Shown piece by piece: positions 1-64,000 of a stretch of DNA of 64,000 nt. Made by a program: the position numbers and the translations under genes. The stretch covers positions 505,947 to 569,946 of the forward strand of contig JACJZF010000001.1 of assembly GCA_020635725.1 (NCBI GenBank). Direction: 5' to 3'. Below the pieces are notes generated by a model, which was given only the letters and a program-made list of their open reading frames with translations, ran no database searches and was not told where the DNA came from. Each line of letters opens with the position of its first letter. Within the stretch, counting starts at the first letter, position 1. The stretch comes from Flavobacteriales bacterium. Its GTDB lineage: Bacteria; Bacteroidota; Bacteroidia; Flavobacteriales_F; PHOS-HE28.

Positions 1-331
1 CGAAACGAGAATCCGCTGTAACGAGCTGCAGGCTGAGGAAGGCCGCTGTGGCGGCGATGACCGCATCGGGGAATTTCATCCGGTACTTGCGCCGAAGCAC
101 GATGGTTCGCTCTTGGATCACATGAGTGAACTCCATCACCTTGACCTGGCCGAGCAACGCCCGGATCACCTCCTCCCCGTTGGCATCCAGATCCGGACGG
201 CTCAACAGTTCAACTTTGGTGATCACCGAGATGAAGACCGTACTGTCTTGAAGTAAGGCCTCCAATTCATCATCGCCATTCAGCAGGTACTGGACGATGT
301 TGGTGTCCAGCACCAGACTAGGCCCACTCAT
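1..331 (-). CDS. Type II toxin, PIN-domain (VapC-like). The C-terminal end is cut off by the window edge.
   Basis: Reverse translation from ATG (complement of 329-331) gives MSGPSLVLDTNIVQYLL...PDAVIAATAAFLSLQLVTADSRF. The conserved PIN acidic residues are present (LDTN near the N-terminus, PDAVIAATA, TADSRF). Confidence 0.7.
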   Translation of the reverse strand, partial: MSGPSLVLDTNIVQYLLNGDDELEALLQDSTVFISVITKVELLSRPDLDANGEEVIRALLGQVKVMEFTHVIQERTIVLRRKYRMKFPDAVIAATAAFLSLQLVTADSRF

Positions 332-489
332 CCCGAAGCTTGCGCTGATGCTTCACGGGATCGCCCTTCAGAGGCAATGCACCGTTGAAGCGCTTGGCAT
401 CGAAGCCCGATGCCTTCTTGGTCCGGCCCTTCTTCAAGAGGCTCTTCAGCTTGCGGGGCGTGGTATTCCGCTTGACGATGACCACCATG
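318..489 (-). CDS. Small antitoxin-like protein (56 aa) upstream of, and overlapping, the PIN toxin
   Basis: Reverse ORF MVVIVKRNTTPRKLKSLLKKGRTKKASGFDAKRFNGALPLKGDPVKHQRKLRDEWA. Its stop overlaps the toxin start by 14 nt, the usual VapB-VapC arrangement. It is shorter than 60 aa, so it is absent from the ORF track. Confidence 0.45.
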
Positions 490-665
490 ATGGTCAAAGA
501 TATGCGCCCTTGGTCGGCATGACCCCAGCGGCGTGGTCTTCGCCGGCCTCACCAAGAAGCACCTGCCACGCGGGAAATGGCGCCACCTGAGCGAGAAGGA
601 GGTGCTGTTCCTGACGAAGAGGAAGTAGGCACGGCCGGGTTTTCTGCCAGACCGAGCAAGCGCGG

Positions 666-968
666 CTACTTCTTCCGTCGCTTGAGTTTCGTCCGTGGCT
701 GTTGGCTGGTATGGAACACGCGGTACACCACCAGCTCGCCATGTCAGGTGCCGAAGACCAATACGTATGGGAATCCCTTCAAGGGAGTCTGACGCATGTG
801 CCTGTGCACCACCGGAGCACCTTTGGGAAACTGCCGTACGAGCGCTTCACACGCGAGCACGGCCTCCAGGAATCGCTCATCCAGCCCGTCTTGCTGGGCG
901 CGGTAGCAGCGCATCGCCTCGGCGATATCAGCGATCGCCTCGTCCCGGTAAACGACACGGAGCGTCAT
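666..968 (-). pseudogene. ParE/RelE-family toxin interrupted by an in-frame TGA (complement of 744-746)
   Basis: The 74-aa ORF MTLRVVYRDEAIADIAEA...FPYVLVFGT stops at TGA. The same frame then continues HGELVVYRVFHTSQQPRTKLKRRKK*, which is the conserved ParE C-terminus (YRV..H...P motif). Confidence 0.6.
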
Positions 969-1216
969 CCACGCACGGCCTTCCGCACGCGTCGCACCAT
1001 TTGCTCACGCGAATAGCTCTTGCCTTCACCGCGCAGATAGCGTGAGTGCGCCGCGTCGAGCTGGGCCTTCTGGTCATCGCTCATCTCGAAACTGAATCCT
1101 TGGTTCAGCACCATGTCAACAGACCGCAGCTCGGACTCATCGTCCGATTCGAGGATCTGCTTCGCCAAGGCGACCTTGAGTTCTGTGAGCTTCATGGCTG
1201 ACTGCGCTTGATCCAA
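965..1216 (-). CDS. Putative addiction-module antidote (TIGR02574-like) paired with the ParE-like toxin
   Basis: MDQAQSAMKLTELKVALAKQILESDDESEL...MSDDQKAQLDAAHSRYLRGEGKSYSREQMVRRVRKAV. There is a 4-nt ATGA overlap with the downstream toxin start. Confidence 0.55.
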   Translation of the reverse strand: MDQAQSAMKLTELKVALAKQILESDDESELRSVDMVLNQGFSFEMSDDQKAQLDAAHSRYLRGEGKSYSREQMVRRVRKAVRG

Positions 1217-1269
1217 AGATAGCCTTGTGCCCTAGCGATGATTCAGATGCGGGGAGGAGGCCAGGTATG

Positions 1270-1600
1270 GCGCGCTCACTCCACGATCAGCCGCTGCGCC
1301 TCTAGGCGCCCATCAGTTCCCATGAGCTCGAGCAGGTACAACCCGCTCTCCGGAATCCGCATCGTTTCAGTGGGGCCGCTCACGGAGCGCTCAAGAACGA
1401 CCCGGCCCATGGCATCGCGCACCATCACGCGGCAGCGGCCGAGCCGTGGGTCGAGGGAGAGCCGCACTTCTCCATTGCTCGGGTTGGGATACGCGCTGAA
1501 CAATTGATTCGCGGCAACCGATGGCAGGCCATTCGGGTCCTGCGCCAGCTTGATCACGAACGCGTTCCCTGGGTCGGGGTGGTCGAAGGAGTCCACACCC
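1270..1600. repeat. Copy A of a ~330-bp near-identical segment (the 3' end of the SBBP paralog)
   Basis: Direct comparison with 3020-3350 shows about 98% nucleotide identity. Confidence 0.8.
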
Positions 1601-2904
1601 ACATTGAAGGGATGGCTCCCGGTGGCGCCCACCAGGAAAAGGTCTGAGCCGCTCACGAGCAGGTTGCCGGCCAGATCCAAGGAGGTGCCGCCCATCTGCA
1701 GGTCAGAGACCATGCTGCCAGCGTTGTCGAAGACCTGCAACCTCATGTCCTTGGACCCGTAGCCCGAGAGGTTGCCGTCCACAGACCAGGCGGTGCCCGT
1801 GAACTCGGAGAGCATGAGAATGTCCGAGTCCCACAGTTGGATGTCCTGGGCGAAGCTCTCGCCTTGCTCCCAGTACGGCGGAACCGTCACCCAGAGCCGC
1901 TCGCCATCGGGGGAGAAGGCGGTGAGGAACCACTGGGCCTCCCCGCCATTCTGCGGCCCCACGGCCGGGTATCCGTTGGAAAAGCGGAGCATCGAGTCGG
2001 CATAGGTGCCCGCAAGCACCACGTCTCCGGTCGCGGTGCATGTTAAGCCTACGAACGCCGATACCTCACCCCAGATGTTGCAATACACGTAGCGCACCCA
2101 CTGGACGGAGCCTTCGGTATCATATTTCGCCAGGAAGGAGGCGATGTACGCGGTTCCCGGCAGGCTCATGCTCAGATTGTCGAAGTGGGCGATGCCTGGT
2201 GAATCCAAGTACCCTATGATGTACACGTTCGATTGAGCGTCCGTACTAATCGCATAGGCTCTATCCGCTCCATTTGCGACTCCTGCGGTTCTCCTCCAAA
2301 TGAGGTCGCCCTGCCCAGTGAATTTCGAGAGGAAGACCTCCCCAGCGTCCATCCCGGTCAGTAGAATCTCCCCCTCAGCATTGAGCACGATTCCGCGTAC
2401 CCCAGCATGATCGCCTTCTATTTCTGCCGTCCAGATCGTATCGCCTTGGGTATTGAGCTTCAACAGCTCGATACCAACGGTGCCCGATGCTCCGGATTCA
2501 TTCCCAAAGAAGTGGAGTTCATCTGTGTAGCTCGCGGCAACAATGAGGTTGCCCGATGCATCAGACGCCGTGGAGCACCACATCGTATAGCCGCCAACGG
2601 TAACGAAGTTCTCCGCGATTCGCTTTGTCCATAGTGGATTTAGGTCACTATCGAGTCGTGCACAGTAAACAGCGCGTGTAGCTTCCGTGCGTAGAGTGTC
2701 CTGGCCGATTATCAAGGATTCCGAGAACAACCCAACAACGTAGCAGCCACCATCAGGTGCGGTCACGACGGATCGATTGTAGTACATGGAGCTGGTGCCC
2801 TCTGGGCCGAGAATTATCTGATCGGCAATGGAAAATGATTGTGCATGACTACAGAGCTGAAGCAGCTGGGTGGCGATTCCTAACCAATAGTAGAGCTCGC
2901 GCAT
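1276..2904 (-). CDS. T9SS-sorted secreted protein with SBBP-type beta-propeller repeats and a Por_Secre_tail C-terminal domain
   Basis: Signal peptide MRELYYWLGIATQLLQLCSHAQS (start moved to the internal Met at 2904). Repeated Y..GG.G.D.G.AI..D..GN.Y..G motifs. The C-terminus is NPSNGEVRLSLDP...GLYLLELMGTDGRLEAQRLIVE. Confidence 0.7.
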   Translation of the reverse strand: MRELYYWLGIATQLLQLCSHAQSFSIADQIILGPEGTSSMYYNRSVVTAPDGGCYVVGLFSESLIIGQDTLRTEATRAVYCARLDSDLNPLWTKRIAENFVTVGGYTMWCSTASDASGNLIVAASYTDELHFFGNESGASGTVGIELLKLNTQGDTIWTAEIEGDHAGVRGIVLNAEGEILLTGMDAGEVFLSKFTGQGDLIWRRTAGVANGADRAYAISTDAQSNVYIIGYLDSPGIAHFDNLSMSLPGTAYIASFLAKYDTEGSVQWVRYVYCNIWGEVSAFVGLTCTATGDVVLAGTYADSMLRFSNGYPAVGPQNGGEAQWFLTAFSPDGERLWVTVPPYWEQGESFAQDIQLWDSDILMLSEFTGTAWSVDGNLSGYGSKDMRLQVFDNAGSMVSDLQMGGTSLDLAGNLLVSGSDLFLVGATGSHPFNVGVDSFDHPDPGNAFVIKLAQDPNGLPSVAANQLFSAYPNPSNGEVRLSLDPRLGRCRVMVRDAMGRVVLERSVSGPTETMRIPESGLYLLELMGTDGRLEAQRLIVE

Positions 2905-3019
2905 AGTCAATGACTTCCTTTTGGTAACGGAATGTGAGTCAACTCGGCCATCCACTGTGTCGTTGATTACTGTGGCCTGCTCACTCGGGGATGGTCTTCC
3001 AGCGTAGGCATCAGTTCAT

Positions 3020-3350
3020 CGCGCTCACTCCACGATTAGCCGCTGCGCCTCAAGGCGCCCATCAGTTCCCATGAGCTCGAGCAGGTACAAGCCGCTCTCC
3101 GGAATCCGCATCGTTTCAGTGGGGCCGCTCACGGAGCGCTCAAGAACGACCCGGCCCATGGCATCTCGCACCACCACGCGGCAGCGGCCGAGCCGTGGGT
3201 CGAGGGAGAGCCGCACTTCTCCATTGCTCGGGTTGGGATACGCGCTGAACGACTGATTCGCGGCAACCGATGGCAGGCCATTCGGTTCCTGCGCCAGCTT
3301 GATCACGAACGCGTTCCCCGGATCGGGGTGGTCGAAGGAGTCCGATCCAA
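3020..3350. repeat. Copy B of the ~330-bp near-identical segment
   Basis: Same as above. The two genes diverge 5' of this block. Confidence 0.8.
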
Positions 3351-4653
3351 CATGCAATGGATGACTGAAAGTGCTGGCCAAAACAACCACACCTTCATTC
3401 GAGGCATGCAACTCGCCTCCTACTTCAATCAGGCTGCCTCCGATCTGATAATCCTCTTCAAGCGCCCCGGCGCTATCGTAGAGTCGTACCCGAAGGTCAT
3501 CCCATCCGTAACAGGATATCATCCCTTGGGTAGAGGTGACGTTTCCGTAGAATTGGTCAAGTACGGCGTATGAGTCGCCATACTTGTCGATGTCTTGTGC
3601 ACGACTGTAGCCTTGGTCGGAATAATCATCGGTGGTCACCCAGATGCGCTCTCCGAAGTCGTCGAAGGCCACCAAGAATGAGACCGGGGACCCCGCTGGC
3701 CTTGATCCTACTGGAGAGAGACCATTCGAGAACCGCAGAACCGCATCCTCATAATTGCCCACGAGGACCACTCCGCCGCTAGGTGGACAGCACAATGCGG
3801 TGAAGAACGTCCCCTCGGCCCAAAGCGCGCTGTACACATATCGGACCCATTGAACGGTTCCGAAAGAATTGTACTTAGCGACAAAGGACACATTGAAAGC
3901 GCCACTTGCCAGGGGGACAACCAGGCCATCGAAGTTGGCAACACCAGGTGGGGCAAGGATCCCGACGACATACACATTCGAGAACGCGTCTACCTCTATG
4001 GCGTACCCTTGGTCAAAACCGCTCGGGGTGCCCGCTGTCCTTCGCCAGAGAAAGTCACCGGCAGAACTGTACTTGGCGATGAAAACATCCCCAGAGTCTT
4101 GACCTGTGATGAATATCTCGCCCAGTGAATTGGTTGTTATGCCCTTCCCTCCGAGTTTATCCCCTTGAACGGTTCGAGTCCAAACTGTATCGCACTGCTC
4201 ATTCAGCCTGATGAGTTCTATTCCCATACCTCCAGTGTCGCCAATCGTTTGTTCGAAGAGGAATAGTTCATCGGTGAAGCTCATGCCTACGATGCATCCA
4301 CCGACGCCATCTGGGGCTGTCGAAACGGTCATGTGATAGGTGCCCTCGGTCACCCGGTTCTCGGCGATTCTCCGGAACCAGATTGGCTCGAGTTCGGCAC
4401 TCAGCCGAATGTGATAGACCGCATCTGTTTCCGAAGTTCGGAGGGTGTCGAGCCCGTAGAAGACTGAATCTGGGAACACGCCCGTTATGTATTGGCCATC
4501 GTTGATGGCCTCAGCCATGCTGCGCGTCAGATAGATGGATGAAGATGTCTCATTGACCAACGGCGATGACTGACCGAGGGCAAGGGATTGTGCCGACGAG
4601 GAATGCTGGAGGAGAAGCCAGCATAGCAAGAATTGAAAGGCCGTCCGCGCCAT
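3025..4653 (-). CDS. Paralogous T9SS-sorted SBBP beta-propeller protein
   Basis: Signal peptide MARTAFQFLLCWLLLQHSSSAQS. The repeat architecture matches 1276-2904, and the last ~110 aa are nearly identical to that gene, including the T9SS C-terminal domain. Confidence 0.7.
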   Translation of the reverse strand: MARTAFQFLLCWLLLQHSSSAQSLALGQSSPLVNETSSSIYLTRSMAEAINDGQYITGVFPDSVFYGLDTLRTSETDAVYHIRLSAELEPIWFRRIAENRVTEGTYHMTVSTAPDGVGGCIVGMSFTDELFLFEQTIGDTGGMGIELIRLNEQCDTVWTRTVQGDKLGGKGITTNSLGEIFITGQDSGDVFIAKYSSAGDFLWRRTAGTPSGFDQGYAIEVDAFSNVYVVGILAPPGVANFDGLVVPLASGAFNVSFVAKYNSFGTVQWVRYVYSALWAEGTFFTALCCPPSGGVVLVGNYEDAVLRFSNGLSPVGSRPAGSPVSFLVAFDDFGERIWVTTDDYSDQGYSRAQDIDKYGDSYAVLDQFYGNVTSTQGMISCYGWDDLRVRLYDSAGALEEDYQIGGSLIEVGGELHASNEGVVVLASTFSHPLHVGSDSFDHPDPGNAFVIKLAQEPNGLPSVAANQSFSAYPNPSNGEVRLSLDPRLGRCRVVVRDAMGRVVLERSVSGPTETMRIPESGLYLLELMGTDGRLEAQRLIVE

Positions 4654-4895
4654 GATTTAGAATGCTCTAATCGGCATCCGAACGAATGAGAATTCACTCA
4701 TGATGTGCATGATGAATCGCTGTGAACGCGGTGTTCCGAAGGTAGGGTGTCCGCGAGACATGGACCGGGTTATTGGCCCATCAAGTGTGTTGACTTTACA
4801 GATACTCCAGCCCCACCTCACATTGCCCTGTGAACGAACTGCACGGCAATTGCCGTTAGGGGCTATAGGGTGCGGGTAGCTTTCGCACCTTCCCC

Positions 4896-7541
4896 ATGCT
4901 GCGCAAGGCCCGCAACCTCCTTTTGGCATTCGCCGCCCTGCTGGCGCTGGGCTTCGGGGTGCTGCTGGTGCTGGCCAACGTGTACGAGGATGAGGTGAAG
5001 GCCCGGCTGCTCGGCGCCGTGAACGAGCGGCTGCGCGCCCCGGTGAGCGTAGGTGCCATCGACCTCACCCTCATCGCCCGCTTCCCCATGGCCAGCCTGC
5101 GCCTGCGCGATGTGAAGGTGGATGAGGTGCGCACCGACTCCCTGCCCGCCGATACCCTGCTCACGGCCGACGAGGTCTTCCTGGAGTTCAACCTCCTCGC
5201 GCTCTTCGGCGGCAGCCAGACCGTGGAGCGCATCCACACGGCCAACGTGGCGCTCTTCCCCGCGCTGGACCGCAACGGCGTGGAGAACTACATCATCTGG
5301 CGCAGCGATTCCGCCTCCGCCTCTTCGCCGGTGGAACTGGAGCGGCTCACCTTCGATGGCTTGCACGTGCGCTTCACCGACGCCCGCAATGGCCTGCACA
5401 TCGCGGCCGAGAGCGAGGACCTGCTGCTCGCCGGCCGTTTCGGGGAGGAGAGCCAGCTGCGCGCCGAAGGCGATGTGCACCTGCTCTCGCTGGAGCGCGA
5501 CGGGAAATCCCTCCTCGACGAGCGCCGGGCGCAACTGGCCCTCGATATGAGCTTCGGCAAGGAGGCCTTCCAGATATCCAAGGGTGAAGTGCAGCTGGGC
5601 AAGGTTCCGCTGCAGCTCACCCTGGCGCTCACCCAAGGAGCAAAGGGTCGCGAGATAGACCTGCGCGCCAACGGCCTCGGCCTGGACCTCGGTCGGGTGA
5701 TGGAGCAGCTGCCCGCGTCGATCCAGGGCCCGATGAAGCGTTTCGGCCTTTCGGGGGGCATCGACCTGGCCATCAAGTACGCGGGCTCGTTGGAAGGCGA
5801 TGGTCCGCCGCTCTCCATTGGTGCGCAGGTGAGCCAGGGGCGCATGAAGGAGCGCACGAGCGGCACGCAGTTCACCGAGATCAACGGCGAGCTGGCCATG
5901 GACATCGCGCCCGACGGCAGCATCCGCAAGCTGAAGGTGAAGGACCTGAGCGCGCGCAGCGGCTCGGGCAGTTTGCGTGCCGACTGGTCCTCCGGCGGCG
6001 TGAAGAAGGCGCCGGTGAAGGCCGATATCCGCTGCGACATCGCCATCGCCGACCTGCTGCGCATGGCCGGCGTGGATACCCTGGAGCAGGCCGCGGGCCG
6101 TTTCGTCGCTGACATCAAGGTCGATGGCACCCTGCGCGACATGGCCGACCTGCGCGTGAGCGACCTGAAGGCCGTGCGCGTCACGGGCCATGCCGCCTTG
6201 CGCGATGCCGGCTTGAAGCTGAAGGGCGTGCGCCACCGCGTGGAGCACCTGGACGCTGAGCTGGCGCTGAACGGGAACGACGCCACGGTGCGCGGGTTGA
6301 AGGCGGATATCGCCGGATCGCCGATCGAGCTGAGCGGCACCCTGCGCAACCTGGTGCCCTACGCGCTCTTCGAGCAGGAGCACCTGGTGATCGAGGCCAA
6401 AGGCCGCAGTCCGCGCATCGACCTGGGCGCCTTGCTGCAAGGCGATGAATCCGGTCATGGAACGGCCTACGCGCTGGTACTGCCGGCGGCCATCGAGCTG
6501 GACCTGCGCGCGCAGGTGGATGAGCTGGTCTTCGAGGACTTCAAGGCCACCGGCATCAACGGCACCATCCGCATGAAGGACCGCGTGCTGCGCGCCTCGC
6601 CGCTCTCCTTCGCCACCGCCGACGGTGCCGTGCTGGGCAGCTTGGAGCTCGATGCACGCGGCGGCGGCTCGGCCAGCTGGTATCCGCTGGCGATCGAGGC
6701 CGACGTGAAGGACATCGCGATCCAACAACTCTTCGCCGAGTTCCGCGATTTCGGGCAGGAATTCATCGGCCAACGGCACCTCAGCGGGCGCGCGCGGGCC
6801 AGCATCGCCTTCCGCGCGCCGCTGTCACCCGCCATGCGCATCGACCGCGACCGCATCGCGTGCACCATCGACATCGCCGTGGAGAACGGCGGCATCAAGG
6901 GCCAGGGCCAGCTCATCGCCGTGGCCGACTACCTGAAGAAGAACAAGCTCGTGGCGCCCTTCGTCGATACCGAAGAGCTGCGGCGACGCCTGGCCGATGT
7001 GCGCTTCGCGAAGCTGGAGAACCGCGTGGAGATCAAGGACGGCGCCGTGCATGTACCGCTGATGGAGGTGCGCAGCAACGCTCTTGACATCGAGCTGAGC
7101 GGCACGCACTGGTTCGACGACCGCATCGATCACCACCTCAACTTCCGTCTCGGCGACCTCTTCCGCCTGGGCAAGCCCACCGCCGATGAGTTCGGTCCCA
7201 TCGCCGATGACGGCACCGGCATGCGCGTCTTCCTGCACATGCACGGCACCGCCCAGGCCCCGCTCTTCGAGAACGATGGCGCCATGGCCGCCAACAGGCG
7301 ACGCCAGCAGTTCCAGCAGGAGAAGCAGCAGCTGCGCACCATCCTGCGCGAGGACATACTCGGTCACAAGTCGGAAGGCACTACCACCGCGCAGGCTCCC
7401 ACGGGTGGCCGGGTGATCATCGAACAGGAAGGAGATAGCACCCGCAACGAGCTGGTGGTGGCCCCGAAGAAGCCGAAAGGGCGCCTCTTCGCCGAGCCCA
7501 AGGAGAAGAAGGAGCCGGGGCGGATCATCATCGAGGACTGA
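4896..7541 (+). CDS. AsmA-family outer-membrane biogenesis protein
   Basis: N-terminal transmembrane helix followed by VSVGAIDLTLIARFPMASLRLRDVKVDE, which is characteristic of the AsmA N-terminal domain. The remainder is a long beta-rich region of 881 aa. Confidence 0.65.
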   Translation: MLRKARNLLLAFAALLALGFGVLLVLANVYEDEVKARLLGAVNERLRAPVSVGAIDLTLIARFPMASLRLRDVKVDEVRTDSLPADTLLTADEVFLEFNLLALFGGSQTVERIHTANVALFPALDRNGVENYIIWRSDSASASSPVELERLTFDGLHVRFTDARNGLHIAAESEDLLLAGRFGEESQLRAEGDVHLLSLERDGKSLLDERRAQLALDMSFGKEAFQISKGEVQLGKVPLQLTLALTQGAKGREIDLRANGLGLDLGRVMEQLPASIQGPMKRFGLSGGIDLAIKYAGSLEGDGPPLSIGAQVSQGRMKERTSGTQFTEINGELAMDIAPDGSIRKLKVKDLSARSGSGSLRADWSSGGVKKAPVKADIRCDIAIADLLRMAGVDTLEQAAGRFVADIKVDGTLRDMADLRVSDLKAVRVTGHAALRDAGLKLKGVRHRVEHLDAELALNGNDATVRGLKADIAGSPIELSGTLRNLVPYALFEQEHLVIEAKGRSPRIDLGALLQGDESGHGTAYALVLPAAIELDLRAQVDELVFEDFKATGINGTIRMKDRVLRASPLSFATADGAVLGSLELDARGGGSASWYPLAIEADVKDIAIQQLFAEFRDFGQEFIGQRHLSGRARASIAFRAPLSPAMRIDRDRIACTIDIAVENGGIKGQGQLIAVADYLKKNKLVAPFVDTEELRRRLADVRFAKLENRVEIKDGAVHVPLMEVRSNALDIELSGTHWFDDRIDHHLNFRLGDLFRLGKPTADEFGPIADDGTGMRVFLHMHGTAQAPLFENDGAMAANRRRQQFQQEKQQLRTILREDILGHKSEGTTTAQAPTGGRVIIEQEGDSTRNELVVAPKKPKGRLFAEPKEKKEPGRIIIED

Positions 7542-7600
7542 GCGGGCCGGTCTGAGCAACAGCGCATCGGCACCAAAGCCCCTTTGGCGATCTTCACGCC

Positions 7601-9106
7601 GTGGACCTCTATTCCCGCAAACAACGCTGGAAACTGGTGCTGGCCGCCGTGGCCATGCTGCTGGTGGGCGCTTCGCTGTGGTACAGCAGCCGCATCGTAG
7701 AGGGCATCCGTGCCGAGGAGCGCCGCAAAGTGCGCCTCTGGGCCGAGGCCGTGCAGAACCGCGCGCAGCTGGTGAACTACACCGAGAAGCTCTTCGACCG
7801 GCTGCGCGAGGAGGAGCGTAAGAAGGTGCAGCTCTTCGCCGATGCGATGCAGCGGCTGGGCAAGGCCGAGGAGACCGACTTCTCCTTCTACCTGCGCGTG
7901 GTGCAGGACAATACCACCGTGCCCGTGGTGATCGTGGACGACCGCGACGAGGTGAAGTTCCACCGCAACCTCGACAGCGCCATCGTGAACCATCCCGAGC
8001 GGTTGAAGGCGGAGGTGGATTCCATGGCGGCGCTGCGGCCCGCGATCGAGATCGCGATCCATGGCAACCAGAAGCAATACCTCTACTACAAGGACAGCAA
8101 GGTGTTCACCGAGCTGCAGGAGGTGATGGATGGCATCATCCGCTCCTTCATCTCCGAGACGGTGATGAGCACGGCCTCGGTGCCGGTGATCTTCACCGAC
8201 AGCTCGCGCACGCGGGTGCTGGAGACCGCGAACATCGATGAGAACGTGCGGCAGGACACCACGGCGCTGCGTGCCCGTATCGCCGCGATGGAGCAGGTGA
8301 ACGCGCCCATCGCCTTCGACCTGCCCGGCAAGGGACGCAACTACATCTTCTACGAGGAGAGCATCGTGATCACGCAGCTGCGCTACTTCCCCTACGTGCA
8401 GCTCGCCATCCTCGCGCTCTTCCTGCTGGTGGCCTATGCGCTCTTCAGCGTGTTCCGCAACGCCGAGCAGAACCAGGTGTGGGTGGGCATGGCCAAGGAG
8501 ACGGCGCACCAGCTGGGCACGCCGCTCAGCTCGCTCATGGCGTGGATGGAGCTGCTCAAGGATCAGGGCGTTGACCCCAGCGCCATCAACGAGATGCGCA
8601 AGGACCTCGACCGATTGGAAGTGATCACCGAGCGCTTCAGCAAGATCGGATCAGCGCCGGAGCTCACCGCCGAGAAGCTCTACCACACGCTGCGCGCCAC
8701 CGTGCTCTACCTGCGTCCGCGATTGCCGGCGCGCGTGCGCATCGAAGTGAACGCGCCGACGGACACCGAGCTCATGGTGCCCTTGAACAGGCCGCTCTTC
8801 AGCTGGGTGGTGGAGAACCTGATCCGCAACGCGGTCGATGCCATGGAGGGCGAAGGCTCCATCACCATCGACATCACCAAGGACCTGAGCGGCGTGCATG
8901 TGGATGTGACCGACAGCGGCAAGGGCATCCCGCAGGCGCAGCAGAAGACCGTCTTCCAGCCCGGCTTCACGACCAAGAAGCGCGGCTGGGGCCTGGGCCT
9001 CTCGTTGAGCAAGCGCATCATCGAGCAATACCATGGTGGCCGGATCTTCGTGAAGCGCAGCGCGCCAGGGAAGGGGACGACGTTCAGGATCACGTTGAAA
9101 GGGTGA
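7601..9106 (+). CDS. Sensor histidine kinase (membrane-bound, orphan)
   Basis: GTG start. Two transmembrane segments. H-box HQLGTPLSSLMAWMELL. HATPase_c motifs NLIRNAVDAM and DSGKGIP...GWGLGLSLSKRIIEQYHGGRI. Confidence 0.8.
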   Translation: MDLYSRKQRWKLVLAAVAMLLVGASLWYSSRIVEGIRAEERRKVRLWAEAVQNRAQLVNYTEKLFDRLREEERKKVQLFADAMQRLGKAEETDFSFYLRVVQDNTTVPVVIVDDRDEVKFHRNLDSAIVNHPERLKAEVDSMAALRPAIEIAIHGNQKQYLYYKDSKVFTELQEVMDGIIRSFISETVMSTASVPVIFTDSSRTRVLETANIDENVRQDTTALRARIAAMEQVNAPIAFDLPGKGRNYIFYEESIVITQLRYFPYVQLAILALFLLVAYALFSVFRNAEQNQVWVGMAKETAHQLGTPLSSLMAWMELLKDQGVDPSAINEMRKDLDRLEVITERFSKIGSAPELTAEKLYHTLRATVLYLRPRLPARVRIEVNAPTDTELMVPLNRPLFSWVVENLIRNAVDAMEGEGSITIDITKDLSGVHVDVTDSGKGIPQAQQKTVFQPGFTTKKRGWGLGLSLSKRIIEQYHGGRIFVKRSAPGKGTTFRITLKG

Positions 9107-9492
9107 TGGAACGGAGCCATGGCCGCAAAGGCGCAGAGACGCCGAGCATACGCGACCGTGCCTTCATCATATGGTTGAGCGCAGGCCTCGCGACCGTGTT
9201 GATCTGCACGATGACCTTTAGGTACAACGTGGACTTCGATATCGGGGTGAACCACGGCATCATGTCGATGTGGTATGCTGTCGCTGATCTGCCGTTCTAC
9301 GTCGCGCTGCCCATGCTCGCGGCCTGGCTGTTGACGAGAGCGCTTCGACCATTGATCGGCATGAGGATGTTGATTGCCCTGCTGGCGATGGCCCTGCTGA
9401 GCTATCTGCTGATCGACCTGCACTACTGGCGCTATCCAAGTCCTGTACTCGAATATTCCTGGTCGGATCTTTGGTCCCGGCTGCTGAACTGA
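9103..9492 (+). CDS. Hypothetical integral membrane protein translationally coupled to the kinase
   Basis: The ATGATGG start overlaps the kinase stop. Three to four hydrophobic helices. Confidence 0.4.
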   Translation: MMERSHGRKGAETPSIRDRAFIIWLSAGLATVLICTMTFRYNVDFDIGVNHGIMSMWYAVADLPFYVALPMLAAWLLTRALRPLIGMRMLIALLAMALLSYLLIDLHYWRYPSPVLEYSWSDLWSRLLN

Positions 9493-9495
9493 GCC

Positions 9496-10620
9496 ATGGC
9501 AGGCCTCTACTTCCACATTCCGTTCTGCAAGCGCGCCTGCACGTACTGCGACTTCCACTTCAGCACGACCGGCGAGCAAGAGCCGTTACTCGCTGCGATG
9601 GAGCGGGAACTCATTGCGCGGGCTCGTGAGCTGGGTGATGCGCCCGTAAGCACCATCTACTTCGGCGGCGGCACGCCAAGCCTCCTCGAAACAGAGCGTA
9701 TCGCTTCAATCATGCAATTGACTCGTGACCTCTTTCGCGTCCAGCGTGATGCCGAAGTGACCCTGGAGGCGAATCCAGACGACATCGCGGCCGATCGGCT
9801 TGAAGCCTGGAAGGCTGCGGGTATCACGCGGCTGAGCCTGGGCACGCAGAGCTTCCGCGAGGATCGCTTGCGATGGATGGGGCGCGCGCACGATGCCGAT
9901 CAAGCCTTGCGCAGCATCGAACTCATCGCGAAGGCCGGCTTCGCCTCCTGGACCATCGACCTGATCTATGGCCTTCCGGGAATGAGCATCACGGAATGGG
10001 AGGAGCAGCTCTCCATCGCGCTGGACCATGGCATGCCGCACCTGAGCGCATACTGCCTCACGGTTGAGCCGCGTACCGCCCTGGCGCATCAAGTGAAGAA
10101 GCGCATCGTGGCCATGCCCGGTGATGAGGCGCAGAGCGCGCAGTTCGATCACCTGATGGTGCGCATGGAACGCGCGGGCCTAGAGCATTACGAGATCAGC
10201 AACTTCGGCAGGCCCGGTCATCACGCGCGCCACAACAGCAGTTATTGGGAGGGCGTGTCCTACCTCGGCATCGGCCCATCGGCGCATTCGTACGATGGCC
10301 TGAATCGGCGCTGGAACGTAGCGAACAACGCGCGCTACACGAAGGCGGTGACCGGCGGCGAGCCCTACTGGGAAGAGGAGCGGTTGACACCTGCGCAGCG
10401 CACCAACGAGCGCCTGCTCACCGGTTTGCGCACGAGCAAGGGCGTTGAGCTCGCCCAGCTGGAATTGGATCCGCTCCGTCTTCAACCCAAGGCCGTTGAG
10501 CGATGGACGGCCAGCGGGCATCTGCTCCAGGCCGATGGGCGGTTAGTTTTGACCAAGGCGGGCAGGCACTTCGCGGATCGCATCGCGAGCGACCTGTTCG
10601 TGGACGACGATGATCGCTGA
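9496..10620 (+). CDS. hemW: Radical SAM heme chaperone HemW (coproporphyrinogen III oxidase-like)
   Basis: YFHIPFCKRACTYCDF radical-SAM CxxxCxxC motif. YFGGGTPSLL. Confidence 0.85.
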   Translation: MAGLYFHIPFCKRACTYCDFHFSTTGEQEPLLAAMERELIARARELGDAPVSTIYFGGGTPSLLETERIASIMQLTRDLFRVQRDAEVTLEANPDDIAADRLEAWKAAGITRLSLGTQSFREDRLRWMGRAHDADQALRSIELIAKAGFASWTIDLIYGLPGMSITEWEEQLSIALDHGMPHLSAYCLTVEPRTALAHQVKKRIVAMPGDEAQSAQFDHLMVRMERAGLEHYEISNFGRPGHHARHNSSYWEGVSYLGIGPSAHSYDGLNRRWNVANNARYTKAVTGGEPYWEEERLTPAQRTNERLLTGLRTSKGVELAQLELDPLRLQPKAVERWTASGHLLQADGRLVLTKAGRHFADRIASDLFVDDDDR

Positions 10621-11374
10621 GATCACCCATCGCGGACGGCACTTCAAGGTGGACCTCTCGAGGCCCTTGGACCTCTCGTTGCCCCTGCGCGAGGGAGAAC
10701 AAGGTGCGCGCGCTTGGTACGTGGGCCCGGTGCGCATGGAACCCGTGCGCATGGGCGAGAAGGTCTTCGCCGTGAAAGAAGGCGCGCCGGTGAACTTCCG
10801 CGATCTGGCCTTCAACCCCCACGGGCACGGCACGCATACCGAGAGCGTCGGGCACATCACCCCGGAAGTGCATCCCGTTGGCGATATGCTGAAGCGCTAC
10901 TTCTTCACCGCTCAGCTGGTGAGCGTACGTCCGGAGACGCGCCGTGCCCCCGATCAGCTAGAGGACCGCGTGATCACCCTGGAGCAATTGCGCGGCCTGG
11001 TGAATGAGCGTCCGCCCGAGGCGCTCGTGATCCGCACGCTGCCGAATGACCAGGAAGCGGACCGCCATCAATGGAGCGGCACCAACCCCTGTTATCTGCA
11101 GAGCACGGCCTGCGCCTGGCTGCGGAGCATCGGGGTGAAGCACCTGCTGCTCGATCTGCCCAGCGTGGACCGCGAGGAGGACGGCGGGGTGCTGGCCGCG
11201 CACCACGCCTTCTGGGACTATCCGGCTTCCATCGACCTGGAGCGCACCATCACCGAGCTGATCCATGTGCCTTCGGCGATTGCCGATGGCGACTACCTGC
11301 TCGAATTGCAGCTGCCGCATCTGATCAACGATGCAGCGCCCAGCCGTCCGGTGCTCTACGCGCTGCTGCCATGA
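10610..11374 (+). CDS. Putative cyclase-family protein (arylformamidase-like)
   Basis: PHGHGTHTESVGHI matches the HxGTHxD cyclase motif. Confidence 0.55.
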   Translation: MIAEITHRGRHFKVDLSRPLDLSLPLREGEQGARAWYVGPVRMEPVRMGEKVFAVKEGAPVNFRDLAFNPHGHGTHTESVGHITPEVHPVGDMLKRYFFTAQLVSVRPETRRAPDQLEDRVITLEQLRGLVNERPPEALVIRTLPNDQEADRHQWSGTNPCYLQSTACAWLRSIGVKHLLLDLPSVDREEDGGVLAAHHAFWDYPASIDLERTITELIHVPSAIADGDYLLELQLPHLINDAAPSRPVLYALLP

Positions 11375-11727
11375 CCATCGACGCGCTGCAGGCCTATTGC
11401 GCAACGAAGCCCGGCGTGAGCTGGGACACGCCCTTCGGCCCAGAGGCGCTCGTGTTCCGTGTGGCCGGGAAGATCTTCGCCATTGCCCCGTTGGACCTCT
11501 TCGTCACCATCAACCTGAAGTGCGAGCCGGAGCGGGCGATTGAATTGCGCGAACGGTACGAGGGGATCATCCCTGGCTGGCACATGAACAAGCGCCATTG
11601 GAACACCGTGGATGTCACTGGCTCGGTGCCGCACAAGCTGCTGCTCGAGCTCATCGACCATAGCTACGCCCTGGTGCGGGCCAGTTTGCCGAAGAAGGTG
11701 CGCGACCAGCTGGGTATCGCTGGTTGA
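11371..11727 (+). CDS. MmcQ/YjbR-family DNA-binding protein
   Basis: MTIDALQAYCATKPGVSWDTPFGPEALVFRVAGKIFAI... The start overlaps the previous stop (ATGA). Confidence 0.65.
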   Translation: MTIDALQAYCATKPGVSWDTPFGPEALVFRVAGKIFAIAPLDLFVTINLKCEPERAIELRERYEGIIPGWHMNKRHWNTVDVTGSVPHKLLLELIDHSYALVRASLPKKVRDQLGIAG

Positions 11728-11800
11728 TCGTTGAGCCTCGGGCGCAACGGCCAACGCCCGAACCAAGACAAGCTCCAACTGCTCGGAATACCTTCGCCCC

Positions 11801-12379
11801 ATGTCGTTCGATTCGCGCAGCACAGGGCGGGTGATCCTGGGGTATTTCTTCCGGGGCCTGCTGCTGCTCGTTCCGGTCACCGTGATCGTGTGGGCCGCTT
11901 GGCGCGCGCTGGCCTTCCTCGACGGCATCATCCCAACGGATATCCCGGGGCTCGGGATCCTGATCCTGCTCGCGATCATCACGGTGGCCGGCTGGTTGGG
12001 CACCACCATCCTGTTCCAGCCGTTGGCCGAGATCGGCAACGAAGTGCTCCAGCGCGTACCGGTGGTGAAGACCATGTACGGCGCCCTGAAGGACATGATG
12101 GAAGCCCTCGTGGGCAGCAAGCGGAAATTCGACCGGCCCGTGCTGGTGCGGTTCGGCGGCGGGGTGGATGCGGAACGCGTCGGCTTCATCACCCAAGAGG
12201 ACCTGGAGCACCTGGGCATCGGCGCGGAGAAGGTGGCCGTGTACTTCCCGCACTCCTTCGCCTGGAGCGGGAACCTGCTGATCGTGCCCAGGACGAACGT
12301 GACGCCGCTGGACGCCAACGCGGCCGATATCATGAAATTCGCCGTGAGCGGTGGCGTATCGAAGGTGGAGGAAGAGTGA
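11801..12379 (+). CDS. DUF502-family membrane protein
   Basis: Two N-terminal transmembrane helices followed by a conserved C-terminal region (VPRTNVTPLD...). Confidence 0.65.
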   Translation: MSFDSRSTGRVILGYFFRGLLLLVPVTVIVWAAWRALAFLDGIIPTDIPGLGILILLAIITVAGWLGTTILFQPLAEIGNEVLQRVPVVKTMYGALKDMMEALVGSKRKFDRPVLVRFGGGVDAERVGFITQEDLEHLGIGAEKVAVYFPHSFAWSGNLLIVPRTNVTPLDANAADIMKFAVSGGVSKVEEE

Positions 12380-12412
12380 CCTGAAGGCACTCGGCACGTC
12401 CATTGTCATACC

Positions 12413-13285
12413 ATGCGCATGCGACAACCCCTACTCACGACACTCCTGTTCCTTTCGGCGCTCTCTTCCGTGGCGCAAACCACCATCGGCACGGGCGCCT
12501 ATGGCTTCAGCAACGGGGTGCACCCCACGCTCACCTGCATCCTCGAAGGCACCGATGCGCGCTTCGTGGAGAGCTGGTGGAAGGACGAGCTCAAGCGGAT
12601 CAGCATGGAGGTGAGCAACAAGAAGGAGCTCATCGGCGCCGCGGCCCTTGTGCCCAACGTATCGCCGGATACGGTGCGGATCATGGTGAAGGCCGAGCAG
12701 CGCAAAGGCAGCCCCATGCTGACCCTGCACGTGGCCATGCTCACCACCGCCGGGTGGGTGGGGCCGGACAGCGATCAGCGCGCGCTCGAAGGAGGCAAGG
12801 CCTTCGTGCGTGATCGCTGCACCCAGCTCCGTCGGCAACTGGCCCAGCAGGAGCTCACGGATGCGGAACGCGCGCTGGCCCGCCTGAACAACGAGCTGAA
12901 TGGGTTGCAACGGGAGAAGGAGCGCGCGGAATCGGGGATCACCCGCAGCAAGCAGCGCGGCCAGGAGGCGCTCGCGGACGAGGAGAAGCTGTCGCAGGAG
13001 GTGGCGGACAAGGAGAAGGCGCTGGAGAAGCTCCGGGCCGAGACCGGGCCCGCGCCCACCGAGGCCGATGCCAAGCTGATCGCCGACCAGGAGAAGCAGC
13101 TGGGCAAATCGCGGGATAAGCTGCGACGCGCCCAGGATGAGCAGCGCGACATGGTGAAACGGGCGCAGGAGCTGGCCTGGGACGTGAAGAAGAACGAAGA
13201 GGACCAAGGGCGCAAGCGCACCGAGATCGAGCGGCAGGAGCAAATGGTGAAGCAGCTCCGCGAGAAGCTCGAGGCCATTCACTAG
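12413..13285 (+). CDS. Secreted coiled-coil protein (hypothetical)
   Basis: Signal peptide. A long charged heptad-rich C-terminal half. Confidence 0.45.
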   Translation: MRMRQPLLTTLLFLSALSSVAQTTIGTGAYGFSNGVHPTLTCILEGTDARFVESWWKDELKRISMEVSNKKELIGAAALVPNVSPDTVRIMVKAEQRKGSPMLTLHVAMLTTAGWVGPDSDQRALEGGKAFVRDRCTQLRRQLAQQELTDAERALARLNNELNGLQREKERAESGITRSKQRGQEALADEEKLSQEVADKEKALEKLRAETGPAPTEADAKLIADQEKQLGKSRDKLRRAQDEQRDMVKRAQELAWDVKKNEEDQGRKRTEIERQEQMVKQLREKLEAIH

Positions 13286-13314
13286 GCCGCTACCTTGGCG
13301 CCTTGTAAGCGCAC

Positions 13315-14226
13315 ATGCGCAGCCGCACCCAGGCCCTTTGGCTCCTGCACCTCACGGTCTTCCTCTGGGGCTTCACGGGCATCTTCGGCAAGCTCATCCA
13401 GCAGGGCACCCTGCACCTGGTTTACACACGCACCATCATCGCGGCGCTGGGCCTCGCATTGGCCGCCTGGTGGATGGGCCGTTCGCTCTCCTGGCGCACG
13501 CCCAAGCTGGGCATCTACCTGCTCACCGGCCTGATCATCACCGGGCATTGGATCACCTTCTACGGCGCCATCAAGATCAGCACGGCCAGCATCGCGGCGG
13601 CCTGCCTCAGCACCAGCACGGTCTTCACCGCGTTGCTGGAACCCATCTGGTTCAAGCGGCGCGTGCTGGCCTATGAGGTGGTCCTCGGGCTCATCGTCAT
13701 CGCCGCGCTGCTGCTCATCTTCGGCTTGGAGACGGATTACCGCATGGGCATCGCGGTGGGCGTGCTCAGCGCCCTGCTCAGCGCGTGGTTCAACATCATC
13801 AACGCCGTGCTGGTGCGGCACGATGATCCCGTGCGCATCAGCTTCTACGAGATCGCCAGCGTGGCTGTGGCGCTGGGCATCGGGCTGCTGGTAGCGGGCG
13901 ACCTGCCCCCGCCGCTCTGGGACCTGCCCACCAGCGACATCGTCTATCACCTGCTCCTGGGACTGGCCTGCACCTCCTTCCCCTTCGTCACCGGTATCCT
14001 GGTCATGCGGAAGCTCTCGCCCTTCACCGTGATGCTCACCGTGAACCTCGAGCCGGTCTACACGATCCTCATCGCGCTGCTCATCTGGGGCGAAGAGGAG
14101 CGCATGCGCACGGGCTCCTACCTGGGCATCGCGCTGATCCTGATCTGCCTCTTCGTGAACGGCTGGTTCCAGCGCCGGCGCGATGCCGCTGAGCTGGCTG
14201 AGCCGGATCCCCTCGCGCACGGGTAG
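13315..14226 (+). CDS. EamA/DMT-family transporter
   Basis: About 10 predicted transmembrane helices with duplicated EamA-like halves. Confidence 0.7.
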   Translation: MRSRTQALWLLHLTVFLWGFTGIFGKLIQQGTLHLVYTRTIIAALGLALAAWWMGRSLSWRTPKLGIYLLTGLIITGHWITFYGAIKISTASIAAACLSTSTVFTALLEPIWFKRRVLAYEVVLGLIVIAALLLIFGLETDYRMGIAVGVLSALLSAWFNIINAVLVRHDDPVRISFYEIASVAVALGIGLLVAGDLPPPLWDLPTSDIVYHLLLGLACTSFPFVTGILVMRKLSPFTVMLTVNLEPVYTILIALLIWGEEERMRTGSYLGIALILICLFVNGWFQRRRDAAELAEPDPLAHG

Positions 14227-14285
14227 AGGGCCGAACCCGGCCGCCCTCCCGGTTGTTCCCGGGTATCTTCGTGCCCACTTGAGCC

Positions 14286-16238
14286 ATGCCTGAATCCGCA
14301 CTGATCGCTCCTTGGCAGTATTGCCCCAGCCTTACGCGCTACGAGCGCTGGCGCACGCGTGAGGTGCGCGTGGGCAGCGTGGGCATCGGCGGCACGAATC
14401 CGATCCGGGTGCAGAGCATGACCACCACGGATACCATGGACACAGCGGCCACCGTGGCGCAGAGCATCCGCATGATCGAGGCGGGCTGCGAGCTGGTGCG
14501 CATCACGGCACCGAGCAGGAAAGAGGCCGAGAACCTCCAGGTGATCAAAGAGCAGCTACGCGCCGCCGGCTTCGAGACCCCGCTCGTCGCCGACATCCAC
14601 TTCACGCCGAATGCCGCGGAGATCGCCGCGCGCATCGTGGAGAAGGTGCGCGTGAACCCTGGCAACTACGCGGATAAGAAGCGGTTCGATGTGCGCGAGT
14701 ACACCGACGCGGAATACGCCGATGAACTGGACCGCATCCGTGAGCGCTTCACCCCGCTGGTGCGCATCTGCAAGGAGCACGGCACCGCCATGCGCATCGG
14801 CACCAACCACGGCAGCCTCAGCGACCGCATCCTGAACCGCTACGGCGACACGCCCGAGGGCATGGTGGAGAGCGCCTTCGAGTTCCTGCGCATCTGCCGC
14901 GACGAGAACTACCACGAGATCGTGCTAAGCATGAAGGCCAGCAACGTGCAGGTGATGGTGCAGGCCTATCGCCTGCTCGTGCACCGCATGATGTCCGAAG
15001 GCTGGGACTACCCGCTGCACCTGGGCGTCACCGAAGCCGGCGATGGCGAGGACGGCCGTATCAAGAGTGCGGCGGGCATCGGGGCGCTGCTCGAAGACGG
15101 CCTGGGCGATACCGTGCGCGTGAGCTTGACCGAGGAGCCGGAAGCGGAGATCCCGGTTGCGCGGGGGTTGGTGGCCCGCTGCACAGCGCGTGCAGGGCAT
15201 GACGTGATTCCCGAAGTGGCGCGGGCACCGTGCAATCCGTTCTCGCATGAACGGCGGCTCGCGCGCGAGGTGCTGAACATCGGCGCGCGCCATGTGCCCG
15301 TGGTGATGGCCGACCTCAGCAATCGCAAGGCGATCACCCCTGCCGCGCTCTTCGCATGGGGCTATCGCTACAGCGTGCCGCTGGACAAGTGGAACATCAC
15401 CGATCAGGCCTGCGACTATGCCTTCATTGGCAAGAACACCATCGACTTCGAGATACCCGGCACCTTGGGGATCATCCAAGAGCACGCCACCTGGCTCGGC
15501 AACAATGGCAAAGAGCGGCACTACCCGTTCCTGAACAAGCGGGAATACCTCGGCGGCGCGCAACGGCACCCGCACTTCAACCTGGTGTACGCCACCTGGC
15601 CGGATCTGGATGATGCCTTCATCGCCGCGCTGAAGGCCGATTCCGCGGCCGTGCTGCTTATCGACACGTACAACGCGCACGGCATGGCCGAGCAGCGCCG
15701 GCTCTTCTTCGAACTGATCGCGCAGGAATGTCCGGTGCCGGTGATCATCGGCAGGGCCTATGGCGTTATCACCAACGATGCGCTGGTGCTCGACAGCAGC
15801 ACGGACATGGGTCCGCTGCTGATTGACGGCCTGGGCGATGGCATCTTCATCGCTGATGAACAAGGTGGCCGCGAGGACCTCGTGTGCCGCACGGCCTTCG
15901 GCATCCTGCAGGCCACGCGCACCCGCACCAGCAAGACCGAGTACATCAGCTGCCCCAGCTGCGGCCGCACGCTCTTCGACCTGCAGGAGACCACGGCCAA
16001 GATCCGCGCGCGCACGAGTCACCTGAAAGGAGTGAAGATCGGCATCATGGGATGCATTGTGAACGGCCCCGGCGAGATGGCCGACGCCGACTTCGGCTAC
16101 GTGGGCACCGGTCCGGGTGTGATCACACTGTACCGCGAGAAGGAAGTGGTGAAGCGCAATGTGCCCAGCGCGCAGGCCGTGGATGAGCTGATCGCACTGA
16201 TCAAGGAGCACGGGATGTGGGTGGAGGCGGAAGCCTGA
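14286..16238 (+). CDS. ispG: 4-hydroxy-3-methylbut-2-en-1-yl diphosphate synthase (long-form IspG/GcpE)
   Basis: RTREVRVGSVGIGGTNPIRVQSMTTTDTMD... and the C-terminal CPSCGRT Fe-S motif. Confidence 0.9.
   Translation: MPESALIAPWQYCPSLTRYERWRTREVRVGSVGIGGTNPIRVQSMTTTDTMDTAATVAQSIRMIEAGCELVRITAPSRKEAENLQVIKEQLRAAGFETPLVADIHFTPNAAEIAARIVEKVRVNPGNYADKKRFDVREYTDAEYADELDRIRERFTPLVRICKEHGTAMRIGTNHGSLSDRILNRYGDTPEGMVESAFEFLRICRDENYHEIVLSMKASNVQVMVQAYRLLVHRMMSEGWDYPLHLGVTEAGDGEDGRIKSAAGIGALLEDGLGDTVRVSLTEEPEAEIPVARGLVARCTARAGHDVIPEVARAPCNPFSHERRLAREVLNIGARHVPVVMADLSNRKAITPAALFAWGYRYSVPLDKWNITDQACDYAFIGKNTIDFEIPGTLGIIQEHATWLGNNGKERHYPFLNKREYLGGAQRHPHFNLVYATWPDLDDAFIAALKADSAAVLLIDTYNAHGMAEQRRLFFELIAQECPVPVIIGRAYGVITNDALVLDSSTDMGPLLIDGLGDGIFIADEQGGREDLVCRTAFGILQATRTRTSKTEYISCPSCGRTLFDLQETTAKIRARTSHLKGVKIGIMGCIVNGPGEMADADFGYVGTGPGVITLYREKEVVKRNVPSAQAVDELIALIKEHGMWVEAEA
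16202..16228. repeat. 27-bp direct repeat, left copy (last codons of ispG)
   Basis: caaggagcacgggatgtgggtggaggc is identical to 17500-17526. Confidence 0.85.
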
Positions 16239-16301
16239 GGCGCGCTGCGCAGAACAGCCGGCCATAACCGCTTGATGTTCAGACAACCAACATGGTTGGG
16301 T

Positions 16302-16336
16302 ACAATTTCGGAATCAGATTCCGAAATTGTACCTTT
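16302..16336. promoter_or_regulatory. Perfect 17-bp inverted repeat (GGTACAATTTCGGAATC A GATTCCGAAATTGTACC) 5 nt upstream of the ATPase start
   Basis: Exact palindrome read directly. It is AT-richer than the surroundings. The weak T-tract after it argues for an operator or recombination site rather than a terminator. Confidence 0.5.
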
Positions 16337-16340
16337 GGGC

Positions 16341-17498
16341 ATGGTACAGCGTGAAGCGGAGTCCGTGCTACTCCAGTTGGCAGCGGAGTTCAAGGCCGTG
16401 GCCGTGGTAGGACCGCGACAATCCGGCAAGACCACCTTGGTGCGTTCGGCCTTTCAGGACAAGCCGTACGTGAGCCTCGAAGATCCGGACGTACGCACCT
16501 TCGCGACCGAGGACACCCGAAGCTTTTTAGCACAGTACCCGACAGGAGCGGTGCTCGATGAAGCGCAACGGGTGCCAGCGCTCTTCTCCTATCTCCAGCG
16601 GATACTGGATGATAGTCGTGAGCGGGGGAAGTTCATCCTGACCGGCTCGAACCACTTTCTGATGCAGGACAACATCTCCCAAAGCCTGGCAGGCCGCATC
16701 GCGTACCTCGAACTGCTTCCATTCACCCTGAACGAACTACCGCCAGGCGCAGTTGATGACGCGGACGATTGGATGCTGAAGGGTGGATATCCTGCCATCC
16801 ATGAGGGAGGTATCGGTCGCACCAGTTGGTTCGCTAATTACATCCGCACCTATGTGGAGCGCGACGTCCGCCAGATCAAGAATATTTCGGACCTCCACGT
16901 ATTCGAGCGCTTCCTGCGGCTCTGCGCAGGCCGCACCGGTCAGCTGCTGAACATGAGCAACCTCGCACTTGAAACAGGCGTGGACAGCAAGACCATCGCG
17001 AGCTGGATCGGTATCCTGGAAAGCTGCTTCATCGTTCACCTGTTGCGTCCCTACCACGTCAACTTCAACAAGCGCGTGGTGAAGACCCCCAAGCTTCTGT
17101 TCCTCGATACAGGTCTGGCCTGTGCCCTGCTGGGTATCTCCGATCGGAAACAGCTCGCCCTGCATCCCATGCGCGGATCGCTCTTCGAGAACCTGGTCAC
17201 TTCGGAGCTGATCAAACGACTTGGACATCAAGGACGCCATGCCCAGAGCTGGTTCTGGCGCGATCAGAAAGGCCATGAGGTGGATCTGTTGATCGAAGAA
17301 GCAGGTCGTATCATCCCGATCGAGATCAAGTCCGGGCGCACCATCCAAGGGGAATTCTTCGGAGGCCTTGAATACTGGACCAAGCTCAGCGGCGGAACGG
17401 CTGGCGTAATGATCCATGGCGGCGATGCGAGCCAAGAGCGGTCGAATGGCATAAAGGTCCTTCCATGGAACAGGCTGTTCGAAGCGATTGACGCATGA
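16341..17498 (+). CDS. AAA+ ATPase (AAA_14 plus DUF4143 family)
   Basis: Walker A VVGPRQSGKTTL. Walker B/DEAQ LDEAQRV. The C-terminal region is DUF4143-like. The start is moved to the ATG at 16341. Confidence 0.8.
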   Translation: MVQREAESVLLQLAAEFKAVAVVGPRQSGKTTLVRSAFQDKPYVSLEDPDVRTFATEDTRSFLAQYPTGAVLDEAQRVPALFSYLQRILDDSRERGKFILTGSNHFLMQDNISQSLAGRIAYLELLPFTLNELPPGAVDDADDWMLKGGYPAIHEGGIGRTSWFANYIRTYVERDVRQIKNISDLHVFERFLRLCAGRTGQLLNMSNLALETGVDSKTIASWIGILESCFIVHLLRPYHVNFNKRVVKTPKLLFLDTGLACALLGISDRKQLALHPMRGSLFENLVTSELIKRLGHQGRHAQSWFWRDQKGHEVDLLIEEAGRIIPIEIKSGRTIQGEFFGGLEYWTKLSGGTAGVMIHGGDASQERSNGIKVLPWNRLFEAIDA

Positions 17499-17499
17499 G

Positions 17500-17526
17500 C
17501 AAGGAGCACGGGATGTGGGTGGAGGC
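17500..17526. repeat. 27-bp direct repeat, right copy (a vestigial ispG 3' end reading KEHGMWVEAGG*)
   Basis: Identical 27-mer starting 2 nt after the ATPase stop. It is in-frame with a stop after 3 further codons. Confidence 0.85.
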
Positions 17527-17545
17527 AGGGGGCTAACTTTCCGGC

Positions 17546-18160
17546 ATGATGCGCCCCTTGCTGCTGCTCGGCTTCACCCTCCTGTTCCTTCCCGCAGGGG
17601 CCCAGCGTACCCGGGCCCTGGAACTGCTGGCCTCTGCCATGGAGGGTTCATACACCAGTGCGGAGCAGGCCGCGACGGACACGAGCTACTTCGAGATCGA
17701 GCTGGAGATGGTGCGGATCTGGCCCAAGCGGCGCGATGGTGCCTGGTTCTACGTGGAGCAGGCCACGGCGGCCCGCAAGGACAAACCCTACCGCCAGCGC
17801 GTGTATCACCTCCAGCAGGTGGATGACAGCACCTTCACCAGCAGCATCCTCACCATCCGTGGCGGGGAGGCCTGGTACGGCGCCTATGGCGACCCGATGC
17901 GCTTGGCCACCCTGTCTCCCGATTCCCTTGATGCGCTGGAGGGCTGCACCATCACCCTGCGCCGTCAGCAGAGCATCTATACCGGCAGCACGCACGGCCG
18001 CGATTGCCCCAATAGCCGCGGCGGTGCGGCCTATGCCACGAGTGAAGTGAGCCTGCTCAGCGACCGGATGATCAGCTGGGACCGCGGCTTCGATGCCGAC
18101 GGCAAGCAGGTGTGGGGTGCGGAGAAGGGCGGTTACGTCTTCATCAAGCGCTCCCGCTGA
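17546..18160 (+). CDS. Secreted CpcT/CpeT-like (DUF1001) beta-barrel protein
   Basis: Signal peptide. SYFEIELEMVRIW...GAWFYVEQA...RQRVYHL resembles the non-cyanobacterial CpcT family. Confidence 0.45.
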   Translation: MMRPLLLLGFTLLFLPAGAQRTRALELLASAMEGSYTSAEQAATDTSYFEIELEMVRIWPKRRDGAWFYVEQATAARKDKPYRQRVYHLQQVDDSTFTSSILTIRGGEAWYGAYGDPMRLATLSPDSLDALEGCTITLRRQQSIYTGSTHGRDCPNSRGGAAYATSEVSLLSDRMISWDRGFDADGKQVWGAEKGGYVFIKRSR

Positions 18161-18165
18161 ACACG

Positions 18166-18195
18166 CCGAAGCCGTGCCTTACGGGGCACGGCTTC
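18166..18195 (+). terminator. Candidate hairpin terminator (10-bp stem aagccgtgcc/ggcacggctt, 6-nt loop)
   Basis: Lies directly after the stop of the 17546-18160 gene. The U-tract is weak. Confidence 0.35.
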
Positions 18196-18461
18196 AGCGT
18201 ATGGTGTATGGATGTGGTTCAGTCGTTGGCCGCCACCTGCGCGGTGACATTCTCCTGCTTGGGGCTGCTGCCATTGCTGGCGGCCACGCATACGAGCAGG
18301 ATGAGGAGTACGGCTGCTTGGAGGAGAGTGCGGTACTTCGGTTCCATGTTTTGGATCGGTTCGGTGGTTCTGAGCCTGTGAACGGGCGCTTTCCCCATCG
18401 GTTCTGCCTTTTCGACGGATCCGGAGTGGTGATCGATGGAGCTTGTCAAGCCCATGTCCGC

Positions 18462-18749
18462 CTATTTCCCCAAGTAGCCCTTGATCGCCGCCACATAGGC
18501 CTCGAACGCCCGCAGGCCTTGCGCGGATACGCGGCAGGCGGTGTTGGGGTAGTTGTCCTTGAAGCTCTTCGTCACTTCGATGTAGCCTGCCTCCTTCAAC
18601 TTGGTGATCTGCACGCTCAGGTTGCCACGCGTGGCGCCGGTGCGCTCCAGCAGGTAGTTGAAATCGGCGCTATCCACGGCCACCAGCAGGCTCATCACGG
18701 CCAGGCGGAGCTGGTTGTGCAGGATCGGGTCAAGCGGTGCGAAGCCCAT
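18462..18749 (-). CDS. Winged-helix transcriptional regulator
   Basis: 95 aa with an HTH_34-like pattern (LLERTGATRGNLSVQITKLKEAGYIEV). Confidence 0.55.
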   Translation of the reverse strand: MGFAPLDPILHNQLRLAVMSLLVAVDSADFNYLLERTGATRGNLSVQITKLKEAGYIEVTKSFKDNYPNTACRVSAQGLRAFEAYVAAIKGYLGK

Positions 18750-19317
18750 CTTCCTGGCGTTTGAGCATGAGGCCCGGGATGATGTAGCCCAGTACCATGG
18801 CCCCGCAGTATAGGGCGGTGAGGATGCCGGCCTCCGTGGTGAAGTGCATGGCGATGCCGCAGGCCCAGAACAGCAATCCGCCGAGGATGAGCGGCCGGAA
18901 ACGGAGGATCTGGCCGGTAAGGAAGGTGGGCAGCCCGGTAAGCAGGGTGATGGGGGCCCCGGGGTCGATACCGTTGCGGAGCGTGCCGAAGAGCAACAGC
19001 AGCATGGTGATGACGAAGCCGCCCCAAACCCAGCCGACGATCCGGTCCATCGGGTTGTTCACCGGCTCATGCTTCGATTGGCGCGCGCCATAAACGGAAC
19101 TGATAAGGCCCCCTGCAATGCCTGCCACACCCCAAGGCAGACCATGCCGGATCGATGGCTCAAGGTCGTCCAGCAGGTAAGTGGCGAGCATGGCGCCGGT
19201 GAGCAGCACGCCCCAGAGCAGGAAGTAGAAACTCAGGCGACTGAAGCTGCGCTTGGCCTGTCCGATCATGCTTTCGATGACTTTCAGGCTCTCTTCGGGT
19301 GTGAGGGTCTGTTCCAT
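18730..19317 (-). CDS. Hypothetical integral membrane protein, overlapping and co-oriented with the regulator
   Basis: Four to five transmembrane helices. 20-nt overlap with the downstream regulator. Confidence 0.45.
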   Translation of the reverse strand: MEQTLTPEESLKVIESMIGQAKRSFSRLSFYFLLWGVLLTGAMLATYLLDDLEPSIRHGLPWGVAGIAGGLISSVYGARQSKHEPVNNPMDRIVGWVWGGFVITMLLLLFGTLRNGIDPGAPITLLTGLPTFLTGQILRFRPLILGGLLFWACGIAMHFTTEAGILTALYCGAMVLGYIIPGLMLKRQEDGLRTA

Positions 19318-19392
19318 GGCGGTGATGTTTGGTGATGCAAGTATATAGATAAGTTTATGTGATAAACAATAAGCGGTGAGGATCTTTGCGGC

Positions 19393-20040
19393 ATGCGAAT
19401 TCTACTGGCAGGGGCATCGGGTCTGGTAGGCGCTTCCGTGCTGGAACGCGCGCTGGCCTCTCCCCAGGTCTCCGGGTTGGTCCTGCTTGCCCGGCGACCC
19501 AGCGGGCAGGTCCATCCGAAGCTCTCCGAATGGCCGAGTACGCCCGGCGACCTGCTCACGGCGCTTCGTGCGGAGCCGGTAGACGCGGTGATCTGCAGCT
19601 TGGGGACCACCATGCGCGACGTAGGCGGTGACAAGGCCAGGTTCATCCACGTGGACAAGGACTTGGTGGTCGGGCTGGCGCGCTGGGCGAAGGAGCGCGG
19701 GGTGCGGGACTTCGCGGTGGTGAGCGCCATAGGGGCCGATGCGGGATCGCGGGTCTTCTATAACCGCGTGAAAGGCGAGATGGAGGCGGAACTGAAGGCC
19801 ATCGGTCTACCTGCCGTGCACATCTTCCATCCGTCGATCCTCACCGGGCCGCGCAAGGAGAAACGGTTCGGTGAGCGCGTGGGGATTGTGGTCATGAGCG
19901 CGATCGCGCCACTGCTTCCTGCGCGCTACAGGCCCATGCCGCATGATGTGCTGGGACGGGCGCTCTTGAATTGCATCGGCCAGCCGAGCGCGACGTACAC
20001 CTATTCCGGGATCCGCGCGCTCGCAGCCATCAGAAGTTGA
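19393..20040 (+). CDS. NAD(P)H-binding oxidoreductase (atypical SDR/HTATIP2-like)
   Basis: N-terminal ILLAGASGLVG Rossmann motif. Confidence 0.6.
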   Translation: MRILLAGASGLVGASVLERALASPQVSGLVLLARRPSGQVHPKLSEWPSTPGDLLTALRAEPVDAVICSLGTTMRDVGGDKARFIHVDKDLVVGLARWAKERGVRDFAVVSAIGADAGSRVFYNRVKGEMEAELKAIGLPAVHIFHPSILTGPRKEKRFGERVGIVVMSAIAPLLPARYRPMPHDVLGRALLNCIGQPSATYTYSGIRALAAIRS

Positions 20041-21304
20041 CCAAGCGCCCGTGCGCCGAGGCCAGCTCCGATTCATCGAGGCGATTGCTCAGGCTGTCGC
20101 GCAGGATGTTGAATGCGGGCCTCTCCGCGGCAGCGATGGGCTCCGCGCTCGGCAGCTCCTCGCGCCGGGGATCCACCTGCACGCCGTTCTTCCAGAATCG
20201 GTAGCACACATGCGGTCCGGTGGCCAAGCCGGTGCTGCCCACCTCGCCGATCACATCGCCCTGCTGCACGCGTTGCCCCTGCCGCACCAGGATCTTGCGC
20301 ATGTGGAGGTATTGCGTGCTGTAGGTGCCGTTGTGCCGGATCTTCACGAAGTTGCCGTTGCCGCCCGTGCGGCCGGCCTGTTCTACAATGCCATCGCCCA
20401 CAGCGAGGATCGGCGTGCCGTAGGGCGCGGCGTAATCGGTGCCCAAGTGTGCCTTGAACACCTTTTGCACGGGGTGAAGCCGCTTGCGCGTGAACCCTGA
20501 GGTGATCCGGCTGAACTTGAGGGGAGCCTTGAGGAAGGCTTTGCGCAGGCTGTTGCCGTCGTCATCGAAGTACTGCGCGCCCTTGCCCTCGCCATAGCGG
20601 AAGGCATCCTTCACGGTGCCGGCACTGCTGTAGCGCGCGGCCAGGATCGTGGGCTGGCCCACGCGTTCGCCTTCCACGGTGCGCTCCTCGTACACCACGC
20701 TGAACACATCGCCCTTCTGGATCCGGTAGAAATCAACCGTCCACGCGAACACCTCGCTGAGCAGCATGGCCAGGGCCGGGTCGGCGCCAGCGGTCGCGAG
20801 GTCGTTATACAGCGCGCCGGTCACCGTGCAGGCAATGCCGTGCTCGCTGAAGGTCACCGGGCGTGAACCCTGGCGCACGCCCAGGCTATCGGGCTGCAAG
20901 TCGAAGACGAGGTAGTCGATTGGATCCACCTCATAGATGAAGTGACTGGGCAGTCCGCCCCCTTCGGGTGCGATGAAGGCGTAGGGATGACCGGCGCGCA
21001 GCAGTCGAACATCGAACACATCGCGCGCGTGCTCCACGAGGCTATTCACCAAGGTCATCGGTAGGCCTTGTGCGGCGAGCAGATGGCTGAAGGAGGAGCC
21101 GCTGGGAACGCGTCCTTCCAGAAGCTTGCGGCCTTCCATGACGATGCCGTAGGCCGTGGGTGAAGGAAGCGGAACGGTAGCCGTATCGGGCTCCACGGCA
21201 TCGGCCACATACTCCTCATGCGGCGCCAGGTCCACCCCGATGAACAGGTACACGGCACCGGCGAGCGCCGCCGCGCCCAGCCCCCACTTCATCCAGCGCT
21301 TCAT
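20030..21304 (-). CDS. M23-family peptidase
   Basis: HLGTDYAAPYGTPILAVGDG...YLHM...GSTGLATGPH zinc-site motifs. N-terminal transmembrane segment. Confidence 0.8.
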   Translation of the reverse strand: MKRWMKWGLGAAALAGAVYLFIGVDLAPHEEYVADAVEPDTATVPLPSPTAYGIVMEGRKLLEGRVPSGSSFSHLLAAQGLPMTLVNSLVEHARDVFDVRLLRAGHPYAFIAPEGGGLPSHFIYEVDPIDYLVFDLQPDSLGVRQGSRPVTFSEHGIACTVTGALYNDLATAGADPALAMLLSEVFAWTVDFYRIQKGDVFSVVYEERTVEGERVGQPTILAARYSSAGTVKDAFRYGEGKGAQYFDDDGNSLRKAFLKAPLKFSRITSGFTRKRLHPVQKVFKAHLGTDYAAPYGTPILAVGDGIVEQAGRTGGNGNFVKIRHNGTYSTQYLHMRKILVRQGQRVQQGDVIGEVGSTGLATGPHVCYRFWKNGVQVDPRREELPSAEPIAAAERPAFNILRDSLSNRLDESELASAHGRLVNF

Positions 21305-21374
21305 GGAGCGGCAAGAAACAGCAGCGCCCCGGCCATTCGGCCCGGGGCGCTGCTGCGCTTTCCACGATGCGGTG

Positions 21375-22199
21375 TTACAGCTTGGCGATGGGGTGCGCGA
21401 GGCCTTCGTATCCGCTCAGCTCCATCTTGATCGAGCCCACCAGCACCTTGGCCTGTGCGAGCACGGGGATCTTGTTGCCATCGTCGGTGATCCACACGTT
21501 CAGGTCGTCGTTGCCCTTGAAGATGCGGCCCTCTTGCACCACGGGCTGGAACTTCATGCAGCGGTACTTGCCGTTGCGGAGTTTGATCGTCTCCTTGCCC
21601 ATGTACTTCATGCGCAGCGGCCACAGCTCATTGTCCAGGAAGCACTCGATGGTGTACACATCGCCTTCCTTGGCATTGCTGAAGTCGATCGTGCGGGCGT
21701 AGTAGAACGCGCTCAGCATGTCCTGCACGCCGGATGGTACCGCGTAGGTCTTGTTCTCCTGCGTGGTCACCTCCTTGCGGTGCTGCTTGTACATGTAGTC
21801 CTGGCTGAACTCGTAGCCCCCTTCGCTCACGCGGCGCTGGAAGATCCACGGGAACACGCCCTGAGCGTCGAAGTAGGATTCGTAGTGGTCATCCACGCGG
21901 TAGAAGGCATTGAAGGCGCCGAGGCTTCGGCCCTTGCCCACGGCGCGCCACACCTTGCGGCCCATGATGTCGGATTCGCTCTCCTTCAGCTCCACGACCG
22001 CCTCACCCGCGTTCACGATGCCGTAGTGGACCACGTAAGTGAGCTTCTCGCCGGGCTTGAAGGCGTCGTGCGTGATGGTGCGCAGCTGAACCGGCTCGGA
22101 GCCCGCATTGGGTAGCGGCGACTCAGGACGATCAACTTGGGTGAAGGCCGTTGCGAACAGGCCGAATCCCATCAGCAGGAAGGTGGACTTGCGTGCCAT
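21375..22199 (-). CDS. DUF3108 domain protein
   Basis: Signal peptide. Conserved DUF3108-like core. Lies immediately downstream of leuS. Confidence 0.6.
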   Translation of the reverse strand: MARKSTFLLMGFGLFATAFTQVDRPESPLPNAGSEPVQLRTITHDAFKPGEKLTYVVHYGIVNAGEAVVELKESESDIMGRKVWRAVGKGRSLGAFNAFYRVDDHYESYFDAQGVFPWIFQRRVSEGGYEFSQDYMYKQHRKEVTTQENKTYAVPSGVQDMLSAFYYARTIDFSNAKEGDVYTIECFLDNELWPLRMKYMGKETIKLRNGKYRCMKFQPVVQEGRIFKGNDDLNVWITDDGNKIPVLAQAKVLVGSIKMELSGYEGLAHPIAKL

Positions 22200-22257
22200 G
22201 CCCCTTTGAACGCAAAAGCGGTGCCGATCGGTACGAATACGGCCGCTGGCTCCTGCG

Positions 22258-25200
22258 CTAGACCACGATGTTCACGATGCGCTTGGGCACCACGATCACC
22301 TTCTTGGGCGCCTTGCCTTCGAGGCGTTGCTGCACCTCGGGATTGGCCAGCACGGCCGCCTCTATGCTCTTGGGGTCCAGGGCTATGGGGAATTCCAGCT
22401 GCAGGCGGGTCTTGCCGTTGAAGCTGATCGGGTAGCTGAAGCTGTCCTCCACCAGGTACTCCGCGTTCCATTGGGGCCAAGGCGCCCCGGTCACACTGTC
22501 AGCATGCCCGAGCTTCTGCCAGAGCTCCTCGGCGATGTGCGGCGCGAAGGGTGCCAGCGCGATCACCAGCGGCTCCAGCACCGCGCGCTTATCGCACTTC
22601 AGGCTGCCCAGCTCGTTCACGGCAATCATGAACTGCGCCACGCTCGTGTTGAACGACATCTTCTCGATGTCCTCGCTCACCTTCTTCAATGTGGCGTGCA
22701 GGATCTTCAGTTCGGGTTTGGTGGGGGCGTCATCGGAAACGCCGAACGCATCACCAGCGCCGTGGAACAGGTTCCAGAATTTCCGCAGGAAACGGAAGGT
22801 GCCTTCGATGCCGTTGGTGTCCCACGGTTTGCTCTGCTCCAAGGGGCCGAGGAACATCTCGTAGAGCCTCAATGTGTCGGCGCCGTACTTCTCGATGATG
22901 TCGTCGGGGTTGACGACGTTCCATCTCGACTTCGACATCTTGTCCACCTGTCGAAGGCATACAACGCGCCCCTTCCACTCAATGAACTCTGCTCTGCTAA
23001 ACAGGTTGTTCTGTTTCAGTTTGAGAATATCAACGGTCTCTTCATCTTCACCGATACACTCAATGGGTATTAGGATGCCTTTGTTGAACAAATCAGGTCG
23101 TCCGACGGAAAAGTCCGGGTAGACCTTTCCTTCGGGATAGGTGACGTTGTAGAAGTTGGTTATGTAGTCGACGACGTACTGACGTGCAGTCTTGTATTCG
23201 GCGTGATCAGGCTGGCAAAGGAGGTAGTGAAGGTCAAAGCCCATAAAGACCTCCGGTGCTTTCTCGTAGGGAAGATCCTTCGGCAAGTCTTTGTTCCCTC
23301 TGTGAAGGAATACTCTAACCAGGCCAGCAGATTTACCCTGTATCATCCCCTGATTCACCAGCTTCTTCGCGGGCTCGTCGAAGTCGATCCAACCGCGGTC
23401 GTGCAGGAATTTGGTCCAGAAGCGGAAGTAGAGCAGGTGGCCGGTGGCGTGCTCGCTGCCGCCCACGTAGAGGTCGATCTGCTTCCAATAGTTGAGGGCT
23501 TCGGGTGATGCGAAGCGCTCAGGGTTGTGCGGGTCCATGTAGCGCAGGAAGTACCAGCTGCTGCCGGCCCAGCCGGGCATGGTGGTGGTCTCGATCGGGT
23601 ATACCTCACCCCCGGCCCCTCTCCCGGGGAGAGGGGAGTAGCTCCAGTCCTTCGCGCGAGCGAGCGGAGGTTCACCTTCGGCGGTAGGTAGGAACTTGTC
23701 CACCTCGGGCAGCTTCAGCGGCAGCTCGCTCTCGGGCAGCGGGTAAGGGATGCCATCCTTGTAGTAGATGGGAATGGGCTCGCCCCAATAGCGCTGTCGG
23801 CCGAAGGCGGCATCGCGCAAACGGAAGTTCACCTTGCCTTCCCCCGCGCCGAGCTTCTCCAATTCCTGGATCGCTCGCGTGATCGCCTGCGGCACCTTCA
23901 TGCCTTTCAGGAATCCTTCGCTGCTGATGGTGGCGTCCTTGCGCTCGTCGGCCTCCTTGTCTATGTCGGCGCCCTCCGTTACGGCGATGATCGGCAGCCC
24001 GAAGTGCTTCGCGAAGCGCCAATCGCGCTGATCGCCGCCGGGCACGGCCATCACCGCGCCGGTGCCGTAGCCCGCGAGCACGTAGTCGCCAACCCATACG
24101 GGCACATCGGCGCCGGTGAAGGGGTGCTTCGCGTAGCTGCCGGTGAACACGCCGCTCACCTTGTCCACCTCGGCCTGGCGCTCGCGCTCGCTGCGGTTCT
24201 TCGCCTTCTCGACGTACGCTTCGACCTCGGCCTTGCGGTCCGCATTGGTCAGTATCGGCACCAGCTCATGCTCGGGGGCAAGGGTGATGAAGGAGACGCC
24301 GAAGAGGGTGTCGGGGCGGGTGGTGAAGACTTCGATTACCTCACCCCCCGACCCCTTCTCCGAGGGAGAAGGGGAGGAATGCGCGACGTTCGGCCGGGCA
24401 TCGAGTGTTGCTTTGATGGTATCGACAACACGCGGCAGCTCCGCCATCACCTCGTCATTCGTGAATCGCAAAACGTCGAAGCCCAACTCCTTCAACCGAG
24501 CGGTTCGTGCGGCGTCCTCTTCTTGCCGCGCCTCATGGATGCTGCCGTCCACTTCGATCACCAATCGCTTGGGCAGGGAGACGAAATCGACGATGTAGCG
24601 GTCGATGATGTGCTGCCTTCGAATGCGCCCTCCTGTCGCATGCGCTCGGATTTGCTGCCATAGCTTTTCCTCTGCTTCAGTGGGCGCTTTGCGGTTCTCT
24701 CGCGCCAGGTCCTGCAGTTTCCCTGCGACAGTTCCATCGGCGGTTAAGTAGCCAGGCCGCTCGGCCCAGGTCGGCTGAGCGGTCCCCCTCTCCCTCGGAG
24801 AGGGGTTAGGGGTGAGGGCAAATCGCACGGTAGCCCCCTCGCTGCGACCGATCCAATTGCGCTGCGCTTCCTTGATGCTCTCGCTCCAATCGAGCGTGTC
24901 GAGTCCGTCGAGCAGGCGCTGGGCGTAGGCGGTGATGCGCAGGCTCCATTGCTTCATGCGCTTGCGCTCCACGGGATGGCCGCCGCGCTCGCTCACGCCA
25001 TCCTTCACCTCGTCGTTGGCGAGCACAGTGCCCAGTGCGGGGCACCAGTTCACCCAGGCATCGCTGATGTATGCGAGGCGGAAATGCTGCAGCACGAGCT
25101 GTTTGGTGCGCTCATCGAACGACTTCCATTCCGCCGCGCTGAATTCGCCGATGAATTCCTCCACATCGCCGGTGAGCACACTGGCATCCTGACCGGTGCA

Positions 25201-25704
25201 GCCTTGAGCCTCGAAGCGCGCGATCAGTTCCGCGATGGGCCGGGCCTTGTCCAGTGCGGGGTCGTACCAGCTATCGAAGAGCTGGAGGAAGATCCACTGC
25301 GTCCACTTGTAGAACGAGGGGTCGCTGGTGCGCACCTCGCGGCTCCAATCGAAGCTGAAGCCGATGTTGTCCAACTGTTCGCGGTACCGCGCCACATTCA
25401 CCTCGGTGGTCTTCGCCGGGTGCTGGCCGGTCTGTATGGCGTACTGCTCAGCGGGCAGGCCGAAGCTGTCGTAGCCCATGGGGTGCAGCACATTGAAGCC
25501 TTGGTGCCGCTTGAAGCGCGCTACGATGTCGCTGGCGATGTAGCCGAGCGGGTGCCCCACGTGCAGCCCTGCGCCGCTGGGGTAAGGGAACATGTCGAGC
25601 ACGTAGTACTTCGGCCTGGAGGGGTTGTTCTCCACGCGGTAGGTCTTGCGCTTCGCCCATTCCGCGCGCCACTTCTTCTCGATCTCCTTGTGCTCGTAGG
25701 CCAT
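22258..25704 (-). CDS. leuS: Leucyl-tRNA synthetase with an in-frame insertion of about 160 aa containing a DUF559 domain
   Basis: MAYEHKEIEKKWRAEW...YVLDMFPYPSGAGLHVGHPLGY (HIGH motif), TTRPDTLFG, and a KMSKS-type region. At 1148 aa it is about 170 aa longer than expected. Confidence 0.9.
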   Translation of the reverse strand: MAYEHKEIEKKWRAEWAKRKTYRVENNPSRPKYYVLDMFPYPSGAGLHVGHPLGYIASDIVARFKRHQGFNVLHPMGYDSFGLPAEQYAIQTGQHPAKTTEVNVARYREQLDNIGFSFDWSREVRTSDPSFYKWTQWIFLQLFDSWYDPALDKARPIAELIARFEAQGCTGQDASVLTGDVEEFIGEFSAAEWKSFDERTKQLVLQHFRLAYISDAWVNWCPALGTVLANDEVKDGVSERGGHPVERKRMKQWSLRITAYAQRLLDGLDTLDWSESIKEAQRNWIGRSEGATVRFALTPNPSPRERGTAQPTWAERPGYLTADGTVAGKLQDLARENRKAPTEAEEKLWQQIRAHATGGRIRRQHIIDRYIVDFVSLPKRLVIEVDGSIHEARQEEDAARTARLKELGFDVLRFTNDEVMAELPRVVDTIKATLDARPNVAHSSPSPSEKGSGGEVIEVFTTRPDTLFGVSFITLAPEHELVPILTNADRKAEVEAYVEKAKNRSERERQAEVDKVSGVFTGSYAKHPFTGADVPVWVGDYVLAGYGTGAVMAVPGGDQRDWRFAKHFGLPIIAVTEGADIDKEADERKDATISSEGFLKGMKVPQAITRAIQELEKLGAGEGKVNFRLRDAAFGRQRYWGEPIPIYYKDGIPYPLPESELPLKLPEVDKFLPTAEGEPPLARAKDWSYSPLPGRGAGGEVYPIETTTMPGWAGSSWYFLRYMDPHNPERFASPEALNYWKQIDLYVGGSEHATGHLLYFRFWTKFLHDRGWIDFDEPAKKLVNQGMIQGKSAGLVRVFLHRGNKDLPKDLPYEKAPEVFMGFDLHYLLCQPDHAEYKTARQYVVDYITNFYNVTYPEGKVYPDFSVGRPDLFNKGILIPIECIGEDEETVDILKLKQNNLFSRAEFIEWKGRVVCLRQVDKMSKSRWNVVNPDDIIEKYGADTLRLYEMFLGPLEQSKPWDTNGIEGTFRFLRKFWNLFHGAGDAFGVSDDAPTKPELKILHATLKKVSEDIEKMSFNTSVAQFMIAVNELGSLKCDKRAVLEPLVIALAPFAPHIAEELWQKLGHADSVTGAPWPQWNAEYLVEDSFSYPISFNGKTRLQLEFPIALDPKSIEAAVLANPEVQQRLEGKAPKKVIVVPKRIVNIVV
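23605..23646. repeat. Solo third copy of the GC-rich hairpin motif, in-frame within leuS (encodes SPLPGRGAGGEVYP)
   Basis: cctcacccccggcccctctcccggggagaggggag, in the same orientation as the 24346-24385 copy. Confidence 0.55.
24340..24830 (-). mobile_element. In-frame insertion within leuS: a DUF559 (Vsr-like endonuclease fold) domain flanked by inverted GC-rich hairpin repeats
   Basis: Encoded segment ALTPNPSPRERG...EKLWQQIRAHATGGRIRRQHIIDRYIVDFVSLPKRLVIEVDGSIHEARQEEDAARTARLKELGFDVLRFTNDEV...SPSPSEKGSGGE. Flanking nucleotide motifs: cctcaccccccgaccccttctccgagggagaagggg (24346-24385) and its inverted counterpart cccctctccctcggagaggggttaggggtgagggc (24783-24820). Confidence 0.45.
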
Positions 25705-25784
25705 GTCCGTGATTCGATGCGCGAAAGTAGCCGGGCCTGCCCACTAGGGCCGCTTATGGCCATGCGGGATACCTTCGCCGCCCG

Positions 25785-26663
25785 ATGAGCGCCTCCCGCC
25801 GCATCAAATCGCGCACCCGCACCACCAGCCTGGGCACCGTCATCGGCATCACCTTGGTGCTGTGGATGCTCGGCATCCAGGGCTTCGTGCTCTTCAATGC
25901 CCGCGCGCTGGAGCGCTACTTCAAGGAACAGGTGAAGGTGGAGCTCTTCCTGAAACGTGACCTGAAGGAGGTGGATGTGATGCGGCTGCGCAAGGAACTG
26001 GACCTGGAGCTGTGGAGCGCCGGCAATGTGCTGGTGACCCCGGATCAGGCCGCAGCGGCCATGAAGGAGGAGCTGGGCGAGGATTTTTTGGAAGTGCTGG
26101 GCGGGGTGAGCCCCATCGACCCGAACATCCAGCTGAGCATCAAGCCTGCCTATGCGCAGCCGGACAGCATGCGCTGGATCGTGGACGGCCTGCGCAAGGA
26201 TGCGCGCCTGAACGACGTGTCCTACAACGCCGCCGTGATCGACAACATGGAGCGCAACTTCACCGCTCTGAACATCGGCGGGCTGGTGGTGCTGGGCCTG
26301 CTGCTGATCGTGGCGGTGGCGCTGATCAACAACACCATCCGACTGGCGATCCACAGCCAGCGCTTCCTGATCCGCACCATGCACCTGGTGGGCGCCACCC
26401 GCTGGTTCATCAAGCGGCCTTTCCTGCTCGGCGGCCTGTGGCAGGGCCTGGTGGCGGCGGCGCTGGCCATCGGTGGGCTATTGGCCGTGGTCTGGGGCAT
26501 CCGCCGCTATTTCCCCGACCTGCTGGCCTTCACGGATGCGACTTCCTTGGCGGCCATCTTCGCCGTGGTCATCGCCGCGGGGCTGCTCATCGCGCTGGTA
26601 TCCACGTGGATCGCCGTGGGCCGCTACCTTCGCATGGACCACGAAGCATTGCACTGGAGCTGA
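25785..26663 (+). CDS. ftsX: Cell-division protein FtsX (permease-like)
   Basis: N-terminal transmembrane helix, periplasmic domain, three C-terminal transmembrane helices. Conserved RTMHLVGATRWFIKRPF. Confidence 0.75.
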   Translation: MSASRRIKSRTRTTSLGTVIGITLVLWMLGIQGFVLFNARALERYFKEQVKVELFLKRDLKEVDVMRLRKELDLELWSAGNVLVTPDQAAAAMKEELGEDFLEVLGGVSPIDPNIQLSIKPAYAQPDSMRWIVDGLRKDARLNDVSYNAAVIDNMERNFTALNIGGLVVLGLLLIVAVALINNTIRLAIHSQRFLIRTMHLVGATRWFIKRPFLLGGLWQGLVAAALAIGGLLAVVWGIRRYFPDLLAFTDATSLAAIFAVVIAAGLLIALVSTWIAVGRYLRMDHEALHWS

Positions 26664-26669
26664 ATCAAC

Positions 26670-26927
26670 ATGGCCAAGAAGGACCACTTCAACGATCTGG
26701 CGTTCACCGCCACCAACTATCGTCTGCTGCTCATCGGCCTGGCCATCGTGGTGGTGGGCTACCTCCTCATGAGCGGCGGTGGCAACGGCGACCCCAACTC
26801 CTTCGATGCGTCTGAGATCTTCAGCGCCCGCCGCATCACCGTGGCGCCCATCGTCACGCTGGTGGGCTACCTCTTCGTGGTGTACGCCATCCTGAAGCGC
26901 GACCACAGCACGGGGGCCGGTCAATGA
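26670..26927 (+). CDS. DUF3098 small membrane protein
   Basis: 85 aa with two transmembrane helices. Conserved position between ftsX and uppP. Confidence 0.6.
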
Positions 26928-27718
26928 CGCTCCTGCAGGCCATCATCCTGGCCATCATCGAAGGGCTCACCGAGTTCCTGCCGGTCTCCAGCACCGGCCA
27001 CATGATCATTGGCTCGGCCATCATGGGCATCGAGAAGGATGAGTTCGTGAAGCTGTTCACGGTGGCCATCCAGTTCGGCACCATCCTCAGCGTGGTGGTG
27101 CTGTATTGGAAGCGCTTCTTCCAGAGCTTCGATTTCTACCTGAAGCTGCTCGTCGCTTTCATCCCGGCGGTGATCGCGGGCCTGCTCTTCAAGGATTACA
27201 TCGACTTGCTGCTTGAGAACGTGGTGGTGGTGGGCGTGGCGCTCTTCGTGGGCGGCATCGTCTTCCTCTTCATCGATCGGTGGGCGCCGGGCGGAACGGA
27301 TACAGGATCTCAGCCCATTGGTTGGAAGAAGGCCTTCACCATCGGCGTATGGCAGTGCGTGGCCATGGTGCCGGGCGTATCGCGCTCAGCGGCCACCATC
27401 ATCGGTGGCCTCACCCAAGGCCTCACGCGGAAGCATGCGGCCGAGTTCAGCTTCTTCCTTGCCGTGCCCACCATGTTCGCCGCTACGGTGAAGAGCCTCT
27501 ACGATTACCTGAAGGAAGGAGGCGACTTCACCCATGAGCACATGCAGCTCTTCGCCGTGGGCAACGTGGTGGCCTTCGTGGTGGCCATCATCGCCATCCG
27601 TGGCTTCATCGGCTTCCTCACCAAGCACGGCTTCAAGGCCTTCGGCTGGTACCGCATCGTGGTGGGCGGGGCCATCATCGCGCTCTACCTGCTGGGCGTG
27701 CCCATGCAGATGCTCTAG
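26924..27718 (+). CDS. uppP: Undecaprenyl-diphosphatase
   Basis: [27 protein letters not shown] BacA motif. ATGA overlap with the previous gene. Confidence 0.85.
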
Positions 27719-27721
27719 CCG

Positions 27722-28435
27722 GTGATCGATACGCATGTCTTCGACCCTGTTGGCGGTGGCCTGATCCTGGTGGACAAGCCCCTCGGCTGGACCAGCTTCG
27801 ATGCGGTGAGCAAGATCCGCGGGGCGATGCGCAGCGTGGTGCAGCGCCGCAACTTCAAGGTGGGCCACGCCGGTACGCTCGATCCCTTGGCCAGCGGCCT
27901 GCTGATCATGGCCTACGGTCCGCGCACGAAGGAACTGCCGCACCTCACCGGGCTGGAGAAGACTTACACCGGCACGATTACGCTGGGCAGCACCACGCCG
28001 AGCTACGACCTCGAAACCACGCCGGAGCTTGCGGGCGAATGGGCGCATCTGAGCGAGACGGAGGTACGCGAAGCTTTCGCGCGTTTCATCGGCGAGGTGG
28101 ACCAGCGGCCGCCGCTCTATTCCGCGAAGCGCCACAAGGGTGAGCGCGGCTATCACCTAGCGCGAGAGGGGGCGCAGATCGAGATGCCGGCCGTCAAGGT
28201 GCTGATCACGAGCCTGGAGGTCACGGCCATCCGGGGAGCGGAGGTCGACTTCGAGGTGCACGTGAGCAAGGGCACCTATATCCGATCTCTGGCGCACGAT
28301 ATCGGCCAAGTGCTGGGCTGCGGGGCCCACCTGAGCGCCCTGCGGCGCACGGCCATCGGGCCCTACAGCGTGGCCGATGCGCATTTCCCGGTGGACTGGG
28401 CCCAGCACATCGCTCCGCTACCGGACCGCGATTGA
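27722..28435 (+). CDS. truB: tRNA pseudouridine(55) synthase
   Basis: LILVDKPLGWTSFDAV...GHAGTLDPLASGLLI. Confidence 0.85.
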   Translation: MIDTHVFDPVGGGLILVDKPLGWTSFDAVSKIRGAMRSVVQRRNFKVGHAGTLDPLASGLLIMAYGPRTKELPHLTGLEKTYTGTITLGSTTPSYDLETTPELAGEWAHLSETEVREAFARFIGEVDQRPPLYSAKRHKGERGYHLAREGAQIEMPAVKVLITSLEVTAIRGAEVDFEVHVSKGTYIRSLAHDIGQVLGCGAHLSALRRTAIGPYSVADAHFPVDWAQHIAPLPDRD

Positions 28436-28563
28436 GCCGGTGGGCCAACGGGAATCTCGCATACCAACGGGCTGATTCGCAAGTACTTTGACGCTGGCTT
28501 CACACTGCGCTTATATTCGGCCCCCCAAATATCGGCGTGGCCCCGTAAGACCACCACAACCCC

Positions 28564-29613
28564 ATGAAACTCAACGCGTTCAAGTTCAACCTCCCGAAGG
28601 AGCAGGTAGCCCTCTATCCCACCAAGGACCGCGACGGCAGCAAATTGATGGTGCTCCACAGCAAGGATGGGAAGATCGAGCACAAGAAGTTCAAGAACAT
28701 CCTGGACTACTTCGACGAGGGCGACACCTTCATCCTGAACAACACGAAGGTGTTCCCGGCGCGCATGTGGGGCAACAAGGAGAAGACCGGCGCCAAGATC
28801 GAGGTGTTCATGCTGCGCGAATTGAACCGCGACAGCCTCCTCTGGGACGTGATCGTGGACCCGGCCCGCAAGATCCGCATCGGCAACAAGCTCTATTTCG
28901 GCAAGGATGATGAACTCGTAGCTGAGGTGATCGACAACACCACCAGCCGCGGCCGCACGCTGCGCTTCCTCTTCGACGGCACCTACGACGAGTTCAAGCG
29001 CACCATCACCGAGATGGGCGAGACGCCGCTGCCGCGCTACATCCGTCGCGAGACCGAGGCGAGCGATGCCGAGCGCTACCAGACTATCTACGCCAAGCAT
29101 GAAGGCGCCGTGGCCGCACCGACCGCGGGCCTGCATTTCAGCCGTGAGCTCATGAAGCGCATGGAACTGAAGGGCATGAACTTCGCCGAGGTGACCCTGC
29201 ACGTGGGCCTGGGCAGCTTCCGCCCGGTGGAGGTGGAGGACCTCACCAAGCACAAGATGGACAGCGAGCAGGTGATCATCACCCGCGAGGCCTGCGACAT
29301 CGTGAACAAGGCGAAGGACACGAAGAAGCGCGTGTGCTGCGTGGGCACCACCACCATGCGCGCAATCGAGAGCAGCGTGAGCACCGAGAACCACATGAAG
29401 CCGCTGAACGGGTGGACGAACAAGTTCATCTTCCCGCCCTACGACTTCAGCATCGCTGATAGCATGATCACCAACTTCCACATGCCCGAGAGCACCTTGC
29501 TCATGCAGGTGGCGGCCTTCGGCGGCTACGACCACGTGTGGAACGCCTACAAGGTGGCCATCAAGGACAAGTACCGCTTCTTCAGTTACGGGGACGCGAT
29601 GTTGATCATCTGA
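28564..29613 (+). CDS. queA: S-adenosylmethionine:tRNA ribosyltransferase-isomerase
   Basis: [19 protein letters not shown]... full-length QueA. Confidence 0.9.
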
Positions 29614-29635
29614 AGAAACCAGCCGCAGAGACGCT

Positions 29636-29674
29636 GAGGCGCAGAGTGGAGAAGCTCTGCGCCTCATTTCTTTG
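29636..29674 (+). terminator. Rho-independent terminator after queA
   Basis: 10-bp stem gaggcgcaga/tctgcgcctc with a 10-nt loop, followed by atttctttg. Confidence 0.55.
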
Positions 29675-29722
29675 TGGCGGATTCAGCATTCTCCGCGTCT
29701 CCGCGCCTCTGCGGCCAAACCC

Positions 29723-30391
29723 ATGCATCGCTCCACCATCATCGTCGCCGGAGGCTCCGGTAAGCGCCTGGGCGGACCGGTGCCCAAGCAGTTCCAGGCC
29801 GTCAAGGGACGTCCGTTGCTCATGTGGACGATCGAGGCCTTCCACCGCTTCGATCCCGAGTTGGCGCTCATCGTCGTGCTGCCCAAGGAGCACTTCGACA
29901 TCTGGCGAGCCCTCTGCCTCGGGCATCGCTTCTTCATCGAGCACGAGGTGGTCGCTGGCGGTGAGCAGCGCTGGCACAGCGTGAAGGCCGGTCTCGAGAA
30001 GGTCGAGGGCAACGGGCTGGTAGCCGTGCACGATGGTGTACGACCCTTGGTGAGCGCCAAGCTGATCGAACGGTGCTTCGCCGCTGCGGATGAGAAGGCC
30101 GCGGCCATCCCCGTGGTGCCGGTGGTGCCCAGCATCCGCGAGACCACGGCAGAGGGAAGCCGGGCGCTCGACCGCTCCAAGCTGCTCGCGGTGCAGACCC
30201 CGCAATGCTTCCACTCCGACCTGCTGCGCAAGGCCTTCGAACAGCCCTATGATGCGGCCTTCACCGATGAGGCTGCGCTCGTGGAACGCATGGGCGTAAA
30301 GGTGGCGCTGGTAGAGGGCGAGGAGAACAACATCAAGGTGACCACCGCGATGGACATGCGGCTGGTGGAGCTGGTGCTCGGCCCGGCCTAG
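29723..30391 (+). CDS. ispD: 2-C-methyl-D-erythritol 4-phosphate cytidylyltransferase
   Basis: MHRSTIIVAGGSGKRLGGPVPKQF... Start moved to the internal ATG at 29723. Confidence 0.8.
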   Translation: MHRSTIIVAGGSGKRLGGPVPKQFQAVKGRPLLMWTIEAFHRFDPELALIVVLPKEHFDIWRALCLGHRFFIEHEVVAGGEQRWHSVKAGLEKVEGNGLVAVHDGVRPLVSAKLIERCFAAADEKAAAIPVVPVVPSIRETTAEGSRALDRSKLLAVQTPQCFHSDLLRKAFEQPYDAAFTDEAALVERMGVKVALVEGEENNIKVTTAMDMRLVELVLGPA

Positions 30392-30410
30392 GCCTGCCTA
30401 TCTTTCGGGC

Positions 30411-30599
30411 ATGAAAGGCGTGAGCATCCTGTACGACGAGCGGCGTAAGAAGCGCATCGTGCAGATTGACATGGATGCCATCAGCAAAGAGCCTGAGGCC
30501 ATTGAGGACCTGATGGATGTATTGGTGGCGGAGAGCCGTCGCGGCGAGCCCACCATCAGCCTAGATGATTATCTCACGGCAAAGCAGCATAGGAAGTAG
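30411..30599 (+). CDS. Hypothetical 62-aa protein in a low-GC patch
   Basis: MKGVSILYDERRKKRIVQIDMDAISKEPEAIEDLMDVLVAESRRGEPTISLDDYLTAKQHRK. Local GC is about 52% against about 65% in the flanks. Confidence 0.3.
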   Translation: MKGVSILYDERRKKRIVQIDMDAISKEPEAIEDLMDVLVAESRRGEPTISLDDYLTAKQHRK

Positions 30600-30607
30600 A
30601 GACCCCC

Positions 30608-30826
30608 GTGCTGATTCAGAAGCTCGGCTCACCACTCTTTTTCATTGCGTTCGGGGCTTGGCAGGTTGTCGTATTCGCCTCGCTGCTCTTGCTCAACGGT
30701 TTCTGGACCACCGCCAAGGCGTTGGTGTTCTTTCCGTTTGTTGAATACCGTACAGGGTACGACCCATGCACAGTTGAGAATTGGAGGTGCAGAATTGAGC
30801 GCGGCACTTGGGAAGGGTGTTACTAA
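30608..30826 (+). CDS. Hypothetical 72-aa membrane peptide in the same low-GC patch
   Basis: One or two hydrophobic helices. ORF only. Confidence 0.2.
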   Translation: MLIQKLGSPLFFIAFGAWQVVVFASLLLLNGFWTTAKALVFFPFVEYRTGYDPCTVENWRCRIERGTWEGCY

Positions 30827-30850
30827 TGTGGGCTGACCGACCTTTGCATC

Positions 30851-31912
30851 GTGAACGCCCCCACCGACATCCGCTCCCTTTCCCTCGACGAGATCAAGTC
30901 CCTCGTCGCGGAGCTCGGTGAGAAGCCCTACCGCGCCAAGCAGCTCTGGGAATGGCTCTGGAAGAAGAAGGCCCGCTCCTTCGACGACATGAGCGACCTG
31001 CCCGAGGGGTTCCGAGCGGTGCTGGCGGAGCGCACGGTGCTGCGCCCGCTGGTGCTGGTGGAGGAGCAGCGCAGTCAGGATGGCACGGTGAAATGCGCCT
31101 TCAAGACGTACGACGGCCACGTGGTCGAGGGGGTTCTCATCCCCACGCCCACGCGACTCACCGCCTGCATCAGCAGCCAGATCGGATGCAGCCTCACGTG
31201 CAGCTTCTGCGCCACAGGCAAGCTCAAGCGCATCCGCAACCTCGATGCGGCCGAGATTGTGGACCAGGTGGTGCTCATCGACCAGCTCGCGCAGAAGTAC
31301 TACAAGCAGGGCCTGACGAACATCGTGTACATGGGCATGGGCGAGCCGCTGCTCAACTACGCCAACACCCTGCGCAGCGCGGAACGCATCATGGCGGAGG
31401 ATGGGCTCGGCATGGGCGCACGGCGCATCACCGTGAGCACGGCGGGCATCGCCAAGATGATCCGCAAGCTGGCCGATGACGGCGCGCGTTTCAACCTCGC
31501 GCTATCGCTCCATGCCGCGAACGACGCCAAGCGCGACCGCATCATGCCCATCAACGAGCAGAACTCGCTCACGGAACTGAAGGACGCGCTGCGCTACTAC
31601 ACGCGCACCACGGGCAAGGATGTCACCTTCGAGTACATCCTGCTGCGCGGCTTCAACGACTCGCTGGCCGATGCGCAGGAACTCGTCCGCTACGCGAGCG
31701 ACGTGCACGCCAAGGTGAACCTCATCGAATACAACCCGATCGATGGGGGCGAGTTCGGCCGCACCGACAGCAAGGATGCCGAGGCCTTTCAGCAATACCT
31801 GGACAAGAAGGGCATCATGGCGCGCATCCGCCGGAGCCGTGGCCGCGATATCGATGCGGCATGCGGGCAGCTCGCCAACAAGAACAAGGCGGTTGCGAAG
31901 GCCGGGGGTTGA
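30851..31912 (+). CDS. rlmN: 23S rRNA/tRNA (adenine-C2)-methyltransferase, radical SAM
   Basis: GTG start. CISSQIGCSLTCSFCATG radical-SAM cluster. MGMGEPLLN. Confidence 0.85.
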   Translation: MNAPTDIRSLSLDEIKSLVAELGEKPYRAKQLWEWLWKKKARSFDDMSDLPEGFRAVLAERTVLRPLVLVEEQRSQDGTVKCAFKTYDGHVVEGVLIPTPTRLTACISSQIGCSLTCSFCATGKLKRIRNLDAAEIVDQVVLIDQLAQKYYKQGLTNIVYMGMGEPLLNYANTLRSAERIMAEDGLGMGARRITVSTAGIAKMIRKLADDGARFNLALSLHAANDAKRDRIMPINEQNSLTELKDALRYYTRTTGKDVTFEYILLRGFNDSLADAQELVRYASDVHAKVNLIEYNPIDGGEFGRTDSKDAEAFQQYLDKKGIMARIRRSRGRDIDAACGQLANKNKAVAKAGG

Positions 31913-32024
31913 GGGTTGCCAAGGTTGGGAGCTGAACGTTGTTGACGTTGCGGGTGGTGAATTCAACCTTCAACCACTAGGACGTGGCCCGTGCGTCGGA
32001 ACAACCTCCAATTCGCTTTCCTAC

Positions 32025-32741
32025 TCAGAACCCCACCCCGAACTTCACCCCGAGGAAGAACGCCGGCACGTTGTCGGTGATCTCGTCAATGGTGTAGGTG
32101 TACTGGTCGGTGGTCAGGTCGAGGCGCTCGTTCACGATCACCATGTTGCGGTTACGGAAGCCAACGCCGCCATAGAAATCGAGCATCCAGTTGCTGCTGT
32201 AGCTAAGCGTCTGGTAGCCGAAGAGCACGCGCAGATCGTTATAGGTCCGCTCATCTCGGAACCGTAGCTCGGTGAAGCTGCCATCGGACTGCCGCTCCCG
32301 GATGTCCATGGAGTACACCAGATGCCCCCAGGTCGGCTGCACGTAGGGTCCTTGCGGTTCTAAGTCGTCGTTCAGGTAGAAGCGGGCCGCCATGTGGTAG
32401 CTCAGGTTCGGGATGATCTCCGTGCCCGCGCCGAAGTCATCGGCGTTGGGGTGGTCACCGGCGAAGGAGAGCGCGAGGTAGTTGCGCAAGGTGACACCAA
32501 GGCCCACCTCCAGGCTCAATCGCGGCGTCAATGCCCGCTCGTAATAGATCGGGAGCTCCCCCCGGAAGAAGAGCAGCGGGTTGATCTTGAAGAGGTTCTT
32601 CACCACATCCACCGTGTCGAACTGCTGCGCCAGCTTCTCGCGGTACAGCACCACGCGCGCCTTGCCGGGCTGCTGTTTCTTCTCCTGGGCGGCCAACGGC
32701 AGGGCGAGCGCCAGCAGCAGAGCGATGGAAAGAAGGCGCAT
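32025..32741 (-). CDS. Outer-membrane beta-barrel protein (hypothetical)
   Basis: Signal peptide. Alternating amphipathic strands. C-terminal F. Confidence 0.45.
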   Translation of the reverse strand: MRLLSIALLLALALPLAAQEKKQQPGKARVVLYREKLAQQFDTVDVVKNLFKINPLLFFRGELPIYYERALTPRLSLEVGLGVTLRNYLALSFAGDHPNADDFGAGTEIIPNLSYHMAARFYLNDDLEPQGPYVQPTWGHLVYSMDIRERQSDGSFTELRFRDERTYNDLRVLFGYQTLSYSSNWMLDFYGGVGFRNRNMVIVNERLDLTTDQYTYTIDEITDNVPAFFLGVKFGVGF

Positions 32742-33184
32742 GGGGGCGAATAGGGAGGAAAGGTAGTCGCGAGGGCCGCTTCTTCATGGACGAGCGCCGC
32801 AGGCCGGGGTTGTCCGTTCCGCGCGATGCTTATGACCCGGGTTGTCTCCTGCCGTCAGAGGAAAGAAAGGTCAGCAGGAAGAGGGAAATGGATATCCGAG
32901 GTCTCTCGGGCTGGCTTCGATGATTCAGGTTCAGCGTGCGGTGGGCGTCCACGATCCGCGCGGGACAGGCGGTCGGCGTGCCGGTGCGTAGAGCTTGCGC
33001 GGTAGACGAGCCGCCTGGACTTGGTTAGCCTGCCCCGGCCTACGAGCCGGGGTGGTCGCCTTTTGGCTCCACCTTTTGGCGAAGCAAAAGGTGGAAAGAG
33101 CTATTTGGATTTCCTGTCGCTTCCGCCACGTTCCGGAGTAACGATTCATGAGCCGCGCGCCGGCGTTGACCATCTTTGCCCGCC

Positions 33185-34159
33185 ATGGTCACCATCGAGC
33201 AGGTGCAGCAGCCCATCGCCGAGGAGCTGAAAGCCTTCGAGCCACGCTTCCGCGAGGCCATGCGCAGCCGTGCCGCCCTGCTCGACCGCATCATGCATTA
33301 CATCGTGAAGCGCAAGGGCAAGCAGATGCGGCCCATGTTTACGCTGCTCAGCGCACGGCTATTCGGCCCGGTGAACGAGGGCGCCTTCACCGCCGCGAGC
33401 CTCATCGAACTGCTGCATACCGCCACGCTGGTACACGACGATGTGGTCGATGGCAGTCCCATGCGACGTGGCTTCTTCAGCATCAACGCCCTCTGGAAGA
33501 ACAAGATCGCCGTGCTCGTGGGCGACTACCTCCTGAGCCGTGGCCTGCTGCTGGCAGTGGACAAGCAGGAGTTCGAGCTGCTGCGCATCGTGAGCCGCGC
33601 CGTGCGTGAGATGAGCGAGGGCGAGCTGCTGCAGCTGGAGAAGACACGCGGCCTCAACTTCAGCGAGGAGGTGTACTTCGACATCATCCGCCAGAAGACC
33701 GCGAGCCTCATCGCCGCGTGCTGTGCCAGCGGGGCCAGCGCGGCCGGGCAGGACGCCGATACCGTCGAGCGCATGCGTCGCTTCGGCGAGCTGGTCGGCA
33801 TCGCCTTCCAGATCAAGGACGATCTCTTCGACTACGGCACCGGCGAGGGCATCGGCAAGCCCAGTGGACTCGACATCAAGGAGAAGAAGCTCACGCTCCC
33901 GCTCATCCACGCGCTGCAACAGGTGCCCAAGAGCGATCGGCGCTGGATGGTGGATGTGGTGAAGAACAAGAACGAGAACGGCAAGGAGGTGGCGCGCGTG
34001 ATCGAACGCGTGGTGCAGGCCGGCGGCATCGACCATGCCCGCAAGCGCATGCATGAGTACCGCGACGAGGCCATCGCCATGCTGCATGCATTCCCGCGGA
34101 ATGAGGCGCGCGATGCGCTGGAGGGCCTGGTGCAGCTCACTGTGGAACGAACGAAATAG
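33185..34159 (+). CDS. Polyprenyl (octaprenyl/solanesyl-type) diphosphate synthase
   Basis: LVHDDVVDG (first DDxxD) and IAFQIKDDLFDY (second). Start moved to the ATG at 33185. Confidence 0.8.
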   Translation: MVTIEQVQQPIAEELKAFEPRFREAMRSRAALLDRIMHYIVKRKGKQMRPMFTLLSARLFGPVNEGAFTAASLIELLHTATLVHDDVVDGSPMRRGFFSINALWKNKIAVLVGDYLLSRGLLLAVDKQEFELLRIVSRAVREMSEGELLQLEKTRGLNFSEEVYFDIIRQKTASLIAACCASGASAAGQDADTVERMRRFGELVGIAFQIKDDLFDYGTGEGIGKPSGLDIKEKKLTLPLIHALQQVPKSDRRWMVDVVKNKNENGKEVARVIERVVQAGGIDHARKRMHEYRDEAIAMLHAFPRNEARDALEGLVQLTVERTK

Positions 34160-34165
34160 AGGACC

Positions 34166-34588
34166 ATGAGGATCGCTATTTGCATCATGATCGCCGCGTT
34201 GGCGGCTGGCTGCGGTTCACCGGAGGTGACGGATCCTGCCCAACCTTCACCGGCTGCGAAGGATAGCGCGGCCGCGCCTCCCGCGCAGACAGAAGGGCAT
34301 CAGGTGATCGGCACGAGGGATGGCGGGCGCATGGAGGGGTTCCTCCGCGACGGCAAACGCGATGGGCCGTGGGTCTCCTACTTCGCCCATGGCGGCGTGC
34401 GCAGCAGAATCAGCTATGTCGATGGCGTGGAGGAGGGCTCCACGGAGGTTTATCAGGAGAATGGCATGACCTATTACACCGGGCAGTACCGGAAGGGAGC
34501 TACAGTCGGCGAGTGGATCTTCTACGACCCGCAGGGCAAGGAGCTGAAGCGCGTGGTGTACGACAGCCTCGGCGCCGTGATCAAGTAG
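34166..34588 (+). CDS. Lipoprotein with MORN-variant repeats (YwqK-like)
   Basis: Lipobox AAGC. Repeats of the G.W..Y..G type. Confidence 0.5.
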   Translation: MRIAICIMIAALAAGCGSPEVTDPAQPSPAAKDSAAAPPAQTEGHQVIGTRDGGRMEGFLRDGKRDGPWVSYFAHGGVRSRISYVDGVEEGSTEVYQENGMTYYTGQYRKGATVGEWIFYDPQGKELKRVVYDSLGAVIK

Positions 34589-34962
34589 CCTGTTGGCTTG
34601 GTGTTGATGCTGGAGTAGTGCAAGGCGGCACACGTGCGCGGCCGGAATTGTTGAAAGCGGCTGATAACCTGTCGAGTGCGCGGAATCCGTTGATGGGCGC
34701 GGCTTTCCGTGGCGCTTTTTCAACAGGTCCCTGCGCTTCCGGAATTCCTTGAACACCTCCGGCCAGGCCGACGGCCCCGTGTAATTTCACGGCCCTTTTC
34801 AGCATTCGGCTCCAACCCGAACGGTCATTGCGGGTCAAGAACCAACCAGCAATTTTCCACAACGGAACCCCTGCAACTCTCAACCCCCAACCTCCCAACC
34901 CCTCAACCTCCAACCCTCCCCCCTTGATCTCTCCCTCCGCCATCCAACAAGTGAAGGACGCC

Positions 34963-36876
34963 ATGCGCGTAGAGGAGGTCGTGGGCGATTTCGTCGCGCT
35001 CAAGCGGAAGGGCCCGCGCTACTTGGGGCTGTGTCCTTTCCACAACGAGAAGACACCCAGCTTCAACGTCAGTCCTAACCTCGGCATCTTCAAATGCTTC
35101 GGTTGCGGAAAGGCGGGCGACTCCATCACCTTCCTTCAGGAGCATGAGCACCTGAGCTATGTCGAGGCGATCCGGTGGCTCGCCAAGCGTTACCAGATCG
35201 AGCTTCCGGAGGAGGAGCAGACGCCGGAGCAGGCGCTGGAACAGAGCGAGCGCGAGAGCCTCGCTGTGGCGCAGCAATGGGCCATGAACTGGAGCATCGA
35301 GCAGCTCTGGAACACCGATGAGGGCAAGCGCATAGGCCTCTCGTACTTCCACGAGCGCGGCTTCACCGATGCCACCATCAAGGCCTTCCAACTGGGCTAT
35401 GTACCGGAGCAGGGCAATGCCTTCGCCATCGCCGCGCAGGCCAATGGCTTCAATCCGGAGATCCTGGAGAAGGCCGGCTGGATCAAGCGGCGCGAGGACG
35501 GCACGGCGTGGGACTTCTTCGCGGGCCGCGTCACCTTTCCGGTTTTCGGACTAAGCGGCCAACCTATCGCGTTCGGCGCGCGCACGCTCAAGAGCGACAA
35601 GAAACTCCCCAAGTACTTCAACTCGCCGGAGAGCGTCCTCTACGTCAAGAGCCGCTCGCTCTACGGCATCTACCACGCGAAGAAATCCATCGTCGAGCAG
35701 CAGCTCTGCTACCTCGTCGAGGGCTACACCGATGTGATCTCGTTGCATCAGGCGGGCATCACCAACGTGGTGGCCAGCAGCGGCACCAGCCTCACCGAGG
35801 ACCAGGTGCGGCTGATCAAGCGGTACGCGCCCACGGTGTGCATCCTCTACGATGGCGATGCGGCCGGCATGAAGGCCAGTTTGCGCGGCATCGACCTCGT
35901 CCTGAAGGAGGGCCTCAACGTCAAGGTAGTCACCTTCCCCGAGGGCGAGGACCCCGACAGCTTCGCCAAGAGCCACAGCAGCTCCGAGGTGAACGACCAC
36001 CTCACCCGCAGCGCGCAGGATTTCCTCGTCTTCAAGGCCGGCCTGCTCACCCAGGATGTCGGCGACGACCCGCTGAAGAAGGCGGCGGCCATCCACGACA
36101 TCGTCGAGAGCATCGCGCTCGTGCCCGATCAGGTGCTGCGCTCGCTCTACATCCAGCAATGCGCGCGCCTGCTCACCGTGAACGAGCAGGCCCTCATCAG
36201 CGAGATGAACAAAGTGCTGCGCCGGCAGTACCGCAAGCAAGTCGGCGGCGAACAGCCCGTTCCGGAGGAAGTCATCCCCGAGGCGATCGCGCCGCCGCAG
36301 CCCGTCATCGAGGACCTCGGCACCACGCCACAGGAAGCGAACATGCTGCGCATGCTCGTGGCCTACGGGCACAAGCGCGTCATGGTGCCGCTCGAGTCGG
36401 AGGATGGGGGCGAGGCCGAAGAAGAAGAGGCCAGCCTGGCCGAGCTCATGTTCGAGCTGCTCGCGCTGGATGACATCATGTTCGACGATCCGCTCTTCCG
36501 CGCCATCTACCTCGACTACCGCCACACCAGCAACATGGGCGAAGCGGTCGACACCGCGCGCTACGTGCAGCACGAGCAGGAGGAATGGCGGCAGCTCGCC
36601 ATCGGCATGCTCACCGAGAAGCACACGCTCAGCCCCAACTGGAAGGAACGCCACAAGATCCACGTGAAGCATGAGAGCGACCAGCTCTACGATGCCCTGC
36701 AGGAGGCCGTGGACATCCTCAAGGAACGCCGCGTCGACGTCATGGTGCGCGACCGCCAGGAGCAGCTCAAGACCGCCGATGACGAGTCGATGATGATCCT
36801 CCTCGCCGAGATCAAGGCCCTCAACGAGGTGAAGTGGAAGCTGGCGAAAAGGACGGGAAGGGTGGTGGTGGGCTGA
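34963..36876 (+). CDS. dnaG: DNA primase
   Basis: CHC2 zinc finger CPFHNEKTPSFNVSPNLGIFKCFGCGKAGD. TOPRIM region EGYTDVISLHQAG. Start set at the ATG at 34963. Confidence 0.85.
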   Translation: MRVEEVVGDFVALKRKGPRYLGLCPFHNEKTPSFNVSPNLGIFKCFGCGKAGDSITFLQEHEHLSYVEAIRWLAKRYQIELPEEEQTPEQALEQSERESLAVAQQWAMNWSIEQLWNTDEGKRIGLSYFHERGFTDATIKAFQLGYVPEQGNAFAIAAQANGFNPEILEKAGWIKRREDGTAWDFFAGRVTFPVFGLSGQPIAFGARTLKSDKKLPKYFNSPESVLYVKSRSLYGIYHAKKSIVEQQLCYLVEGYTDVISLHQAGITNVVASSGTSLTEDQVRLIKRYAPTVCILYDGDAAGMKASLRGIDLVLKEGLNVKVVTFPEGEDPDSFAKSHSSSEVNDHLTRSAQDFLVFKAGLLTQDVGDDPLKKAAAIHDIVESIALVPDQVLRSLYIQQCARLLTVNEQALISEMNKVLRRQYRKQVGGEQPVPEEVIPEAIAPPQPVIEDLGTTPQEANMLRMLVAYGHKRVMVPLESEDGGEAEEEEASLAELMFELLALDDIMFDDPLFRAIYLDYRHTSNMGEAVDTARYVQHEQEEWRQLAIGMLTEKHTLSPNWKERHKIHVKHESDQLYDALQEAVDILKERRVDVMVRDRQEQLKTADDESMMILLAEIKALNEVKWKLAKRTGRVVVG

Positions 36877-36891
36877 TCCTACCTTCGCCCC

Positions 36892-37824
36892 ATGGCCCAC
36901 GACCATCCCGGTCACGCCCACTCTGCGGGCCACGCCCAGCACGAGCATGCGCATGGCCAGGCCAGCGCCACCAGCGCCCGGGCCTTGAGCCTGGCCTTCT
37001 TCGTGAACCTCGCCTTCACGCTGGTGGAGGCCGTCGGTGGCTGGTGGACGGACAGCATCGCCGTGCTCACCGATGCCGTGCATGACGGGGGCGACTGCCT
37101 GGTGCTCGGCACGGCGTGGTACCTCCAGCGCGTGGCCATGAAGGGGCGCGATGCCGACTACAGTTATGGTTACGGACGGTATAGCATGCTGGGCGGCTGG
37201 CTCACCAGCGTGGTGCTCATCGTGGGCGCGGTCTTCATGCTGGTGGTGAGCGTGCCGCGCCTCTGGGCGCCCGAGCTGCCTGATGCGGAGGGCATGATCC
37301 TCATCGCTGTCTTCGGTTTGGTGATGAATGGCTTCGCCGCATGGCGCTTGCACGCGGGCGCCAGCCTGAACGAGCGCGGTGCCTATCTGCATCTGCTGGA
37401 GGATGTGCTGGGCTGGGCCGCGGTGCTCGTCGGCGGCATCGTCATCCGCTACACGGGCTGGGCCGCGGTGGATGCCCTGCTGAGCATCGGCATCAGCCTG
37501 TTCATCCTGTACAATGCGGTGGGCACCTGGCGACGCGGCACCGGCATCCTCATGCAGCAGACGCCGCATGGCATCGACATGCAGGCCGTGCGCGGAAGAC
37601 TCATGGCCATACCGCACGTGGTGGACCTGCATGATCAGCATACCTGGACCCTGGATGGCAGCTTCATGATCCACACGGTGCACATCGTGGTTGCTGATGT
37701 GGGCCACAAGGAAGCTTTGGCGATCAAGTCACGCGCGCGGCAGGAATTGGGCGCCCTCGGCATCCAGCACGCCACCATCGAACTGGAGTGGGAGGGCGAG
37801 CCCTGTGAGCTTCAGCACCACTGA
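36892..37824 (+). CDS. Cation diffusion facilitator transporter
   Basis: His-rich N-terminus. SLAFFVNLAFTLVEAVGGWWTDSIAVLTDAVHD. Confidence 0.8.
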   Translation: MAHDHPGHAHSAGHAQHEHAHGQASATSARALSLAFFVNLAFTLVEAVGGWWTDSIAVLTDAVHDGGDCLVLGTAWYLQRVAMKGRDADYSYGYGRYSMLGGWLTSVVLIVGAVFMLVVSVPRLWAPELPDAEGMILIAVFGLVMNGFAAWRLHAGASLNERGAYLHLLEDVLGWAAVLVGGIVIRYTGWAAVDALLSIGISLFILYNAVGTWRRGTGILMQQTPHGIDMQAVRGRLMAIPHVVDLHDQHTWTLDGSFMIHTVHIVVADVGHKEALAIKSRARQELGALGIQHATIELEWEGEPCELQHH

Positions 37825-38001
37825 CGCATGAAGAAGATGCTTTTTCGATTCCTGGCTCGCCTGAACAGGTTGCTGCTCCCCAAATTGTGGAACAAAGACC
37901 TCACTCGGCTGTCGGGCACCCAACGCGCGATCGCCGCTTGGCGCTACTATGTGACGCGGAACGCGCTCTAAGGGCAGGGAACTTGTCAAGCTCGGTCAGC
38001 C

Positions 38002-38562
38002 ATGCACATCAATGGCCCACCGATGTTCGACAAGCACCTCAACCGATTCCGCGAAGGCTTCAAGAAACGGAGCTCCGCCATCAATGAACTGGGATTCGTG
38101 TACAAGCGATTGGAGCGACTGCTGCCAGCGCTCGTGCGCCGTGTGCGCGAGCCGGCCCTCACGGAGGTCCTGCGCGACCAGCACCAAGTGGATGTGGACA
38201 GCAAGGACCGCCTGATACGCGTCGCTCAGGACATGGGTCAGCCGCCGGGCGCCTGTTCCTGCAAGGAGGCGAATGCCTTGGTCGAGGACATCTATTACGC
38301 GGACCGCTCCGCGCCGAATGCCGACTCGCGGACCCGAGGAATCGTGCAATCCCTGAAAGCCGTGCGTTCCTTCCTGGTGCGCACCTGGGGGCGTCTGCTC
38401 GATGAGCTCAGCATGGATGCGCTGGGAGCCTTCCGTGATGAAGCCGCGGCGCTGCAGCAGCAGGAGGCCTCGCAGCACGGTCGCCTCGTGGCCTTCACCA
38501 AGGAACTCGATGCGCATCACCGCCAGGCCCCGGGCACGGACGATGGTCTTCGAGCCGGCTGA
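38002..38562 (+). CDS. Ferritin-like DUF892 (YciE/YciF-like) protein
   Basis: Weak pattern match (L..L...EVLRDQHQVDVDSKDRLIRVAQDMGQPP..C). The strand choice is uncertain. Confidence 0.35.
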   Translation: MHINGPPMFDKHLNRFREGFKKRSSAINELGFVYKRLERLLPALVRRVREPALTEVLRDQHQVDVDSKDRLIRVAQDMGQPPGACSCKEANALVEDIYYADRSAPNADSRTRGIVQSLKAVRSFLVRTWGRLLDELSMDALGAFRDEAAALQQQEASQHGRLVAFTKELDAHHRQAPGTDDGLRAG

Positions 38563-38595
38563 CGATCGCCGGTCGTACGCACCGCGCCGACCTGC

Positions 38596-39465
38596 TCACG
38601 GGATCCACCTCCCCTTGCCGAATTGCGGCTTGCGCTTCTCCAGAAAGGCATTGCGTCCCTCCTTGGCCTCATCGGTCATGTAGGCCAGGCGCGTGGCCTC
38701 ACCGGCAAAGACCTGCTGGCCCACCATGCCATCATCGGTGAGGTTGAAGGCGAACTTCAGCATCTTGATCGATGTGGGCGATTTGGCCAGGATCTCCTGC
38801 GCCCATTGCCAGGCGGTGTCCTCCAGTTCGGCGTGCGGTACGCTGGCGTTCACCATGCCCATCTCGTAGGCGCGGTCCGCGCTGATGTCGCGGCCGAGGA
38901 AGAAGATCTCGCGAGCGCGCTTCTGTCCCACCATCTTGGCGAGGTAGGCGCTGCCGTAGCCGCCATCGAAGCTGGTCACGTCGGCATCGGTCTGCTTGAA
39001 CACCGCGTGCTCCTGGCTCGCGAGGCTCAGGTCGCACACCACGTGCAGGCTATGCCCGCCGCCCACGCACCACCCGGGCACCACCGCGATCACCGCTTTC
39101 GGCATGAAGCGGATCAGGCGTTGCACCTCCAGGATGTTCAGGCGCGGCATGCCGCTGTCATCCACATAGCCTTGGTGTCCGCGCGCGCGCTGGTCGCCGC
39201 CGCTGCAGAAACTCCACACGCCATCCTTCGGGCTCGGTCCCTCGGCGCTGAAGAGCACCACGCCGATCTCGGTGTCCTGGTGCGCGTCGTGGAACGCATC
39301 GAGCAATTCGCTCACCGTATGCGGACGGAAGGCGTTGCGCACCTCCGGTCGGTTGAACGCGATGCGCGCCACGCCTCCGCTCTTGCGATAGGTGATGTCG
39401 GTGTACGTCTTCGCCTCCCGCCATTGCGGCGGGTCGGCCTTTAGCTGCATGCGTGCCTTGGTCAC
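38596..39465 (-). CDS. menB: 1,4-dihydroxy-2-naphthoyl-CoA synthase
   Basis: Full-length crotonase fold with a MenB-specific N-terminus and C-terminus (…KRKPQFGKGRWIP). Confidence 0.9.
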   Translation of the reverse strand: MTKARMQLKADPPQWREAKTYTDITYRKSGGVARIAFNRPEVRNAFRPHTVSELLDAFHDAHQDTEIGVVLFSAEGPSPKDGVWSFCSGGDQRARGHQGYVDDSGMPRLNILEVQRLIRFMPKAVIAVVPGWCVGGGHSLHVVCDLSLASQEHAVFKQTDADVTSFDGGYGSAYLAKMVGQKRAREIFFLGRDISADRAYEMGMVNASVPHAELEDTAWQWAQEILAKSPTSIKMLKFAFNLTDDGMVGQQVFAGEATRLAYMTDEAKEGRNAFLEKRKPQFGKGRWIP

Positions 39466-39475
39466 TTCAGTGCAA

Positions 39476-40204
39476 TCAATGATTTGCTTCGAATCGGATG
39501 AGCATGGTGCGTACGAGGGTTTTCCTCAGTTCTTTCGTTTGGTTGAACATATCAAAGCCCTTCTTGAACATCTGCTGCATCAATTCCGTGTAGCTATCCC
39601 CTGCAATGCTCGGGCGCTCAGATATAGCGATGATATTTCCCAATTGAAGATCGCTTGCTTTAGCTATGGCTTCGGCCTCAGCGCGTGCTCGTCCGATTAC
39701 GCGCGCATGGAAGGACGGGTATTGGGGATCCGGCTGAGCGTAGAATACCTCGTGCACACTCCCTTGATATCCCTCAATTCCCTTCAATAGTTTCTGCAAG
39801 CGGGCAAGCTCTTCCCTTGAGTGCAACGTGACGAGCAATGCCTCGCCGGCCTGCTTCTTTCCTGCCAGCGGAAGCCAACTATTAGGAGTGAGCTCTTCGC
39901 CACTTGCCTTCTGTACTGCCCTGAAATCATTTTTCTGCAACAGCACCTGTACCATTTCGAGGTCCATGGATGGAGGGTGATTTTCGTCCTCGGTATCCAC
40001 GGGAAGCTTGACTCCCATGAAACTGACCTCTTTTCCGCTATCAATCCGGTAAACGATTGATGTGGCCTCGAGGTAGATGGTATCGGTTACTGCAATCTCG
40101 ATGAATGGTGCTTGTGCCTTGACTAAGCACGAGCAGGACACTACAATAAACGCAAGGAGTGAACGGCACATGGAGCGTACGAATGGGGTGTTCTTTGGGG
40201 TCAT
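39476..40204 (-). CDS. SIMPL (DUF541)-like periplasmic protein in a low-GC patch of about 50%
   Basis: Signal peptide MCRSLLAFIVVSCSCLVKAQA. ...RARAEAEAIAKASDLQLGNIIAISE pattern. Confidence 0.45.
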   Translation of the reverse strand: MTPKNTPFVRSMCRSLLAFIVVSCSCLVKAQAPFIEIAVTDTIYLEATSIVYRIDSGKEVSFMGVKLPVDTEDENHPPSMDLEMVQVLLQKNDFRAVQKASGEELTPNSWLPLAGKKQAGEALLVTLHSREELARLQKLLKGIEGYQGSVHEVFYAQPDPQYPSFHARVIGRARAEAEAIAKASDLQLGNIIAISERPSIAGDSYTELMQQMFKKGFDMFNQTKELRKTLVRTMLIRFEANH

Positions 40205-40244
40205 TGGTTAGTTGTGGAGCGCACGGGGAAGGCTACGAATATCG

Positions 40245-41735
40245 CTATGATGATGAGCTTCCGCGCCTTACGGTGCTTGTGCTCTGAGAAGCGTGGGAGT
40301 TGAAGACGAACGCCGCGCACGCCACGCCGATGAAGAGCACAGGCAGGGTGTAGCGCTCCTCCACACCGCGCTGCACGTAGGCGAGGTAGAACAGGTAGAG
40401 CACCGCACCCGCCGCGGTCCAGCGCACGGGCGTTGGGATGCCCGGGAGAAGAGCGAGCGCCACGCAGCAGAAGAGGGCAACATGCAGCAAGGCGCTTAGC
40501 CACCGAAGGACCTCCAACCACCAGATGCCGCGCAGTTTGTGCTGGAAGAGGAAGAGGTTCAGGTTCGAGTGGGCGATGAGATGCTGGAGCACGCGCATCG
40601 GAACCACCACATGATAGTGGAACGGATGCTCATTACGCCAGTCACTGGTAATGCGGGCGAGCGAGGCGTTGATCCGCGCTTCGAGCGCAGTGCTCGTGTG
40701 CAGGGTGCCAGATGAGGATCGCAGGGCCGGACCGAGCTCGATGCAATTGAAGCGCTGCCAGTCGTGGAATGCGCTGGTGACAGCATCGTGCTGCGAGGTG
40801 GACAGCAGGTCATGCGGAGCCAGGTCGAGGTAGCGCTTCGCGTAGGATTCAGCGGTATCACACACCAGCGCGGCACGGAAAGCCGGCTCCATGGTCACAT
40901 GGAAGGCATCGCCGCTCGCGCCCCAGCTCTTCGCCAACTCCCAGAATGCGCCGTGCGCGGGCCGGTTGATGCCGGGTTCGTCAATCCGGTACACGGGATG
41001 AAGGCCGATCAGCTCACCGGCCTTCATGCTGTTCGCGACCCACCATAGGCATGTAGGCAGCGCCGCAAGCACGATCAGGAGAGTCCCGCGAACCGGGCGG
41101 CTGCTCATTAGCGGGGGCATCAGGGCGAAGCCCACCCACCCAAGTGCCGGCCGGGTGAGGATCAGCAAGGACCAAGTGACGAGACCGAGCGTCAGCCAAC
41201 GCTTGTCGGATGTCAGGTGGCCCATGAGCGCGCTGCAGAGCACGATGAGCGAGAGGGCCGGCGTGACCCCTTCGGTGAGTGTGTGGAAGAGGAAGCCGTG
41301 GAAGGTGGGCATCGCCGCGAACGCGATGATCAACGGCCAACGGATGCGCGGATCGATGCCGAGGCGTAAGAGCGTTTCCCATAACAGCGCGACGGAGGCG
41401 GCGTACAGGAGGCATTGAAGGAACACCAGCACGCTGAGCGCGGGCAGGGGTTCCAGGAAGAGCCGCGGCAGCAGGTACCAGATCCGGTAGCCCGGGGAGC
41501 GCAGGTCCACCCGGGCGTGCATCGGCCCGCGCTCCAGGTCTGGCCGGTCGCCGAGCAGCCGGTCCACGGCCTGCAGGTAGGAGGGCGCATCCACCGAGCT
41601 GAGCACGCGGCCATCGATCACCCCGCCGCGCGCGTTGGGCGTTCGTTCCATCTCGTGGATGTTCCACCGGTTCCACGCCTGCGCGCTTGCGAAGGCGAGC
41701 AGGGCGACCAGCAGGTGCACGCGGTAGCGCCGCAT
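40245..41735 (-). CDS. Hypothetical protein with multiple predicted transmembrane segments
   Basis: Start moved to the internal Met (MRRYRVHLLVALLAFASAQAW). About 10 predicted transmembrane segments. Confidence 0.45.
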   Translation of the reverse strand: MRRYRVHLLVALLAFASAQAWNRWNIHEMERTPNARGGVIDGRVLSSVDAPSYLQAVDRLLGDRPDLERGPMHARVDLRSPGYRIWYLLPRLFLEPLPALSVLVFLQCLLYAASVALLWETLLRLGIDPRIRWPLIIAFAAMPTFHGFLFHTLTEGVTPALSLIVLCSALMGHLTSDKRWLTLGLVTWSLLILTRPALGWVGFALMPPLMSSRPVRGTLLIVLAALPTCLWWVANSMKAGELIGLHPVYRIDEPGINRPAHGAFWELAKSWGASGDAFHVTMEPAFRAALVCDTAESYAKRYLDLAPHDLLSTSQHDAVTSAFHDWQRFNCIELGPALRSSSGTLHTSTALEARINASLARITSDWRNEHPFHYHVVVPMRVLQHLIAHSNLNLFLFQHKLRGIWWLEVLRWLSALLHVALFCCVALALLPGIPTPVRWTAAGAVLYLFYLAYVQRGVEERYTLPVLFIGVACAAFVFNSHASQSTSTVRRGSSSS

Positions 41736-41796
41736 GCCGACGAAAGTACCTGCCCGGCTTGCACGGCAAAGGCATGCTCGCCAGCTTGCGCCACCC

Positions 41797-43695
41797 ATGC
41801 GGAACGTATTCCTTCTTCTGGTCCTCCTCGGACTCGTGCACGCACGCGCGCAGGACACCTTGCACGTGCGCGCCCACGACCGCGCCACCGTGGTCACGGA
41901 CCGCTCCACCGGCAACCATCCGTATCCCGTGGCGGTGCGCTTCCCGGCGAAGGAGCTGCCCGTGCGGCGAGTGGTCCTCACGCTCACCCTGGCCTGCCCG
42001 GATGGCATGCGCTGCGGCGATTGGGATTACCTGGACCGCATACTCATTCGGCCGATGCACCGCACGGACACCTTCGAGGTGGCGCGTATGCTCACGCCCT
42101 ACGGTGGCCTGTTCGGGAAGGAATGGCGATTCAGCTGGCAGAGCGATGTCACCGACTTCTCCACGCTGCTCCGCGACAGCGTGGAGGTGATCTACGCGCA
42201 CGGCGGATACGAAGCGAGCGAGGATCGCGGATGGGCCGTGACCACCGACTTCCACTTCGTGCTCGGGCCGCCACCGGCGGAAGTGCTCGCCATCACCGAA
42301 CTGTATCGCGTCACCTTCGTCTATGGCGATCGGTCGCGCAGCATCGAGGCTGATCTGCCTGCTCGATCCATCAGCACCGATGCCCGTGCCGCGCTGCTGA
42401 GGATACGCACCCACCAGACCGGGCACGGCATGAATGCCGATGATGGCTGCGGCGAGTTCTGCAGCAAGTGGCGCAGCATCAAGGTGGATAAGAAGGAGGT
42501 GGGCCGGCGCGCGCTGTGGAAGGGCTGCGGCAGCAACCCGCTCTTCCCGCAGGCGGGCACCTGGCTCTTCGACCGGGCGGATTGGTGCCCCGGCGCGCTC
42601 TACGAGGCCGAGGCGCTCACCGTGCCCATCGCCGCTGGCGCTCACGTGGTCGATATCGACATGGAACCGTACGCGCACGACAGTAGCGAGGCCACCACGG
42701 ACATCGCCGCGTATGCCATTCAGCTGGCCAAGCCGCGCGCGGAATACGATGCGGCCATAGAGGCCATCCTCATCCCGAACGACGATCCCCGCTACGGGCG
42801 CTTCAACCCGGCCGTGCACGAACCGCAGGTGGTGGTGCGCAACCTGGGCAGCGAGCCCATGGACATGGTGCTGGTCGAATACGGCACCGAGGGCTTCCCC
42901 ATGCGCCTCTTCGTGCACGGCAAACGCCTGCGCTTCGGCGAGTCGGACACCGTGATGCTGCCGCACCTCATCGACATGAAGCCGGGGCTCAACACCTTCG
43001 TGGCGAAGCTGAGCAAGCCGGGCAGCCACAAGGATGCCTGGAAGGGGGATAACGTCATGCGCGCCACCTTCACCGCCCCGGATATGCTGGACAGCGTGCT
43101 GGTGGTGCAGCTCCGGACCAACGCGCAACCCGAGCAGAACAGCTTCCGGCTCGCGAACACGAAGGGCCACGCATACATCGATCACCCCCTCGGCAGCCTG
43201 AAACCCGATTCGCTCTACACCGATACGCTGCGCCTGCCGCCCGCGGGTTACGTGATGCAGCTCGCCGACACCGCCGGTGATGGCCTCACCTTCTGGTACA
43301 ATGCCGAAGGCGGCAGCGGGTACCTGCGCCTGCTCGATGGCCAGGGCCGCTTGCTGAAGCGCTTCGAGAGCGATTGCGGCGACGGCCTCACCTACCAGTT
43401 CCGCGTGGGCGATGCTCCAACGCTGCCCGTGGATGACCAGCCCGCGATCAGCGTGTTCCCTTCGCTCACCGCTGGCCCAACCGTGCTCGATTACTTCGCG
43501 AATGAAGCGGCCGCCATCCGCCTGGAGCTGCGCGACGAGCAAGGCACCGTGGTCTGGAGTGAGGCGCTCGCCGATGCGCCCAAGCAGTTCCGCCATTCCT
43601 TGGATCTCTCCAACCAACCCCGCGGCCGCTACACGCTGAAGGTGCTGCGCGATGAGCAGGAGGTCTTCAGCGGCAGGCTGCGGCTGATTGAATAG
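41797..43695 (+). CDS. PNGase F-like (peptide-N-glycosidase F family) protein with a T9SS C-terminal sorting domain
   Basis: CPDGMRCGDWDY...DVTDFSTLL...DFHFVLGPP and GCGEFC...WLFDRADWCPGA align with PNGase F CPNKTCDEWDRY/DVTDFKSLL/GCAEWC/APDRAGWCPGM. The C-terminus carries a Por_Secre_tail. Confidence 0.6.
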   Translation: MRNVFLLLVLLGLVHARAQDTLHVRAHDRATVVTDRSTGNHPYPVAVRFPAKELPVRRVVLTLTLACPDGMRCGDWDYLDRILIRPMHRTDTFEVARMLTPYGGLFGKEWRFSWQSDVTDFSTLLRDSVEVIYAHGGYEASEDRGWAVTTDFHFVLGPPPAEVLAITELYRVTFVYGDRSRSIEADLPARSISTDARAALLRIRTHQTGHGMNADDGCGEFCSKWRSIKVDKKEVGRRALWKGCGSNPLFPQAGTWLFDRADWCPGALYEAEALTVPIAAGAHVVDIDMEPYAHDSSEATTDIAAYAIQLAKPRAEYDAAIEAILIPNDDPRYGRFNPAVHEPQVVVRNLGSEPMDMVLVEYGTEGFPMRLFVHGKRLRFGESDTVMLPHLIDMKPGLNTFVAKLSKPGSHKDAWKGDNVMRATFTAPDMLDSVLVVQLRTNAQPEQNSFRLANTKGHAYIDHPLGSLKPDSLYTDTLRLPPAGYVMQLADTAGDGLTFWYNAEGGSGYLRLLDGQGRLLKRFESDCGDGLTYQFRVGDAPTLPVDDQPAISVFPSLTAGPTVLDYFANEAAAIRLELRDEQGTVVWSEALADAPKQFRHSLDLSNQPRGRYTLKVLRDEQEVFSGRLRLIE

Positions 43696-43745
43696 CGCGC
43701 CGCTCTCCCGCGAGCGCTGCGCGGCTACTTTTGCCGCCCTATCCT

Positions 43746-43817
43746 GACCCCATAGTTCAATGGATAGAATAGGAGTTTCCTAAACTCTTGATCCAGGTTC
43801 GACTCCTGGTGGGGTCA
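43746..43817 (+). tRNA. tRNA-Arg (anticodon CCT)
   Basis: Hand-folded cloverleaf. Acceptor stem gacccca/tggggtc, D-stem gttc/gaat, anticodon stem ggagt/actct with loop ttCCTaa, T-arm ccagg-ttcgact-cctgg. Confidence 0.8.
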
Positions 43818-43963
43818 CGACCTTGGATTTGCTCGGCGCGGCGATCAGCACCCCCCTCCACACCGCCCTGTGTGAAAGTGCGGGGCCCGTGCGGCCGGGC
43901 GCCCACAGCCTGTCTTGACCTTCGGCACGGCCGCACCTGCGTGCGGTCCGCTGCGCCGTACTC

Positions 43964-44956
43964 ATGCACCGAGCCCTTTCCGCACTCCTGGTCCTGCCGG
44001 CCCTGCAGGCCTTGGCGCAGCCGCCGAACAGCGATTGCTCCACCGCGGCATTGCTCTGCGCCGAGCAGCCCATGGCTGGCAACAACACCGGCGCCACCGG
44101 TGCGCTGCCGGGGTTCTGCCCGAGCACCGATCTGCTGCTCTGGTACACCTTCTTCACCAACAGCGTGGGCGGAACGGTGGATGTGCAGCTCAACGGATTG
44201 GATTGCCCGGATGTGGTGGGCATGGGTGATCAGCTGAGCGTGGTGGTGCTCGCGGGCGATGGCAGCTGCACGCCGGCTTCCTTCACGGCAGTGTCGGTTT
44301 GCGCCCAGGACGATGCCGATTTCACCACGACCACCCAAGCGCTGCTGCCGAGCACGCAATACTGGGTGGTGGTGGCGGGAGCCACGAATGGCGGAGCGAC
44401 CATCGCGGCGCAATGCGACTTCGGGATCGTGGTGCAGGGCCCGGGCGCGGATGTGATCGGGGTCGATTTCGATGCCGGCCCCGATCTGGAGGTGGTGGCC
44501 GGATCATCGGTGCAGCTCGAGGTCATCGGAGGCACCAACTGGAACTGGACGCCTACCTCGGGGCTGAGCGGCAATGGCATTCCCAATCCCATCGCCCTGC
44601 CGCAGGAGACCACCCTGTACGAGGTGAGCACCCAGAGCAACGGCTGCACCTACACCGATACGGTGGTGGTGAACGTGCTGGAGCTGATCAATCCGCCGAA
44701 CACCTTCTCGCCCAATGGCGATGGCATCAACGATACCTGGGAGGTGCCCGGCATCGCCGACTACCCGGGCTCCGAAGTGATCATCTGGGACCGCTGGGGG
44801 CAGAAGGTCTTCAGCAGCAACGGCTACCGCGAGGCCTGGGACGGCACCAACAAGGGTCGCGACCTTTCCGAGGGCACGTATTACTACTTCATCCAGCTCA
44901 ACGAGATCGAGGGCCGCAGCGCGCCCTACCTGGGCTTCGTCTCCATCATCCGATGA
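43964..44956 (+). CDS. T9SS type-B (gliding-motility-associated) C-terminal-domain protein
   Basis: Signal peptide. C-terminal FSPNGDGINDTWEV...IWDRWGQKVF...GTYYYFIQ CTD-B. Confidence 0.75.
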   Translation: MHRALSALLVLPALQALAQPPNSDCSTAALLCAEQPMAGNNTGATGALPGFCPSTDLLLWYTFFTNSVGGTVDVQLNGLDCPDVVGMGDQLSVVVLAGDGSCTPASFTAVSVCAQDDADFTTTTQALLPSTQYWVVVAGATNGGATIAAQCDFGIVVQGPGADVIGVDFDAGPDLEVVAGSSVQLEVIGGTNWNWTPTSGLSGNGIPNPIALPQETTLYEVSTQSNGCTYTDTVVVNVLELINPPNTFSPNGDGINDTWEVPGIADYPGSEVIIWDRWGQKVFSSNGYREAWDGTNKGRDLSEGTYYYFIQLNEIEGRSAPYLGFVSIIR

Positions 44957-45891
44957 GGTACGCGCTGCTCCCCCTTCTGTGCATCGCCGCGCTCAGCGCC
45001 GGGGCGCAGCAGCTCTCGCAGTACACGCAATACGTGTTCAATGCCTTCAGCGTGAACCCGGCCGTGGCGGGTAGCAAGGATTGCCTGGACCTGCGCCTGG
45101 GCTACCGCAAGCAGTGGACGGGCTTCGAGGGCGCGCCGGTCACGGGCTGGGCCAGCTTGCATGGCACGCTGCGGACCAAAGGCAAGCCCTTCGTGGCCAA
45201 CAAGCACGGCATCGGCATGTTCGTGGAATCGGACAATGCGGGCAACTGGGGCTACACGCGCATGCTGCTGGCCTATGCCTACCACATGCAGATGTCCCGC
45301 GATTACTACCTCTCCTTCGGGTTCTTCGGCGGGGCGCAACAGGTGAAGTACGATGTGGGCGGGAGCACGGTGGTGAACTACAACGACCCGGCCCTCGACA
45401 GCCGCTCCAGCGTGGTGGTGATCCCGGAGATCACGCCCGGTGTCTGGGCGTACACCAAGGTGGCGTGGGGCGGCATCAGCATGCACCAGGCATTGGGCAA
45501 CAAGATCAACGGCATCGGCACCGATTCGCGCCTGGCGCGCCAATTCATGCTCACCGGCGGCTACAAGTACCGCATCGGGCGCAAGACCGCGCTGGTGCCG
45601 AGCGCCCTGATCAAGCTCTCCAAGGGCGCGCCCGCCGCCATGGACCTCAACGCCATGGTGGAATGGAACCGCCAGTTCGCCCTGGGCGCCGGTTACCGCA
45701 GCGGCGATGCCGTCACCTTCCTGCTCAAGGTGAGCTTCGCCAAGTACTTCCAGCTCGGTTACAGCTACGATGTGACAACCAGCAACATCCGGCTCGCCAG
45801 CAGCAACACGCACGAGGTGATCCTCGCCATCACCCCGTGCGGCAAGGAGGACATGAGCCGCCGGATGATCAATTGCCCCGCCTTCGATTAG
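44953..45891 (+). CDS. PorP/SprF-family T9SS outer-membrane protein
   Basis: QQLSQYTQYVFNAFSVNPAVAG N-terminal signature. ATGA coupling to the upstream CTD-B gene. Confidence 0.8.
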   Translation: MRYALLPLLCIAALSAGAQQLSQYTQYVFNAFSVNPAVAGSKDCLDLRLGYRKQWTGFEGAPVTGWASLHGTLRTKGKPFVANKHGIGMFVESDNAGNWGYTRMLLAYAYHMQMSRDYYLSFGFFGGAQQVKYDVGGSTVVNYNDPALDSRSSVVVIPEITPGVWAYTKVAWGGISMHQALGNKINGIGTDSRLARQFMLTGGYKYRIGRKTALVPSALIKLSKGAPAAMDLNAMVEWNRQFALGAGYRSGDAVTFLLKVSFAKYFQLGYSYDVTTSNIRLASSNTHEVILAITPCGKEDMSRRMINCPAFD

Positions 45892-45903
45892 AACCCTGAC
45901 GCG

Positions 45904-48900
45904 ATGCGCACCAACGCCCTCTACGCCCTTACGATCGCCGCGCTGCTCTCGCACACCGCTTCCGCGCAGCATGCCGGAGGCCGTACCCTGCATTGGGTGG
46001 GCGGCAGCGGTCACTGGTCCGATGCGGAGCACTGGAGCCTGCAAGCGCAAGGCGCGGGTGGTGCGGCGGTACCGGGCCTGGCGGACAATGCGGTCATCGC
46101 TGCGGATGCGGAGCTGACACTGGTGATCGATGGAAGCGCGCGCTGCCATGACCTGCAGGTGGATGCGCGCGCGGGCTTCGTGCGCGTGCAAGGCGATGAA
46201 CGCGCGGAGCTGCGCGTGCTTGGCGATTGGCGCATGCAGGGCAGCATCCATTGGGACCTGCGAGGCCGTGTGCGTCTGATGGGCGACGCGGCAGGCTTGG
46301 TGGTGGATACGCGCGGCATCCCGCTCGCCGGGCAATTGACCTTCGATGGTGCGGGTTCGTGGACGCTGATGAGCGACCTGCTCCTCCGCGAGGGCGACAT
46401 CACCTTCAAGGAAGGGACCGTGCATTCCGCAGGAGGTCTGCTGACGGCGCGCACCTTGTGCAGCGAAGGCCGCGCACCGAAACAGCTGATGGCGGGCAGC
46501 GGCCTGGTGCAGCTGGCGCAAAGGCCAGAGGCTGGTGTGCTGGAGCGCACCGTGAACGCGCAGGACGCGATCCTTACCGTTGGTGGTGAGCCCACGGACT
46601 GGCCGCAGCGCCCGGTCATGGAACGGGATGCGCGTGATGTGAACGTGTGCGCCACCGGCGCGGGGCAGACACCCTTCACCGCAACCACCAGCGCCCTCAG
46701 CAACTACAGCGGATTCAATGTGCGCTGCCGCGGCGAATGCAACGCCACGGTGACCGTGAACGTGGCCGGTGGCATCGGCCCGTTCACCTATTCATGGCTA
46801 TTCGGAGGTCCGGCCACGCAGACCTGGACCACGGCCTGCGGTGGGCCACAGATTGTGGTGGTGACCGACCAAGGGCAGGGCGTTAGCTGCGGCGTGACGC
46901 TGAACGTGACCGAGCCGAGCCCGCTGGGCGTGATCTTCTTCGGCCAGGGAACGCCGCCCACCTGCGCCGATGTGTGCAACGGAACTCGCACGGCATTGGC
47001 GATCGGAGGCGTGACACCGCATACCTATAATTGGAACAATGGCGCGGGTTCGGGTTCCTCCTTCAACCAGCTGTGCGCCGGGGTGAATTCGCTGCGGATC
47101 ACCGATGCGAACAACTGCACCTTCGACACCACCTTCACCTTCAACCTGCAGCCCATCTCGCCCGGGCTCACCTTCACCAGCAACAGCTGCTTCGGCGATT
47201 GCAACGGCACGGCCACGGTGAATCCCACCGGTGGAACAGCGCCCATTTTGGCCACCTGGAGCCCGGCGCCCGGCGGCGGGCAGGGCACCTACAACGCCAC
47301 CGGCCTGTGCGCGGGCAATTACACGGTGCTGCTTTCCGACGCGAACGGCTGCGATACCACCGTCGCCTTCATCATCACGCAGCCGCCCCCCATCCTGCCC
47401 AACGCTCTTGTGACGAACGCGACCTGCTTCGGTGCGTGCGACGGAGCGGCTACTGTTACGCCTTCCGGCTCGCCGGGTCCCTTCGATTACAACTGGACAC
47501 CCTCGCCCGGCGGTGGCCAGGGCACAGGCTCGGCCACCGGCCTCTGCGCAGGCAATTACACGGTGCTGATCACCGACCAGGTGAGCGGTTGCGACACCTT
47601 GGTGCCGATCCTGATCGATGCGCCTCCATCCATCGATATCCAAGGAACCGTAACCGACGCCAGCTGTTCCAATACCTGCGACGGCGAGATCGGCATCGTG
47701 GTCAACGGTGCCGTGCCTCCGTTCACCATCACGTGGTCGCCGGCACCGCCTAGCGGCCAAGGGACCCAAGCCATCAGTGGCCTTTGTCCAGGTGATTGGA
47801 GCTGCACCTTCACCAATTCCAACGGCTGCGACACCACGGTGACCTTCACCGTGAACGCGCCGCCGCCCTTGGTCGCCTCGGTGCAGACCACCGATGTGAC
47901 CTGCGCGGGTGAGTGCGACGGCATGGCCACGTGCCCAGCGGTGACCGGCGGAACAGCACCCTACGCGTTCCTGTGGTCTCCTGCGCCCGGTTCCGGACAG
48001 GGAACCGATACTGCCCAGGACCTCTGCGCCGGCAACTACACCGTGCTCATCTACGATGCGAACGGGTGCGATACCACCATCGCCTTCGTGATCAACGAGC
48101 CGCCACCGTTGCAGGTGGTGCCGAGCCAGACCAACGTGACCTGCGGCGGCCAATGCGATGGCACGGCGAGCGTGCTGGTCTCCGGCGGGGTGCCGACCTA
48201 TACCTATCAATGGACCCCTGAGCCGGGTGGCGGGCAAGGCACGGCCAACGCCACCGGCCTCTGCGCGGGAGCGTATTCCGTGCTGATCACCGATGCGAAC
48301 GGATGCACCTTCACGCAGCCATTCATCATCCTGGATGCCGTGGCGCTGCAGATCTCGTTGCAGGTGCTGCCCGCGAGCTGTCCGGGTGATTGCGATGGCT
48401 CGGCTGGTGTGATCGTCACCGGAGGACAAGCGCCTTACAGCTACAATTGGCAACCGGCACCGGGTGGTGGCCAGGGCACGCCGAATGCCACCGGCCTCTG
48501 CGCGCAGGCCTATTCGCTCACCATCACCGATTTCCTCGGCTGCGACAGCACCATCGCCTTCACCGTGCCTGCGCCGCCACCGATCATGGTGTCGAGCACA
48601 TTGAATGAGCCCACGTGCAGCGGCGATTGCGATGGCACGATCGACCTGGTGGTCTCCGGTGGGAATGGCGCCTTCACCTACAGTTGGTCGCCGCCCCCCG
48701 GCAGCGGACAGGGAACCGCCAATGCGGGCGGGCTCTGCGCGGGCAGCTATCAAGTGGTGATCGCGAGCGGTGCGTGCGACACCACGCTCACCTTCCAGCT
48801 CACGGCCCCGCCGCCCATCGATGCGGCGCTGACCACTACCGACCCCAGTTGCGCGGGTGCGTGCGATGCCACGGCGAGCCTTTCCGTCTCGGGAGGAACG

Positions 48901-51900
48901 CCGCCCTACGGTTATGTATGGGCGCCTGCTCCCGGCGGCGGCCAAGGAACGCCCGATGCGGTTGACCTCTGCCCGGGCAACTACACGGTGCAGGTGACCG
49001 ATGCGGCAGGCTGCGACACGCTCATCGCATTCGTGATCAACGATCCGCCGCCGATCACCGTGGATCTGGAGACCACGCCGGCGAGCTGCGGTGGGGCATG
49101 CGACGCAACAGCCACGGCCACGGTTACCGGCGGCGTGCAGCCCTACACCTACGATTGGCAACCAGCGCCGGGCGGCGGGCAAGGAACGCCCAACGCCACG
49201 GGCCTCTGCCCAGGAGCATACGTGCTCACGGTCTCCGATGCGAACGGATGCACGGTGGATCTGCCCTTCACCATCAGCACGCCATCGGGGATCGATGCCC
49301 AATTCACCTCCACACCAGCGAGCTGCGGGAACAATTGCGACGGCACGATCAATGTGGTGGCGAGCGGCGGGATCCAACCCTATACGTGGACCTGGTCGCC
49401 GGAGCCGGGCGCGGGGCAGGGCACGCCGAATGTGAGCGGATTGTGCCCCGGCACCTACACGCTGCAGATCACCGATGCCGCGCAATGCGATACCGTGATC
49501 CAGGTGCTCATCACCTCGCCGCCGCCCATTGTCCCGAACGGCAGCTCCACCGATGAGACCTGCAACGGACCATGTGACGGCACCGCTACGGTGAATCCCT
49601 CGGGCGGGCAGCCGCCGTTCAGCTTCGTCTGGAATCCCGCGCCACCTGTGGGCCAGGGCACCAACAGCGCATCGCTCCTGTGCCCGGGCCTGTGGAGCGT
49701 GACCATCACCGATGCGATCGGCTGCGACACCACCATCACCCTGGAGGTGATGCCCAAGGACCCCATCGTCGATGGCTTGGTATGGACCAACGCCACCTGC
49801 CCGAACGCCTGCGACGGCACGGCCAGCGTGAACCCCACAGGCGGCATTCCTCCGATCACCGATATCCTGTGGATTCCTGATCCCCCCGTCGGACAGGGCA
49901 CTCCGAACGTGAGCGGCCTCTGCCTCGGGTCGTGGGAAGTGCGCGTATTCGACTCGGTGGGCTGCTTCAGTTCCACCACCTTCTTCGTGAGCGCGCCGCC
50001 GCCTTTCCAGAGCGGCTTGGTGACCACCCCGGAGACCTGCGACGGACCATGCACGGGCACCGCTACCGTCACGCCCTCGGGCGGCACGGGCAGCATCGGG
50101 GTGTTCTGGGATCCGCCTCCTGGTGGCGGTCAGGGCACCACGGCGGCCACTGGTCTTTGCGCCGGCATCACCTACAGTGTCACGCTCACCGATGACAGCG
50201 GATGCGATAGCACCTTCACGTTCACCATTGATCCGTTCGCGGCTATCGTGCCCAATAGCAGCAGCACGCCGGTGAGCTGCTTCAACGTGTGCGATGGCAC
50301 CGCAATGGTGAGCCCTACTGGTGGAGTTGGGCCGTATACCTACAGCTGGTCTCCCGAGCCTGGTGGCGGGCAGAACACGCCGCAGGCAACGGGCCTGTGC
50401 GCAGGCATTGCCACGGTTACCATCACCGACCTCAACGGATGCTCGATCGAAGCGGAGATCCTGATCGATGGGCCGCAGCCGATCCTGGACAATGCCACGG
50501 TGGAAGCGATCACCTGCGCGGGCACCTGCGATGGTTCGGTCACGCTCGCGGTCACCGGCGGTGTCGCCCCCTACACCTATCAGTGGACACCGGTGCCGCC
50601 CAACGGTCAGGGCCAGCCAACGGCGACCTCGCTCTGCCCCGGTAATTACACGGTGGTCGTCACCGATGCGGCCGGCTGTGCAGCGAGCTTCAGCTACGAC
50701 CTGTCCGCGCCGCCTCCCTTGGTGCTCTCGCTCACCCTCACGCCGAGCGAATGCCAGAACTGCATCGGCGCGGCATCGGTCTCGATCAATGGTGGCGCGT
50801 TGCCCTATGGCATCGAATGGCTTGGCCCTGGTGGTGCGGTCATCGGCACGGACCCGGACATCATCGATCTGTGCGCAGGGCTGTACAGCGTGCGGGTCAC
50901 CGATGGCAACGGTTGCATCGCACAGCAGGCCGTGGTGATCACGGATTCCGATGGCGAGGCGATCACCACCACCGATGGCACCACCGGCTGCCCGAACACC
51001 TGCGACGGCGCTGTGAGCGTGAGCTTCACCTGTTCCGATCCGCCCTGCGTGATCGCTTGGAGCGACGCGCTGGGCAATGATCTCGGCCAGAGCGGCACTG
51101 CGTTGAGTGGCCTCTGCCCCGGCGACTACCTCGTGAGCGTGACGAATGGCTCGGGCTGCCTGAGCATCGATACGGCAACGGTGGTGGCGCCGCCGCCGAC
51201 CACCTTGCTCATCAGCAGTTCGCCCGTGAGCTGCGCCGGTGCATGCGATGGCGTGGCCACCGTGGGGGTCAGCGGCGGGATACCGCCGTACCAATTGACG
51301 TGGACACCAGCACCCGGCGGCGGTCAAGGCACGCCGCAGGCCACCGGGCTCTGTGCCGGAGTGTACGAGGTGCTCATCAGCGATGACGGCGGATGTGATA
51401 CCACCGCGCAGGTCTTGATCACGGAGCCTGGCCCCTTGGTCACCGGCGCGATCGTGCTCGGTGTCTCCTGCTCGGGGCAATGCGACGGCAGCGTCACGCT
51501 GGCCATCGATGGCGGCACACCGCCCTATGCGGTGATCTGGTCGCCTGTTCCGCCGAGCGGGCAGGGCGTGCCGGGCGCGTTCGGCCTGTGCGCCGGCGAT
51601 TGGACCGCGACCATCACCGATGCCAACGGCTGCACCTTGGTGGAGACCTATGCCATCGCGGAGCCGCAGCCCTTGCTCGTGAGTGTGAACACCACGCCGA
51701 GCACCTGCCCCAATTGCGACGGCCAGGCCGAAGCGATCATCAGCGGCGGTACCCAGCGCTACGACGTGAGCTGGACCTTGGGCGCCACGGTGGTGAGCAC
51801 CGATCCGCTGGCTACCGATCTCTGCGGCGGACTGTACCGGCTCACGGTGAGCGACGCCAACGGCTGCTCGGTGACGCAGGCCGTGCAAGTGCCCGATGGC

Positions 51901-54900
51901 AACGCGGAAGTGCTGACGCCGCAGAACGGGCAGACCACCTGCGCGAATAATTGCGATGGCACCGTGGGCGTGAGCTTCACCTGCACTTCGCCGGCGTGCA
52001 ACGTGGTGTGGACCGATAGTGACGGCAATGTCATCGCCACCAACACCCCGACCGTATCGAACCTGTGCGTGGGCGTGTACACCGCTCAGGTCACCAACGG
52101 GAGCGGCTGCGTGAGCTTCATCGATGCGGAGGTGCTGCCATCGCAATCGATCATCCCCAACCTGAGCAGCACGCCTGCGAGCTGCTTCGGGCTCTGCGAT
52201 GGAACGGCCACGGTGAATCCGGTAGGCCTCACGGGCACGCCGACCTTCACGTGGTCGCCCGAGCCCGGTGGCGGGCAGAACACGGCGCAGGCCACGGGGC
52301 TGTGCGTCGGTGTGTACACCGTGCTGATCGCCGATGCGACCGGATGCGATACGCTCGTGCAGGTGCTCATCACCGGTCCGGATGAGATCGCGATCGATGG
52401 CATCGTTCAGGATGTGACATGCCAAGGCGCGTGCGATGGCGCGGTGGATGCCGTGGTTTCCGGCGGAACGGCACCTTATCTCTATGACTGGTCGCCGGCG
52501 CCCGCTCTCGGCCAGGGCACGCCCAACCCGCGCGGGTTCTGCGCCGGCCCGGTGACACTGATCATCACCGATGCGAACGGATGCACCAGCCAGCAGGTCT
52601 TCGACATCGCCGAGCCTGCCTTGCTCCAGGCCGCGTTGAGCACCACGCAGAGCCAATGCAACATCTGCAATGGCACGGCCTCGGTCGCGGTGAGCGGCGG
52701 CACGCAACCCTACTTCGTCACGTGGTACCACGGCGCGAGCGTATTGGGCACCGGCGAGAGCATCGCGGGCCTCTGCGCGGGCTTCTACACGGTCAACATC
52801 ACCGATTCCGCGCTCTGCTCGCTGGTGCAAACCGTTGTGATCAGCGACATCGACGGTGAGGAGCTCACCGCGACGGATGATGTCACCAGCTGCCCTGGCG
52901 CATGCGATGGCGAGGTGAGCGTGTCGTTCAACTGCCAGGATCCGCCTTGCCAGGTGGCGTGGTTCGACGCGGGCGGCAACGATCTGAATGAGCCCGGCAA
53001 CGTGCTGGGCGCCCTGTGCGCGGGCTTGTACTTCGCGCAGGTCACCAATGCATCGGGCTGCGTCAGCATCGATACGGCCTTTGTCACCGAGCCCGATCCG
53101 ATCGTGCCCAACCTGAGCACCACGCCCGTTACGTGCGCGGGTCTCTGCGATGGCACGGCTACCGTTGGCCCATCCGGCGGCATGCCCGGCTACACCTTCT
53201 TGTGGAGCCCCGGCGGCGAGGACACGCCGCAGGTCACCGGGCTGTGCGCGGGGACTTACAGTGTCACCATCGGTGACATGGCAGGCTGCTCCATCGTGGT
53301 GGATGTGCTGATCACCGGCCCGCAGCCGCTCACGGCCAGCGAGACCATCTCGCCCATCACCTGCAACGGCGCATGCGATGGCGCCATCACCGTGGTGCCC
53401 GGCGGAGGAACGCAGCCATACACCTATAGCTGGTCACCGCCGCCACCGGGCGATCCCACGCAGCCCACGGTCATTGATCTGTGCGCAGGTGATTGGTCTG
53501 TGACCATCACCGATGCCAACGGCTGCGACACCACCATCACCTACACCTTGGTCGATCCGGAAGTGCTGGATGCCCAGCTCAATACCACGGACAATGCGTG
53601 CTTCGGCGATTGCCAGGGCACTGCGGCGCTCACCCTCAGCGGGGGCGTGCCTCCGTATGGCATCACCTGGTTCAACAGCCTGGGCGCGGTGATCTCGCAA
53701 GACATGACCGATATCGCCGATCTGTGCGTGGACGATTACAGCGTGGAAGTGGTGGATGCCAACGGATGCACCGTGACCCTGCCCTTCAGCATCGGGCAGG
53801 GCCCGGCGATCGAGGCCAACCTCACCTTCACCGGCGAGACGTGCTTCGGCCCCTGCGACGGCACGGCATCGGTCTCTCCGAGCGGCGGCATCGGCACCTT
53901 CATCATCGAATGGCGTGATGCCGATGGCAATCTGATCGCGCTCGATGTGACCGATGTGACCGGCCTGTGCGCCGGGGACCATTCCGTTACCATCATCGAT
54001 CAGCTGGGGTGCGACAGCACGTATGCCTTCACCATATTGCCGTACACCGCGATCGCCGATGGCGCCACCGTGACCGATGTGCGGTGCAATGGTGCCTGCG
54101 ATGGAAGCATCGTCTTGAGCGCCACCGGTGGCGTTGGACCGTTGAGCTATGATTGGAACCCGGTTCCGCCCAATGGCCAGGGCAATGCGGAGGCTACCGA
54201 CCTCTGCCCCGGCACGTACAGCGTGACGATCACCGATGGCGCGGGCTGCGGCGCTTCCTTCTCCTACACCATCAATGAGCCCAGCGCGATCACGGTAACG
54301 GTTGATGCGGTGACCGATGCGAGCTGCGCGAACGCAATGGATGGCGCGATCAGCATCACCGCTGCCGGCGGCGTCCCCGACCTGGGCTTCGCTTGGTCTG
54401 GGCCAGGCGGATTCAGCTCGTCGGCGGAGGACCTAACGGGTATCGCGCCAGGCGCCTATGTGCTCACGGTGACCGATGGCAACAACTGCACGCTCACGGT
54501 GCCGATCACGGTGAACGCGCTCTCTACCGTTCAGGCCGATGCCGGTGCCGATGTGACCGAGTGCGCCGGTGTGGACATCACCTTGGATGGAAGCCTGAGC
54601 ATCGGTGCGCTCACCTATCAGTGGCTCGATGACCAAGGCAACGAAGTGGGCACCGCGCCGACCGTGGCACTATCGGGGTTGACCGCAGGCGTCTACGTGT
54701 ACACGCTCAATGTGGCCGACGGACCCTGCACTTCCACGGACCAGGTGACCGTGACGGTGCTGGACCTGCCACTGGCAGACGCGGGCAATGACCAGACGAT
54801 CTTCCTAGGCGATTTGGTGACCTTGGGCGGCGCGCCCACCGCGCCTTCGGGCTCCACCATCTACTGGCAGCCCGATTCACTGGTGAGCGACGCCGCGAGC

Positions 54901-55275
54901 GCGAATCCCACCACCTCGCCGCTGGTCACCACCTGGTACAGTGTGCTGATCACCTCGCCCAACGGCTGCGTGTCACTCGATTCCGTGCTCGTTACCGTGG
55001 TGCCCGAAGTGGTGATCCCCACAGGGTTCACGCCGAACGGCGACGGCTGGAACGAGACCTGGCAGATCGACTTCATTGACCTCTTCCCCGAATGCGAGGT
55101 CGAGGTCTACAACCGCTGGGGCGACCAGCTCTTCCGCAGCGTGGGTTATCAGAAGCCTTGGGATGGCAAGTACAACGGCGGCTTCGTGCCGGTGGGCACG
55201 TACTACTACGTGATCCAGCTCAACGATCCCAGGTTCCCAGAAGCATACACCGGCCCGCTCACCGTGATCCGCTGA
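45904..55275 (+). CDS. SprB-like giant cell-surface adhesin (3123 aa) with a T9SS type-B C-terminal domain
   Basis: More than 30 SprB-type repeats (C.G.CDG.A.V..SGG..PYTY.W.P.PGGGQGT..ATGLCAG.Y.V.ITDANGC). C-terminal FTPNGDGWNETWQI...VYNRWGDQLF...GTYYYVIQ. Confidence 0.85.
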   Translation: MRTNALYALTIAALLSHTASAQHAGGRTLHWVGGSGHWSDAEHWSLQAQGAGGAAVPGLADNAVIAADAELTLVIDGSARCHDLQVDARAGFVRVQGDERAELRVLGDWRMQGSIHWDLRGRVRLMGDAAGLVVDTRGIPLAGQLTFDGAGSWTLMSDLLLREGDITFKEGTVHSAGGLLTARTLCSEGRAPKQLMAGSGLVQLAQRPEAGVLERTVNAQDAILTVGGEPTDWPQRPVMERDARDVNVCATGAGQTPFTATTSALSNYSGFNVRCRGECNATVTVNVAGGIGPFTYSWLFGGPATQTWTTACGGPQIVVVTDQGQGVSCGVTLNVTEPSPLGVIFFGQGTPPTCADVCNGTRTALAIGGVTPHTYNWNNGAGSGSSFNQLCAGVNSLRITDANNCTFDTTFTFNLQPISPGLTFTSNSCFGDCNGTATVNPTGGTAPILATWSPAPGGGQGTYNATGLCAGNYTVLLSDANGCDTTVAFIITQPPPILPNALVTNATCFGACDGAATVTPSGSPGPFDYNWTPSPGGGQGTGSATGLCAGNYTVLITDQVSGCDTLVPILIDAPPSIDIQGTVTDASCSNTCDGEIGIVVNGAVPPFTITWSPAPPSGQGTQAISGLCPGDWSCTFTNSNGCDTTVTFTVNAPPPLVASVQTTDVTCAGECDGMATCPAVTGGTAPYAFLWSPAPGSGQGTDTAQDLCAGNYTVLIYDANGCDTTIAFVINEPPPLQVVPSQTNVTCGGQCDGTASVLVSGGVPTYTYQWTPEPGGGQGTANATGLCAGAYSVLITDANGCTFTQPFIILDAVALQISLQVLPASCPGDCDGSAGVIVTGGQAPYSYNWQPAPGGGQGTPNATGLCAQAYSLTITDFLGCDSTIAFTVPAPPPIMVSSTLNEPTCSGDCDGTIDLVVSGGNGAFTYSWSPPPGSGQGTANAGGLCAGSYQVVIASGACDTTLTFQLTAPPPIDAALTTTDPSCAGACDATASLSVSGGTPPYGYVWAPAPGGGQGTPDAVDLCPGNYTVQVTDAAGCDTLIAFVINDPPPITVDLETTPASCGGACDATATATVTGGVQPYTYDWQPAPGGGQGTPNATGLCPGAYVLTVSDANGCTVDLPFTISTPSGIDAQFTSTPASCGNNCDGTINVVASGGIQPYTWTWSPEPGAGQGTPNVSGLCPGTYTLQITDAAQCDTVIQVLITSPPPIVPNGSSTDETCNGPCDGTATVNPSGGQPPFSFVWNPAPPVGQGTNSASLLCPGLWSVTITDAIGCDTTITLEVMPKDPIVDGLVWTNATCPNACDGTASVNPTGGIPPITDILWIPDPPVGQGTPNVSGLCLGSWEVRVFDSVGCFSSTTFFVSAPPPFQSGLVTTPETCDGPCTGTATVTPSGGTGSIGVFWDPPPGGGQGTTAATGLCAGITYSVTLTDDSGCDSTFTFTIDPFAAIVPNSSSTPVSCFNVCDGTAMVSPTGGVGPYTYSWSPEPGGGQNTPQATGLCAGIATVTITDLNGCSIEAEILIDGPQPILDNATVEAITCAGTCDGSVTLAVTGGVAPYTYQWTPVPPNGQGQPTATSLCPGNYTVVVTDAAGCAASFSYDLSAPPPLVLSLTLTPSECQNCIGAASVSINGGALPYGIEWLGPGGAVIGTDPDIIDLCAGLYSVRVTDGNGCIAQQAVVITDSDGEAITTTDGTTGCPNTCDGAVSVSFTCSDPPCVIAWSDALGNDLGQSGTALSGLCPGDYLVSVTNGSGCLSIDTATVVAPPPTTLLISSSPVSCAGACDGVATVGVSGGIPPYQLTWTPAPGGGQGTPQATGLCAGVYEVLISDDGGCDTTAQVLITEPGPLVTGAIVLGVSCSGQCDGSVTLAIDGGTPPYAVIWSPVPPSGQGVPGAFGLCAGDWTATITDANGCTLVETYAIAEPQPLLVSVNTTPSTCPNCDGQAEAIISGGTQRYDVSWTLGATVVSTDPLATDLCGGLYRLTVSDANGCSVTQAVQVPDGNAEVLTPQNGQTTCANNCDGTVGVSFTCTSPACNVVWTDSDGNVIATNTPTVSNLCVGVYTAQVTNGSGCVSFIDAEVLPSQSIIPNLSSTPASCFGLCDGTATVNPVGLTGTPTFTWSPEPGGGQNTAQATGLCVGVYTVLIADATGCDTLVQVLITGPDEIAIDGIVQDVTCQGACDGAVDAVVSGGTAPYLYDWSPAPALGQGTPNPRGFCAGPVTLIITDANGCTSQQVFDIAEPALLQAALSTTQSQCNICNGTASVAVSGGTQPYFVTWYHGASVLGTGESIAGLCAGFYTVNITDSALCSLVQTVVISDIDGEELTATDDVTSCPGACDGEVSVSFNCQDPPCQVAWFDAGGNDLNEPGNVLGALCAGLYFAQVTNASGCVSIDTAFVTEPDPIVPNLSTTPVTCAGLCDGTATVGPSGGMPGYTFLWSPGGEDTPQVTGLCAGTYSVTIGDMAGCSIVVDVLITGPQPLTASETISPITCNGACDGAITVVPGGGTQPYTYSWSPPPPGDPTQPTVIDLCAGDWSVTITDANGCDTTITYTLVDPEVLDAQLNTTDNACFGDCQGTAALTLSGGVPPYGITWFNSLGAVISQDMTDIADLCVDDYSVEVVDANGCTVTLPFSIGQGPAIEANLTFTGETCFGPCDGTASVSPSGGIGTFIIEWRDADGNLIALDVTDVTGLCAGDHSVTIIDQLGCDSTYAFTILPYTAIADGATVTDVRCNGACDGSIVLSATGGVGPLSYDWNPVPPNGQGNAEATDLCPGTYSVTITDGAGCGASFSYTINEPSAITVTVDAVTDASCANAMDGAISITAAGGVPDLGFAWSGPGGFSSSAEDLTGIAPGAYVLTVTDGNNCTLTVPITVNALSTVQADAGADVTECAGVDITLDGSLSIGALTYQWLDDQGNEVGTAPTVALSGLTAGVYVYTLNVADGPCTSTDQVTVTVLDLPLADAGNDQTIFLGDLVTLGGAPTAPSGSTIYWQPDSLVSDAASANPTTSPLVTTWYSVLITSPNGCVSLDSVLVTVVPEVVIPTGFTPNGDGWNETWQIDFIDLFPECEVEVYNRWGDQLFRSVGYQKPWDGKYNGGFVPVGTYYYVIQLNDPRFPEAYTGPLTVIR

Positions 55276-55279
55276 AGCC

Positions 55280-56212
55280 ATGAAGAACATCCGCCTCCTT
55301 CTTCCGCTCGTCGCGATGCTCTGGGCGCTCCCCGGCCGGGCGCAGCAGTTGCCGCAGCTCACGCAATACGTCGCCAACGACTACCTCTTCAACCAGGCCG
55401 TAGCCGGCAGCCGTCCATTCTTCGAGCTGCGCAGCGGGCATCGCTACCAATGGGTGGGCGTGCAGGATGCGCCGCGCACCTTCACGCTTAGCGGCTCCAC
55501 CCCGCTGGGCGCCAAGATGGGCGTGGGCGGATACCTCTTCACCGACATCGTGGGCCCCACGCGCCGCACCGGCATCCAATTCTCCTGGGCCTATCACCTG
55601 CGCATCACGGGCGATGTGAAGCTCTCCATGGCGCTCTCCGGCGGACTGCTTCAGTTCCTGATCGATGGGTCGAAGATCCAGTTGCACGACCAGGGCGACC
55701 CCACGCTGGACAATCAGCTGCGCGGCGAGCTGAAGCCCGATGCCACCTTCTCTTTCCTCTTCTATCACCCCCGGTGGTGGGTGGGGGCCGCTGCCCCGCA
55801 GTTGCTCAACAACGAAGTGGTCTTCCTGCACGAGAACACCGGCACGCTCAGCCGCATGGACCGCCATTACTACGCCATGGGCGGCTATCGCCTGCCCATC
55901 GGCGCCGACCTGAAGCTGGAGCCCTCGTTCATGCTGAAGTACGTGGACCCCGTGCCCATGAAGGTCGACATCAACCTCACCGCCCGCTACAAGGATGCGT
56001 TCTGGATCGGCGCCGGATACCGCACCAACGATGCCTGGTGCGCCATGCTCGGGTACTGGCACAAGCAGCAGTTCCAGTTCGGCTATTCCTACGACGTGAT
56101 CACGAGCAACCTGCGCAATTACAGCACCGGTACGCATGAGGTGATGCTGGCCATCACCATCGGCCGCGGCCGGGCCGAAGCGGCTGCCGCGGCCTCGCCC
56201 ACGACGCCGTAA
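55280..56212 (+). CDS. PorP/SprF-family T9SS outer-membrane protein (second copy)
   Basis: QQLPQLTQYVANDYLFNQAVAG. Starts 5 nt after the SprB-like stop. Confidence 0.8.
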   Translation: MKNIRLLLPLVAMLWALPGRAQQLPQLTQYVANDYLFNQAVAGSRPFFELRSGHRYQWVGVQDAPRTFTLSGSTPLGAKMGVGGYLFTDIVGPTRRTGIQFSWAYHLRITGDVKLSMALSGGLLQFLIDGSKIQLHDQGDPTLDNQLRGELKPDATFSFLFYHPRWWVGAAAPQLLNNEVVFLHENTGTLSRMDRHYYAMGGYRLPIGADLKLEPSFMLKYVDPVPMKVDINLTARYKDAFWIGAGYRTNDAWCAMLGYWHKQQFQFGYSYDVITSNLRNYSTGTHEVMLAITIGRGRAEAAAAASPTTP

Positions 56213-56334
56213 GACACGGTTCGTCGGCCAAGGTGTGTCAATGGTCGACCACGCTTAGAGCAGCAAGCGATTCCGCTGGACGGAGGGGTGGCTTATCCGT
56301 ACCTTGTGCCCCCTTTTTACCCGACGGGCAGCTC

Positions 56335-59300
56335 GTGGTGCAAACATCCTCCTCTGCGTCATTCCCCAAGCTGTTGCGCCTTGGCCTGCTCCTGAACGGG
56401 TTGCTGGTAGGCGCGCTCGGCTTCGCGCAGGTGAATGCCTGCACCGGGCTGTTCCTGGACTCCGGCGGTGCGGCAGGCAATTACGGGAACAACGAGGACC
56501 AGACGGTCACGATCTGTCCGGAGGGCGGTTCGGGTTCCGGCCCGAGCACCTCGGTACGCTTCACGGACTTCGCCATAGCGGCCGGGCCGGGCGATACGTT
56601 GTGGGTGCATGATGGCTCGGATCTGCTCGCGCCGATTATTGCCACGGGCACCTCGGCCAGCTCCCTCGTGGGCAATACCTACACCAGCTCCGATCCGTCG
56701 GGCTGCCTCACCTTCCGGTGGAAGAGCAATGCCGCCGGTGTAGCCGCCGGCTGGTTCGCGCGGATCGTGACCACGCCGCACCCGGGCGACAATTCCAGCG
56801 CCACCCTCTGCTCCGCGGCAGCGCCGGTCTCGCTCTTCTCCTTGCTCTCCGGCAACCCCGATCCCGGCGGTTCATGGAAGGACCCCTTGGGAGCGCCGCA
56901 TGGCGATACGTTCAATCCGGCGGTGGACCCGGGAGGCAATTGGGTGTACACGCATTCCGGCCCATCGCCGTGCTCACCGGCTTCCGCTACGCTCACACTC
57001 ACCAAGGTGCAGGCACCGGACCCCGGTACCAACAGCACATTGACCCTGTGCGCCACCGATGGACCAACGAGCCTGTTCAGCGCCTTGGGCGGGAGCCCCG
57101 ATCCGGGCGGCAGTTGGACCGCGCCCGGCGGTGGCGCGCATAGCGGAACATTCAATCCGGCCACTGATCCGGCAGGCTTGTACACCTACACGGTAACCGG
57201 CACCTCGCCCTGCCTGTCTGCTTCGGCCACCGTCACGGTCACGGTGAATGCCCCGCCCAACGCCGGTAATGACGCCACCACCACCGTCTGCAGCAATGGC
57301 GCGCCCTTCAGCCTGTTCGCCTTGCTCACCGGCTCCCCGAGCGTCTCCGGCGCATGGACCGGACCGGGCGGAGGCCCCGTGAGCGGCACCTATACCCCCG
57401 GCACCAGCACGCCCGGCGTCTATACCTATACGGTCGCCGGCCTGCTGCCTTGTGCTCCCGATGCGGCAACCGTCACGGTAACGCAGGTGGCTGCGCCCAA
57501 TGCCGGCACCTCCGCGTCGACTACGGTATGCAGCGACGATGCGCCTTTCTCGATGCGCTCGTTATTGGGCGGCAGCCCTGCGGCTGGCGGAACGTGGGTT
57601 GGTCCTGGCGGCCCCCACGCCGATCAGTTCAATCCGGCAGTGGATCCAGCTGGGGTGTACACCTATACCGTTGCTGGTACGCCGCCTTGCGCGAATGCCA
57701 CCGCCACCTTGACCATCACGGTGCGACCAGCGCCGAATGCCGGCACCGATGGGGCCGTCACCCTGTGCAGCACCGATGGGGTCTTCCAGCTCTTCGGCGC
57801 GCTCGGTGGCTCTCCGGATGTGGGCGGAACGTGGCGTGATCCGGCCAATCAGATCCACTCCGGCAGTTTCACCCCGGGCACCAGCACGCCGGGCATCTAC
57901 ACCTATACCGTTACCGGCCTCTCGCCTTGCGACCCGGATGTATCGCAGGTGACCGTGACCGTGAACGCCGCGCCCAATGCCGGTATCGGAGCTACCGTGA
58001 CCCGTTGCTCCAATGCCGCGAACGTGAACCTGTTCAATCAGCTCGGCGGTTCACCGAACGCCGGTGGCACATGGACCGGGCCTTCGGGGGCGCACAGCAA
58101 CATCTTCGATCCCGATGTGGATCCGGCAGGCGCGTACACGTACACGGTCGTAGGACTCACGCCCTGCGCGAATGCACAGGCCACGATCACCATGGTGGTG
58201 GTGCAGGAGCCGGATGCGGGCACCAACGGCTCCATCACGGTGTGTGGCAACGATGCGCCTTTCAGCCTCTTCGGCGTGTTGGGCGGTACTCCGGACGGAA
58301 ACGGCACATGGACCGCTCCGGGCGGTGGCGCCTCCACCGGGACCTTCACGCCTGGAACGAGCACGTCGGGGGTTTACACCTACACGGTCGCGGGAACACC
58401 GCCTTGCGCGAATGATCAGGCCACGGTGACCGTTTCCGTGGTGGCCCCACCGAACCCCGGGACCAATGGAAGCCTGACCGTGTGCAGCAACAATGCCGCG
58501 GTCGATCTCTTCACGCTGCTCGGCGGCACGCCTCAAGCGGGTGGCACGTGGACCCGGCCCAACGGCACGGCGCACACCGGCACCTATCTGCCGGCAACGG
58601 AACCGAGCGGCAACTACACCTATACCGTTGCCGGCACCCCGCCCTGCGCCTCGCGCAGCGCCGTGGTGCAGGTCACTCGGGTGATCGCGCCGAACGCAGG
58701 AATCAATGGCAGCATCACCGTGTGCAGCACCAACGCGGCCTTCGACATGATCACCGTGCTGGGTGGCTCGCCGGGCGGAGGCGGCGCGTGGTTCAATGCG
58801 GCACTTGCCTCGGTCCCCGCGGTGTTCACCCCGGGCACCACCGTCCCCGGCAACTATGCGTACGTGCTTCAAGGCACCGCGCCCTGCGCCAACGATACCG
58901 GCTTCGCCACGATCAATGTGAACACCGCGCCGAATGCGGGGCAGAATGCGTCGATCACCGTATGCAGCAGCGACGCGCCTTTCCAGCTCATCGATGAGCT
59001 GAACGGCACACCCGATGCGGGCGGAACCTGGACCCGGCCCAACGGCACCGCGCACAACGGCACCTTCACGCCGGGCACCTCCGCGCAGGGTGGCTACACC
59101 TATACCGTGGCAGGCCTCACGCCGTGCGTGAATGCCAGCGCCGTGGTGGTGGTGAGCGTGAACACCCAGCCCAACGCGGGCATCAGCGACAGTTTCACAC
59201 GATGCAGCACCAGTGGTCCCGTGGACCTCTTCGATGAGCTCAATGGTTCGCCGAATCCGGGGGGCACTTGGGTCGGTCCTTCGGGCCCGAGTTCAGGAAT

Positions 59301-62300
59301 CTTCCAGCCGGGCACTTCCACCCCGGGCGTGTACACCTACACTGTTGTTGGCATCGCGCCGTGCACCAACGCAACGGCCACCATCACGGCCAACGTGAAC
59401 CAAGCGCCCAATGCCGGCGGCGATGGTGCAGTGACCATTTGCCAAGGGACGGCATCGATCGATCTCTTCACCGTGCTCACCGGCACCTTCGACCTGAATG
59501 GAACGTGGCAGGACGAGGACAACACCGGCCAGCTTTCCGGCAGCTTCTTCAATACCTCCACCATGGGTCCTGGCACCTATGAGTTCCGGTATGAGGTGCC
59601 GGCCAACGGCGCGTGCCAAGCGGATCATGCGCATGTGGAAGTGACCATCGTGGCGTTGCTGGAGGCTGGTTCCAACAGCAGCACGAACACGTGCAGCAGC
59701 AACACGCAGGTGAATCTCTTCAACCTGTTGGGCGGCAATCCGCAGCCCGGTGGCACCTGGATCGACCTCAGTGGAACCGGCGCTTTGAGCGGGCAGCTCT
59801 TCAACGCGCAGCAGGCGGGGCCCGGGAGCTATCAGTTCCGTTACCTCTTGACCGGCACGATCGGCTGCAGCTCGGATTCGGCGCAGGTGACGCTCTCGGT
59901 GATCGCCGCGCCCAACGCGGGCGGCAACGGCAGCGCGATCACGTGCAGCAACGCGGGCCCGTTCAACATGTTCCCCTTCCTCAGCGGTACGCCGCAAGGG
60001 GGCGGATCATGGTTCGCGGGCGCTCCGAACGGAAGCCCGCACGCGGCCACCTATGATCCGGCCACCGACAATCCCGGCGATTTCTACTACAAGGTGAACG
60101 GCGTGTCGCCGTGCGCGAGCGCCTTTGCCAAGGTGACCGTGACTGAGGTGCAGGCGCCGTGGGCGGGCAATGATGCGAACACCACGGTGTGCTCCAACGG
60201 CGCGCCGTTCAGCATGACGGCGCTGCTCACCGGCAACCCGAACGCGGGCGGTACCTGGTACCTCAACAACCAGAACCATGGCGATCTCTTCGTGCCCGGG
60301 CAGGATGTGCAGGGCGTGTACGAGTACCGCGTGACCGGGCAGGCCCCGTGCACGCCCGATGCCGCTTTCCTCACGGTGTCCGTTACCACGGCTGCCAACG
60401 CGGGCTGCAGCGGCTCGGTCACGGTATGCGATAACGCCTTGCCCTTCGTGCTCTACAACGTGCTCACCTGCAACCCGCAGAGCAACGGCGCCTGGTTGGG
60501 CCCTGACCTGATGCCGCACAACGGCACGTATCAACCTGGCGTGTCGCAGGTCGGCGACTACCTGTACATCGTGCAGGGCGATGCGCAGTGCGCGAGCGAC
60601 ACCAGCGTGGTAACCGTGTTCGAGACTCCGGCGGCCAACGCGGGCTGCCCGGGCGCAGGGTCCTTCTGCTCGAACAACGCGCCGGTGAATCTCTTCACGC
60701 TCTTGGGTTGTTCCCCGGATCCCTTTGGCACGTGGACGGGTCCGGGGAATCAGCCATCCGATGGTTTCTTCAATCCGGCCACCGGCACATCGGGCACCTA
60801 TACCTACTCGGTCACGAACGGATGCGGTTCGGCGAGCGCCACGGTGGTGGTAACGCTGAATCAGCAGCCCAATGCCGGGTGCAACCGCACGATCACCCGC
60901 TGCACCAACAGCCAGGCCTTCGCCATGATCGATGAGCTGGGCTGCAACCCGCAATCGGGTGGGGTGTGGACCGGGCCCTTGCCTGCGACAACGGTCATGA
61001 ACGGGGTCTTCATCCCCGGCGTGACGGCCCCGGGCACGTATCGCTACCGCATCACCGGGCAAGGCGCTTGCGCGAATGCCTCCGCGCAACTGACGATCAA
61101 TGTGAACACGATGCCCAATGCAGGCATCGACAACGATACGCTGCTGTGCGCCACTTCCGGACAGGTGAACCTCTTCCCGCTACTTGGTCCCACGGCCATG
61201 GTCGGTGGCAGCTGGTTCTTCAATGGGATCACGCCGCACACGGGCATCGTGAACCCGCAGACCGACGCCACCGGCAACTATGTGTACCGGCTCACCGGCC
61301 AATCGCCCTGCGCCAACGATGAGGCCATCGTTTACGTGCAGATCTCGCAACCGCCCAACGCCGGCTTCGATGGCCTCGCTCAGGTCTGCAGCGATGATGG
61401 TGCATTCCCGCTCATCGGATACTTGGGCGGATCGCCCATGCTGAATGGCAACTGGACCAATCCTTCGGGCGCCAATCACAACGGACTGTACGTACCCGCC
61501 ATCGATGGTCCCGGCCTGTACAAGTACAAGCTCCCCGGCAATGGCGGCTGCGGACCGGACAGCTCGTATGTGACCGTGCTCGAGTACGATGCAGTGGAGG
61601 CCGGCACCGGCAGCGTAACGGTGGTGTGCAGCAATTCGGCTGCTTTCCCGCTGTTCAGCTTGATCACCGGCGGGCAGACTGGCGGTACCTGGACCGACCC
61701 ATTCGGTAACGCCTTCACCGGCACCTTCATACCAGGTGTCTCTGAGCCGGGTGGGTACACCTACCGCCTGCAGGGCACAGCACCCTGCGAGAACGATTCC
61801 GCCCTGGTCACGGTATTCGTGAACGATGCCGCCGATGCGGGCATCAGCACACTGGCCTCGGTATGCTCCAGTTCCGATGCGGTGACATTGATCTCGCTGC
61901 TCGGTGGCACGCCCGACAACAACGGCACGTGGACCTACAATGGCGACCCCACCGATCCCATCTTCGATCCAGATGTGGACGATCCTGGCGTGTACATGTA
62001 TACCGTGGAGGGCGCAACGCCTTGCACCACGGCTACGGCACAAGTGGTGGTGACCATTACCCAGCAGGCATCGGCGGGTGAGGACGGCTCGCTGACGGCT
62101 TGTGTGGGAGCCGATGCGGTGCAGCTCTTCGACGGGCTCGGAGGATCGCCGGACCCCGGCGGTGTCTGGTCCAACAACTGCGGCTTGGGCGGGCTCAACG
62201 GCGGCATCTTCGACGCATCGGCGCTGGCTGCAGGAAGCAGCTGCACCTTCACCTACACGCAGCCCGCCGATGGCCCATGCGATGCGGTGAGCGCGCAGGT

Positions 62301-64000
62301 CACCTTGGAGATCGTAGATGCCTTGGATGCCGGCGCGGACAGCAGTTCCGCGGCTTGCCAGGGCCAGGTGGTCGATCTTTACGCGTCCATCGGCGGCGCT
62401 CCGCAGCCGGGCGGCTTCTGGATCAACGTGGACAATGCGCCCGGCGTGTTCGGCGGCTTCTTCAACACCGCGGCCGTGAGCGCGGCGGGCAGCGTGTGGC
62501 ACTTCGATTACGTGCTGCCTGGCAGCGCGGCGTGCGTATCGGATACCGCCCATGTGACCGTGGAGGTGCTTGAAGGGCCCTTCGCCGGTTGCGATGGAAC
62601 GCTCTCGCTGTGCAGCATCTCGCCACCGGTGATGCTGGCCACGGCGCAGAGCTGCGGGCCGAATGCGAGCGGCTTCTGGCTGAATCCAGCGGGCGGCTCG
62701 CACTCCGGCAGCTTCATCGCCGCTACGGATCAGGCCGGAGCCTACAAGTTCGTGGTGGAGGGCCTGGGCGCTTGCCCGAGCGATACGGCCGTGGTTACCG
62801 TGAACCTTACGCAGGCGGCCAACGCGGGTACCGATGCCGCATTGAGCATCTGCTCCGATGACCTGCCCGCGGACATGTTCGCCTTGCTCGGCCCGAACGC
62901 GCAAGCCGGAGGCAACTGGACCTACAACCCGGGCGGCCCGCCGATCCCGCACAGCAACGTGTACAATCCGGCGGTCGATCTGCAGGGTTCCTACGTGTAC
63001 ACCGTGCAGGGCAATTTCCCTTGCCCGAGCCGCTCGGCGATCGTCACGGTAACCGAGTCGCCGGCCCCGAATGCCGGATGCGACAGCGAAGTGTCCGTGT
63101 GCTCGAGCGATGGCCCCATCAACATGCGCCTGGCGCTGGGCTGCAACGCGCAGGCCGGCGGTACTTGGGTGTACGTGACCGGAGGTGACACGCCGCACGG
63201 GAACTTCTTCGATCCGGCGGTGGACCTGCCCGGTGATTACCGGTACACGGTCACGGGTCAGGCACCTTGCGAACCGGCCACCGCCCTGCTCACCGTGAGC
63301 TTGATCACGGCGGGCAATGCAGGCACCACCACCACCGTGCAGGCTTGCGTGACCCAGACTTCCGTGGACCTGCTCGCCGAACTGGGCGCGCAACCAGGAG
63401 GCACGTGGACCGATCAGAACAACTCACAGGCCCTCACGGGCAACATCTTCGACCCAAGCGTAGCGGGCAATGGCACATGGCCCTTCCTGTACACGGTCCT
63501 GGGCAGCGGGCCATGCCCCACGGTGAGCGCCACGGTCACGGTGCAGGTCGGCACGGGCAGCAGCGCGGGCAACGACACCAGCATCACCATCTGTGGCAGC
63601 ATCACCGACCTCGACCTCTTCACCCAGCTGGGCGGCAATCCCACGGCAGGCGGAAGCTGGCTCGACATCAATGGCAATGGCGCGCTCTCTGCGAGCGGCG
63701 TGCTCAATGCCACCCTGCTCCCCGTGGGTGGCACACAGCCCTTCGGATACACAGTGGTCGACCCAGGTTGCGGCGATGTGAGCAGCGTGATCCTGGTGAC
63801 CACCACGGCCTACCCGCAACCCGGATCCTCCGCGAGCATCACGCTATGCAGCGATGGGGCACCGGTGGACCTCTTCACTCAGCTGGGCGGCGCACCGGAG
63901 AGCGGCGGCACCTGGCGCGATCCGGATGGCGCGATCCACTCGAGCACCTTCGACCCGGCGACCGATTCCCAAGGAGGCTACTCCTACACGGTCGTTGGCA
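56335..64000 (+). CDS. Giant secreted protein (partial; continues beyond the window). N-terminal CUB-like domain followed by at least 28 tandem two-cysteine repeats of about 80 aa.
   Basis: Frame 1 is open from the GTG at about 56335 to the window end, which is why it has no entry in the ORF track. Signal peptide VQTSSSASFPKLLRLGLLLNGLLVGALGFAQVNA. CUB-like segment CTGLFLDSGG...TICPEGG...VRFTDFAIAAGPGDTLWVHDG...CLTFRWKSN. Repeat unit APNAG.D...T.CS....F.LF..LGGSP..GG.W..P.G..HSG.F.P.T..PG.YTYTV.G..PCA...A.VTVTV. Confidence 0.7.
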   Translation, partial: MVQTSSSASFPKLLRLGLLLNGLLVGALGFAQVNACTGLFLDSGGAAGNYGNNEDQTVTICPEGGSGSGPSTSVRFTDFAIAAGPGDTLWVHDGSDLLAPIIATGTSASSLVGNTYTSSDPSGCLTFRWKSNAAGVAAGWFARIVTTPHPGDNSSATLCSAAAPVSLFSLLSGNPDPGGSWKDPLGAPHGDTFNPAVDPGGNWVYTHSGPSPCSPASATLTLTKVQAPDPGTNSTLTLCATDGPTSLFSALGGSPDPGGSWTAPGGGAHSGTFNPATDPAGLYTYTVTGTSPCLSASATVTVTVNAPPNAGNDATTTVCSNGAPFSLFALLTGSPSVSGAWTGPGGGPVSGTYTPGTSTPGVYTYTVAGLLPCAPDAATVTVTQVAAPNAGTSASTTVCSDDAPFSMRSLLGGSPAAGGTWVGPGGPHADQFNPAVDPAGVYTYTVAGTPPCANATATLTITVRPAPNAGTDGAVTLCSTDGVFQLFGALGGSPDVGGTWRDPANQIHSGSFTPGTSTPGIYTYTVTGLSPCDPDVSQVTVTVNAAPNAGIGATVTRCSNAANVNLFNQLGGSPNAGGTWTGPSGAHSNIFDPDVDPAGAYTYTVVGLTPCANAQATITMVVVQEPDAGTNGSITVCGNDAPFSLFGVLGGTPDGNGTWTAPGGGASTGTFTPGTSTSGVYTYTVAGTPPCANDQATVTVSVVAPPNPGTNGSLTVCSNNAAVDLFTLLGGTPQAGGTWTRPNGTAHTGTYLPATEPSGNYTYTVAGTPPCASRSAVVQVTRVIAPNAGINGSITVCSTNAAFDMITVLGGSPGGGGAWFNAALASVPAVFTPGTTVPGNYAYVLQGTAPCANDTGFATINVNTAPNAGQNASITVCSSDAPFQLIDELNGTPDAGGTWTRPNGTAHNGTFTPGTSAQGGYTYTVAGLTPCVNASAVVVVSVNTQPNAGISDSFTRCSTSGPVDLFDELNGSPNPGGTWVGPSGPSSGIFQPGTSTPGVYTYTVVGIAPCTNATATITANVNQAPNAGGDGAVTICQGTASIDLFTVLTGTFDLNGTWQDEDNTGQLSGSFFNTSTMGPGTYEFRYEVPANGACQADHAHVEVTIVALLEAGSNSSTNTCSSNTQVNLFNLLGGNPQPGGTWIDLSGTGALSGQLFNAQQAGPGSYQFRYLLTGTIGCSSDSAQVTLSVIAAPNAGGNGSAITCSNAGPFNMFPFLSGTPQGGGSWFAGAPNGSPHAATYDPATDNPGDFYYKVNGVSPCASAFAKVTVTEVQAPWAGNDANTTVCSNGAPFSMTALLTGNPNAGGTWYLNNQNHGDLFVPGQDVQGVYEYRVTGQAPCTPDAAFLTVSVTTAANAGCSGSVTVCDNALPFVLYNVLTCNPQSNGAWLGPDLMPHNGTYQPGVSQVGDYLYIVQGDAQCASDTSVVTVFETPAANAGCPGAGSFCSNNAPVNLFTLLGCSPDPFGTWTGPGNQPSDGFFNPATGTSGTYTYSVTNGCGSASATVVVTLNQQPNAGCNRTITRCTNSQAFAMIDELGCNPQSGGVWTGPLPATTVMNGVFIPGVTAPGTYRYRITGQGACANASAQLTINVNTMPNAGIDNDTLLCATSGQVNLFPLLGPTAMVGGSWFFNGITPHTGIVNPQTDATGNYVYRLTGQSPCANDEAIVYVQISQPPNAGFDGLAQVCSDDGAFPLIGYLGGSPMLNGNWTNPSGANHNGLYVPAIDGPGLYKYKLPGNGGCGPDSSYVTVLEYDAVEAGTGSVTVVCSNSAAFPLFSLITGGQTGGTWTDPFGNAFTGTFIPGVSEPGGYTYRLQGTAPCENDSALVTVFVNDAADAGISTLASVCSSSDAVTLISLLGGTPDNNGTWTYNGDPTDPIFDPDVDDPGVYMYTVEGATPCTTATAQVVVTITQQASAGEDGSLTACVGADAVQLFDGLGGSPDPGGVWSNNCGLGGLNGGIFDASALAAGSSCTFTYTQPADGPCDAVSAQVTLEIVDALDAGADSSSAACQGQVVDLYASIGGAPQPGGFWINVDNAPGVFGGFFNTAAVSAAGSVWHFDYVLPGSAACVSDTAHVTVEVLEGPFAGCDGTLSLCSISPPVMLATAQSCGPNASGFWLNPAGGSHSGSFIAATDQAGAYKFVVEGLGACPSDTAVVTVNLTQAANAGTDAALSICSDDLPADMFALLGPNAQAGGNWTYNPGGPPIPHSNVYNPAVDLQGSYVYTVQGNFPCPSRSAIVTVTESPAPNAGCDSEVSVCSSDGPINMRLALGCNAQAGGTWVYVTGGDTPHGNFFDPAVDLPGDYRYTVTGQAPCEPATALLTVSLITAGNAGTTTTVQACVTQTSVDLLAELGAQPGGTWTDQNNSQALTGNIFDPSVAGNGTWPFLYTVLGSGPCPTVSATVTVQVGTGSSAGNDTSITICGSITDLDLFTQLGGNPTAGGSWLDINGNGALSASGVLNATLLPVGGTQPFGYTVVDPGCGDVSSVILVTTTAYPQPGSSASITLCSDGAPVDLFTQLGGAPESGGTWRDPDGAIHSSTFDPATDSQGGYSYTVVG
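57017..64000 (+). repeat. Tandem coding repeat array of about 240 bp (at least 28 units) inside the partial giant gene
   Basis: The recurring ccNaaYgcSggc (PNAG) motif appears at about 240-bp spacing from about 57.0 kb to the window end. Confidence 0.7.

Follow-up and report, generated by a model that had tools for sequence, protein, structure and literature searches.

An ATPase gene cassette at the 3' end of ispG in a Flavobacteriales genome, followed by a displaced remnant of the original gene end

Introduction

Integrase-borne islands, ICEs and IMEs reside in the 3' ends of protein or tRNA genes between repeats of the target 3' end, which the element itself restores; the ICESt1/ICESt3 family of Streptococcus thermophilus, for instance, occupies the 3' end of fda and has short direct repeats, and CIMEs have the repeats without an integrase. 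At attTn7, the conserved 3' end of an essential gene, glmS, offers Tn7 a safe place to land, and the gene is left intact. Integron gene cassettes form promoter-proximal arrays of small, mostly single-gene units that have no recombinase of their own and are each followed by a repeat. At Rhs and type VI secretion system (T6SS) effector-immunity loci, displacement of the C-terminal (3') end is attributed to homology-facilitated illegitimate recombination (PMC5361080; Jackson et al. 2009 as cited there).

The gene of interest here belongs with the PDC-S01 family (= COG1373, AAA_14 + DUF4143). DUF4143 has been assigned to the PD-(D/E)xK nucleases (PMC3424549). PDC-S01 is classed as a defence candidate because of its location inside defence loci ('guilt-by-embedding') and is reported to rank fourth in frequency among predicted 'defence systems' (PMC12988326). 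The single representative put to the test failed to protect against T4, T5 or T7 (10.1101/2024.09.26.614923). The literature found on the PDC-S01/COG1373 family holds nothing on mobility or flanking repeats.

The locus described here lies in a 64-kb window (the whole stretch of DNA that was analysed), for which an initial annotation had proposed site-specific insertion of a single ATPase gene at ispG, with duplication of the ispG 3' end.

Results

Features of the locus

The positions given below are counted from the first base of the window.

14286-16238, plus strand: ispG (GcpE), 650 aa, intact, the target gene (Pfam GcpE, E=8e-130)
16198-16228, plus strand: direct repeat copy 1, 31 nt, within the working ispG, codons for LIKEHGMWVEA (exact 27-mer, 16202-16228)
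16229-16238, plus strand: new ispG tail GGAAGCCTGA (Glu-Ala-stop), supplied by the insert
16229-17499, plus strand: inserted segment, 1271 nt, comprising the new tail, spacer, predicted promoter/operator and ATPase gene
16299-16333, no strand assigned: perfect 17+1+17 palindrome GGTACAATTTCGGAATC-A-GATTCCGAAATTGTACC (arms 16299-16315 and 16317-16333), interpreted as an operator that overlaps the promoter of the ATPase gene
16330-16337, plus strand: TACCTTTG, match to the Bacteroidota -7 box TAnnTTTG, 3 nt 5' of the ATG, at a position conserved in homologues
16341-17498, plus strand: AAA_14 + DUF4143 ATPase, 385 aa (Pfam AAA_14, DUF4143; PADLOC PDC-S01)
17496-17526, plus strand: direct repeat copy 2, displaced remnant of the original ispG 3' end, starting inside the ATPase stop codon
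17527-17536, plus strand: original ispG tail AGGGGGCTAA (Gly-Gly-stop), now non-coding, collinear with the ispG end of the L004 empty site and with the L084 and L123 remnant tails
17546-18160, plus strand: cpeT/DUF1001, original downstream neighbour of ispG (Pfam CpeT, E=2e-47)

The target gene scores 480.8 bits against NCBIfam TIGR00612 (ispG_gcpE; curated cutoff 280.25), and its orthologues show 81-89% identity and the same synteny. As first annotated, the window contains two exact copies of the 27-mer CAAGGAGCACGGGATGTGGGTGGAGGC (16202-16228 and 17500-17526), and the second copy continues in the ispG frame to its own stop (...KEHGMWVEAGG-stop, TAA at 17534-17536). With one mismatch the direct repeat reaches 31 nt (16198-16228 versus 17496-17526), and the repeat period is 1298 nt. 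Two details of that description require correction: the 27-mer is not the last 27 nt of ispG, ten further bases (GGAAGCCTGA, 16229-16238) preceding the end of the gene, and the 27-mer is separated from the ATPase stop codon by one base (17499) instead of two, the TGA itself lying inside the 31-nt repeat. The ~1.3-kb insert indeed contains the ATPase as the sole gene found together with a perfect 17-bp inverted repeat, and its GC content is lower than that of its flanks (57.4% versus 64.8-65.7%), with a GC3 of 70% versus 85-86% for neighbouring genes. The ATPase gene is present in a single copy within the window.

The probability that the repeat is a chance match, a common genomic motif or an assembly artefact is negligible, and no support for such a reading was found. 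None of 100 shuffles yields a match to the 27-mer with 3 mismatches allowed; the 23-nt repeat core is confined to ispG ends or their remnants among the 145 loci fetched and has no occurrence on IMG/VR contigs, which disposes of the common motif that the initial annotation had envisaged. Two independent assemblies are identical in ispG-end and ATPase sequence (L001, covering both repeat copies, and L002, which stops inside copy 2), and the same junction is found in many samples. The shuffles, motif survey, independent assemblies and multiple samples refute all three explanations.

Empty sites and direction of insertion

It had been proposed that one copy of the repeat is original and the other was brought by an element, and that relatives might have ispG directly before the DUF1001 gene. 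Such empty sites are found in three close relatives (L004, L005 and L007), in which the insert is absent and cpeT directly follows ispG. The L004 empty-site end, ...GGAGGCCGAAGGTTAA followed by cpeT, matches copy 2 and not the copy-1 tail GGAAGCCTGA, and the L004 sequence GGAGGCCGAAGGTTAACTTCC...ATG aligns to copy 2 with its AGG-stop tail and not to copy 1 with its own. Because the empty site lines up with copy 2, copy 2 is the displaced original ispG end. The empty sites and this collinearity show that the 1271-nt segment is an insertion, that copy 2 is the ancestral ispG end and that the working ispG owes its last codons to the insert; this part of the earlier proposal is supported. The new tail and spacer also accompany the closest relative of the ATPase, L136, in a different setting.

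The ATPase gene and its predicted promoter

In the window protein, the Pfam matches to AAA_14 (residues 17-133, E=1e-27) and to DUF4143 (residues 173-332, E=3e-52) each exceed the gathering score. The match to the PADLOC PDC-S01 model is very strong (E=5e-108), and the domain content is that of the family. Its Walker A (GPRQSGKTT), Walker B (LDEAQ) and PD-(D/E)xK (E313, D315, E328-I-K330) motifs are all intact; among 31 homologues G24-T32, D73-E74, E313, E328 and K330 are invariant and D315 is conserved in at least 90%, and dN/dS for the ATPase is ~0.1. The top Foldseek matches to its AlphaFold2 model (pLDDT 88) are the archaeal AAA+ proteins 2fna and 2qen, and Orc1/Cdc6. The modelled architecture is that of an Orc1/Cdc6-like AAA+ protein with a winged helix and a PD-(D/E)xK nuclease. 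The protein is thus a candidate of PDC-S01 type, a widespread, unvalidated single-gene defence candidate, and a relative, L135, belongs to a defence island that also includes toxin-antitoxin (TA) genes, a gene for type IIG restriction-modification and an Abi-like gene. Its predicted function would be ATP-dependent DNA sensing and cleavage in defence, with autoregulation at the palindrome.

The palindrome has a DNA-fold z of -8.6, and its core, TACAATTT.GGAAT...ATTCC.AAATTGTA, is kept 5' of homologues in ispG, pgk, P-type ATPase, 4HBT and PAP2 contexts; it is best described as a conserved predicted promoter/operator of the ATPase gene. The consensus of the Bacteroidota -7 promoter box is TAnnTTTG, and TACCTTTG at 16330-16337 is probably the -7 box of the ATPase promoter; with only 3 nt between this box and the ATG, the ATPase mRNA would be leaderless or nearly so. 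A role of the palindrome as an att or recombination site was considered and rejected, as it is found 5' of the gene in every genomic context.

Variable duplications at ispG and at other genes

Comparison of independent lineages shows that the duplication at ispG varies in length, from 0 nt (L116) through ~40 nt (the window's lineage) to 336 nt (L006). The 336-nt ispG remnant of L006 and L086 is 91% identical and has lost the CxxC motif through indels. In L116-L121 the duplication is absent, and the cassette stands in place of 69 nt of intergenic DNA that the empty relative L008 has. The same architecture appears at pgk (L134 and L142), where pgk with a new tail is followed by a spacer, the palindrome, the ATPase gene and a ~93-112-nt pgk 3'-end remnant carrying the old tail; duplications of a P-type ATPase gene 3' end measure 175-195 nt. 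Of 27 independent ATPase contexts, 6 have strong repeats on their flanks, versus 0 of 162 size-matched control genes (Fisher 5e-6). The DUF4143 family, to one member of which a mobility signature had been attached, does have a recurring mobility-like scar, found at pgk and elsewhere with the same architecture; of the two hallmarks to be looked for at other DUF4143 genes, the palindrome is present in every context and strong flanking repeats are present in those six.

The scar also occurs beside other cassettes. The initial annotation had held that the same repeat around unrelated content would refute its reading, and this was encountered in part: the order in L136 is TA cassette (DUF433/DUF5615), ispG fragment, ATPase, ispG fragment. 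An ispG-end fragment thus also follows the TA cassette, and the scar is therefore a property of the locus or of the insertion process and not of the ATPase alone. In L061 an ispG remnant follows a 4-kb insert without an ATPase gene, and in L113 and L135 three to four copies of the P-type ATPase 3' end lie between KilA-N, HicAB, VapBC and PDC-S01 cassettes. Two remnants beside different cassettes in L113 have the identical internal boundary CCCTGCTGCGCGG, and the ispG fragment after the TA cassette of L136 begins within ~10 nt of the boundary used by ATPase cassettes. Such recurring array boundaries are expected of a site-specific enzyme, and pure homologous recombination needs extra steps to produce them.

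Age and inheritance of the junction

The junction between the ATPase stop codon and the ispG remnant, TGA/GC(GCTGATC)AAGGAGCACGGGATGTGGGTGGAGGC, is common to the window, L122, L136, L083, L084 and L123-L130, and at least eight related metagenomic lineages have this same junction of ATPase stop and ispG; at the start of copy 2, TGA/GC(GCTGATC)AAGGAGCACGGG..., the window, L122 and L136 are without the 7 nt GCTGATC. Within the shared-junction set the ATPase diverges by up to 16% of amino acids, with dS of 0.75-0.79. These alignments show the junction to be old and shared among relatives; a fresh target duplication or recent event was rejected, the junction being common to lineages with ATPase dS of ~0.75. 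In some pairs the cassette is younger than its hosts, dS being 0.19 for the ATPase versus 0.49 for ispG (L084/L085), 0.38 versus 0.59 (L083/L084), and 0.52 for the ATPase versus 0.74 for pgk and 0.81 for holB (L134/L142). The remnants of the window and L123 match at 27 of 27 positions, with 60% identity at ATPase four-fold sites and 68% in the adjacent tail; by this comparison the remnant is too conserved for neutral debris, and some constraint or repeated re-creation is acting. Within the window's lineage, the ispG tree and the ATPase tree conflict only weakly (bootstrap 61-80%), and vertical descent with repeated loss in that lineage would be compatible with this weak tree evidence.

Comparison with known classes of element

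Scans of the cassette, of 25 neighbouring window genes (within ~9 kb on the upstream side and 28 kb on the downstream side) and of the surroundings of related arrays revealed no tyrosine or serine recombinase of the kind sought by the initial annotation. No integrase-type island bounded by the repeat was found within 6 kb at 80 ispG loci, and no helper element with an integrase for the ispG site was seen at these loci or on IMG/VR contigs. Independent events differ in duplication length and no recombinase is present locally, and the site-specific insertion first proposed therefore shows no sign of a fixed-core recombinase.

The locus resembles islands, ICEs, IMEs and CIMEs in its direct repeats of the target 3' end, the gene end restored by the element, the empty sites in relatives and the tandem accretion, and resembles CIMEs also in having repeats without an integrase. 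It differs from them in that the only gene of this 1.3-kb element is the ATPase and not a tyrosine or serine recombinase, no integrase was found nearby and no helper element is known, and in that repeat length is inconstant and no att core or crossover point is common to independent ispG insertions. The conserved 3' end of an essential gene that stays intact is shared with Tn7, whereas the transposase genes, terminal repeats, fixed 5-bp duplication and insertion 3' of the stop codon of Tn7 are not found here; for transposons and IS elements in general, no inverted repeats at the insert ends and no transposase domain were found, and the duplication is long and variable instead of short and fixed. 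A free-standing homing endonuclease gene was also rejected, since a target duplication is present and homing expects none. The arrays of small units without a recombinase, each followed by a repeat, recall integron cassettes, but the repeat here is a housekeeping coding end without an attC-like hairpin (remnant fold z = +0.7), no IntI or attI was found, and each cassette has its own promoter.

The locus has the pattern of 3'-end displacement. As in Rhs/T6SS displacement, the homology anchor would be a conserved gene body, a new 3' end and cargo are brought in, and the old 3' end, here collinear with the empty sites and seen also at pgk, is moved downstream as an orphan, repeated events giving arrays of orphan ends (compare L136 and L113). 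Unlike those systems, the target is an essential metabolic gene (ispG, or pgk elsewhere) and not a polymorphic toxin, the last few codons alone change and leave protein function unaltered, and the cargo is an unrelated defence-type gene and not a toxin domain with its immunity gene.

Discussion

The reading preferred here, on which confidence and doubt are about evenly balanced, is that a non-autonomous single-gene cassette entered an insertion hotspot at the ispG 3' end, either by homology-anchored displacement of that end or by Campbell-type insertion. Recombination would be anchored in the conserved last part of ispG; the incoming DNA would consist of an ispG-like 3' end, new tail, spacer and ATPase gene, and would recombine with the resident ispG either as a circle by a single crossover (Campbell type) or as a linear fragment joined through homology at one end and illegitimately at the other. 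The resident ispG would retain a complete reading frame and gain the new tail, while its own 3' end would be shifted downstream of the cassette, with the 27-31-nt repeat as its residue, and cassette and remnant could spread between related genomes via recombination in the repeats. The enzymology would presumably be that of host homologous recombination and not of a dedicated integrase; a recombinase acting in trans is possible. Homology of 27-40 nt lies at the lower limit for RecA-dependent recombination, and so short a homology counts against homology-anchored insertion at ispG, as do the recurring array boundaries, the high conservation of the remnant and the weak tree evidence. Neither a circular intermediate nor an empty site in the same population was seen.

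Somewhat unlikely, given the evidence described above, is a cis- or trans-mobilisable element (CIME-like or an integron-type cassette) at a true att site, with a recombinase from a helper island, ICE or phage inserting cassettes serially and the repeats representing attL and attR. The flanking repeats, restored gene end and empty sites agree with it, as do tandem arrays in which repeats separate different cassettes and the internal boundaries are nearly identical (L136, L113), a remnant conserved far above neutral expectation, like a functional site, and a 23-nt core unique to ispG ends. However, no recombinase was detected in the cassettes, arrays and flanks examined, and one enzyme is unlikely to act on unrelated sequences with duplications of 0, ~40 and 336 nt at ispG, ~93-112 nt at pgk and 175-195 nt at the P-type ATPase gene; moreover, a core-type att site has no use for a 336-nt untranslated ispG-like arm, and the lack of an attC-like hairpin in the remnant, the absence of the core from IMG/VR contigs and the 0 of 80 ispG loci with a repeat-bounded integrase-type island within 6 kb all weigh against it. 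It is highly improbable that the ATPase-nuclease mobilises its own gene as a new single-gene selfish element, its PD-(D/E)xK nuclease and AAA+ motor cutting gene ends to give long, variable target duplications. About three quarters of contexts, including the ispG-linked L116, are without a flanking repeat, L061 has an ispG remnant without the gene, terminal inverted repeats were not found and the left end is unconserved beyond the ~70-nt promoter, the window holds a single copy, and the family is classed as a defence candidate by its embedding in defence loci (PMC12988326). On the other side stand the right edge of the unit, which falls 0-20 nt past the ATPase stop at each of three independent junctions (ispG codons ~636 and 535, and pgk), the enrichment of flanking repeats in the family, the presence of an ATPase gene also in the arrays with repeat-flanked TA cassettes (L136, L113), and the predicted combination of DNA-binding winged helix, nuclease and ATPase in one protein.

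Local events only, namely an ancient intergenic insertion, tandem duplication with partial deletion, vertical descent and precise loss in some lineages, with no horizontal movement, form a quite improbable history, although the junction is inherited, the ispG and ATPase trees are roughly congruent in the window's lineage, and the L003 ispG tail resembles the L083 copy-1 tail, suggesting a former occupant now lost. Tandem duplication would give identical tails, whereas those of the two copies differ, and it is copy 2, together with the DNA that follows it, that matches the empty sites. From pair to pair, ATPase dS relative to host-gene dS differs by a factor of about seven; in L134 versus L142 the cassette is more conserved than pgk and holB; the ispG-linked ATPases are not monophyletic, with L113, L134 and L131 in other contexts; and the GC3 of the cassette is 16 points below that of its neighbours.

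Beyond homology-anchored insertion at ispG, the small defence and toxin-antitoxin cassettes of these Flavobacteriales may, although this is unlikely, constitute an undescribed system in which captured housekeeping 3' ends (ispG, pgk, P-type ATPase) serve as portable recombination sites, cassettes excising as circles, re-inserting into the same gene in other genomes and stacking into arrays, with either host RecA alone as the driving force or the PDC-S01 ATPase-nuclease as the recombination factor. Were such a system to exist, PDC-S01 would gain a role in gene mobility.

Results

Layout and polarity of the insertion

The 27-mer CAAGGAGCACGGGATGTGGGTGGAGGC, which the initial annotation had reported at the end of ispG and again behind an ATPase gene, is indeed present twice in the window, at 16202-16228 (copy 1, within the working ispG) and at 17500-17526 (copy 2, hereafter the remnant); shuffled sequences gave zero matches to it even with three mismatches tolerated, and chance or a common motif was rejected as its source. 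With one mismatch the repeat extends to 31 nt (16198-16228 and 17496-17526). Two points differ from the earlier wording: ispG continues for 10 nt past the 27-mer (GGAAGCCTGA), and the ATPase stop codon lies within the 31-nt repeat.

Features of the ispG-cpeT locus (positions in the window)
14286-16238: ispG, flanking gene upstream of the cassette
16299-16333: perfect palindrome (17+1+17), fold z = -8.6
16341-17498: AAA_14+DUF4143 protein (the ATPase), 385 aa
17546-18160: cpeT/DUF1001, flanking gene downstream

The segment between the repeats has a GC content of 57.4% and a GC3 of 70%, compared with about 65% and 86% for ispG and cpeT, and the 64-kb window holds no further copy of the ATPase. 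The ispG end and ATPase sequence are identical in independent assemblies (L001, L002); with these and many samples concordant, an assembly artefact was rejected.

A scan of species genomes yielded 80 ispG loci, of which the closest are Flavobacteriales MAGs with the same synteny as the window (EamA, ispG, cpeT, HTH_34). In three comparison loci, L004 (ispG 88% identical), L005 and L007, cpeT directly follows ispG, representing the empty site. The end of L004 ispG (...GTGGGTGGAGGCCGAAGGTTAACTTCCCCGCACCATG) aligns with copy 2 of the window and the DNA downstream of it (...GTGGGTGGAGGCAGGGGGCTAACTTTCCGGCATG); copy 1 with the tail behind it (GGAAGCCTGA GGCGCGCTG...) gives no such alignment. The former end of ispG is thus found downstream of the cassette today, and the last three codons of the working ispG were brought by the insert. 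Of the site-specific insertion with a reconstituted ispG end that had been proposed, the empty sites therefore uphold an insertion that restored the gene end, and the integrase-type attachment site is not upheld. An empty site in the source population would read ispG ...GGAGGC joined straight to AGGGGGCTAACTTTCC, and a circular or tandem form would read the ATPase 3' end, one repeat copy, then GGAAGCCTGAGGCGCG.

Age of the junction and conservation of the remnant

Metagenome and assembly look-ups showed ispG and the ATPase arranged in this way in many samples (L083, L084, L085, L122, L123-L130, L136), and wherever the contig extends beyond the ATPase stop (all but L085) the remnant stands directly 3' of it, as TGA followed by GCGCTGATCAAGGAGCACGGGATGTGGGTGGAGGC. 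Seven nucleotides of this shared junction (GCTGATC) are absent from the window, L122 and L136. The ATPases of the loci with this arrangement are 84-94% identical to that of the window, whose dS relative to L083, L084 and L085 is 0.75-0.79 with dN/dS of about 0.1. A shared junction flanking ATPases so diverged indicates that the joint was made once, long ago, and then inherited; the 27-nt repeat of the window is an old inherited joint and no fresh target duplication, and as such is no evidence of a recently active element. On strict co-inheritance of ATPase and ispG, the dS ratios are inconsistent between pairs, and the conflict between ATPase and ispG trees is weakly supported, deciding the question neither way.

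The displaced ispG fragment (window 17500-17526; L083, L123-L130) is conserved far above the adjoining non-coding DNA and the silent sites of the ATPase. Between the window and L123 it is identical at 27/27 positions, neutral sites being about 60% identical, and synonymous changes in the working ispG are not mirrored in the remnants, which stay ancestral in sequence. Gene conversion keeping the copies alike was rejected, as synonymous variants present in a locus's copy 1 do not reappear in its remnant. Conservation as a cpeT promoter is a weak explanation (the TAACTT(T/C)C box matches poorly and is lost in L083), and an attC-like structure was rejected. In L083 (3191-3250) the stop codon of the remnant is lost (TAA to CAA), so that an ATG inside the remnant shares the reading frame of cpeT and could give CpeT 12 extra residues.

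Other joints at ispG

The joint takes other forms in other ispG-linked lineages. In L006 and L086 (ATPase 74% identical) a 336-nt remnant beginning at ispG codon 535 follows the ATPase stop, 91% identical to copy 1 and with indels that destroy the Cys motif. In L116-L121 (ATPase 69% identical) the cassette stands directly after the ispG stop with zero duplication; the ispG tail is that of L008, an empty relative, and the insert takes the place of 69 nt of intergenic DNA. A recombinase with a fixed core does not fit duplicated lengths that are 0, about 40 or 336 nt at a single gene. In lineages that bear a duplication its right edge falls in the last few ispG codons, which is simply where any two ispG alleles cease to align.

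The ispG-cpeT gap also holds other cargo. In L003 (5015-5607) a DUF433 + DUF5615 (PIN-like) toxin-antitoxin (TA) pair fills it without a remnant. L003 and L083, the latter with the ATPase, have ispG genes 96% identical, and the tail of L003 ispG resembles the copy-1 tail of L083, a likeness that suggests a former occupant at this site. A TA pair in one genome and an ATPase in a close relative mark the ispG-cpeT site as a hotspot for different small cassettes. In L061 (7926-11962), a distant Bacteroidota genome, a piece from inside the ispG 3' region recurs as a 74-nt copy (88% identical) 4 kb downstream of ispG, behind three unrelated genes, which encode a secreted protein with a CHRD domain and the two-component pair LytS/LytTR.

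Recurrence of the scar at other genes

L134 and L142 have the cassette behind pgk, in the order pgk with a new tail, spacer, palindrome and ATPase, followed about 8-20 nt after the ATPase stop by a pgk 3'-end remnant of about 93-112 nt that includes the old tail.

Repeats of the pgk 3' end (positions in each locus)
L134: 2664-2777 and 4139-4256, about 112 nt; remnant with a 16-nt insertion
L142: 2787-2879 and 4178-4270, about 93 nt

The pgk joint is common to both loci, and between them dS rises from 0.52 for the ATPase to 0.74 for pgk and 0.81 for holB. Elsewhere the repeats consist of intergenic hairpin sequence (L143, L089) or of a 68-nt merR-like gene end (L102). When flanks of 500 nt (600 nt at three loci) were compared by blastn-short at E<=1e-3, strong flanking repeats were found in 6/27 independent ATPase contexts and in 0/162 size-matched control genes (Fisher 5e-6); since these controls are mostly core genes, the enrichment shows that the scar marks inserted DNA and does not establish any specificity for the ATPase protein. 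With pgk as a further site, the suggestion that the DUF4143 family carries a recurring mobility-like scar is borne out.

Arrays of gene ends were also observed. L136 (1-1875) holds the closest ATPase relative (94%), and its downstream gene is one other than cpeT; the order is a DUF433/DUF5615 TA cassette, an ispG fragment with window-type tail and spacer, the ATPase and a second ispG fragment. In L113 (120-3886, equal to L135 6120-9886) 3-4 direct copies of the 3' end of a P-type cation ATPase gene (175-195 nt, 86-91% identical) separate KilA-N, HicAB, PIN-toxin and PDC-S01 cassettes, two of the copies having one internal boundary in common. No full-length P-type ATPase gene adjoins this array, which belongs to a defence island that also contains a type IIG restriction-modification gene and a DUF3644/EC042_2821 gene.

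The palindrome and the ATPase

Homologues situated in ispG, pgk, P-type ATPase, 4HBT and PAP2 contexts conserve the palindrome core TACAATTT.GGAAT...ATTCC.AAATTGTA in front of the gene, with TAccTTTG and then the start codon after it. The TAccTTTG box is read here by the Bacteroidota -7 promoter consensus, and the palindrome would then be a putative promoter with overlapping operator. A recombination site was rejected, as in every context the palindrome is placed 8-42 nt before the start codon and shares bases with the TAnnTTTG box; this position supports a regulatory reading. As to an RNA gene or tRNA-like target, the sole Rfam match was sub-threshold and to the palindrome.

The ATPase protein matches the PADLOC PDC-S01 models (E=5e-108), and DUF4143 is among the families that PMC3424549 assigns to the PD-(D/E)xK superfamily. 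In 31 homologues the Walker A and Walker B residues, E313, E328 and K330 are invariant and D315 nearly so; the AlphaFold2 model (pLDDT 88) is similar to SSO1545 and PAB2304, both archaeal AAA+ proteins, and to Orc1/Cdc6, and a sequence search of solved structures gave zero informative matches. PDC-S01 is a candidate single-gene defence system found via its embedding in defence loci, and is reported to rank fourth in frequency among the predicted defences of prokaryotes (PMC12988326); one representative gave zero protection against T4, T5 or T7 (10.1101/2024.09.26.614923). The cargo family is thus very common, with a candidate (unvalidated) role in defence. On predicted viral contigs of IMG/VR (L137-L141), ATPase relatives 48-50% identical are preceded by an AT-rich palindrome and lack flanking repeats, and the ispG-end core has zero occurrences on IMG/VR phage or provirus contigs.

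Other features of the window

Two 300-nt stretches (1271-1570 and 3020-3319) are 97% identical. They make up the last ~100 codons, at the 3' ends, of two paralogous neighbours on the minus strand (1276-2955 and 3025-4653), which are much more diverged elsewhere; this looks like gene conversion of a common C-terminal domain. Very large genes of tandem repeats (period about 237-240 nt) occupy 45904-55275 and 56700-64000, downstream of a PorP/SprF gene (44299-45891); with Cys-rich units and one ORF of 3123 aa, they probably encode type IX secretion surface proteins. A 718-aa ORF on the minus strand (35551-37707), with GC3 of 0.66 compared with 0.8-0.9 in its neighbours and zero Pfam match, may be another acquired gene.

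Discussion

The locus is classed as a 3'-end displacement or integrase-less cassette with PDC-S01 as cargo. It shares with the 3'-end displacement of Rhs and T6SS effector loci (PMC5361080) the layout of gene body, new tail, cargo and an old 3' end collinear with the empty site. Homology-anchored displacement or circle insertion is the best explanation, with about even confidence. A cassette between two copies of a conserved gene end could be released, by recombination of the copies, as a circle with one copy, and the circle could then enter the corresponding gene of a second genome by a single crossover. Repeated in this way, the process would preserve the element-side joint and the travelling tail, the downstream tail remaining native. 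The shared joints, the arrangement in L136 and the pairs in which the cassette is younger than its host all agree with it. The many ~1.3-kb contigs of homologues are unusable as a sign of circles, that collection's contigs being generally short.

Weighing against homology-anchored insertion, and keeping alive a recombinase acting in trans, are remnant boundaries that are nearly identical in arrays, remnants strongly conserved without tracking copy-1 variants, and a repeat that is short for RecA. Such a recombinase is nonetheless an unlikely agent. None was found in the surroundings examined of L136, L113/L135, L061 and L003, the proteins of unassigned function beside the L135 array have no recombinase domains, and the scanned neighbours in the window have housekeeping domains or zero Pfam match, with no recombinase; together with duplications as unequal as those at ispG, this speaks against the integrase-type insertion at first supposed. 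A purely local rearrangement is less likely still and distinctly improbable. Self-mobilisation by the ATPase-nuclease we consider very improbable.

Many defence genes occupy chromosomal hotspots without mobility genes, and their route of arrival is poorly understood. Here the scar can be read in three parts, a new gene tail, the cargo and the displaced old gene end, and for a single, very common candidate defence family it turns up again at two distinct essential genes as well as in arrays. If homology-anchored insertion via a captured gene end is true, it would be a general, testable, integrase-free route between related genomes that single defence genes could use, with a simple sequence signature by which such insertions could be found.

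Follow-up and report, generated by a model that had tools for sequence, protein, structure and literature searches.

The 35-bp palindrome located just upstream of an AAA_14/DUF4143 ATPase gene in the genome of a Flavobacteriales bacterium is likely to be the dyad operator of this gene, probably mediating its autorepression. This reading, drawn from sequence comparisons and a protein model, relies on the symmetry of the site, its conservation together with the gene, its position on a consensus promoter, the winged helix predicted in the ATPase, and the co-variation of protein residues with operator bases. That the site is bound by the product of the gene itself is considered quite probable on these grounds; as to the outcome, the position of the site in the sequence somewhat favours repression over activation or a dual switch.

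The Palindrome Upstream of the ATPase Gene

The DNA analysed here, referred to as the window, is a stretch of 64,000 nucleotides (64 kb). The perfect inverted repeat GGTACAATTTCGGAATC-A-GATTCCGAAATTGTACC, composed of two 17-nt arms and one central A (17+1+17), was confirmed in it exactly as quoted in an earlier reading made from the letters alone (the sequence-only reading). It occupies positions 16299..16333, with the arms at 16299-16315 and 16317-16333, and as a palindrome is assigned to neither strand. The earlier coordinates, 16302-16336, were 3 nt too high, and the distance to the ATG of the ATPase gene, given as 5 nt, is in fact 7 nt (TTTGGGC, with the ATG at 16341). The part of the palindrome conserved in the family is a 33-bp core (16300-16332), comprising the 15-nt arm GTACAATTTCGGAAT, a free CAG spacer, and the 15-nt arm ATTCCGAAATTGTAC.

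The palindrome is the longest perfect inverted repeat of the 64-kb window, with arms of 17 nt vs. 12 nt in the runner-up. The chance expectation is about 1.2e-5 such repeats in 64 kb, and in 30 shuffles of the window the longest arms did not exceed 13 nt, in line with the earlier claim that a 35-bp palindrome is improbable by chance. The claim of AT-richness holds as well, the GC content being 40% in the palindrome vs. 63.5% in the window. No second copy of the 17-mer arm is present in the 64-kb window, with 3 mismatches allowed. The dyad symmetry and the size of the palindrome suit a dimeric DNA-binding protein, as is expected of an operator.

Conservation of the Palindrome with the Gene Family

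Homologous genes were collected by exact-protein look-ups and by a metagenome scan with protein alignment, giving a set of 91 genes whose products are 42-87% identical to that of the window, in hosts spanning 29-65% GC and in unrelated genomic contexts. Their upstream regions were tested for a palindrome of the 15+3+15 geometry within 90 nt upstream, at a threshold of 11/15 or 12/15 symmetric positions. With at least 11/15 positions symmetric and at most 90 nt upstream, such a palindrome accompanies 76 of the 91 homologs. The 12/15 threshold is reached at 70 of 89 loci in the real upstream regions, in 9 of 1780 shuffled upstream regions (0.5%), in none of 82 windows located 305-400 nt upstream, and in 4 of 84 windows just downstream of the gene. 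Altogether, a palindrome lies 2-24 nt upstream of approximately 80% of the 89-91 homologous AAA_14/DUF4143 genes, and about 15 of the 91 have no recognisable palindrome upstream. Absence of the palindrome from other DUF4143 loci, which would have counted against the sequence-only reading, is clearly not what is seen, as the 70 of 89 loci carrying one demonstrate.

In the reverse direction, the pattern GTACA-N4-CGGA-N7-TCCG-N4-TGTAC was searched for in one genome per species, i.e., in 185,579 species genomes comprising 596 Gb. The scan returned 22 loci, about 14 of them consensus-like beyond the fixed bases, and ten of these approximately 14 sites directly precede the start codon of a DUF4143 ATPase gene, in hosts from the Flavobacteriales, Chitinophagaceae, and Cytophagales as well as in a Gemmatimonadaceae MAG and a betaproteobacterial MAG. 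The co-occurrence of the palindrome with DUF4143 genes, proposed earlier as a check, was thereby found across the species genomes. The site at locus L017 adjoins a decayed N-terminal remnant of a DUF4143 ATPase gene. The approximately eight loci outside the consensus-like group are asymmetric, and about as many random matches are calculated for a pattern with 18 fixed bases in 596 Gb. A dispersed repeat of the REP/MITE type was also considered and rejected, there being one copy of the palindrome in the 64-kb window and all 22 scan loci coming from different genome records.

The arms are 28-30/30 identical to those of the window at loci where the proteins are only 57-61% identical and the GC content is 31-52%, and among these loci the 3-nt centre varies freely. 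Between distant loci, similarity sets in sharply where the palindrome begins on its left. Selection that maintains the palindrome against the composition of the host explains its AT-richness in a GC-rich genome. In the lineage of L004 the left arm is degenerate (13/15) and the ATPase gene is intact. As judged from these sequence comparisons, the palindrome is a feature of the gene family and not of a single locus. A candidate for a second conserved element upstream of the palindrome, TAAC...CTGATAATCA, was discarded, as it is confined to the clade of at least 72% identity and absent in more distant loci.

Some more distant homologs, 31-36% identical and plasmid-borne, differ. In a Moraxella bovis plasmid a palindrome with 22-nt arms is located 3 nt before the start, and the Agrobacterium, Sinorhizobium, and Marinobacter plasmid homologs are preceded, in place of the palindrome, by three to four direct repeats of (TCCGnnn)TGGACG. 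These sequences hint that cognate repeats upstream of the gene may be a general trait of the superfamily, differing in architecture.

The ATPase, Its Family, and the Predicted DNA-Reading Domain

The ATPase gene (16341..17498, plus strand) encodes a protein of 385 aa in which AAA_14 and DUF4143 are the only Pfam domains (E 3e-52 and 1e-27, respectively). The mechanical open reading frame begins upstream, at TTG 16272; ATG 16341 is regarded as the real start because the close homologs all open with M-[IV]-x-R-E-A-E at the equivalent ATG. The protein matches the PADLOC candidate defence family PDC-S01 (E 5e-108) and has the features that define PDC-S01/COG1373, namely an AAA_14 P-loop and a DUF4143 domain with the PD-(D/E)XK motif. 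It has more than 8000 homologs. Its Walker A sequence is GPRQSGKT, and the residues D73, E74, D315, E328, and K330 are invariant or near-invariant. PDC-S01, an ATPase fused to a PD-(D/E)XK domain, is a candidate family without experimental validation, ranked as the fourth commonest defence-type system across prokaryotes (PMC12988326), and DUF4143 has been placed in the PD-(D/E)XK superfamily as a domain of unknown function (PMC3424549). Few uncharacterised proteins of bacteria and archaea are as abundant as those of the AAA_14/DUF4143 (COG1373, PDC-S01) family; in the literature searched, no cis element, DNA-binding specificity, ligand, target, or regulation is reported for them. With the ATPase as the query, no solved homolog was found in a PDB sequence search and no family in NCBIfam.

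The AlphaFold2 model of the ATPase (mean pLDDT 89, pTM 0.90) is composed of an AAA+ core, a canonical winged helix, and a PD-(D/E)XK fold. The winged-helix domain, predicted with a pLDDT of about 90, is encoded by codons 185-254 (16893..17102, plus strand), and its elements are predicted to be helices 185-196 and 205-212, the recognition helix 216-228, strand 232-235, the wing, and strand 251-254. The earlier suggestion that the DUF4143 region is wHTH-like is in accord with the model, which predicts the winged helix at residues 185-254. The nuclease fold corresponds to codons 278-360 (17172..17420, plus strand) and contains D315 and E328-x-K330, as indicated by the model and by conservation. 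The best fold matches in the PDB are AAA+/winged-helix proteins: PAB2304 (2qen), SSO1545 (2fna), Orc1/Cdc6 with origin DNA (2qby), MalT, and RuvB.

Predicted Promoter Overlap and Transcript Start

The source organism and nearly all the relatives considered are Bacteroidota. Directly upstream of the ATPase gene, the sequence TACCTTTG at 16330..16337 (plus strand) matches TAnnTTTG, the -7 box of Bacteroidota sigma-A promoters, at every fixed position; the first half of this box is formed by the final 4 nt of the right arm of the palindrome, and it ends 3 nt before the ATG. Boxes of the TAnnTTTG type ending 3-4 nt before the ATG are present at 53 of 90 homolog loci. The flavobacterial -7 box occupies positions -12 to -5 (PMC9723704), so that with a box ending 3 nt before the ATG transcription is expected to start at or beside the A of the ATG, and we infer from the sequence that the ATPase mRNA is leaderless. 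Leaderless mRNAs make up only approximately 4-5% of Bacteroidota transcripts (PMC7366714, PMC9723704).

The distances between the palindrome and the ATG form two clusters, of 8-9 nt and 20-22 nt. In the former class the site overlaps the -7 box, and in the latter a separate -7 box follows the site, which covers the -33 region (about -54 to -22), a position that, going by the sequence, could equally serve activation, as with C-boxes. Counted from the ATG, the palindrome of the window lies between about -42 and -8. Matches to the sigma-70-type TACAAT, which a promoter scan placed within the arms, are probably irrelevant in a Bacteroidota genome and were set aside.

Co-Variation of the Protein and the Proposed Operator

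A co-variation table was built from 76 gene-operator pairs. Both arms of the operator change together, in discrete classes such as [GT]TACAATTT[CT]GGAAT, GGAAAAATATGGAAT, GGACAAATCCGGAAT, and TGACAAATTGTCAAT. At locus L003, AATTTC is replaced by AAATTC on both arms. The codons of D215-S216-K217-T218, at the N-terminus of the recognition helix (16983..16994, plus strand), track operator bases 10-12. Residue 216, the x in G-V-D-x-K-T, varies with base 10, serine being paired with C at 13 loci, asparagine, valine, or threonine with T at 26, histidine with G at 13, and glutamine with C at three; residue 217 varies with bases 11-12, lysine being found with GG (64 loci) and asparagine with T[CA]. 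In the wing, of which K244-R245 are encoded at 17070..17075 (plus strand), residue 245 tracks base 4: arginine is combined with C (67 loci), threonine with A (six loci), and glutamine or valine with T.

Tables of this kind can mirror shared ancestry, and therefore changes were counted on the branches of a tree, constructed from the protein without residues 185-255, and those falling on the same branch were scored for 3033 residue-base pairs. The pair of R245 and base 4 ranks first of the 3033 (p = 7e-6), all three residue changes coinciding with three of the four base changes, and is the sole pair to survive correction, with a value of approximately 0.02 after Bonferroni. D215 with base 11 ranks second of 3033 (p = 1.5e-4), and S216 with base 10 ranks fourth (p = 2.5e-4), 7 of 11 operator changes coinciding with a residue change. 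Sister-pair contrasts point in the same direction and are underpowered, the best p being about 0.005 and none surviving multiple testing, which is why the tree-based count of co-changes was used. The two inner boxes of the operator are about 12 bp apart, approximately one helical turn, and on the model the geometry would be sensible, with the inner bases available for the recognition helix and the base 6-8 bp further out for the wing.

These relations suggest how the operator may work. The ATPase would bind it as a dimer, with two winged-helix domains reading the palindrome, one per 15-bp half-site; the recognition helix (D215-S216-K217-T218) would read the inner CGG of ...TTTCGGAAT, and the wing residue R245 the outer GTAC. 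Within the promoter, the bound site would take in the -33 region as well as the opening 4 nt of the TAnnTTTG -7 box. As the site lies on the predicted core promoter, its occupancy should block RNA polymerase, and an ATPase-nuclease that is potentially toxic and moves by horizontal transfer would thereby repress its own synthesis. The picture of a dimer on a dyad may be too simple, since rings are the usual form of AAA+ proteins. An autoregulatory operator was among the roles put forward in the sequence-only reading, and the co-occurrence with the gene, the overlap with the predicted promoter, the winged helix of the model, and the co-variation argue for it.

The Cassette, the ispG Repeats, and the Solo Palindromes

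The palindrome is preceded by ispG/GcpE (14286-16238), and the ATPase gene is followed by a gene of the CpeT family (17546-18160). Between them lies a 1298-bp stretch of approximately 57% GC, made up of the ATPase gene with its 5' region and bracketed by a direct repeat of 27 nt (exact) or 31 nt (near-exact). The left copy (16198..16228, plus strand) is the functional 3' end of ispG (...LIKEHGMWVEAEA*), and the right copy (17496..17526, plus strand), which starts at the ATPase stop codon, is a relic ispG 3' end reading KEHGMWVEAGG*. The bracketing repeats indicate that the cassette is real, an insertion into the 3' end of ispG that duplicated that end, and the palindrome does lie within it, as had been supposed. 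The same arrangement at the end of ispG is found in the relatives whose ATPases are 82-87% identical (L003, L004-L011, L037, and L023), and in L023 the right copy has decayed to approximately 70% identity; this decay marks the insertion as an old event, of which the repeat is a remnant. The palindrome lies outside the left repeat, starting about 70 nt further into the cassette, and the duplication of the ispG end is a relic separate from it. No third copy of the ispG repeat delimiting a larger island is present in the 64-kb window, no recombinase gene lies between ispG and cpeT, and no flanking direct repeats of at least 10-12 nt were found at nine loci outside the ispG-sited lineage.

Three consensus-like palindromes, at L025, L030, and L031, stand without an ATPase gene, and the site may therefore serve beyond autoregulation. 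No ATPase remnants were found beside these three, the only remnant being that at L017. The L025 site separates two convergent genes and is flanked by runs of A7 and T6, and the L031 site comes from a Thiothrix MAG. L030 belongs to a close relative of the organism of the window, with ispG 97.6% and cpeT only 74% identical. At the same ispG-cpeT site of this relative, two copies of the ispG 3' end enclose another small cassette, which encodes a membrane protein of 131 aa, and after this cassette there is a perfect palindrome with a TAnnTTTG-like box in the opposite direction and no ATPase. The 3' end of ispG therefore looks like a recombination hot spot.

Alternative Explanations

The promoter position and the dyad symmetry would fit any dimeric repressor, and the site could thus be an operator for another transcription factor, encoded by the host or by the element, instead of the ATPase. 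We regard this as improbable: in Bacteroidota, Gemmatimonadota, and Proteobacteria alike the site accompanies the gene through unrelated neighbourhoods, no conserved regulator gene is adjacent to it, and the operator bases change together with the recognition helix and the wing of the ATPase itself. There is similarly little to recommend a role in recombination or mobility, whether as a cassette end, an att core, or a homing-type target of the PD-(D/E)XK nuclease of the ATPase. The discrete 1298-bp insert of lower GC content between duplicated ispG 3' ends would accord with such a role, as would the homology between distant loci that begins exactly at the palindrome, the conserved catalytic residues of the nuclease, and the solo palindromes, one of which (L030) occupies the same ispG-cpeT site in a close relative lacking the ATPase. 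Against it, the left direct repeat stops about 70 nt short of a single-copy palindrome with no second one at the other end, the ispG-sited lineage is the only one with flanking repeats, which are missing from many loci, and the decay seen in L023 marks one old event; the att core proposed earlier is therefore unsupported. Moreover, an intact site stands beside the gene everywhere, the reverse of what a classical homing target would show, the solo sites found in the 185,579 genomes number only about three, and no integrase or transposase accompanies the unit.

Least probable of all, and by our estimate very improbable, is an RNA hairpin, acting as a terminator or stabiliser of ispG or as a 5' structure of the ATPase mRNA. 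The palindrome, located 60 nt after the ispG stop, does fold well as RNA (-28.6 kcal/mol, z = -5.4), and the solo copy of L025 between convergent genes, with its A7/T6 runs, would suit a terminator. However, the stem, of 40% GC, is followed by only three T (TTTGGG), and no terminator-like sites were called in 15800-18000, whereas the terminator-like hairpins of the window are GC-rich with arms of 10-12 nt, e.g., that at 18163-18200 after cpeT. The sequence of the stem is itself conserved, beyond pairing, and transcription is predicted to begin downstream of the palindrome. At 11 of 49 loci the next ORF upstream is divergent, and at 10 there is none (21/49 together), so that the unusual ispG terminator suggested by the sequence-only reading does not find support. 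A permissive Rfam 15 scan of 15500-18500 gave only a spurious rox1 match (21 bits vs. a gathering score of 58, E 0.44).

Going beyond the dyad operator, the site and the gene might together constitute a self-contained unit moving by horizontal transfer, in which a sequence-specific AAA+ nuclease, anchored in the manner of Orc1 at its own 33-bp site, would guard or mark self DNA or cut the palindrome for its own insertion. We hold this to be unlikely. If true, it could account for the duplication at the end of ispG as well as for the solo palindromes and the hot spot of L030, and PDC-S01/DUF4143 genes would represent a new type of single-gene element, selfish or defensive, whose code of DNA recognition can evolve. 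The tight palindrome pattern, searched for in the IMG/VR viral contigs as a test for a phage target, gave 0 matches.

Comparison with Known Systems

The closest parallels to the proposed operator are the C-boxes of C.PvuII, C.AhdI, and C.Esp1396I, which are palindromic operators of about 35 bp located at a fixed short distance upstream of the start of the regulator gene itself; as is proposed for the ATPase gene, they involve leaderless mRNA and autogenous control of a potentially toxic nuclease, which has to become established after its horizontal transfer, and their motifs co-vary with protein subfamilies (PMC2632904, PMC2175313). The C proteins differ in being small Xre-type HTH proteins encoded apart from the nuclease, whereas here the predicted winged helix lies inside an AAA+ ATPase-PD-(D/E)XK polypeptide. 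The sites differ as well: two adjacent C-boxes are found 17-18 nt from the start, in contrast to one 15+3+15 dyad at 8-9 or 20-22 nt. Membership in a restriction-modification C-protein/C-box system was rejected in spite of the functional resemblance proposed, since the locus has no methyltransferase partner, AAA_14 and DUF4143 are the only Pfam domains of the protein, and the neighbours are ispG and cpeT.

Orc1/Cdc6 with its ORB sites and DnaA with its DnaA boxes offer a second parallel, being AAA+ ATPases in which a C-terminal winged-helix or HTH domain reads repeats located beside the gene that encodes it. In the Orc1 mode the half-sites are inverted and one AAA+ monomer sits on each. Unlike these proteins, the ATPase of the window possesses a nuclease domain, and sequence similarity to them is undetectable; its locus has no AT-rich unwinding element or helicase, and nothing suggests replication. 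Autorepressors of the BrxR/CapW type, which have a wHTH domain, bind inverted repeats over the promoters of defence genes, which stay silent in this way until a trigger arrives. They are separate WYL-domain regulators of multi-gene operons, whereas in the ATPase of the window the proposed regulator and effector would, by this analogy, be united in a single protein.

Implications for the AAA_14/DUF4143 Family

Autoregulatory dyad operators are of a well-known kind, and the palindrome would be a new instance of them, on a large family of unknown function. If the reading of the palindrome as the operator of the ATPase gene is true, the family gains a long, specific DNA site together with a predicted reading head, the winged helix with residues 215-218 and 245. 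It would also gain a testable recognition code, in which serine at position 216 reads C, asparagine, valine, or threonine reads T, and histidine reads G, while R245 reads C4; should this code hold, the substitution K217N would shift the preference to inner boxes of the TTGTCAAT type. For annotation, the palindrome can serve as a flag of the true start codon and the promoter of AAA_14/DUF4143 genes. Finally, the operator, if true, suggests that the nuclease of this family may be under autogenous control exerted through a leaderless mRNA, resembling that of restriction-modification systems by their C proteins.

Other Inverted Repeats and Palindromes without an Intact ATPase Gene

Directly 3′ of the cpeT stop codon lies a GC-rich hairpin (window 18163–18200), contrasting in composition with the AT-rich palindrome; its 16-nt arms are 94% complementary and include an 11-nt perfect core. 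The hairpin has no T run and likely represents the local style of terminator. A small additional inverted repeat, CCAAC-ATG-GTTGG (window 16286–16298), is immediately adjacent to the palindrome's left arm. Outside the window, it is confined to the closest relatives and is missing from the comparison loci L003, L023, and L012.

Consensus palindromes without an intact ATPase gene were present in three comparison loci, numbered here in their own coordinates: L025 (2451–2483), L031 (7181–7213), and L017 (3989–4021). The L025 palindrome looks like a bidirectional terminator, since it is located between convergent genes and has A7/T6 runs on its flanks. That of L031, from a Thiothrix MAG, shares the core CGGAGTTGAACTCCG with the betaproteobacterial locus L026, and the L017 palindrome is still perfect although the adjoining ATPase is a decayed remnant.

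Upstream Elements and Neighborhoods of Homologs

In place of the palindrome, plasmid-borne homologs from Agrobacterium, Marinobacter, and Sinorhizobium (31–36% identical) are preceded by three to four direct repeats of (TCCGnnn)TGGACG (L118, 390–516; L121, 470–600; L122, 445–573), a pattern that resembles iterons. On a Moraxella bovis plasmid, the homolog (L119, 36% identical) is preceded by an unrelated palindrome (approximately 545–592) whose arms are 22 nt long (TTAAACCTAGTTTAATTTAAGAT...) and which stops 3 nt short of the start codon. At L029 1184–1343, a second DUF4143 paralog, 45% identical and located on the same Gemmatimonadaceae contig, lacks the 15+3+15 site (two 15-nt arms with a 3-nt spacer); its inverted repeat has another spacing, CATGTTATGAAA-N12-TTTCATGTCATG, and extends into the start codon.

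The 72%-identical homolog of L012 is found in a neighborhood (1–5200) unlike that of the window, with HicA-toxin, PIN-domain, and KilA-N genes between fragments of a cation-transporting ATPase. This region looks like a mobile or defense island; direct repeats flanking the homolog were looked for and not found.

Duplication of the ispG 3′ End

In the window the insert is flanked on both sides by copies of approximately 30 nt of the ispG 3′ end (16198–16228 and 17496–17526), in the right one of which KEHGMWVEAGG* is still readable. The 1298 bp between them, of approximately 57% GC, contain solely the palindrome and the ATPase gene; no recombinase gene was found near this insert between ispG and cpeT. 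The same arrangement is present in L003, L004–L011, and L037, and also in L023, with a decayed right copy. In L030, from a close relative of the window's organism (IspG 97.6% identical at the amino acid level, CpeT only 74%), two ispG 3′-end copies of approximately 60 nt enclose a different cassette, encoding a 131-aa membrane protein, and the ATPase gene is absent from this region (300–1200). The cassette is followed by a solo perfect palindrome (1025–1057), with a box resembling the −7 promoter element in the opposite orientation. The ispG 3′ end thus looks like a hot spot of insertion or recombination.

Follow-up and report, generated by a model that had tools for sequence, protein, structure and literature searches.

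An in-frame, repeat-bounded cassette with a predicted Vsr-like nuclease in a bacterial leucyl-tRNA synthetase gene

Rickettsia palindromic elements are reportedly found in frame in essential genes, including those for aminoacyl-tRNA synthetases (Ogata et al., 2000), and intrastrand-triplex repeats of the BoxC/PIT/TMECO type are said to occur in E. coli and other bacteria (Hoyne et al., 2000). The TMECO motif, CCCTCNCCC-N3-6-GGGNGAGGG-N3-GGGNGAGGG, forms a triplex as observed by CD and NMR (Holder et al., 2015, PMC4666352); the same paper identifies TMECO loci as hot spots of rearrangement, and no mobility gene has been seen near the motifs (PMC4666352). Vsr-like/EDxHD homing endonucleases, such as I-Bth0305I (Dassa, 2009, PMC2677866; Taylor, 2011, PMC3239194), have been grouped with DUF559 in one superfamily clade (PMC3424549), and the ShiLan-type insertion in an actinophage DNA methylase is an in-frame, stop-free, homing insertion (PMC11855218). 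The locus described here, for which we found no description of such a cassette in the searchable literature, is an essential gene that appears to be read through a selfish DNA cassette, the ends of which resemble the still unexplained E. coli repeats of the BoxC/PIT/TMECO type.

The host gene is leuS (22258–25704, minus strand, within the 64 kb stretch of DNA that was analyzed, hereafter the window), a single open reading frame of 1148 aa across the cassette in the ORF list. Its product matches the Pfam tRNA-synt_1, editing and anticodon-binding domains as well as leucyl-tRNA synthetases (LeuRS) in the PDB (E=7e-173). An in-frame insert of 160 aa (aa 297–456, nt 24337–24816) lies between GATVRF-A and IEVFTTRPDT: the upstream host flank, which encodes GATVRF (24820–24837, minus strand), maps to Thermus thermophilus LeuRS up to residue 236, and the downstream flank, which encodes IEVFTTRPDT at the start of the CP1 editing domain (24307–24336, minus strand), maps to residue 241 onward. 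Pfam places the editing domain (PF13603) at aa 455–613, with DUF559 between it and the N-terminal catalytic part. The cassette occupies, in frame, the tip of the editing domain's first beta-hairpin, where comparison with empty sites in relatives indicates that it has replaced the loop P-I-G-E-D-F. From outer tail to outer tail it measures 479 bp (24339–24817, minus strand), as delimited by its inverted repeats and the empty sites; a cassette of about 480 bp whose sole gene is a predicted Vsr-like (DUF559) endonuclease is the best explanation of this arrangement.

The DUF559 domain (PF04480), of the Vsr-like PD-(D/E)XK nuclease type, spans 24403–24717 on the minus strand (LeuRS aa 330–434; Pfam E=6.3e-32) and retains the conserved residues of the family (RRQ, D-F, E-x-D-G-x-x-H, and R-F-x-N). 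A leader of about 33 aa runs from the upstream repeat to the PTEAE start of the DUF559 core (TAQPTWAERPGYLTADGTVAGKLQDLARENRKA; 24685–24783, minus strand, from the insert alignment) and includes a predicted helix at insert residues 32–44 (pLDDT 87–94); the core was modeled with pLDDT above 90. The best PDB match by sequence is 3HRL (E=3e-17), and Foldseek matched the insert model to 3HRL, the homing endonuclease I-Bth0305I (3R3P) and Vsr, in that order, so that I-Bth0305I is the nearest functionally characterized structure. The nuclease lacks a separate ATG start, only ATG starts being considered. It is under purifying selection (dN 0.14–0.25 with dS saturated; dN/dS = 0.049 for the pair L002/L012); such selection is also compatible with a host-beneficial role.

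Removal of the insert before or after translation, by an intein, an intron or ribosomal bypass, would leave a mature LeuRS without it. The two repeats are mutually complementary and could pair in the mRNA, and inteins and introns favor similar host genes, but Pfam finds no Hint domain in the leuS product, the insert ends carry none of the intein junction residues (Cys/Ser/Thr, His-Asn) and differ freely at their junctions among relatives, Rfam finds no intron-like RNA family, and the nuclease is always stop-free in the host frame, which would be needless for an intron or a bypassed segment. We regard removal as very improbable, and in this respect the sequence-only reading, which had recognized an in-frame DUF559 insert of about 160 aa and had rejected an intein, was borne out.

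The cassette is bounded by two GC-rich repeats of 33–36 nt in mutually inverted orientation. The upstream repeat, at the N-terminal end of the cassette (24785–24817, plus strand), reads CCCCTCTCC-CTC-GGAGAGGGG-TTA-GGGGTGAGG, that is, pyrimidine stem, loop, purine stem, 3-nt spacer and mirror tail, and is translated on the minus strand as LTPNPSPRERG; the downstream repeat, at the C-terminal end (24339–24374, minus strand), reads CCCCTTCTCC-CTC-GGAGAAGGGG-TCG-GGGGGTGAGG and is translated as SPSPSEKGSGGEV. These complete motifs refine the earlier bounds of 24346–24385 and 24783–24820, and the proposal that the ends are translated as flexible Pro/Ser/Gly linkers agrees with the structure model, in which they are disordered (pLDDT <60). 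A third, solo repeat (23604–23636, minus strand), CCCCTCTCC-CCG-GGAGAGGGG-CCG-GGGGTGAGG, lies at a second LeuRS site (aa 690–701) and encodes SPLPGRGAGGEV; this copy and the mirror tails had been overlooked in the sequence-only reading. The core pattern CCCCTYTCC-N3-GGAGARGGG occurs at three places in the window (six matches against 0.01 in shuffles, counted on both strands so that each palindromic place counts twice). The hairpin energies of the single strands are modestly better than those of shuffles (z −0.8 to −2.3), and it is the recurrence and architecture of the repeats, rather than their folding energy, that make them significant.

Each repeat consists of a pyrimidine stem, a loop of 3–5 nt, a purine stem, a 3-nt spacer and a purine-rich tail of 9–10 nt that mirrors the stem, so that the hairpins first proposed are indeed inverted and are true terminal inverted repeats but are not simple hairpins, having the hairpin-plus-mirror-tail build of the BoxC/PIT/TMECO type. 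The tail has at most one mismatch to the stem mirror in 114 of 137 ends (z=16.6 versus permuted pairings), and 91 of 106 ends have a 3-nt spacer. Along the G-rich strand, G in the stem is paired with G in the tail at 680 of 689 positions, and A in the stem with A (109) or T (68) in the tail, other partners occurring only three times. By analogy with TMECO, the G-rich strand of each repeat, when single-stranded, may fold into an intrastrand triplex of the purine-motif type. A link of that motif to the nuclease family is seen in E. coli, where the DUF559 gene ycjD lies 170 bp from TMECO no. 9. By inspection, the window has no match to the strict TMECO consensus GGGNGAGGG-N3-GGGNGAGGG, owing to a shift of one base, and among the fetched loci the consensus matched the E. 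coli locus alone.

A cassette was found at exactly this codon in 18 of 58 related LeuRS genes, interleaved with sisters that lack an insert and retain the ancestral P-I-G-E-D-F loop, in support of the mobile insertion first suggested. The cassette type is present, patchily, at this codon and at a second LeuRS site in many Bacteroidota. The codon is shared among LeuRS genes only 45–90% identical to leuS of the window, and the second fixed site (window aa ~690) carries whole DUF559 cassettes in L094, L095, L101, L112, and L137; this recurrence speaks against the earlier idea of a chance landing that was merely tolerated. The flanks of both sites are only moderately conserved (71st–79th percentile downstream, 22nd–36th upstream) and so do not show the preference for hyperconserved DNA that is typical of classic homing endonucleases. 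Decayed forms comprise repeat pairs that lack the nuclease and solo repeats, of which the copy at 23604–23636 is one. Across the window and the loci of 79 relatives, nearly all repeat copies lie within leuS, the solo copy being the only one outside the cassette in the window, which argues against the genome-wide, MITE-like repeat originally envisaged; copy number per genome may thus be very low. An artefact of assembly or binning that joined unrelated sequence within leuS is the least probable explanation of all: the window and most relatives do come from metagenome assemblies, but the same in-frame arrangement recurs in 18 independent species-level genomes and in ~31 metagenome contigs that are likewise independent and stem from different studies, long-read assemblies among them.

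Comparison of insert and host supports an insert that is foreign, patchily distributed and, to judge from these sequences, probably mobile. Mean identity at four-fold sites is 0.31 for the insert versus 0.59 for the host, with the insert lower in 101 of 105 pairs; in L008 versus L009 the host reaches 0.93 and the insert 0.36 (p=1e-9). GC3 is 0.55–0.69 in the insert versus 0.77–0.88 in the host. The leuS genes of L008 and L004 are 95–100% identical from ~40 nt ahead of the cassette, with a drop to ~80% in the final interval of the comparison, and 98–100% identical immediately past the downstream repeat, and the cassette interior is 51–73% identical; deeply divergent cassettes in near-identical leuS genes have sharp boundaries, at the repeats, and are exchanged exactly there. 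Each cassette has one of two alternative leader types in the insert alignment, and the leader types are incongruent with the host tree; host and insert trees are neighbor-joining (NJ) trees without support values.

These data also bear on whether DUF559 is a domesticated LeuRS domain, for example an RNA-binding or DNA-linked moonlighting one, that benefits the host and is inherited mostly vertically with repeated losses. Domestication would fit the strong purifying selection on the host-fused domain, the frame that is intact in all 18 cassette-bearing relatives and ~31 metagenome LeuRS genes, and the capacity of Vsr-like folds to bind RNA, FASTK/RAP-type mitoribosomal proteins being among the fold matches. 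However, deletion of a cassette could not recreate the ancestral loop kept by sisters without the domain, synonymous sites are saturated between cassettes of near-identical hosts, GC3 of the insert is below that of the host, decay forms are common, and the module is also found in enzymes without a nucleic-acid substrate (MetH, acetyl-CoA synthetase, iPGM, IspF, and IspG). We therefore consider domestication improbable.

In-frame nuclease cassettes are a general pattern in housekeeping genes of many bacteria. Of the 80 closest metagenome DUF559 loci, 57 lie in frames that run for 450 aa or more without a stop; ~31 hosts are LeuRS (five with the cassette at site 2), and the others include MetH, IcmF/MCM, RecG, PriA, UvrD, MetRS, IleRS, acetyl-CoA synthetase, IspF, IspG, TGT, TsaD, Gmk, HsdM/R, and iPGM. 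TruB of Mucilaginibacter terrae is another such host, and among the best 150 cluster representatives, ~45 carry DUF559 internally in a protein of at least 300 aa. Free-standing DUF559 copies in Anaerolineae, Hymenobacter, and Deinococcus show the same flanking repeat pattern.

A more serious alternative is that repeats and nuclease are separable, the triplex-type repeats being fragile or recombinogenic and spreading by themselves or moved by an enzyme in trans, with DUF559 as cargo captured between two repeats, or as a guest that preferentially inserts into them, and not the mobilizer. Solo or paired repeats without DUF559 occur at LeuRS site 2 (window, L047, L023, and L077) and site 1 (L095, L101, L112, and L137), each cassette end has one to three repeat units, E. 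coli K-12 has 23 TMECO copies with only one DUF559 gene nearby, and TMECO loci are prone to rearrangement (PMC4666352). The DUF559 lineages at site 1, moreover, do not form one clade (NJ tree, 89 columns, weakly resolved), which argues against a single site-specific nuclease lineage. Against separability, complete motifs are 18-fold denser within 330 bp of a DUF559 gene than elsewhere (1.76/kb versus 0.099/kb), with the tail outward in 106 of 111 nearby motifs (95%) and a motif on both sides of the gene in 40 of 67 loci. Stem sequences vary from one cassette to another, but within a cassette the two ends agree, including complementary loops in L094; the pairing with the nuclease is maintained in Bacteroidota, Chloroflexota, Deinococcota, and Proteobacteria; and no other mobility gene has been reported near these motifs (PMC4666352). 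Separable repeats are, on balance, unlikely.

We consider it probable that the insert is a selfish cassette with a predicted nuclease, translated within the host protein with its ends as linkers, and infer the following means of transfer. The nuclease would be produced by host transcription and translation, tethered to LeuRS as a domain, and would break DNA at empty or repeat-bearing target sites, into which the cassette would then be copied by repair. The conserved repeats would provide a structure for recognition, short arms of homology, or both, and this would account for the sharp boundaries and for cassette swapping. The cargo is presumably tolerated in LeuRS thanks to the flexible linkers and to the location of both sites in surface loops. 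No duplication of a target site was detected, which leaves classical transposition unsupported.

Among known systems, the ShiLan insertion (PMC11855218) shares with the leuS cassette in-frame read-through, a carried endonuclease, the absence of a splicing domain and intein-like patchiness, and is likewise predicted to loop out of its host protein. It differs in having an HNH nuclease that is out of frame with its own start, in lacking described terminal inverted repeats and in being confined to phages, whereas the leuS cassette has a Vsr-like nuclease in the host frame, without its own ATG, and structured terminal repeats. Vsr-like/EDxHD homing endonucleases are also selfish and invade conserved genes, and I-Bth0305I has the same PD-(D/E)XK Vsr-like fold as the leuS DUF559 (Foldseek TM 0.77 to 3R3P); however, they reside in group I introns or split inteins, where splicing restores the host product, or are free-standing, they have no terminal repeats, and identity with the leuS domain is only 22%. 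Inteins resemble the cassette in their fixed sites in housekeeping proteins (aminoacyl-tRNA synthetases and the helicases RecG, PriA, and UvrD), nested endonuclease and patchy distribution, but the cassette lacks the Hint splicing domain and splice-junction residues, and the insert is apparently retained in mature LeuRS.

Repeat-based systems offer further parallels. The analogy with Rickettsia palindromic elements drawn in the sequence-only reading, which extends to other in-frame MITEs, holds for the translated ends but fails for the cargo. In both cases in-frame palindromic repeats are tolerated as peptides inserted at the protein surface; the Rickettsia elements, however, are 100–150 bp long, are not known to carry a gene or to be linked to a nuclease, and occur genome-wide, whereas the leuS repeats are 33–36 nt long, flank a cargo that is coding and in this lineage occur almost only at two sites of leuS. 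REP/REPIN elements with RAYT also place a single gene between short inverted hairpin-forming repeats, with solo and paired repeats dispersed elsewhere, but RAYT is a Y1 HUH (IS200/IS605-like) transposase, and REPs are extragenic and untranslated, with no known mirror tail or triplex code. The BoxC/PIT/TMECO repeats share the build of the window repeats (C-rich stem, 3–6-nt loop, G-rich stem, 3-nt spacer, and mirroring G-rich block), and E. coli TMECO no. 9, ...GGGGAGAGGG-TTA-GGGTGAGGGG, has nearly the same sequence as GGAGAGGGG-TTA-GGGGTGAGG in the window; both kinds occur as solo copies and inverted pairs and are associated with local rearrangement. According to published descriptions, the E. 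coli repeats lie strictly between genes, have no known origin and have no mobility gene in their vicinity; those of the window, in contrast, are located inside genes, where they form the ends of a nuclease cassette and are translated.

The leuS ORF (22258-25704, minus strand) encodes a LeuRS of 1148 aa that is interrupted, between its N-terminal catalytic part and its editing domain, by a foreign block (aa 297-456; flanks GATVRF-A and IEVFTTRPDT). As the sequence-only reading had claimed, this in-frame block contains a complete DUF559 domain (PF04480, aa 330-434, Pfam E=6e-32); the profile search proposed there scored it at 110 bits vs the curated cut-off of 20.6, covered profile positions 3-108 of 109, and found a single DUF559 in the whole window. 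At the DNA level the 479-bp cassette (24339-24817, minus strand) is bounded by two GC-rich copies of a repeat (24339-24374 and 24785-24817) that form terminal inverted repeats of 33-36 nt; in L094, a metagenome LeuRS, the loops of the two ends are complementary too. Both bracketing copies had been recognized from the sequence, but a third, solo copy in leuS (23604-23636, aa 690-701), which reads CCCCTCTCC-CCG-GGAGAGGGG-CCG-GGGGTGAGG and encodes SPLPGRGAGGEV, had been overlooked. All three copies fit one triplex-motif architecture of three blocks (pyrimidine stem, loop, purine stem, 3-nt spacer, and a tail mirroring the stem); the core pattern is expected by chance 0.01 times in the window, and a stricter scan of the 64 kb for the whole motif returned the three leuS copies and no others. 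The insert is a TIR-bounded, nuclease-coding cassette that is translated in the frame of its host, and DUF559 is the only domain that Pfam finds in the cassettes of the window and of metagenomes. Elsewhere in the same gene, GC falls to 0.45-0.50 at 22900-23200, vs ~0.62 in the remainder; this stretch precedes KMSKS and is hypervariable among relatives, with many lineage-specific indels.

An intein had been discounted from the sequence, and this holds: Pfam finds no Hint family, and the junctions (F|ALTP and GGEV|IEV) lack intein residues and vary among relatives. A group I or group II intron is rejected, since the insert is in frame and stop-free and no intron covariance model matches in 23400-25100 up to E=1. 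An assembly artefact is rejected because the same in-frame arrangement occurs in the genomes of relatives. The cassette encodes no recognized transposase (DDE, HUH, serine or tyrosine).

The 161-aa insert was modeled with the help of 74 homologues; mean pLDDT is 79.5, with values above 90 in the core and below 60 in the repeat-encoded ends, which are probably flexible on account of these low values. Foldseek ranks the DUF559 protein 3HRL (TM 0.86) first, then the homing endonuclease I-Bth0305I and then Vsr; these three types were placed in one clade by a survey of PD-(D/E)XK proteins (PMC3424549). D78, E89, D91 and G92 are invariant across the 74 homologues, H95 is at least 90% conserved, and the window copy has all five. 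By its model, the insert is a DUF559 member with a Vsr-like alpha/beta fold, for which nuclease activity is predicted; VsrA of C. crescentus, also a DUF559 protein, damages DNA in vivo and sets off a DNA-damage response (PMC12907096). Since the insert contains no Met before its last third, the nuclease would appear to need translation of its host (considering ATG starts only).

A genome scan with LeuRS gave 79 loci, mostly from uncultured Flavobacteriales MAGs and at best 75-80% identical, with 58 usable LeuRS genes. In the alignment recommended by the sequence-only reading, the block proved patchy: 18 of the 58 carry an in-frame DUF559 at exactly the codon used in the window (site 1), and the remaining 40 have a short loop, usually P-[ILV]-G-x-D-F; an empty site 1 contains the DNA …GTGCGCTTCCCCATCGGCGAGGACTTCATCGAGGTC…. 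On a neighbor-joining host tree, made without support values and with the insert columns left out, carriers are dispersed and each has an insert-free sister (for example, as carrier/sister, window/L014, L013/L033, L005/L037 and L015/L051), and the carrier L011 falls in a distant clade. Because the loop could not be recreated by deletion of a cassette, empty alleles are either ancestral or restored through recombination with empty alleles. All carriers keep the conserved nuclease residues except L003 (EVDSD) and L011 (EADG). Insert dN is 0.14-0.25 with dS saturated, and L002/L012, the sole clearly co-inherited pair, has a dN/dS of 0.049; the nuclease is under selection.

Cassettes move as whole units. 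At four-fold sites of conserved codons, mean identity is 0.31 for cassettes and 0.59 for hosts, the cassette being lower in 101 of 105 genome pairs; between L008 and L009, identity is 0.93 for the host but drops to 0.36 for the cassette (p=1e-9). GC3 is 0.55-0.69 in the cassette vs 0.77-0.88 in the host, and two leader types, ERPGYLTAD…AGKL and RFRETAD…WSKL, are incongruent with the host tree. Along the alignment of L008 and L004, leuS is 95-100% identical upstream to within ~40 nt of the cassette and ~80% identical in the final window, the cassette interior falls to 51-73%, and identity returns to 98-100% straight after the downstream repeat; from this profile, a different cassette was installed at the same place, with the exchange bounded at the repeats, and the alignment around the cassette contains no co-converted host flanks. 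Cassettes have thus been repeatedly installed and replaced at fixed sites. Recurrent use of one exact site, patchily and off the host phylogeny, is the behavior of a homing endonuclease; the lack of co-conversion tracts, the moderate conservation of the target and the polyphyly of site 1 nucleases do not fit the classical form of such an enzyme. Nor is targeting of hyperconserved DNA supported, as the flanks are merely moderately conserved (71st-79th percentile downstream, 22nd-36th upstream). When the inverted repeats of 55 cassettes were extended outward, no consistent direct repeat, as expected of a target-site duplication, was found beyond the ends; L148, one of the fetched loci, has one possible 8-bp direct repeat. 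Each end holds one to three repeat units in tandem (L008, L004, L010, L013 and L015), a variation in number which argues that the repeats duplicate locally and independently of the nuclease.

The position of the solo repeat in the window (site 2, aa 690-701) is also used recurrently, with one to three repeat units in ten carriers and a few non-carriers. Five metagenome LeuRS (L094, L095, L101, L112 and L137) have a complete DUF559 cassette there, and all of these but L094 have at site 1 a repeat pair alone, with a few to 25 residues between the units and no nuclease. In the window leuS, site 1 is occupied by a full cassette and site 2 by a solo end. The three forms found at the two sites make up a decay series, in which full cassettes are reduced to repeat pairs and then to solo repeats. 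Placed on the LeuRS of T. thermophilus, site 1 falls between residues 236 and 241, where the CP1 editing domain forms its first beta-hairpin, and site 2 falls at the ZN-2 knuckle; from published LeuRS structures, we take both to be surface elements. A repeat-like remnant at site 2 was also seen in L077 (3001-6061), a leuS with 19 in-frame stops or frameshifts that is either a pseudogene or poorly assembled. Separately, about 20 of the 58 relatives (among them L014, L022, L025, L029, L035, L039 and L058; the window is without it) have another palindromic element in frame after …FWNLFH…, at the equivalent of window aa ~984; its DNA, …CCGTCGACCC-ACG-GGGTCGACC…, is a hairpin with a SalI site that codes for APVPSTHRV or APVASTHGV, and with it leuS has two families of translated palindromes.

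LeuRS is one host among many. A metagenome scan with the DUF559 alignment gave 80 loci, 57 of them with the domain inside a frame that runs for 450 aa or more without a stop. LeuRS accounts for ~31 of these hosts; others include acetyl-CoA synthetase, MetH (at two different sites), IcmF-like and classical methylmalonyl-CoA mutase, RecG, PriA, a UvrD-like helicase, MetRS, IleRS, TGT, TsaD, IspF, IspG, guanylate kinase, iPGM, a GATase_5 (CobB/CobQ-like amidotransferase) domain protein, a biotin/lipoate ligase-family protein, a GH31 glycosidase, and type I and type ISP restriction-modification subunits. In several hosts the same position is reused across independent contigs. A neighbor-joining tree of DUF559 groups some pairs by host or site (RecG, acetyl-CoA synthetase, TsaD and LeuRS site 2) and leaves site 1 polyphyletic, although with 89 columns it is too weak to decide whether grouping follows host gene and site. 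In the cultured Mucilaginibacter terrae, truB has a cassette fused in frame at its 3' end. As to gene order, an ftsX-like gene (25785-26663, plus strand) divergently adjoins leuS in the window, and in the relatives L080 and L085 leuS is adjoined by ftsX-DUF3098-bacA-truB; the truB of this gene order is the one that has the cassette in M. terrae.

In another protein library, with 1.84 billion representatives, DUF559 had 5,821 hits at E<=1e-10, and in ~45 of the top 150 the domain is internal to a protein of 300 aa or more. In P0121 (377 aa), the top-scoring insert homologue, DUF559 matches fall in three stretches, perhaps cassettes in tandem. Hairpin-coded peptides occur in 15 of 120 called homologous proteins, a low number attributable to gene callers, which mostly return the core ORF. 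Labels like "RecG" or "methionine synthase" on DUF559-only ORFs are probably a by-product of in-frame fusions; such ORFs are a warning to annotators, as are long synthetases annotated without their insert. The same type of repeat flanks free-standing DUF559 genes of an Anaerolineae MAG, Hymenobacter daecheongensis and a Deinococcus plasmid. Homologues are present in 38 plasmid and 5 phage records; of two plasmid loci, the Deinococcus one has the repeat beside the gene and Picosynechococcus pAQ6 is without it. One phage locus, the helicase gene gp43 of Corynebacterium phage phi673 (L170, 1441-3987), has an intein-like insert (CFVAGT...VHNC) with a DUF559/Vsr-like stretch (tblastn, 41% identity, 59% coverage); this is probably the Vsr-like endonuclease within an intein that has previously been reported from actinophages.

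Repeat and nuclease keep close company. Within 330 bp of DUF559, complete motifs are 18x denser than elsewhere in the same loci (1.76/kb vs 0.099/kb); the tail points outward in 106 of 111 such motifs, and a motif is present on both sides in 40 of 67 loci. The main rival explanation, that the repeats spread by themselves with the nuclease as cargo, is disfavored, since their pairing is tight, oriented and phylum-spanning. What is conserved in the repeats is a pairing rule. Among 38 distinct stems, the tail (7-10 nt) mirrors the stem with at most one mismatch in 114 of 137 ends, and the mean stem-tail mirror match is 0.875 vs 0.740 for permuted pairings (z=16.6). On the G-rich strand, a stem G stands opposite a tail G at 680 of 689 positions, and a stem A stands opposite A 109 times, T 68 times and another base 3 times; the rule holds across 106 distinct ends, 91 of which have a spacer of 3 nt. 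Neither Watson-Crick pairing nor recognition by a symmetric DNA-binding protein gives a mirror repeat any meaning; pairing of G.G and of A.A or T.A is the code of the antiparallel purine-motif triple helix. The folding energy of single repeats is not clearly better than that of shuffles (z -0.8 to -2.3).

The same three blocks define the TMECO/PIT/BoxC motif of E. coli, with a C-rich stem, a 3-6-nt loop, a G-rich stem, a 3-nt loop and then another G-rich stem; only for E. coli TMECO was triplex formation demonstrated, by CD and NMR, and no mobility gene was found near the motif (PMC4666352). Judged by their sequence, the window repeats resemble it both in these blocks and in the G.G and A.A/T.A pairing, and by inspection they differ from its strict consensus, CCCTCNCCC-N3-6-GGGNGAGGG-N3-GGGNGAGGG, by a shift of one G; the E. 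coli motif …GGGGAGAGGG-TTA-GGGTGAGGGG and the window copy GGAGAGGGG-TTA-GGGGTGAGG are offset by that one base, and among the fetched loci GGGNGAGGG-N3-GGGNGAGGG matched just the E. coli one. The sole DUF559 gene of E. coli K-12, ycjD, lies 170 bp from TMECO/BoxC no. 9 (L166, NC_000913.3 1351204-1351760), and its product and the window insert share 35% identity (E=6e-22). A rough calculation (23 motifs x 400 bp / 4.6 Mb) puts the probability of finding any of the 23 motifs that near at ~0.002. The 3' end of ycjD is a degenerate hairpin coding for …RSPSP*, followed by a duplicated fragment of that same 3' end. Among the 5426 complete genomes of E. coli, 3378 have the gene; in the single ycjD-negative genome examined, O157:H7 F7386, there is no clean empty site and a larger island is found instead. 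Upstream of fabI in that strain (L167), homology to K-12 ends ~40 bp past the TMECO position and a TetR/RND-efflux island replaces the ycjD-sap side, a break that agrees with the published link between the motif and rearrangement. BoxC/PIT/TMECO repeats have been known since the 1990s, form triplexes and are tied to genome instability, with their origin unexplained; DUF559 cassettes are a testable candidate source, on which ycjD beside TMECO no. 9 offers a handle in E. coli.

The likeliest mechanism would begin with the nuclease, tethered within its host protein, cutting DNA at empty or repeat-bearing targets, after which repair would copy the cassette into the broken target. The conserved repeats would supply structure-specific recognition, short homology or both, which would account for the sharp boundaries, the swapping of cassettes and the lack of a target-site duplication. 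The element tails (GGTGAGG…) resemble GAGG(G/A)C, present in both empty LeuRS sites; this likeness may reflect a preference for microhomology, or could be coincidence.

We regard the cassette as the insertion of a selfish nuclease into a conserved gene, and the chance that it forms a separate class is substantial. It is possible, if somewhat short of probable, that it represents an unrecognized class of bacterial mobile element, with DUF559 as its sole protein, triplex-forming inverted ends and host-gene-driven expression, of which BoxC/PIT/TMECO are solo ends or decay products. If so, such elements would have their nuclease made from the promoter, ribosome and start codon of the host by in-frame insertion into housekeeping genes, and the triplex repeats of Proteobacteria, Cyanobacteria, Bacteroidota, Chloroflexota and Deinococcota would be cassette remnants. 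Cassettes also mark sites permissive for ~160 aa in LeuRS, MetH, RecG, PriA, MetRS, IleRS and others, which may be of use in protein engineering.

No prior description of the cassette was found in the searchable literature, which lies mostly outside subscription journals, and an earlier account is possible; a survey of programmed inversions lists "DUF559 domain-containing protein," unexplained, among families enriched for flanking inverted repeats (PMC9881135). The nearest concepts are the in-frame homing insertion ShiLan of actinophages (PMC11855218) and the Vsr-like homing endonucleases of introns and split inteins (PMC2677866, PMC3239194). REP/RAYT elements have a similar geometry of flanking inverted repeats but are rejected as an identity, the flanked gene here being DUF559 and not a Y1 HUH transposase; Rickettsia palindromic elements, by analogy only, are likewise palindromes inserted in frame. 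In none of these, nor in inteins, does a Vsr-like nuclease in the host frame occur together with terminal repeats of the triplex type and with ends that are translated. Selfish nucleases persist in essential genes through splicing at the RNA level (introns) or at the protein level (inteins); the cassette would be a third solution, remaining in the protein by means of flexible linkers that it encodes itself.
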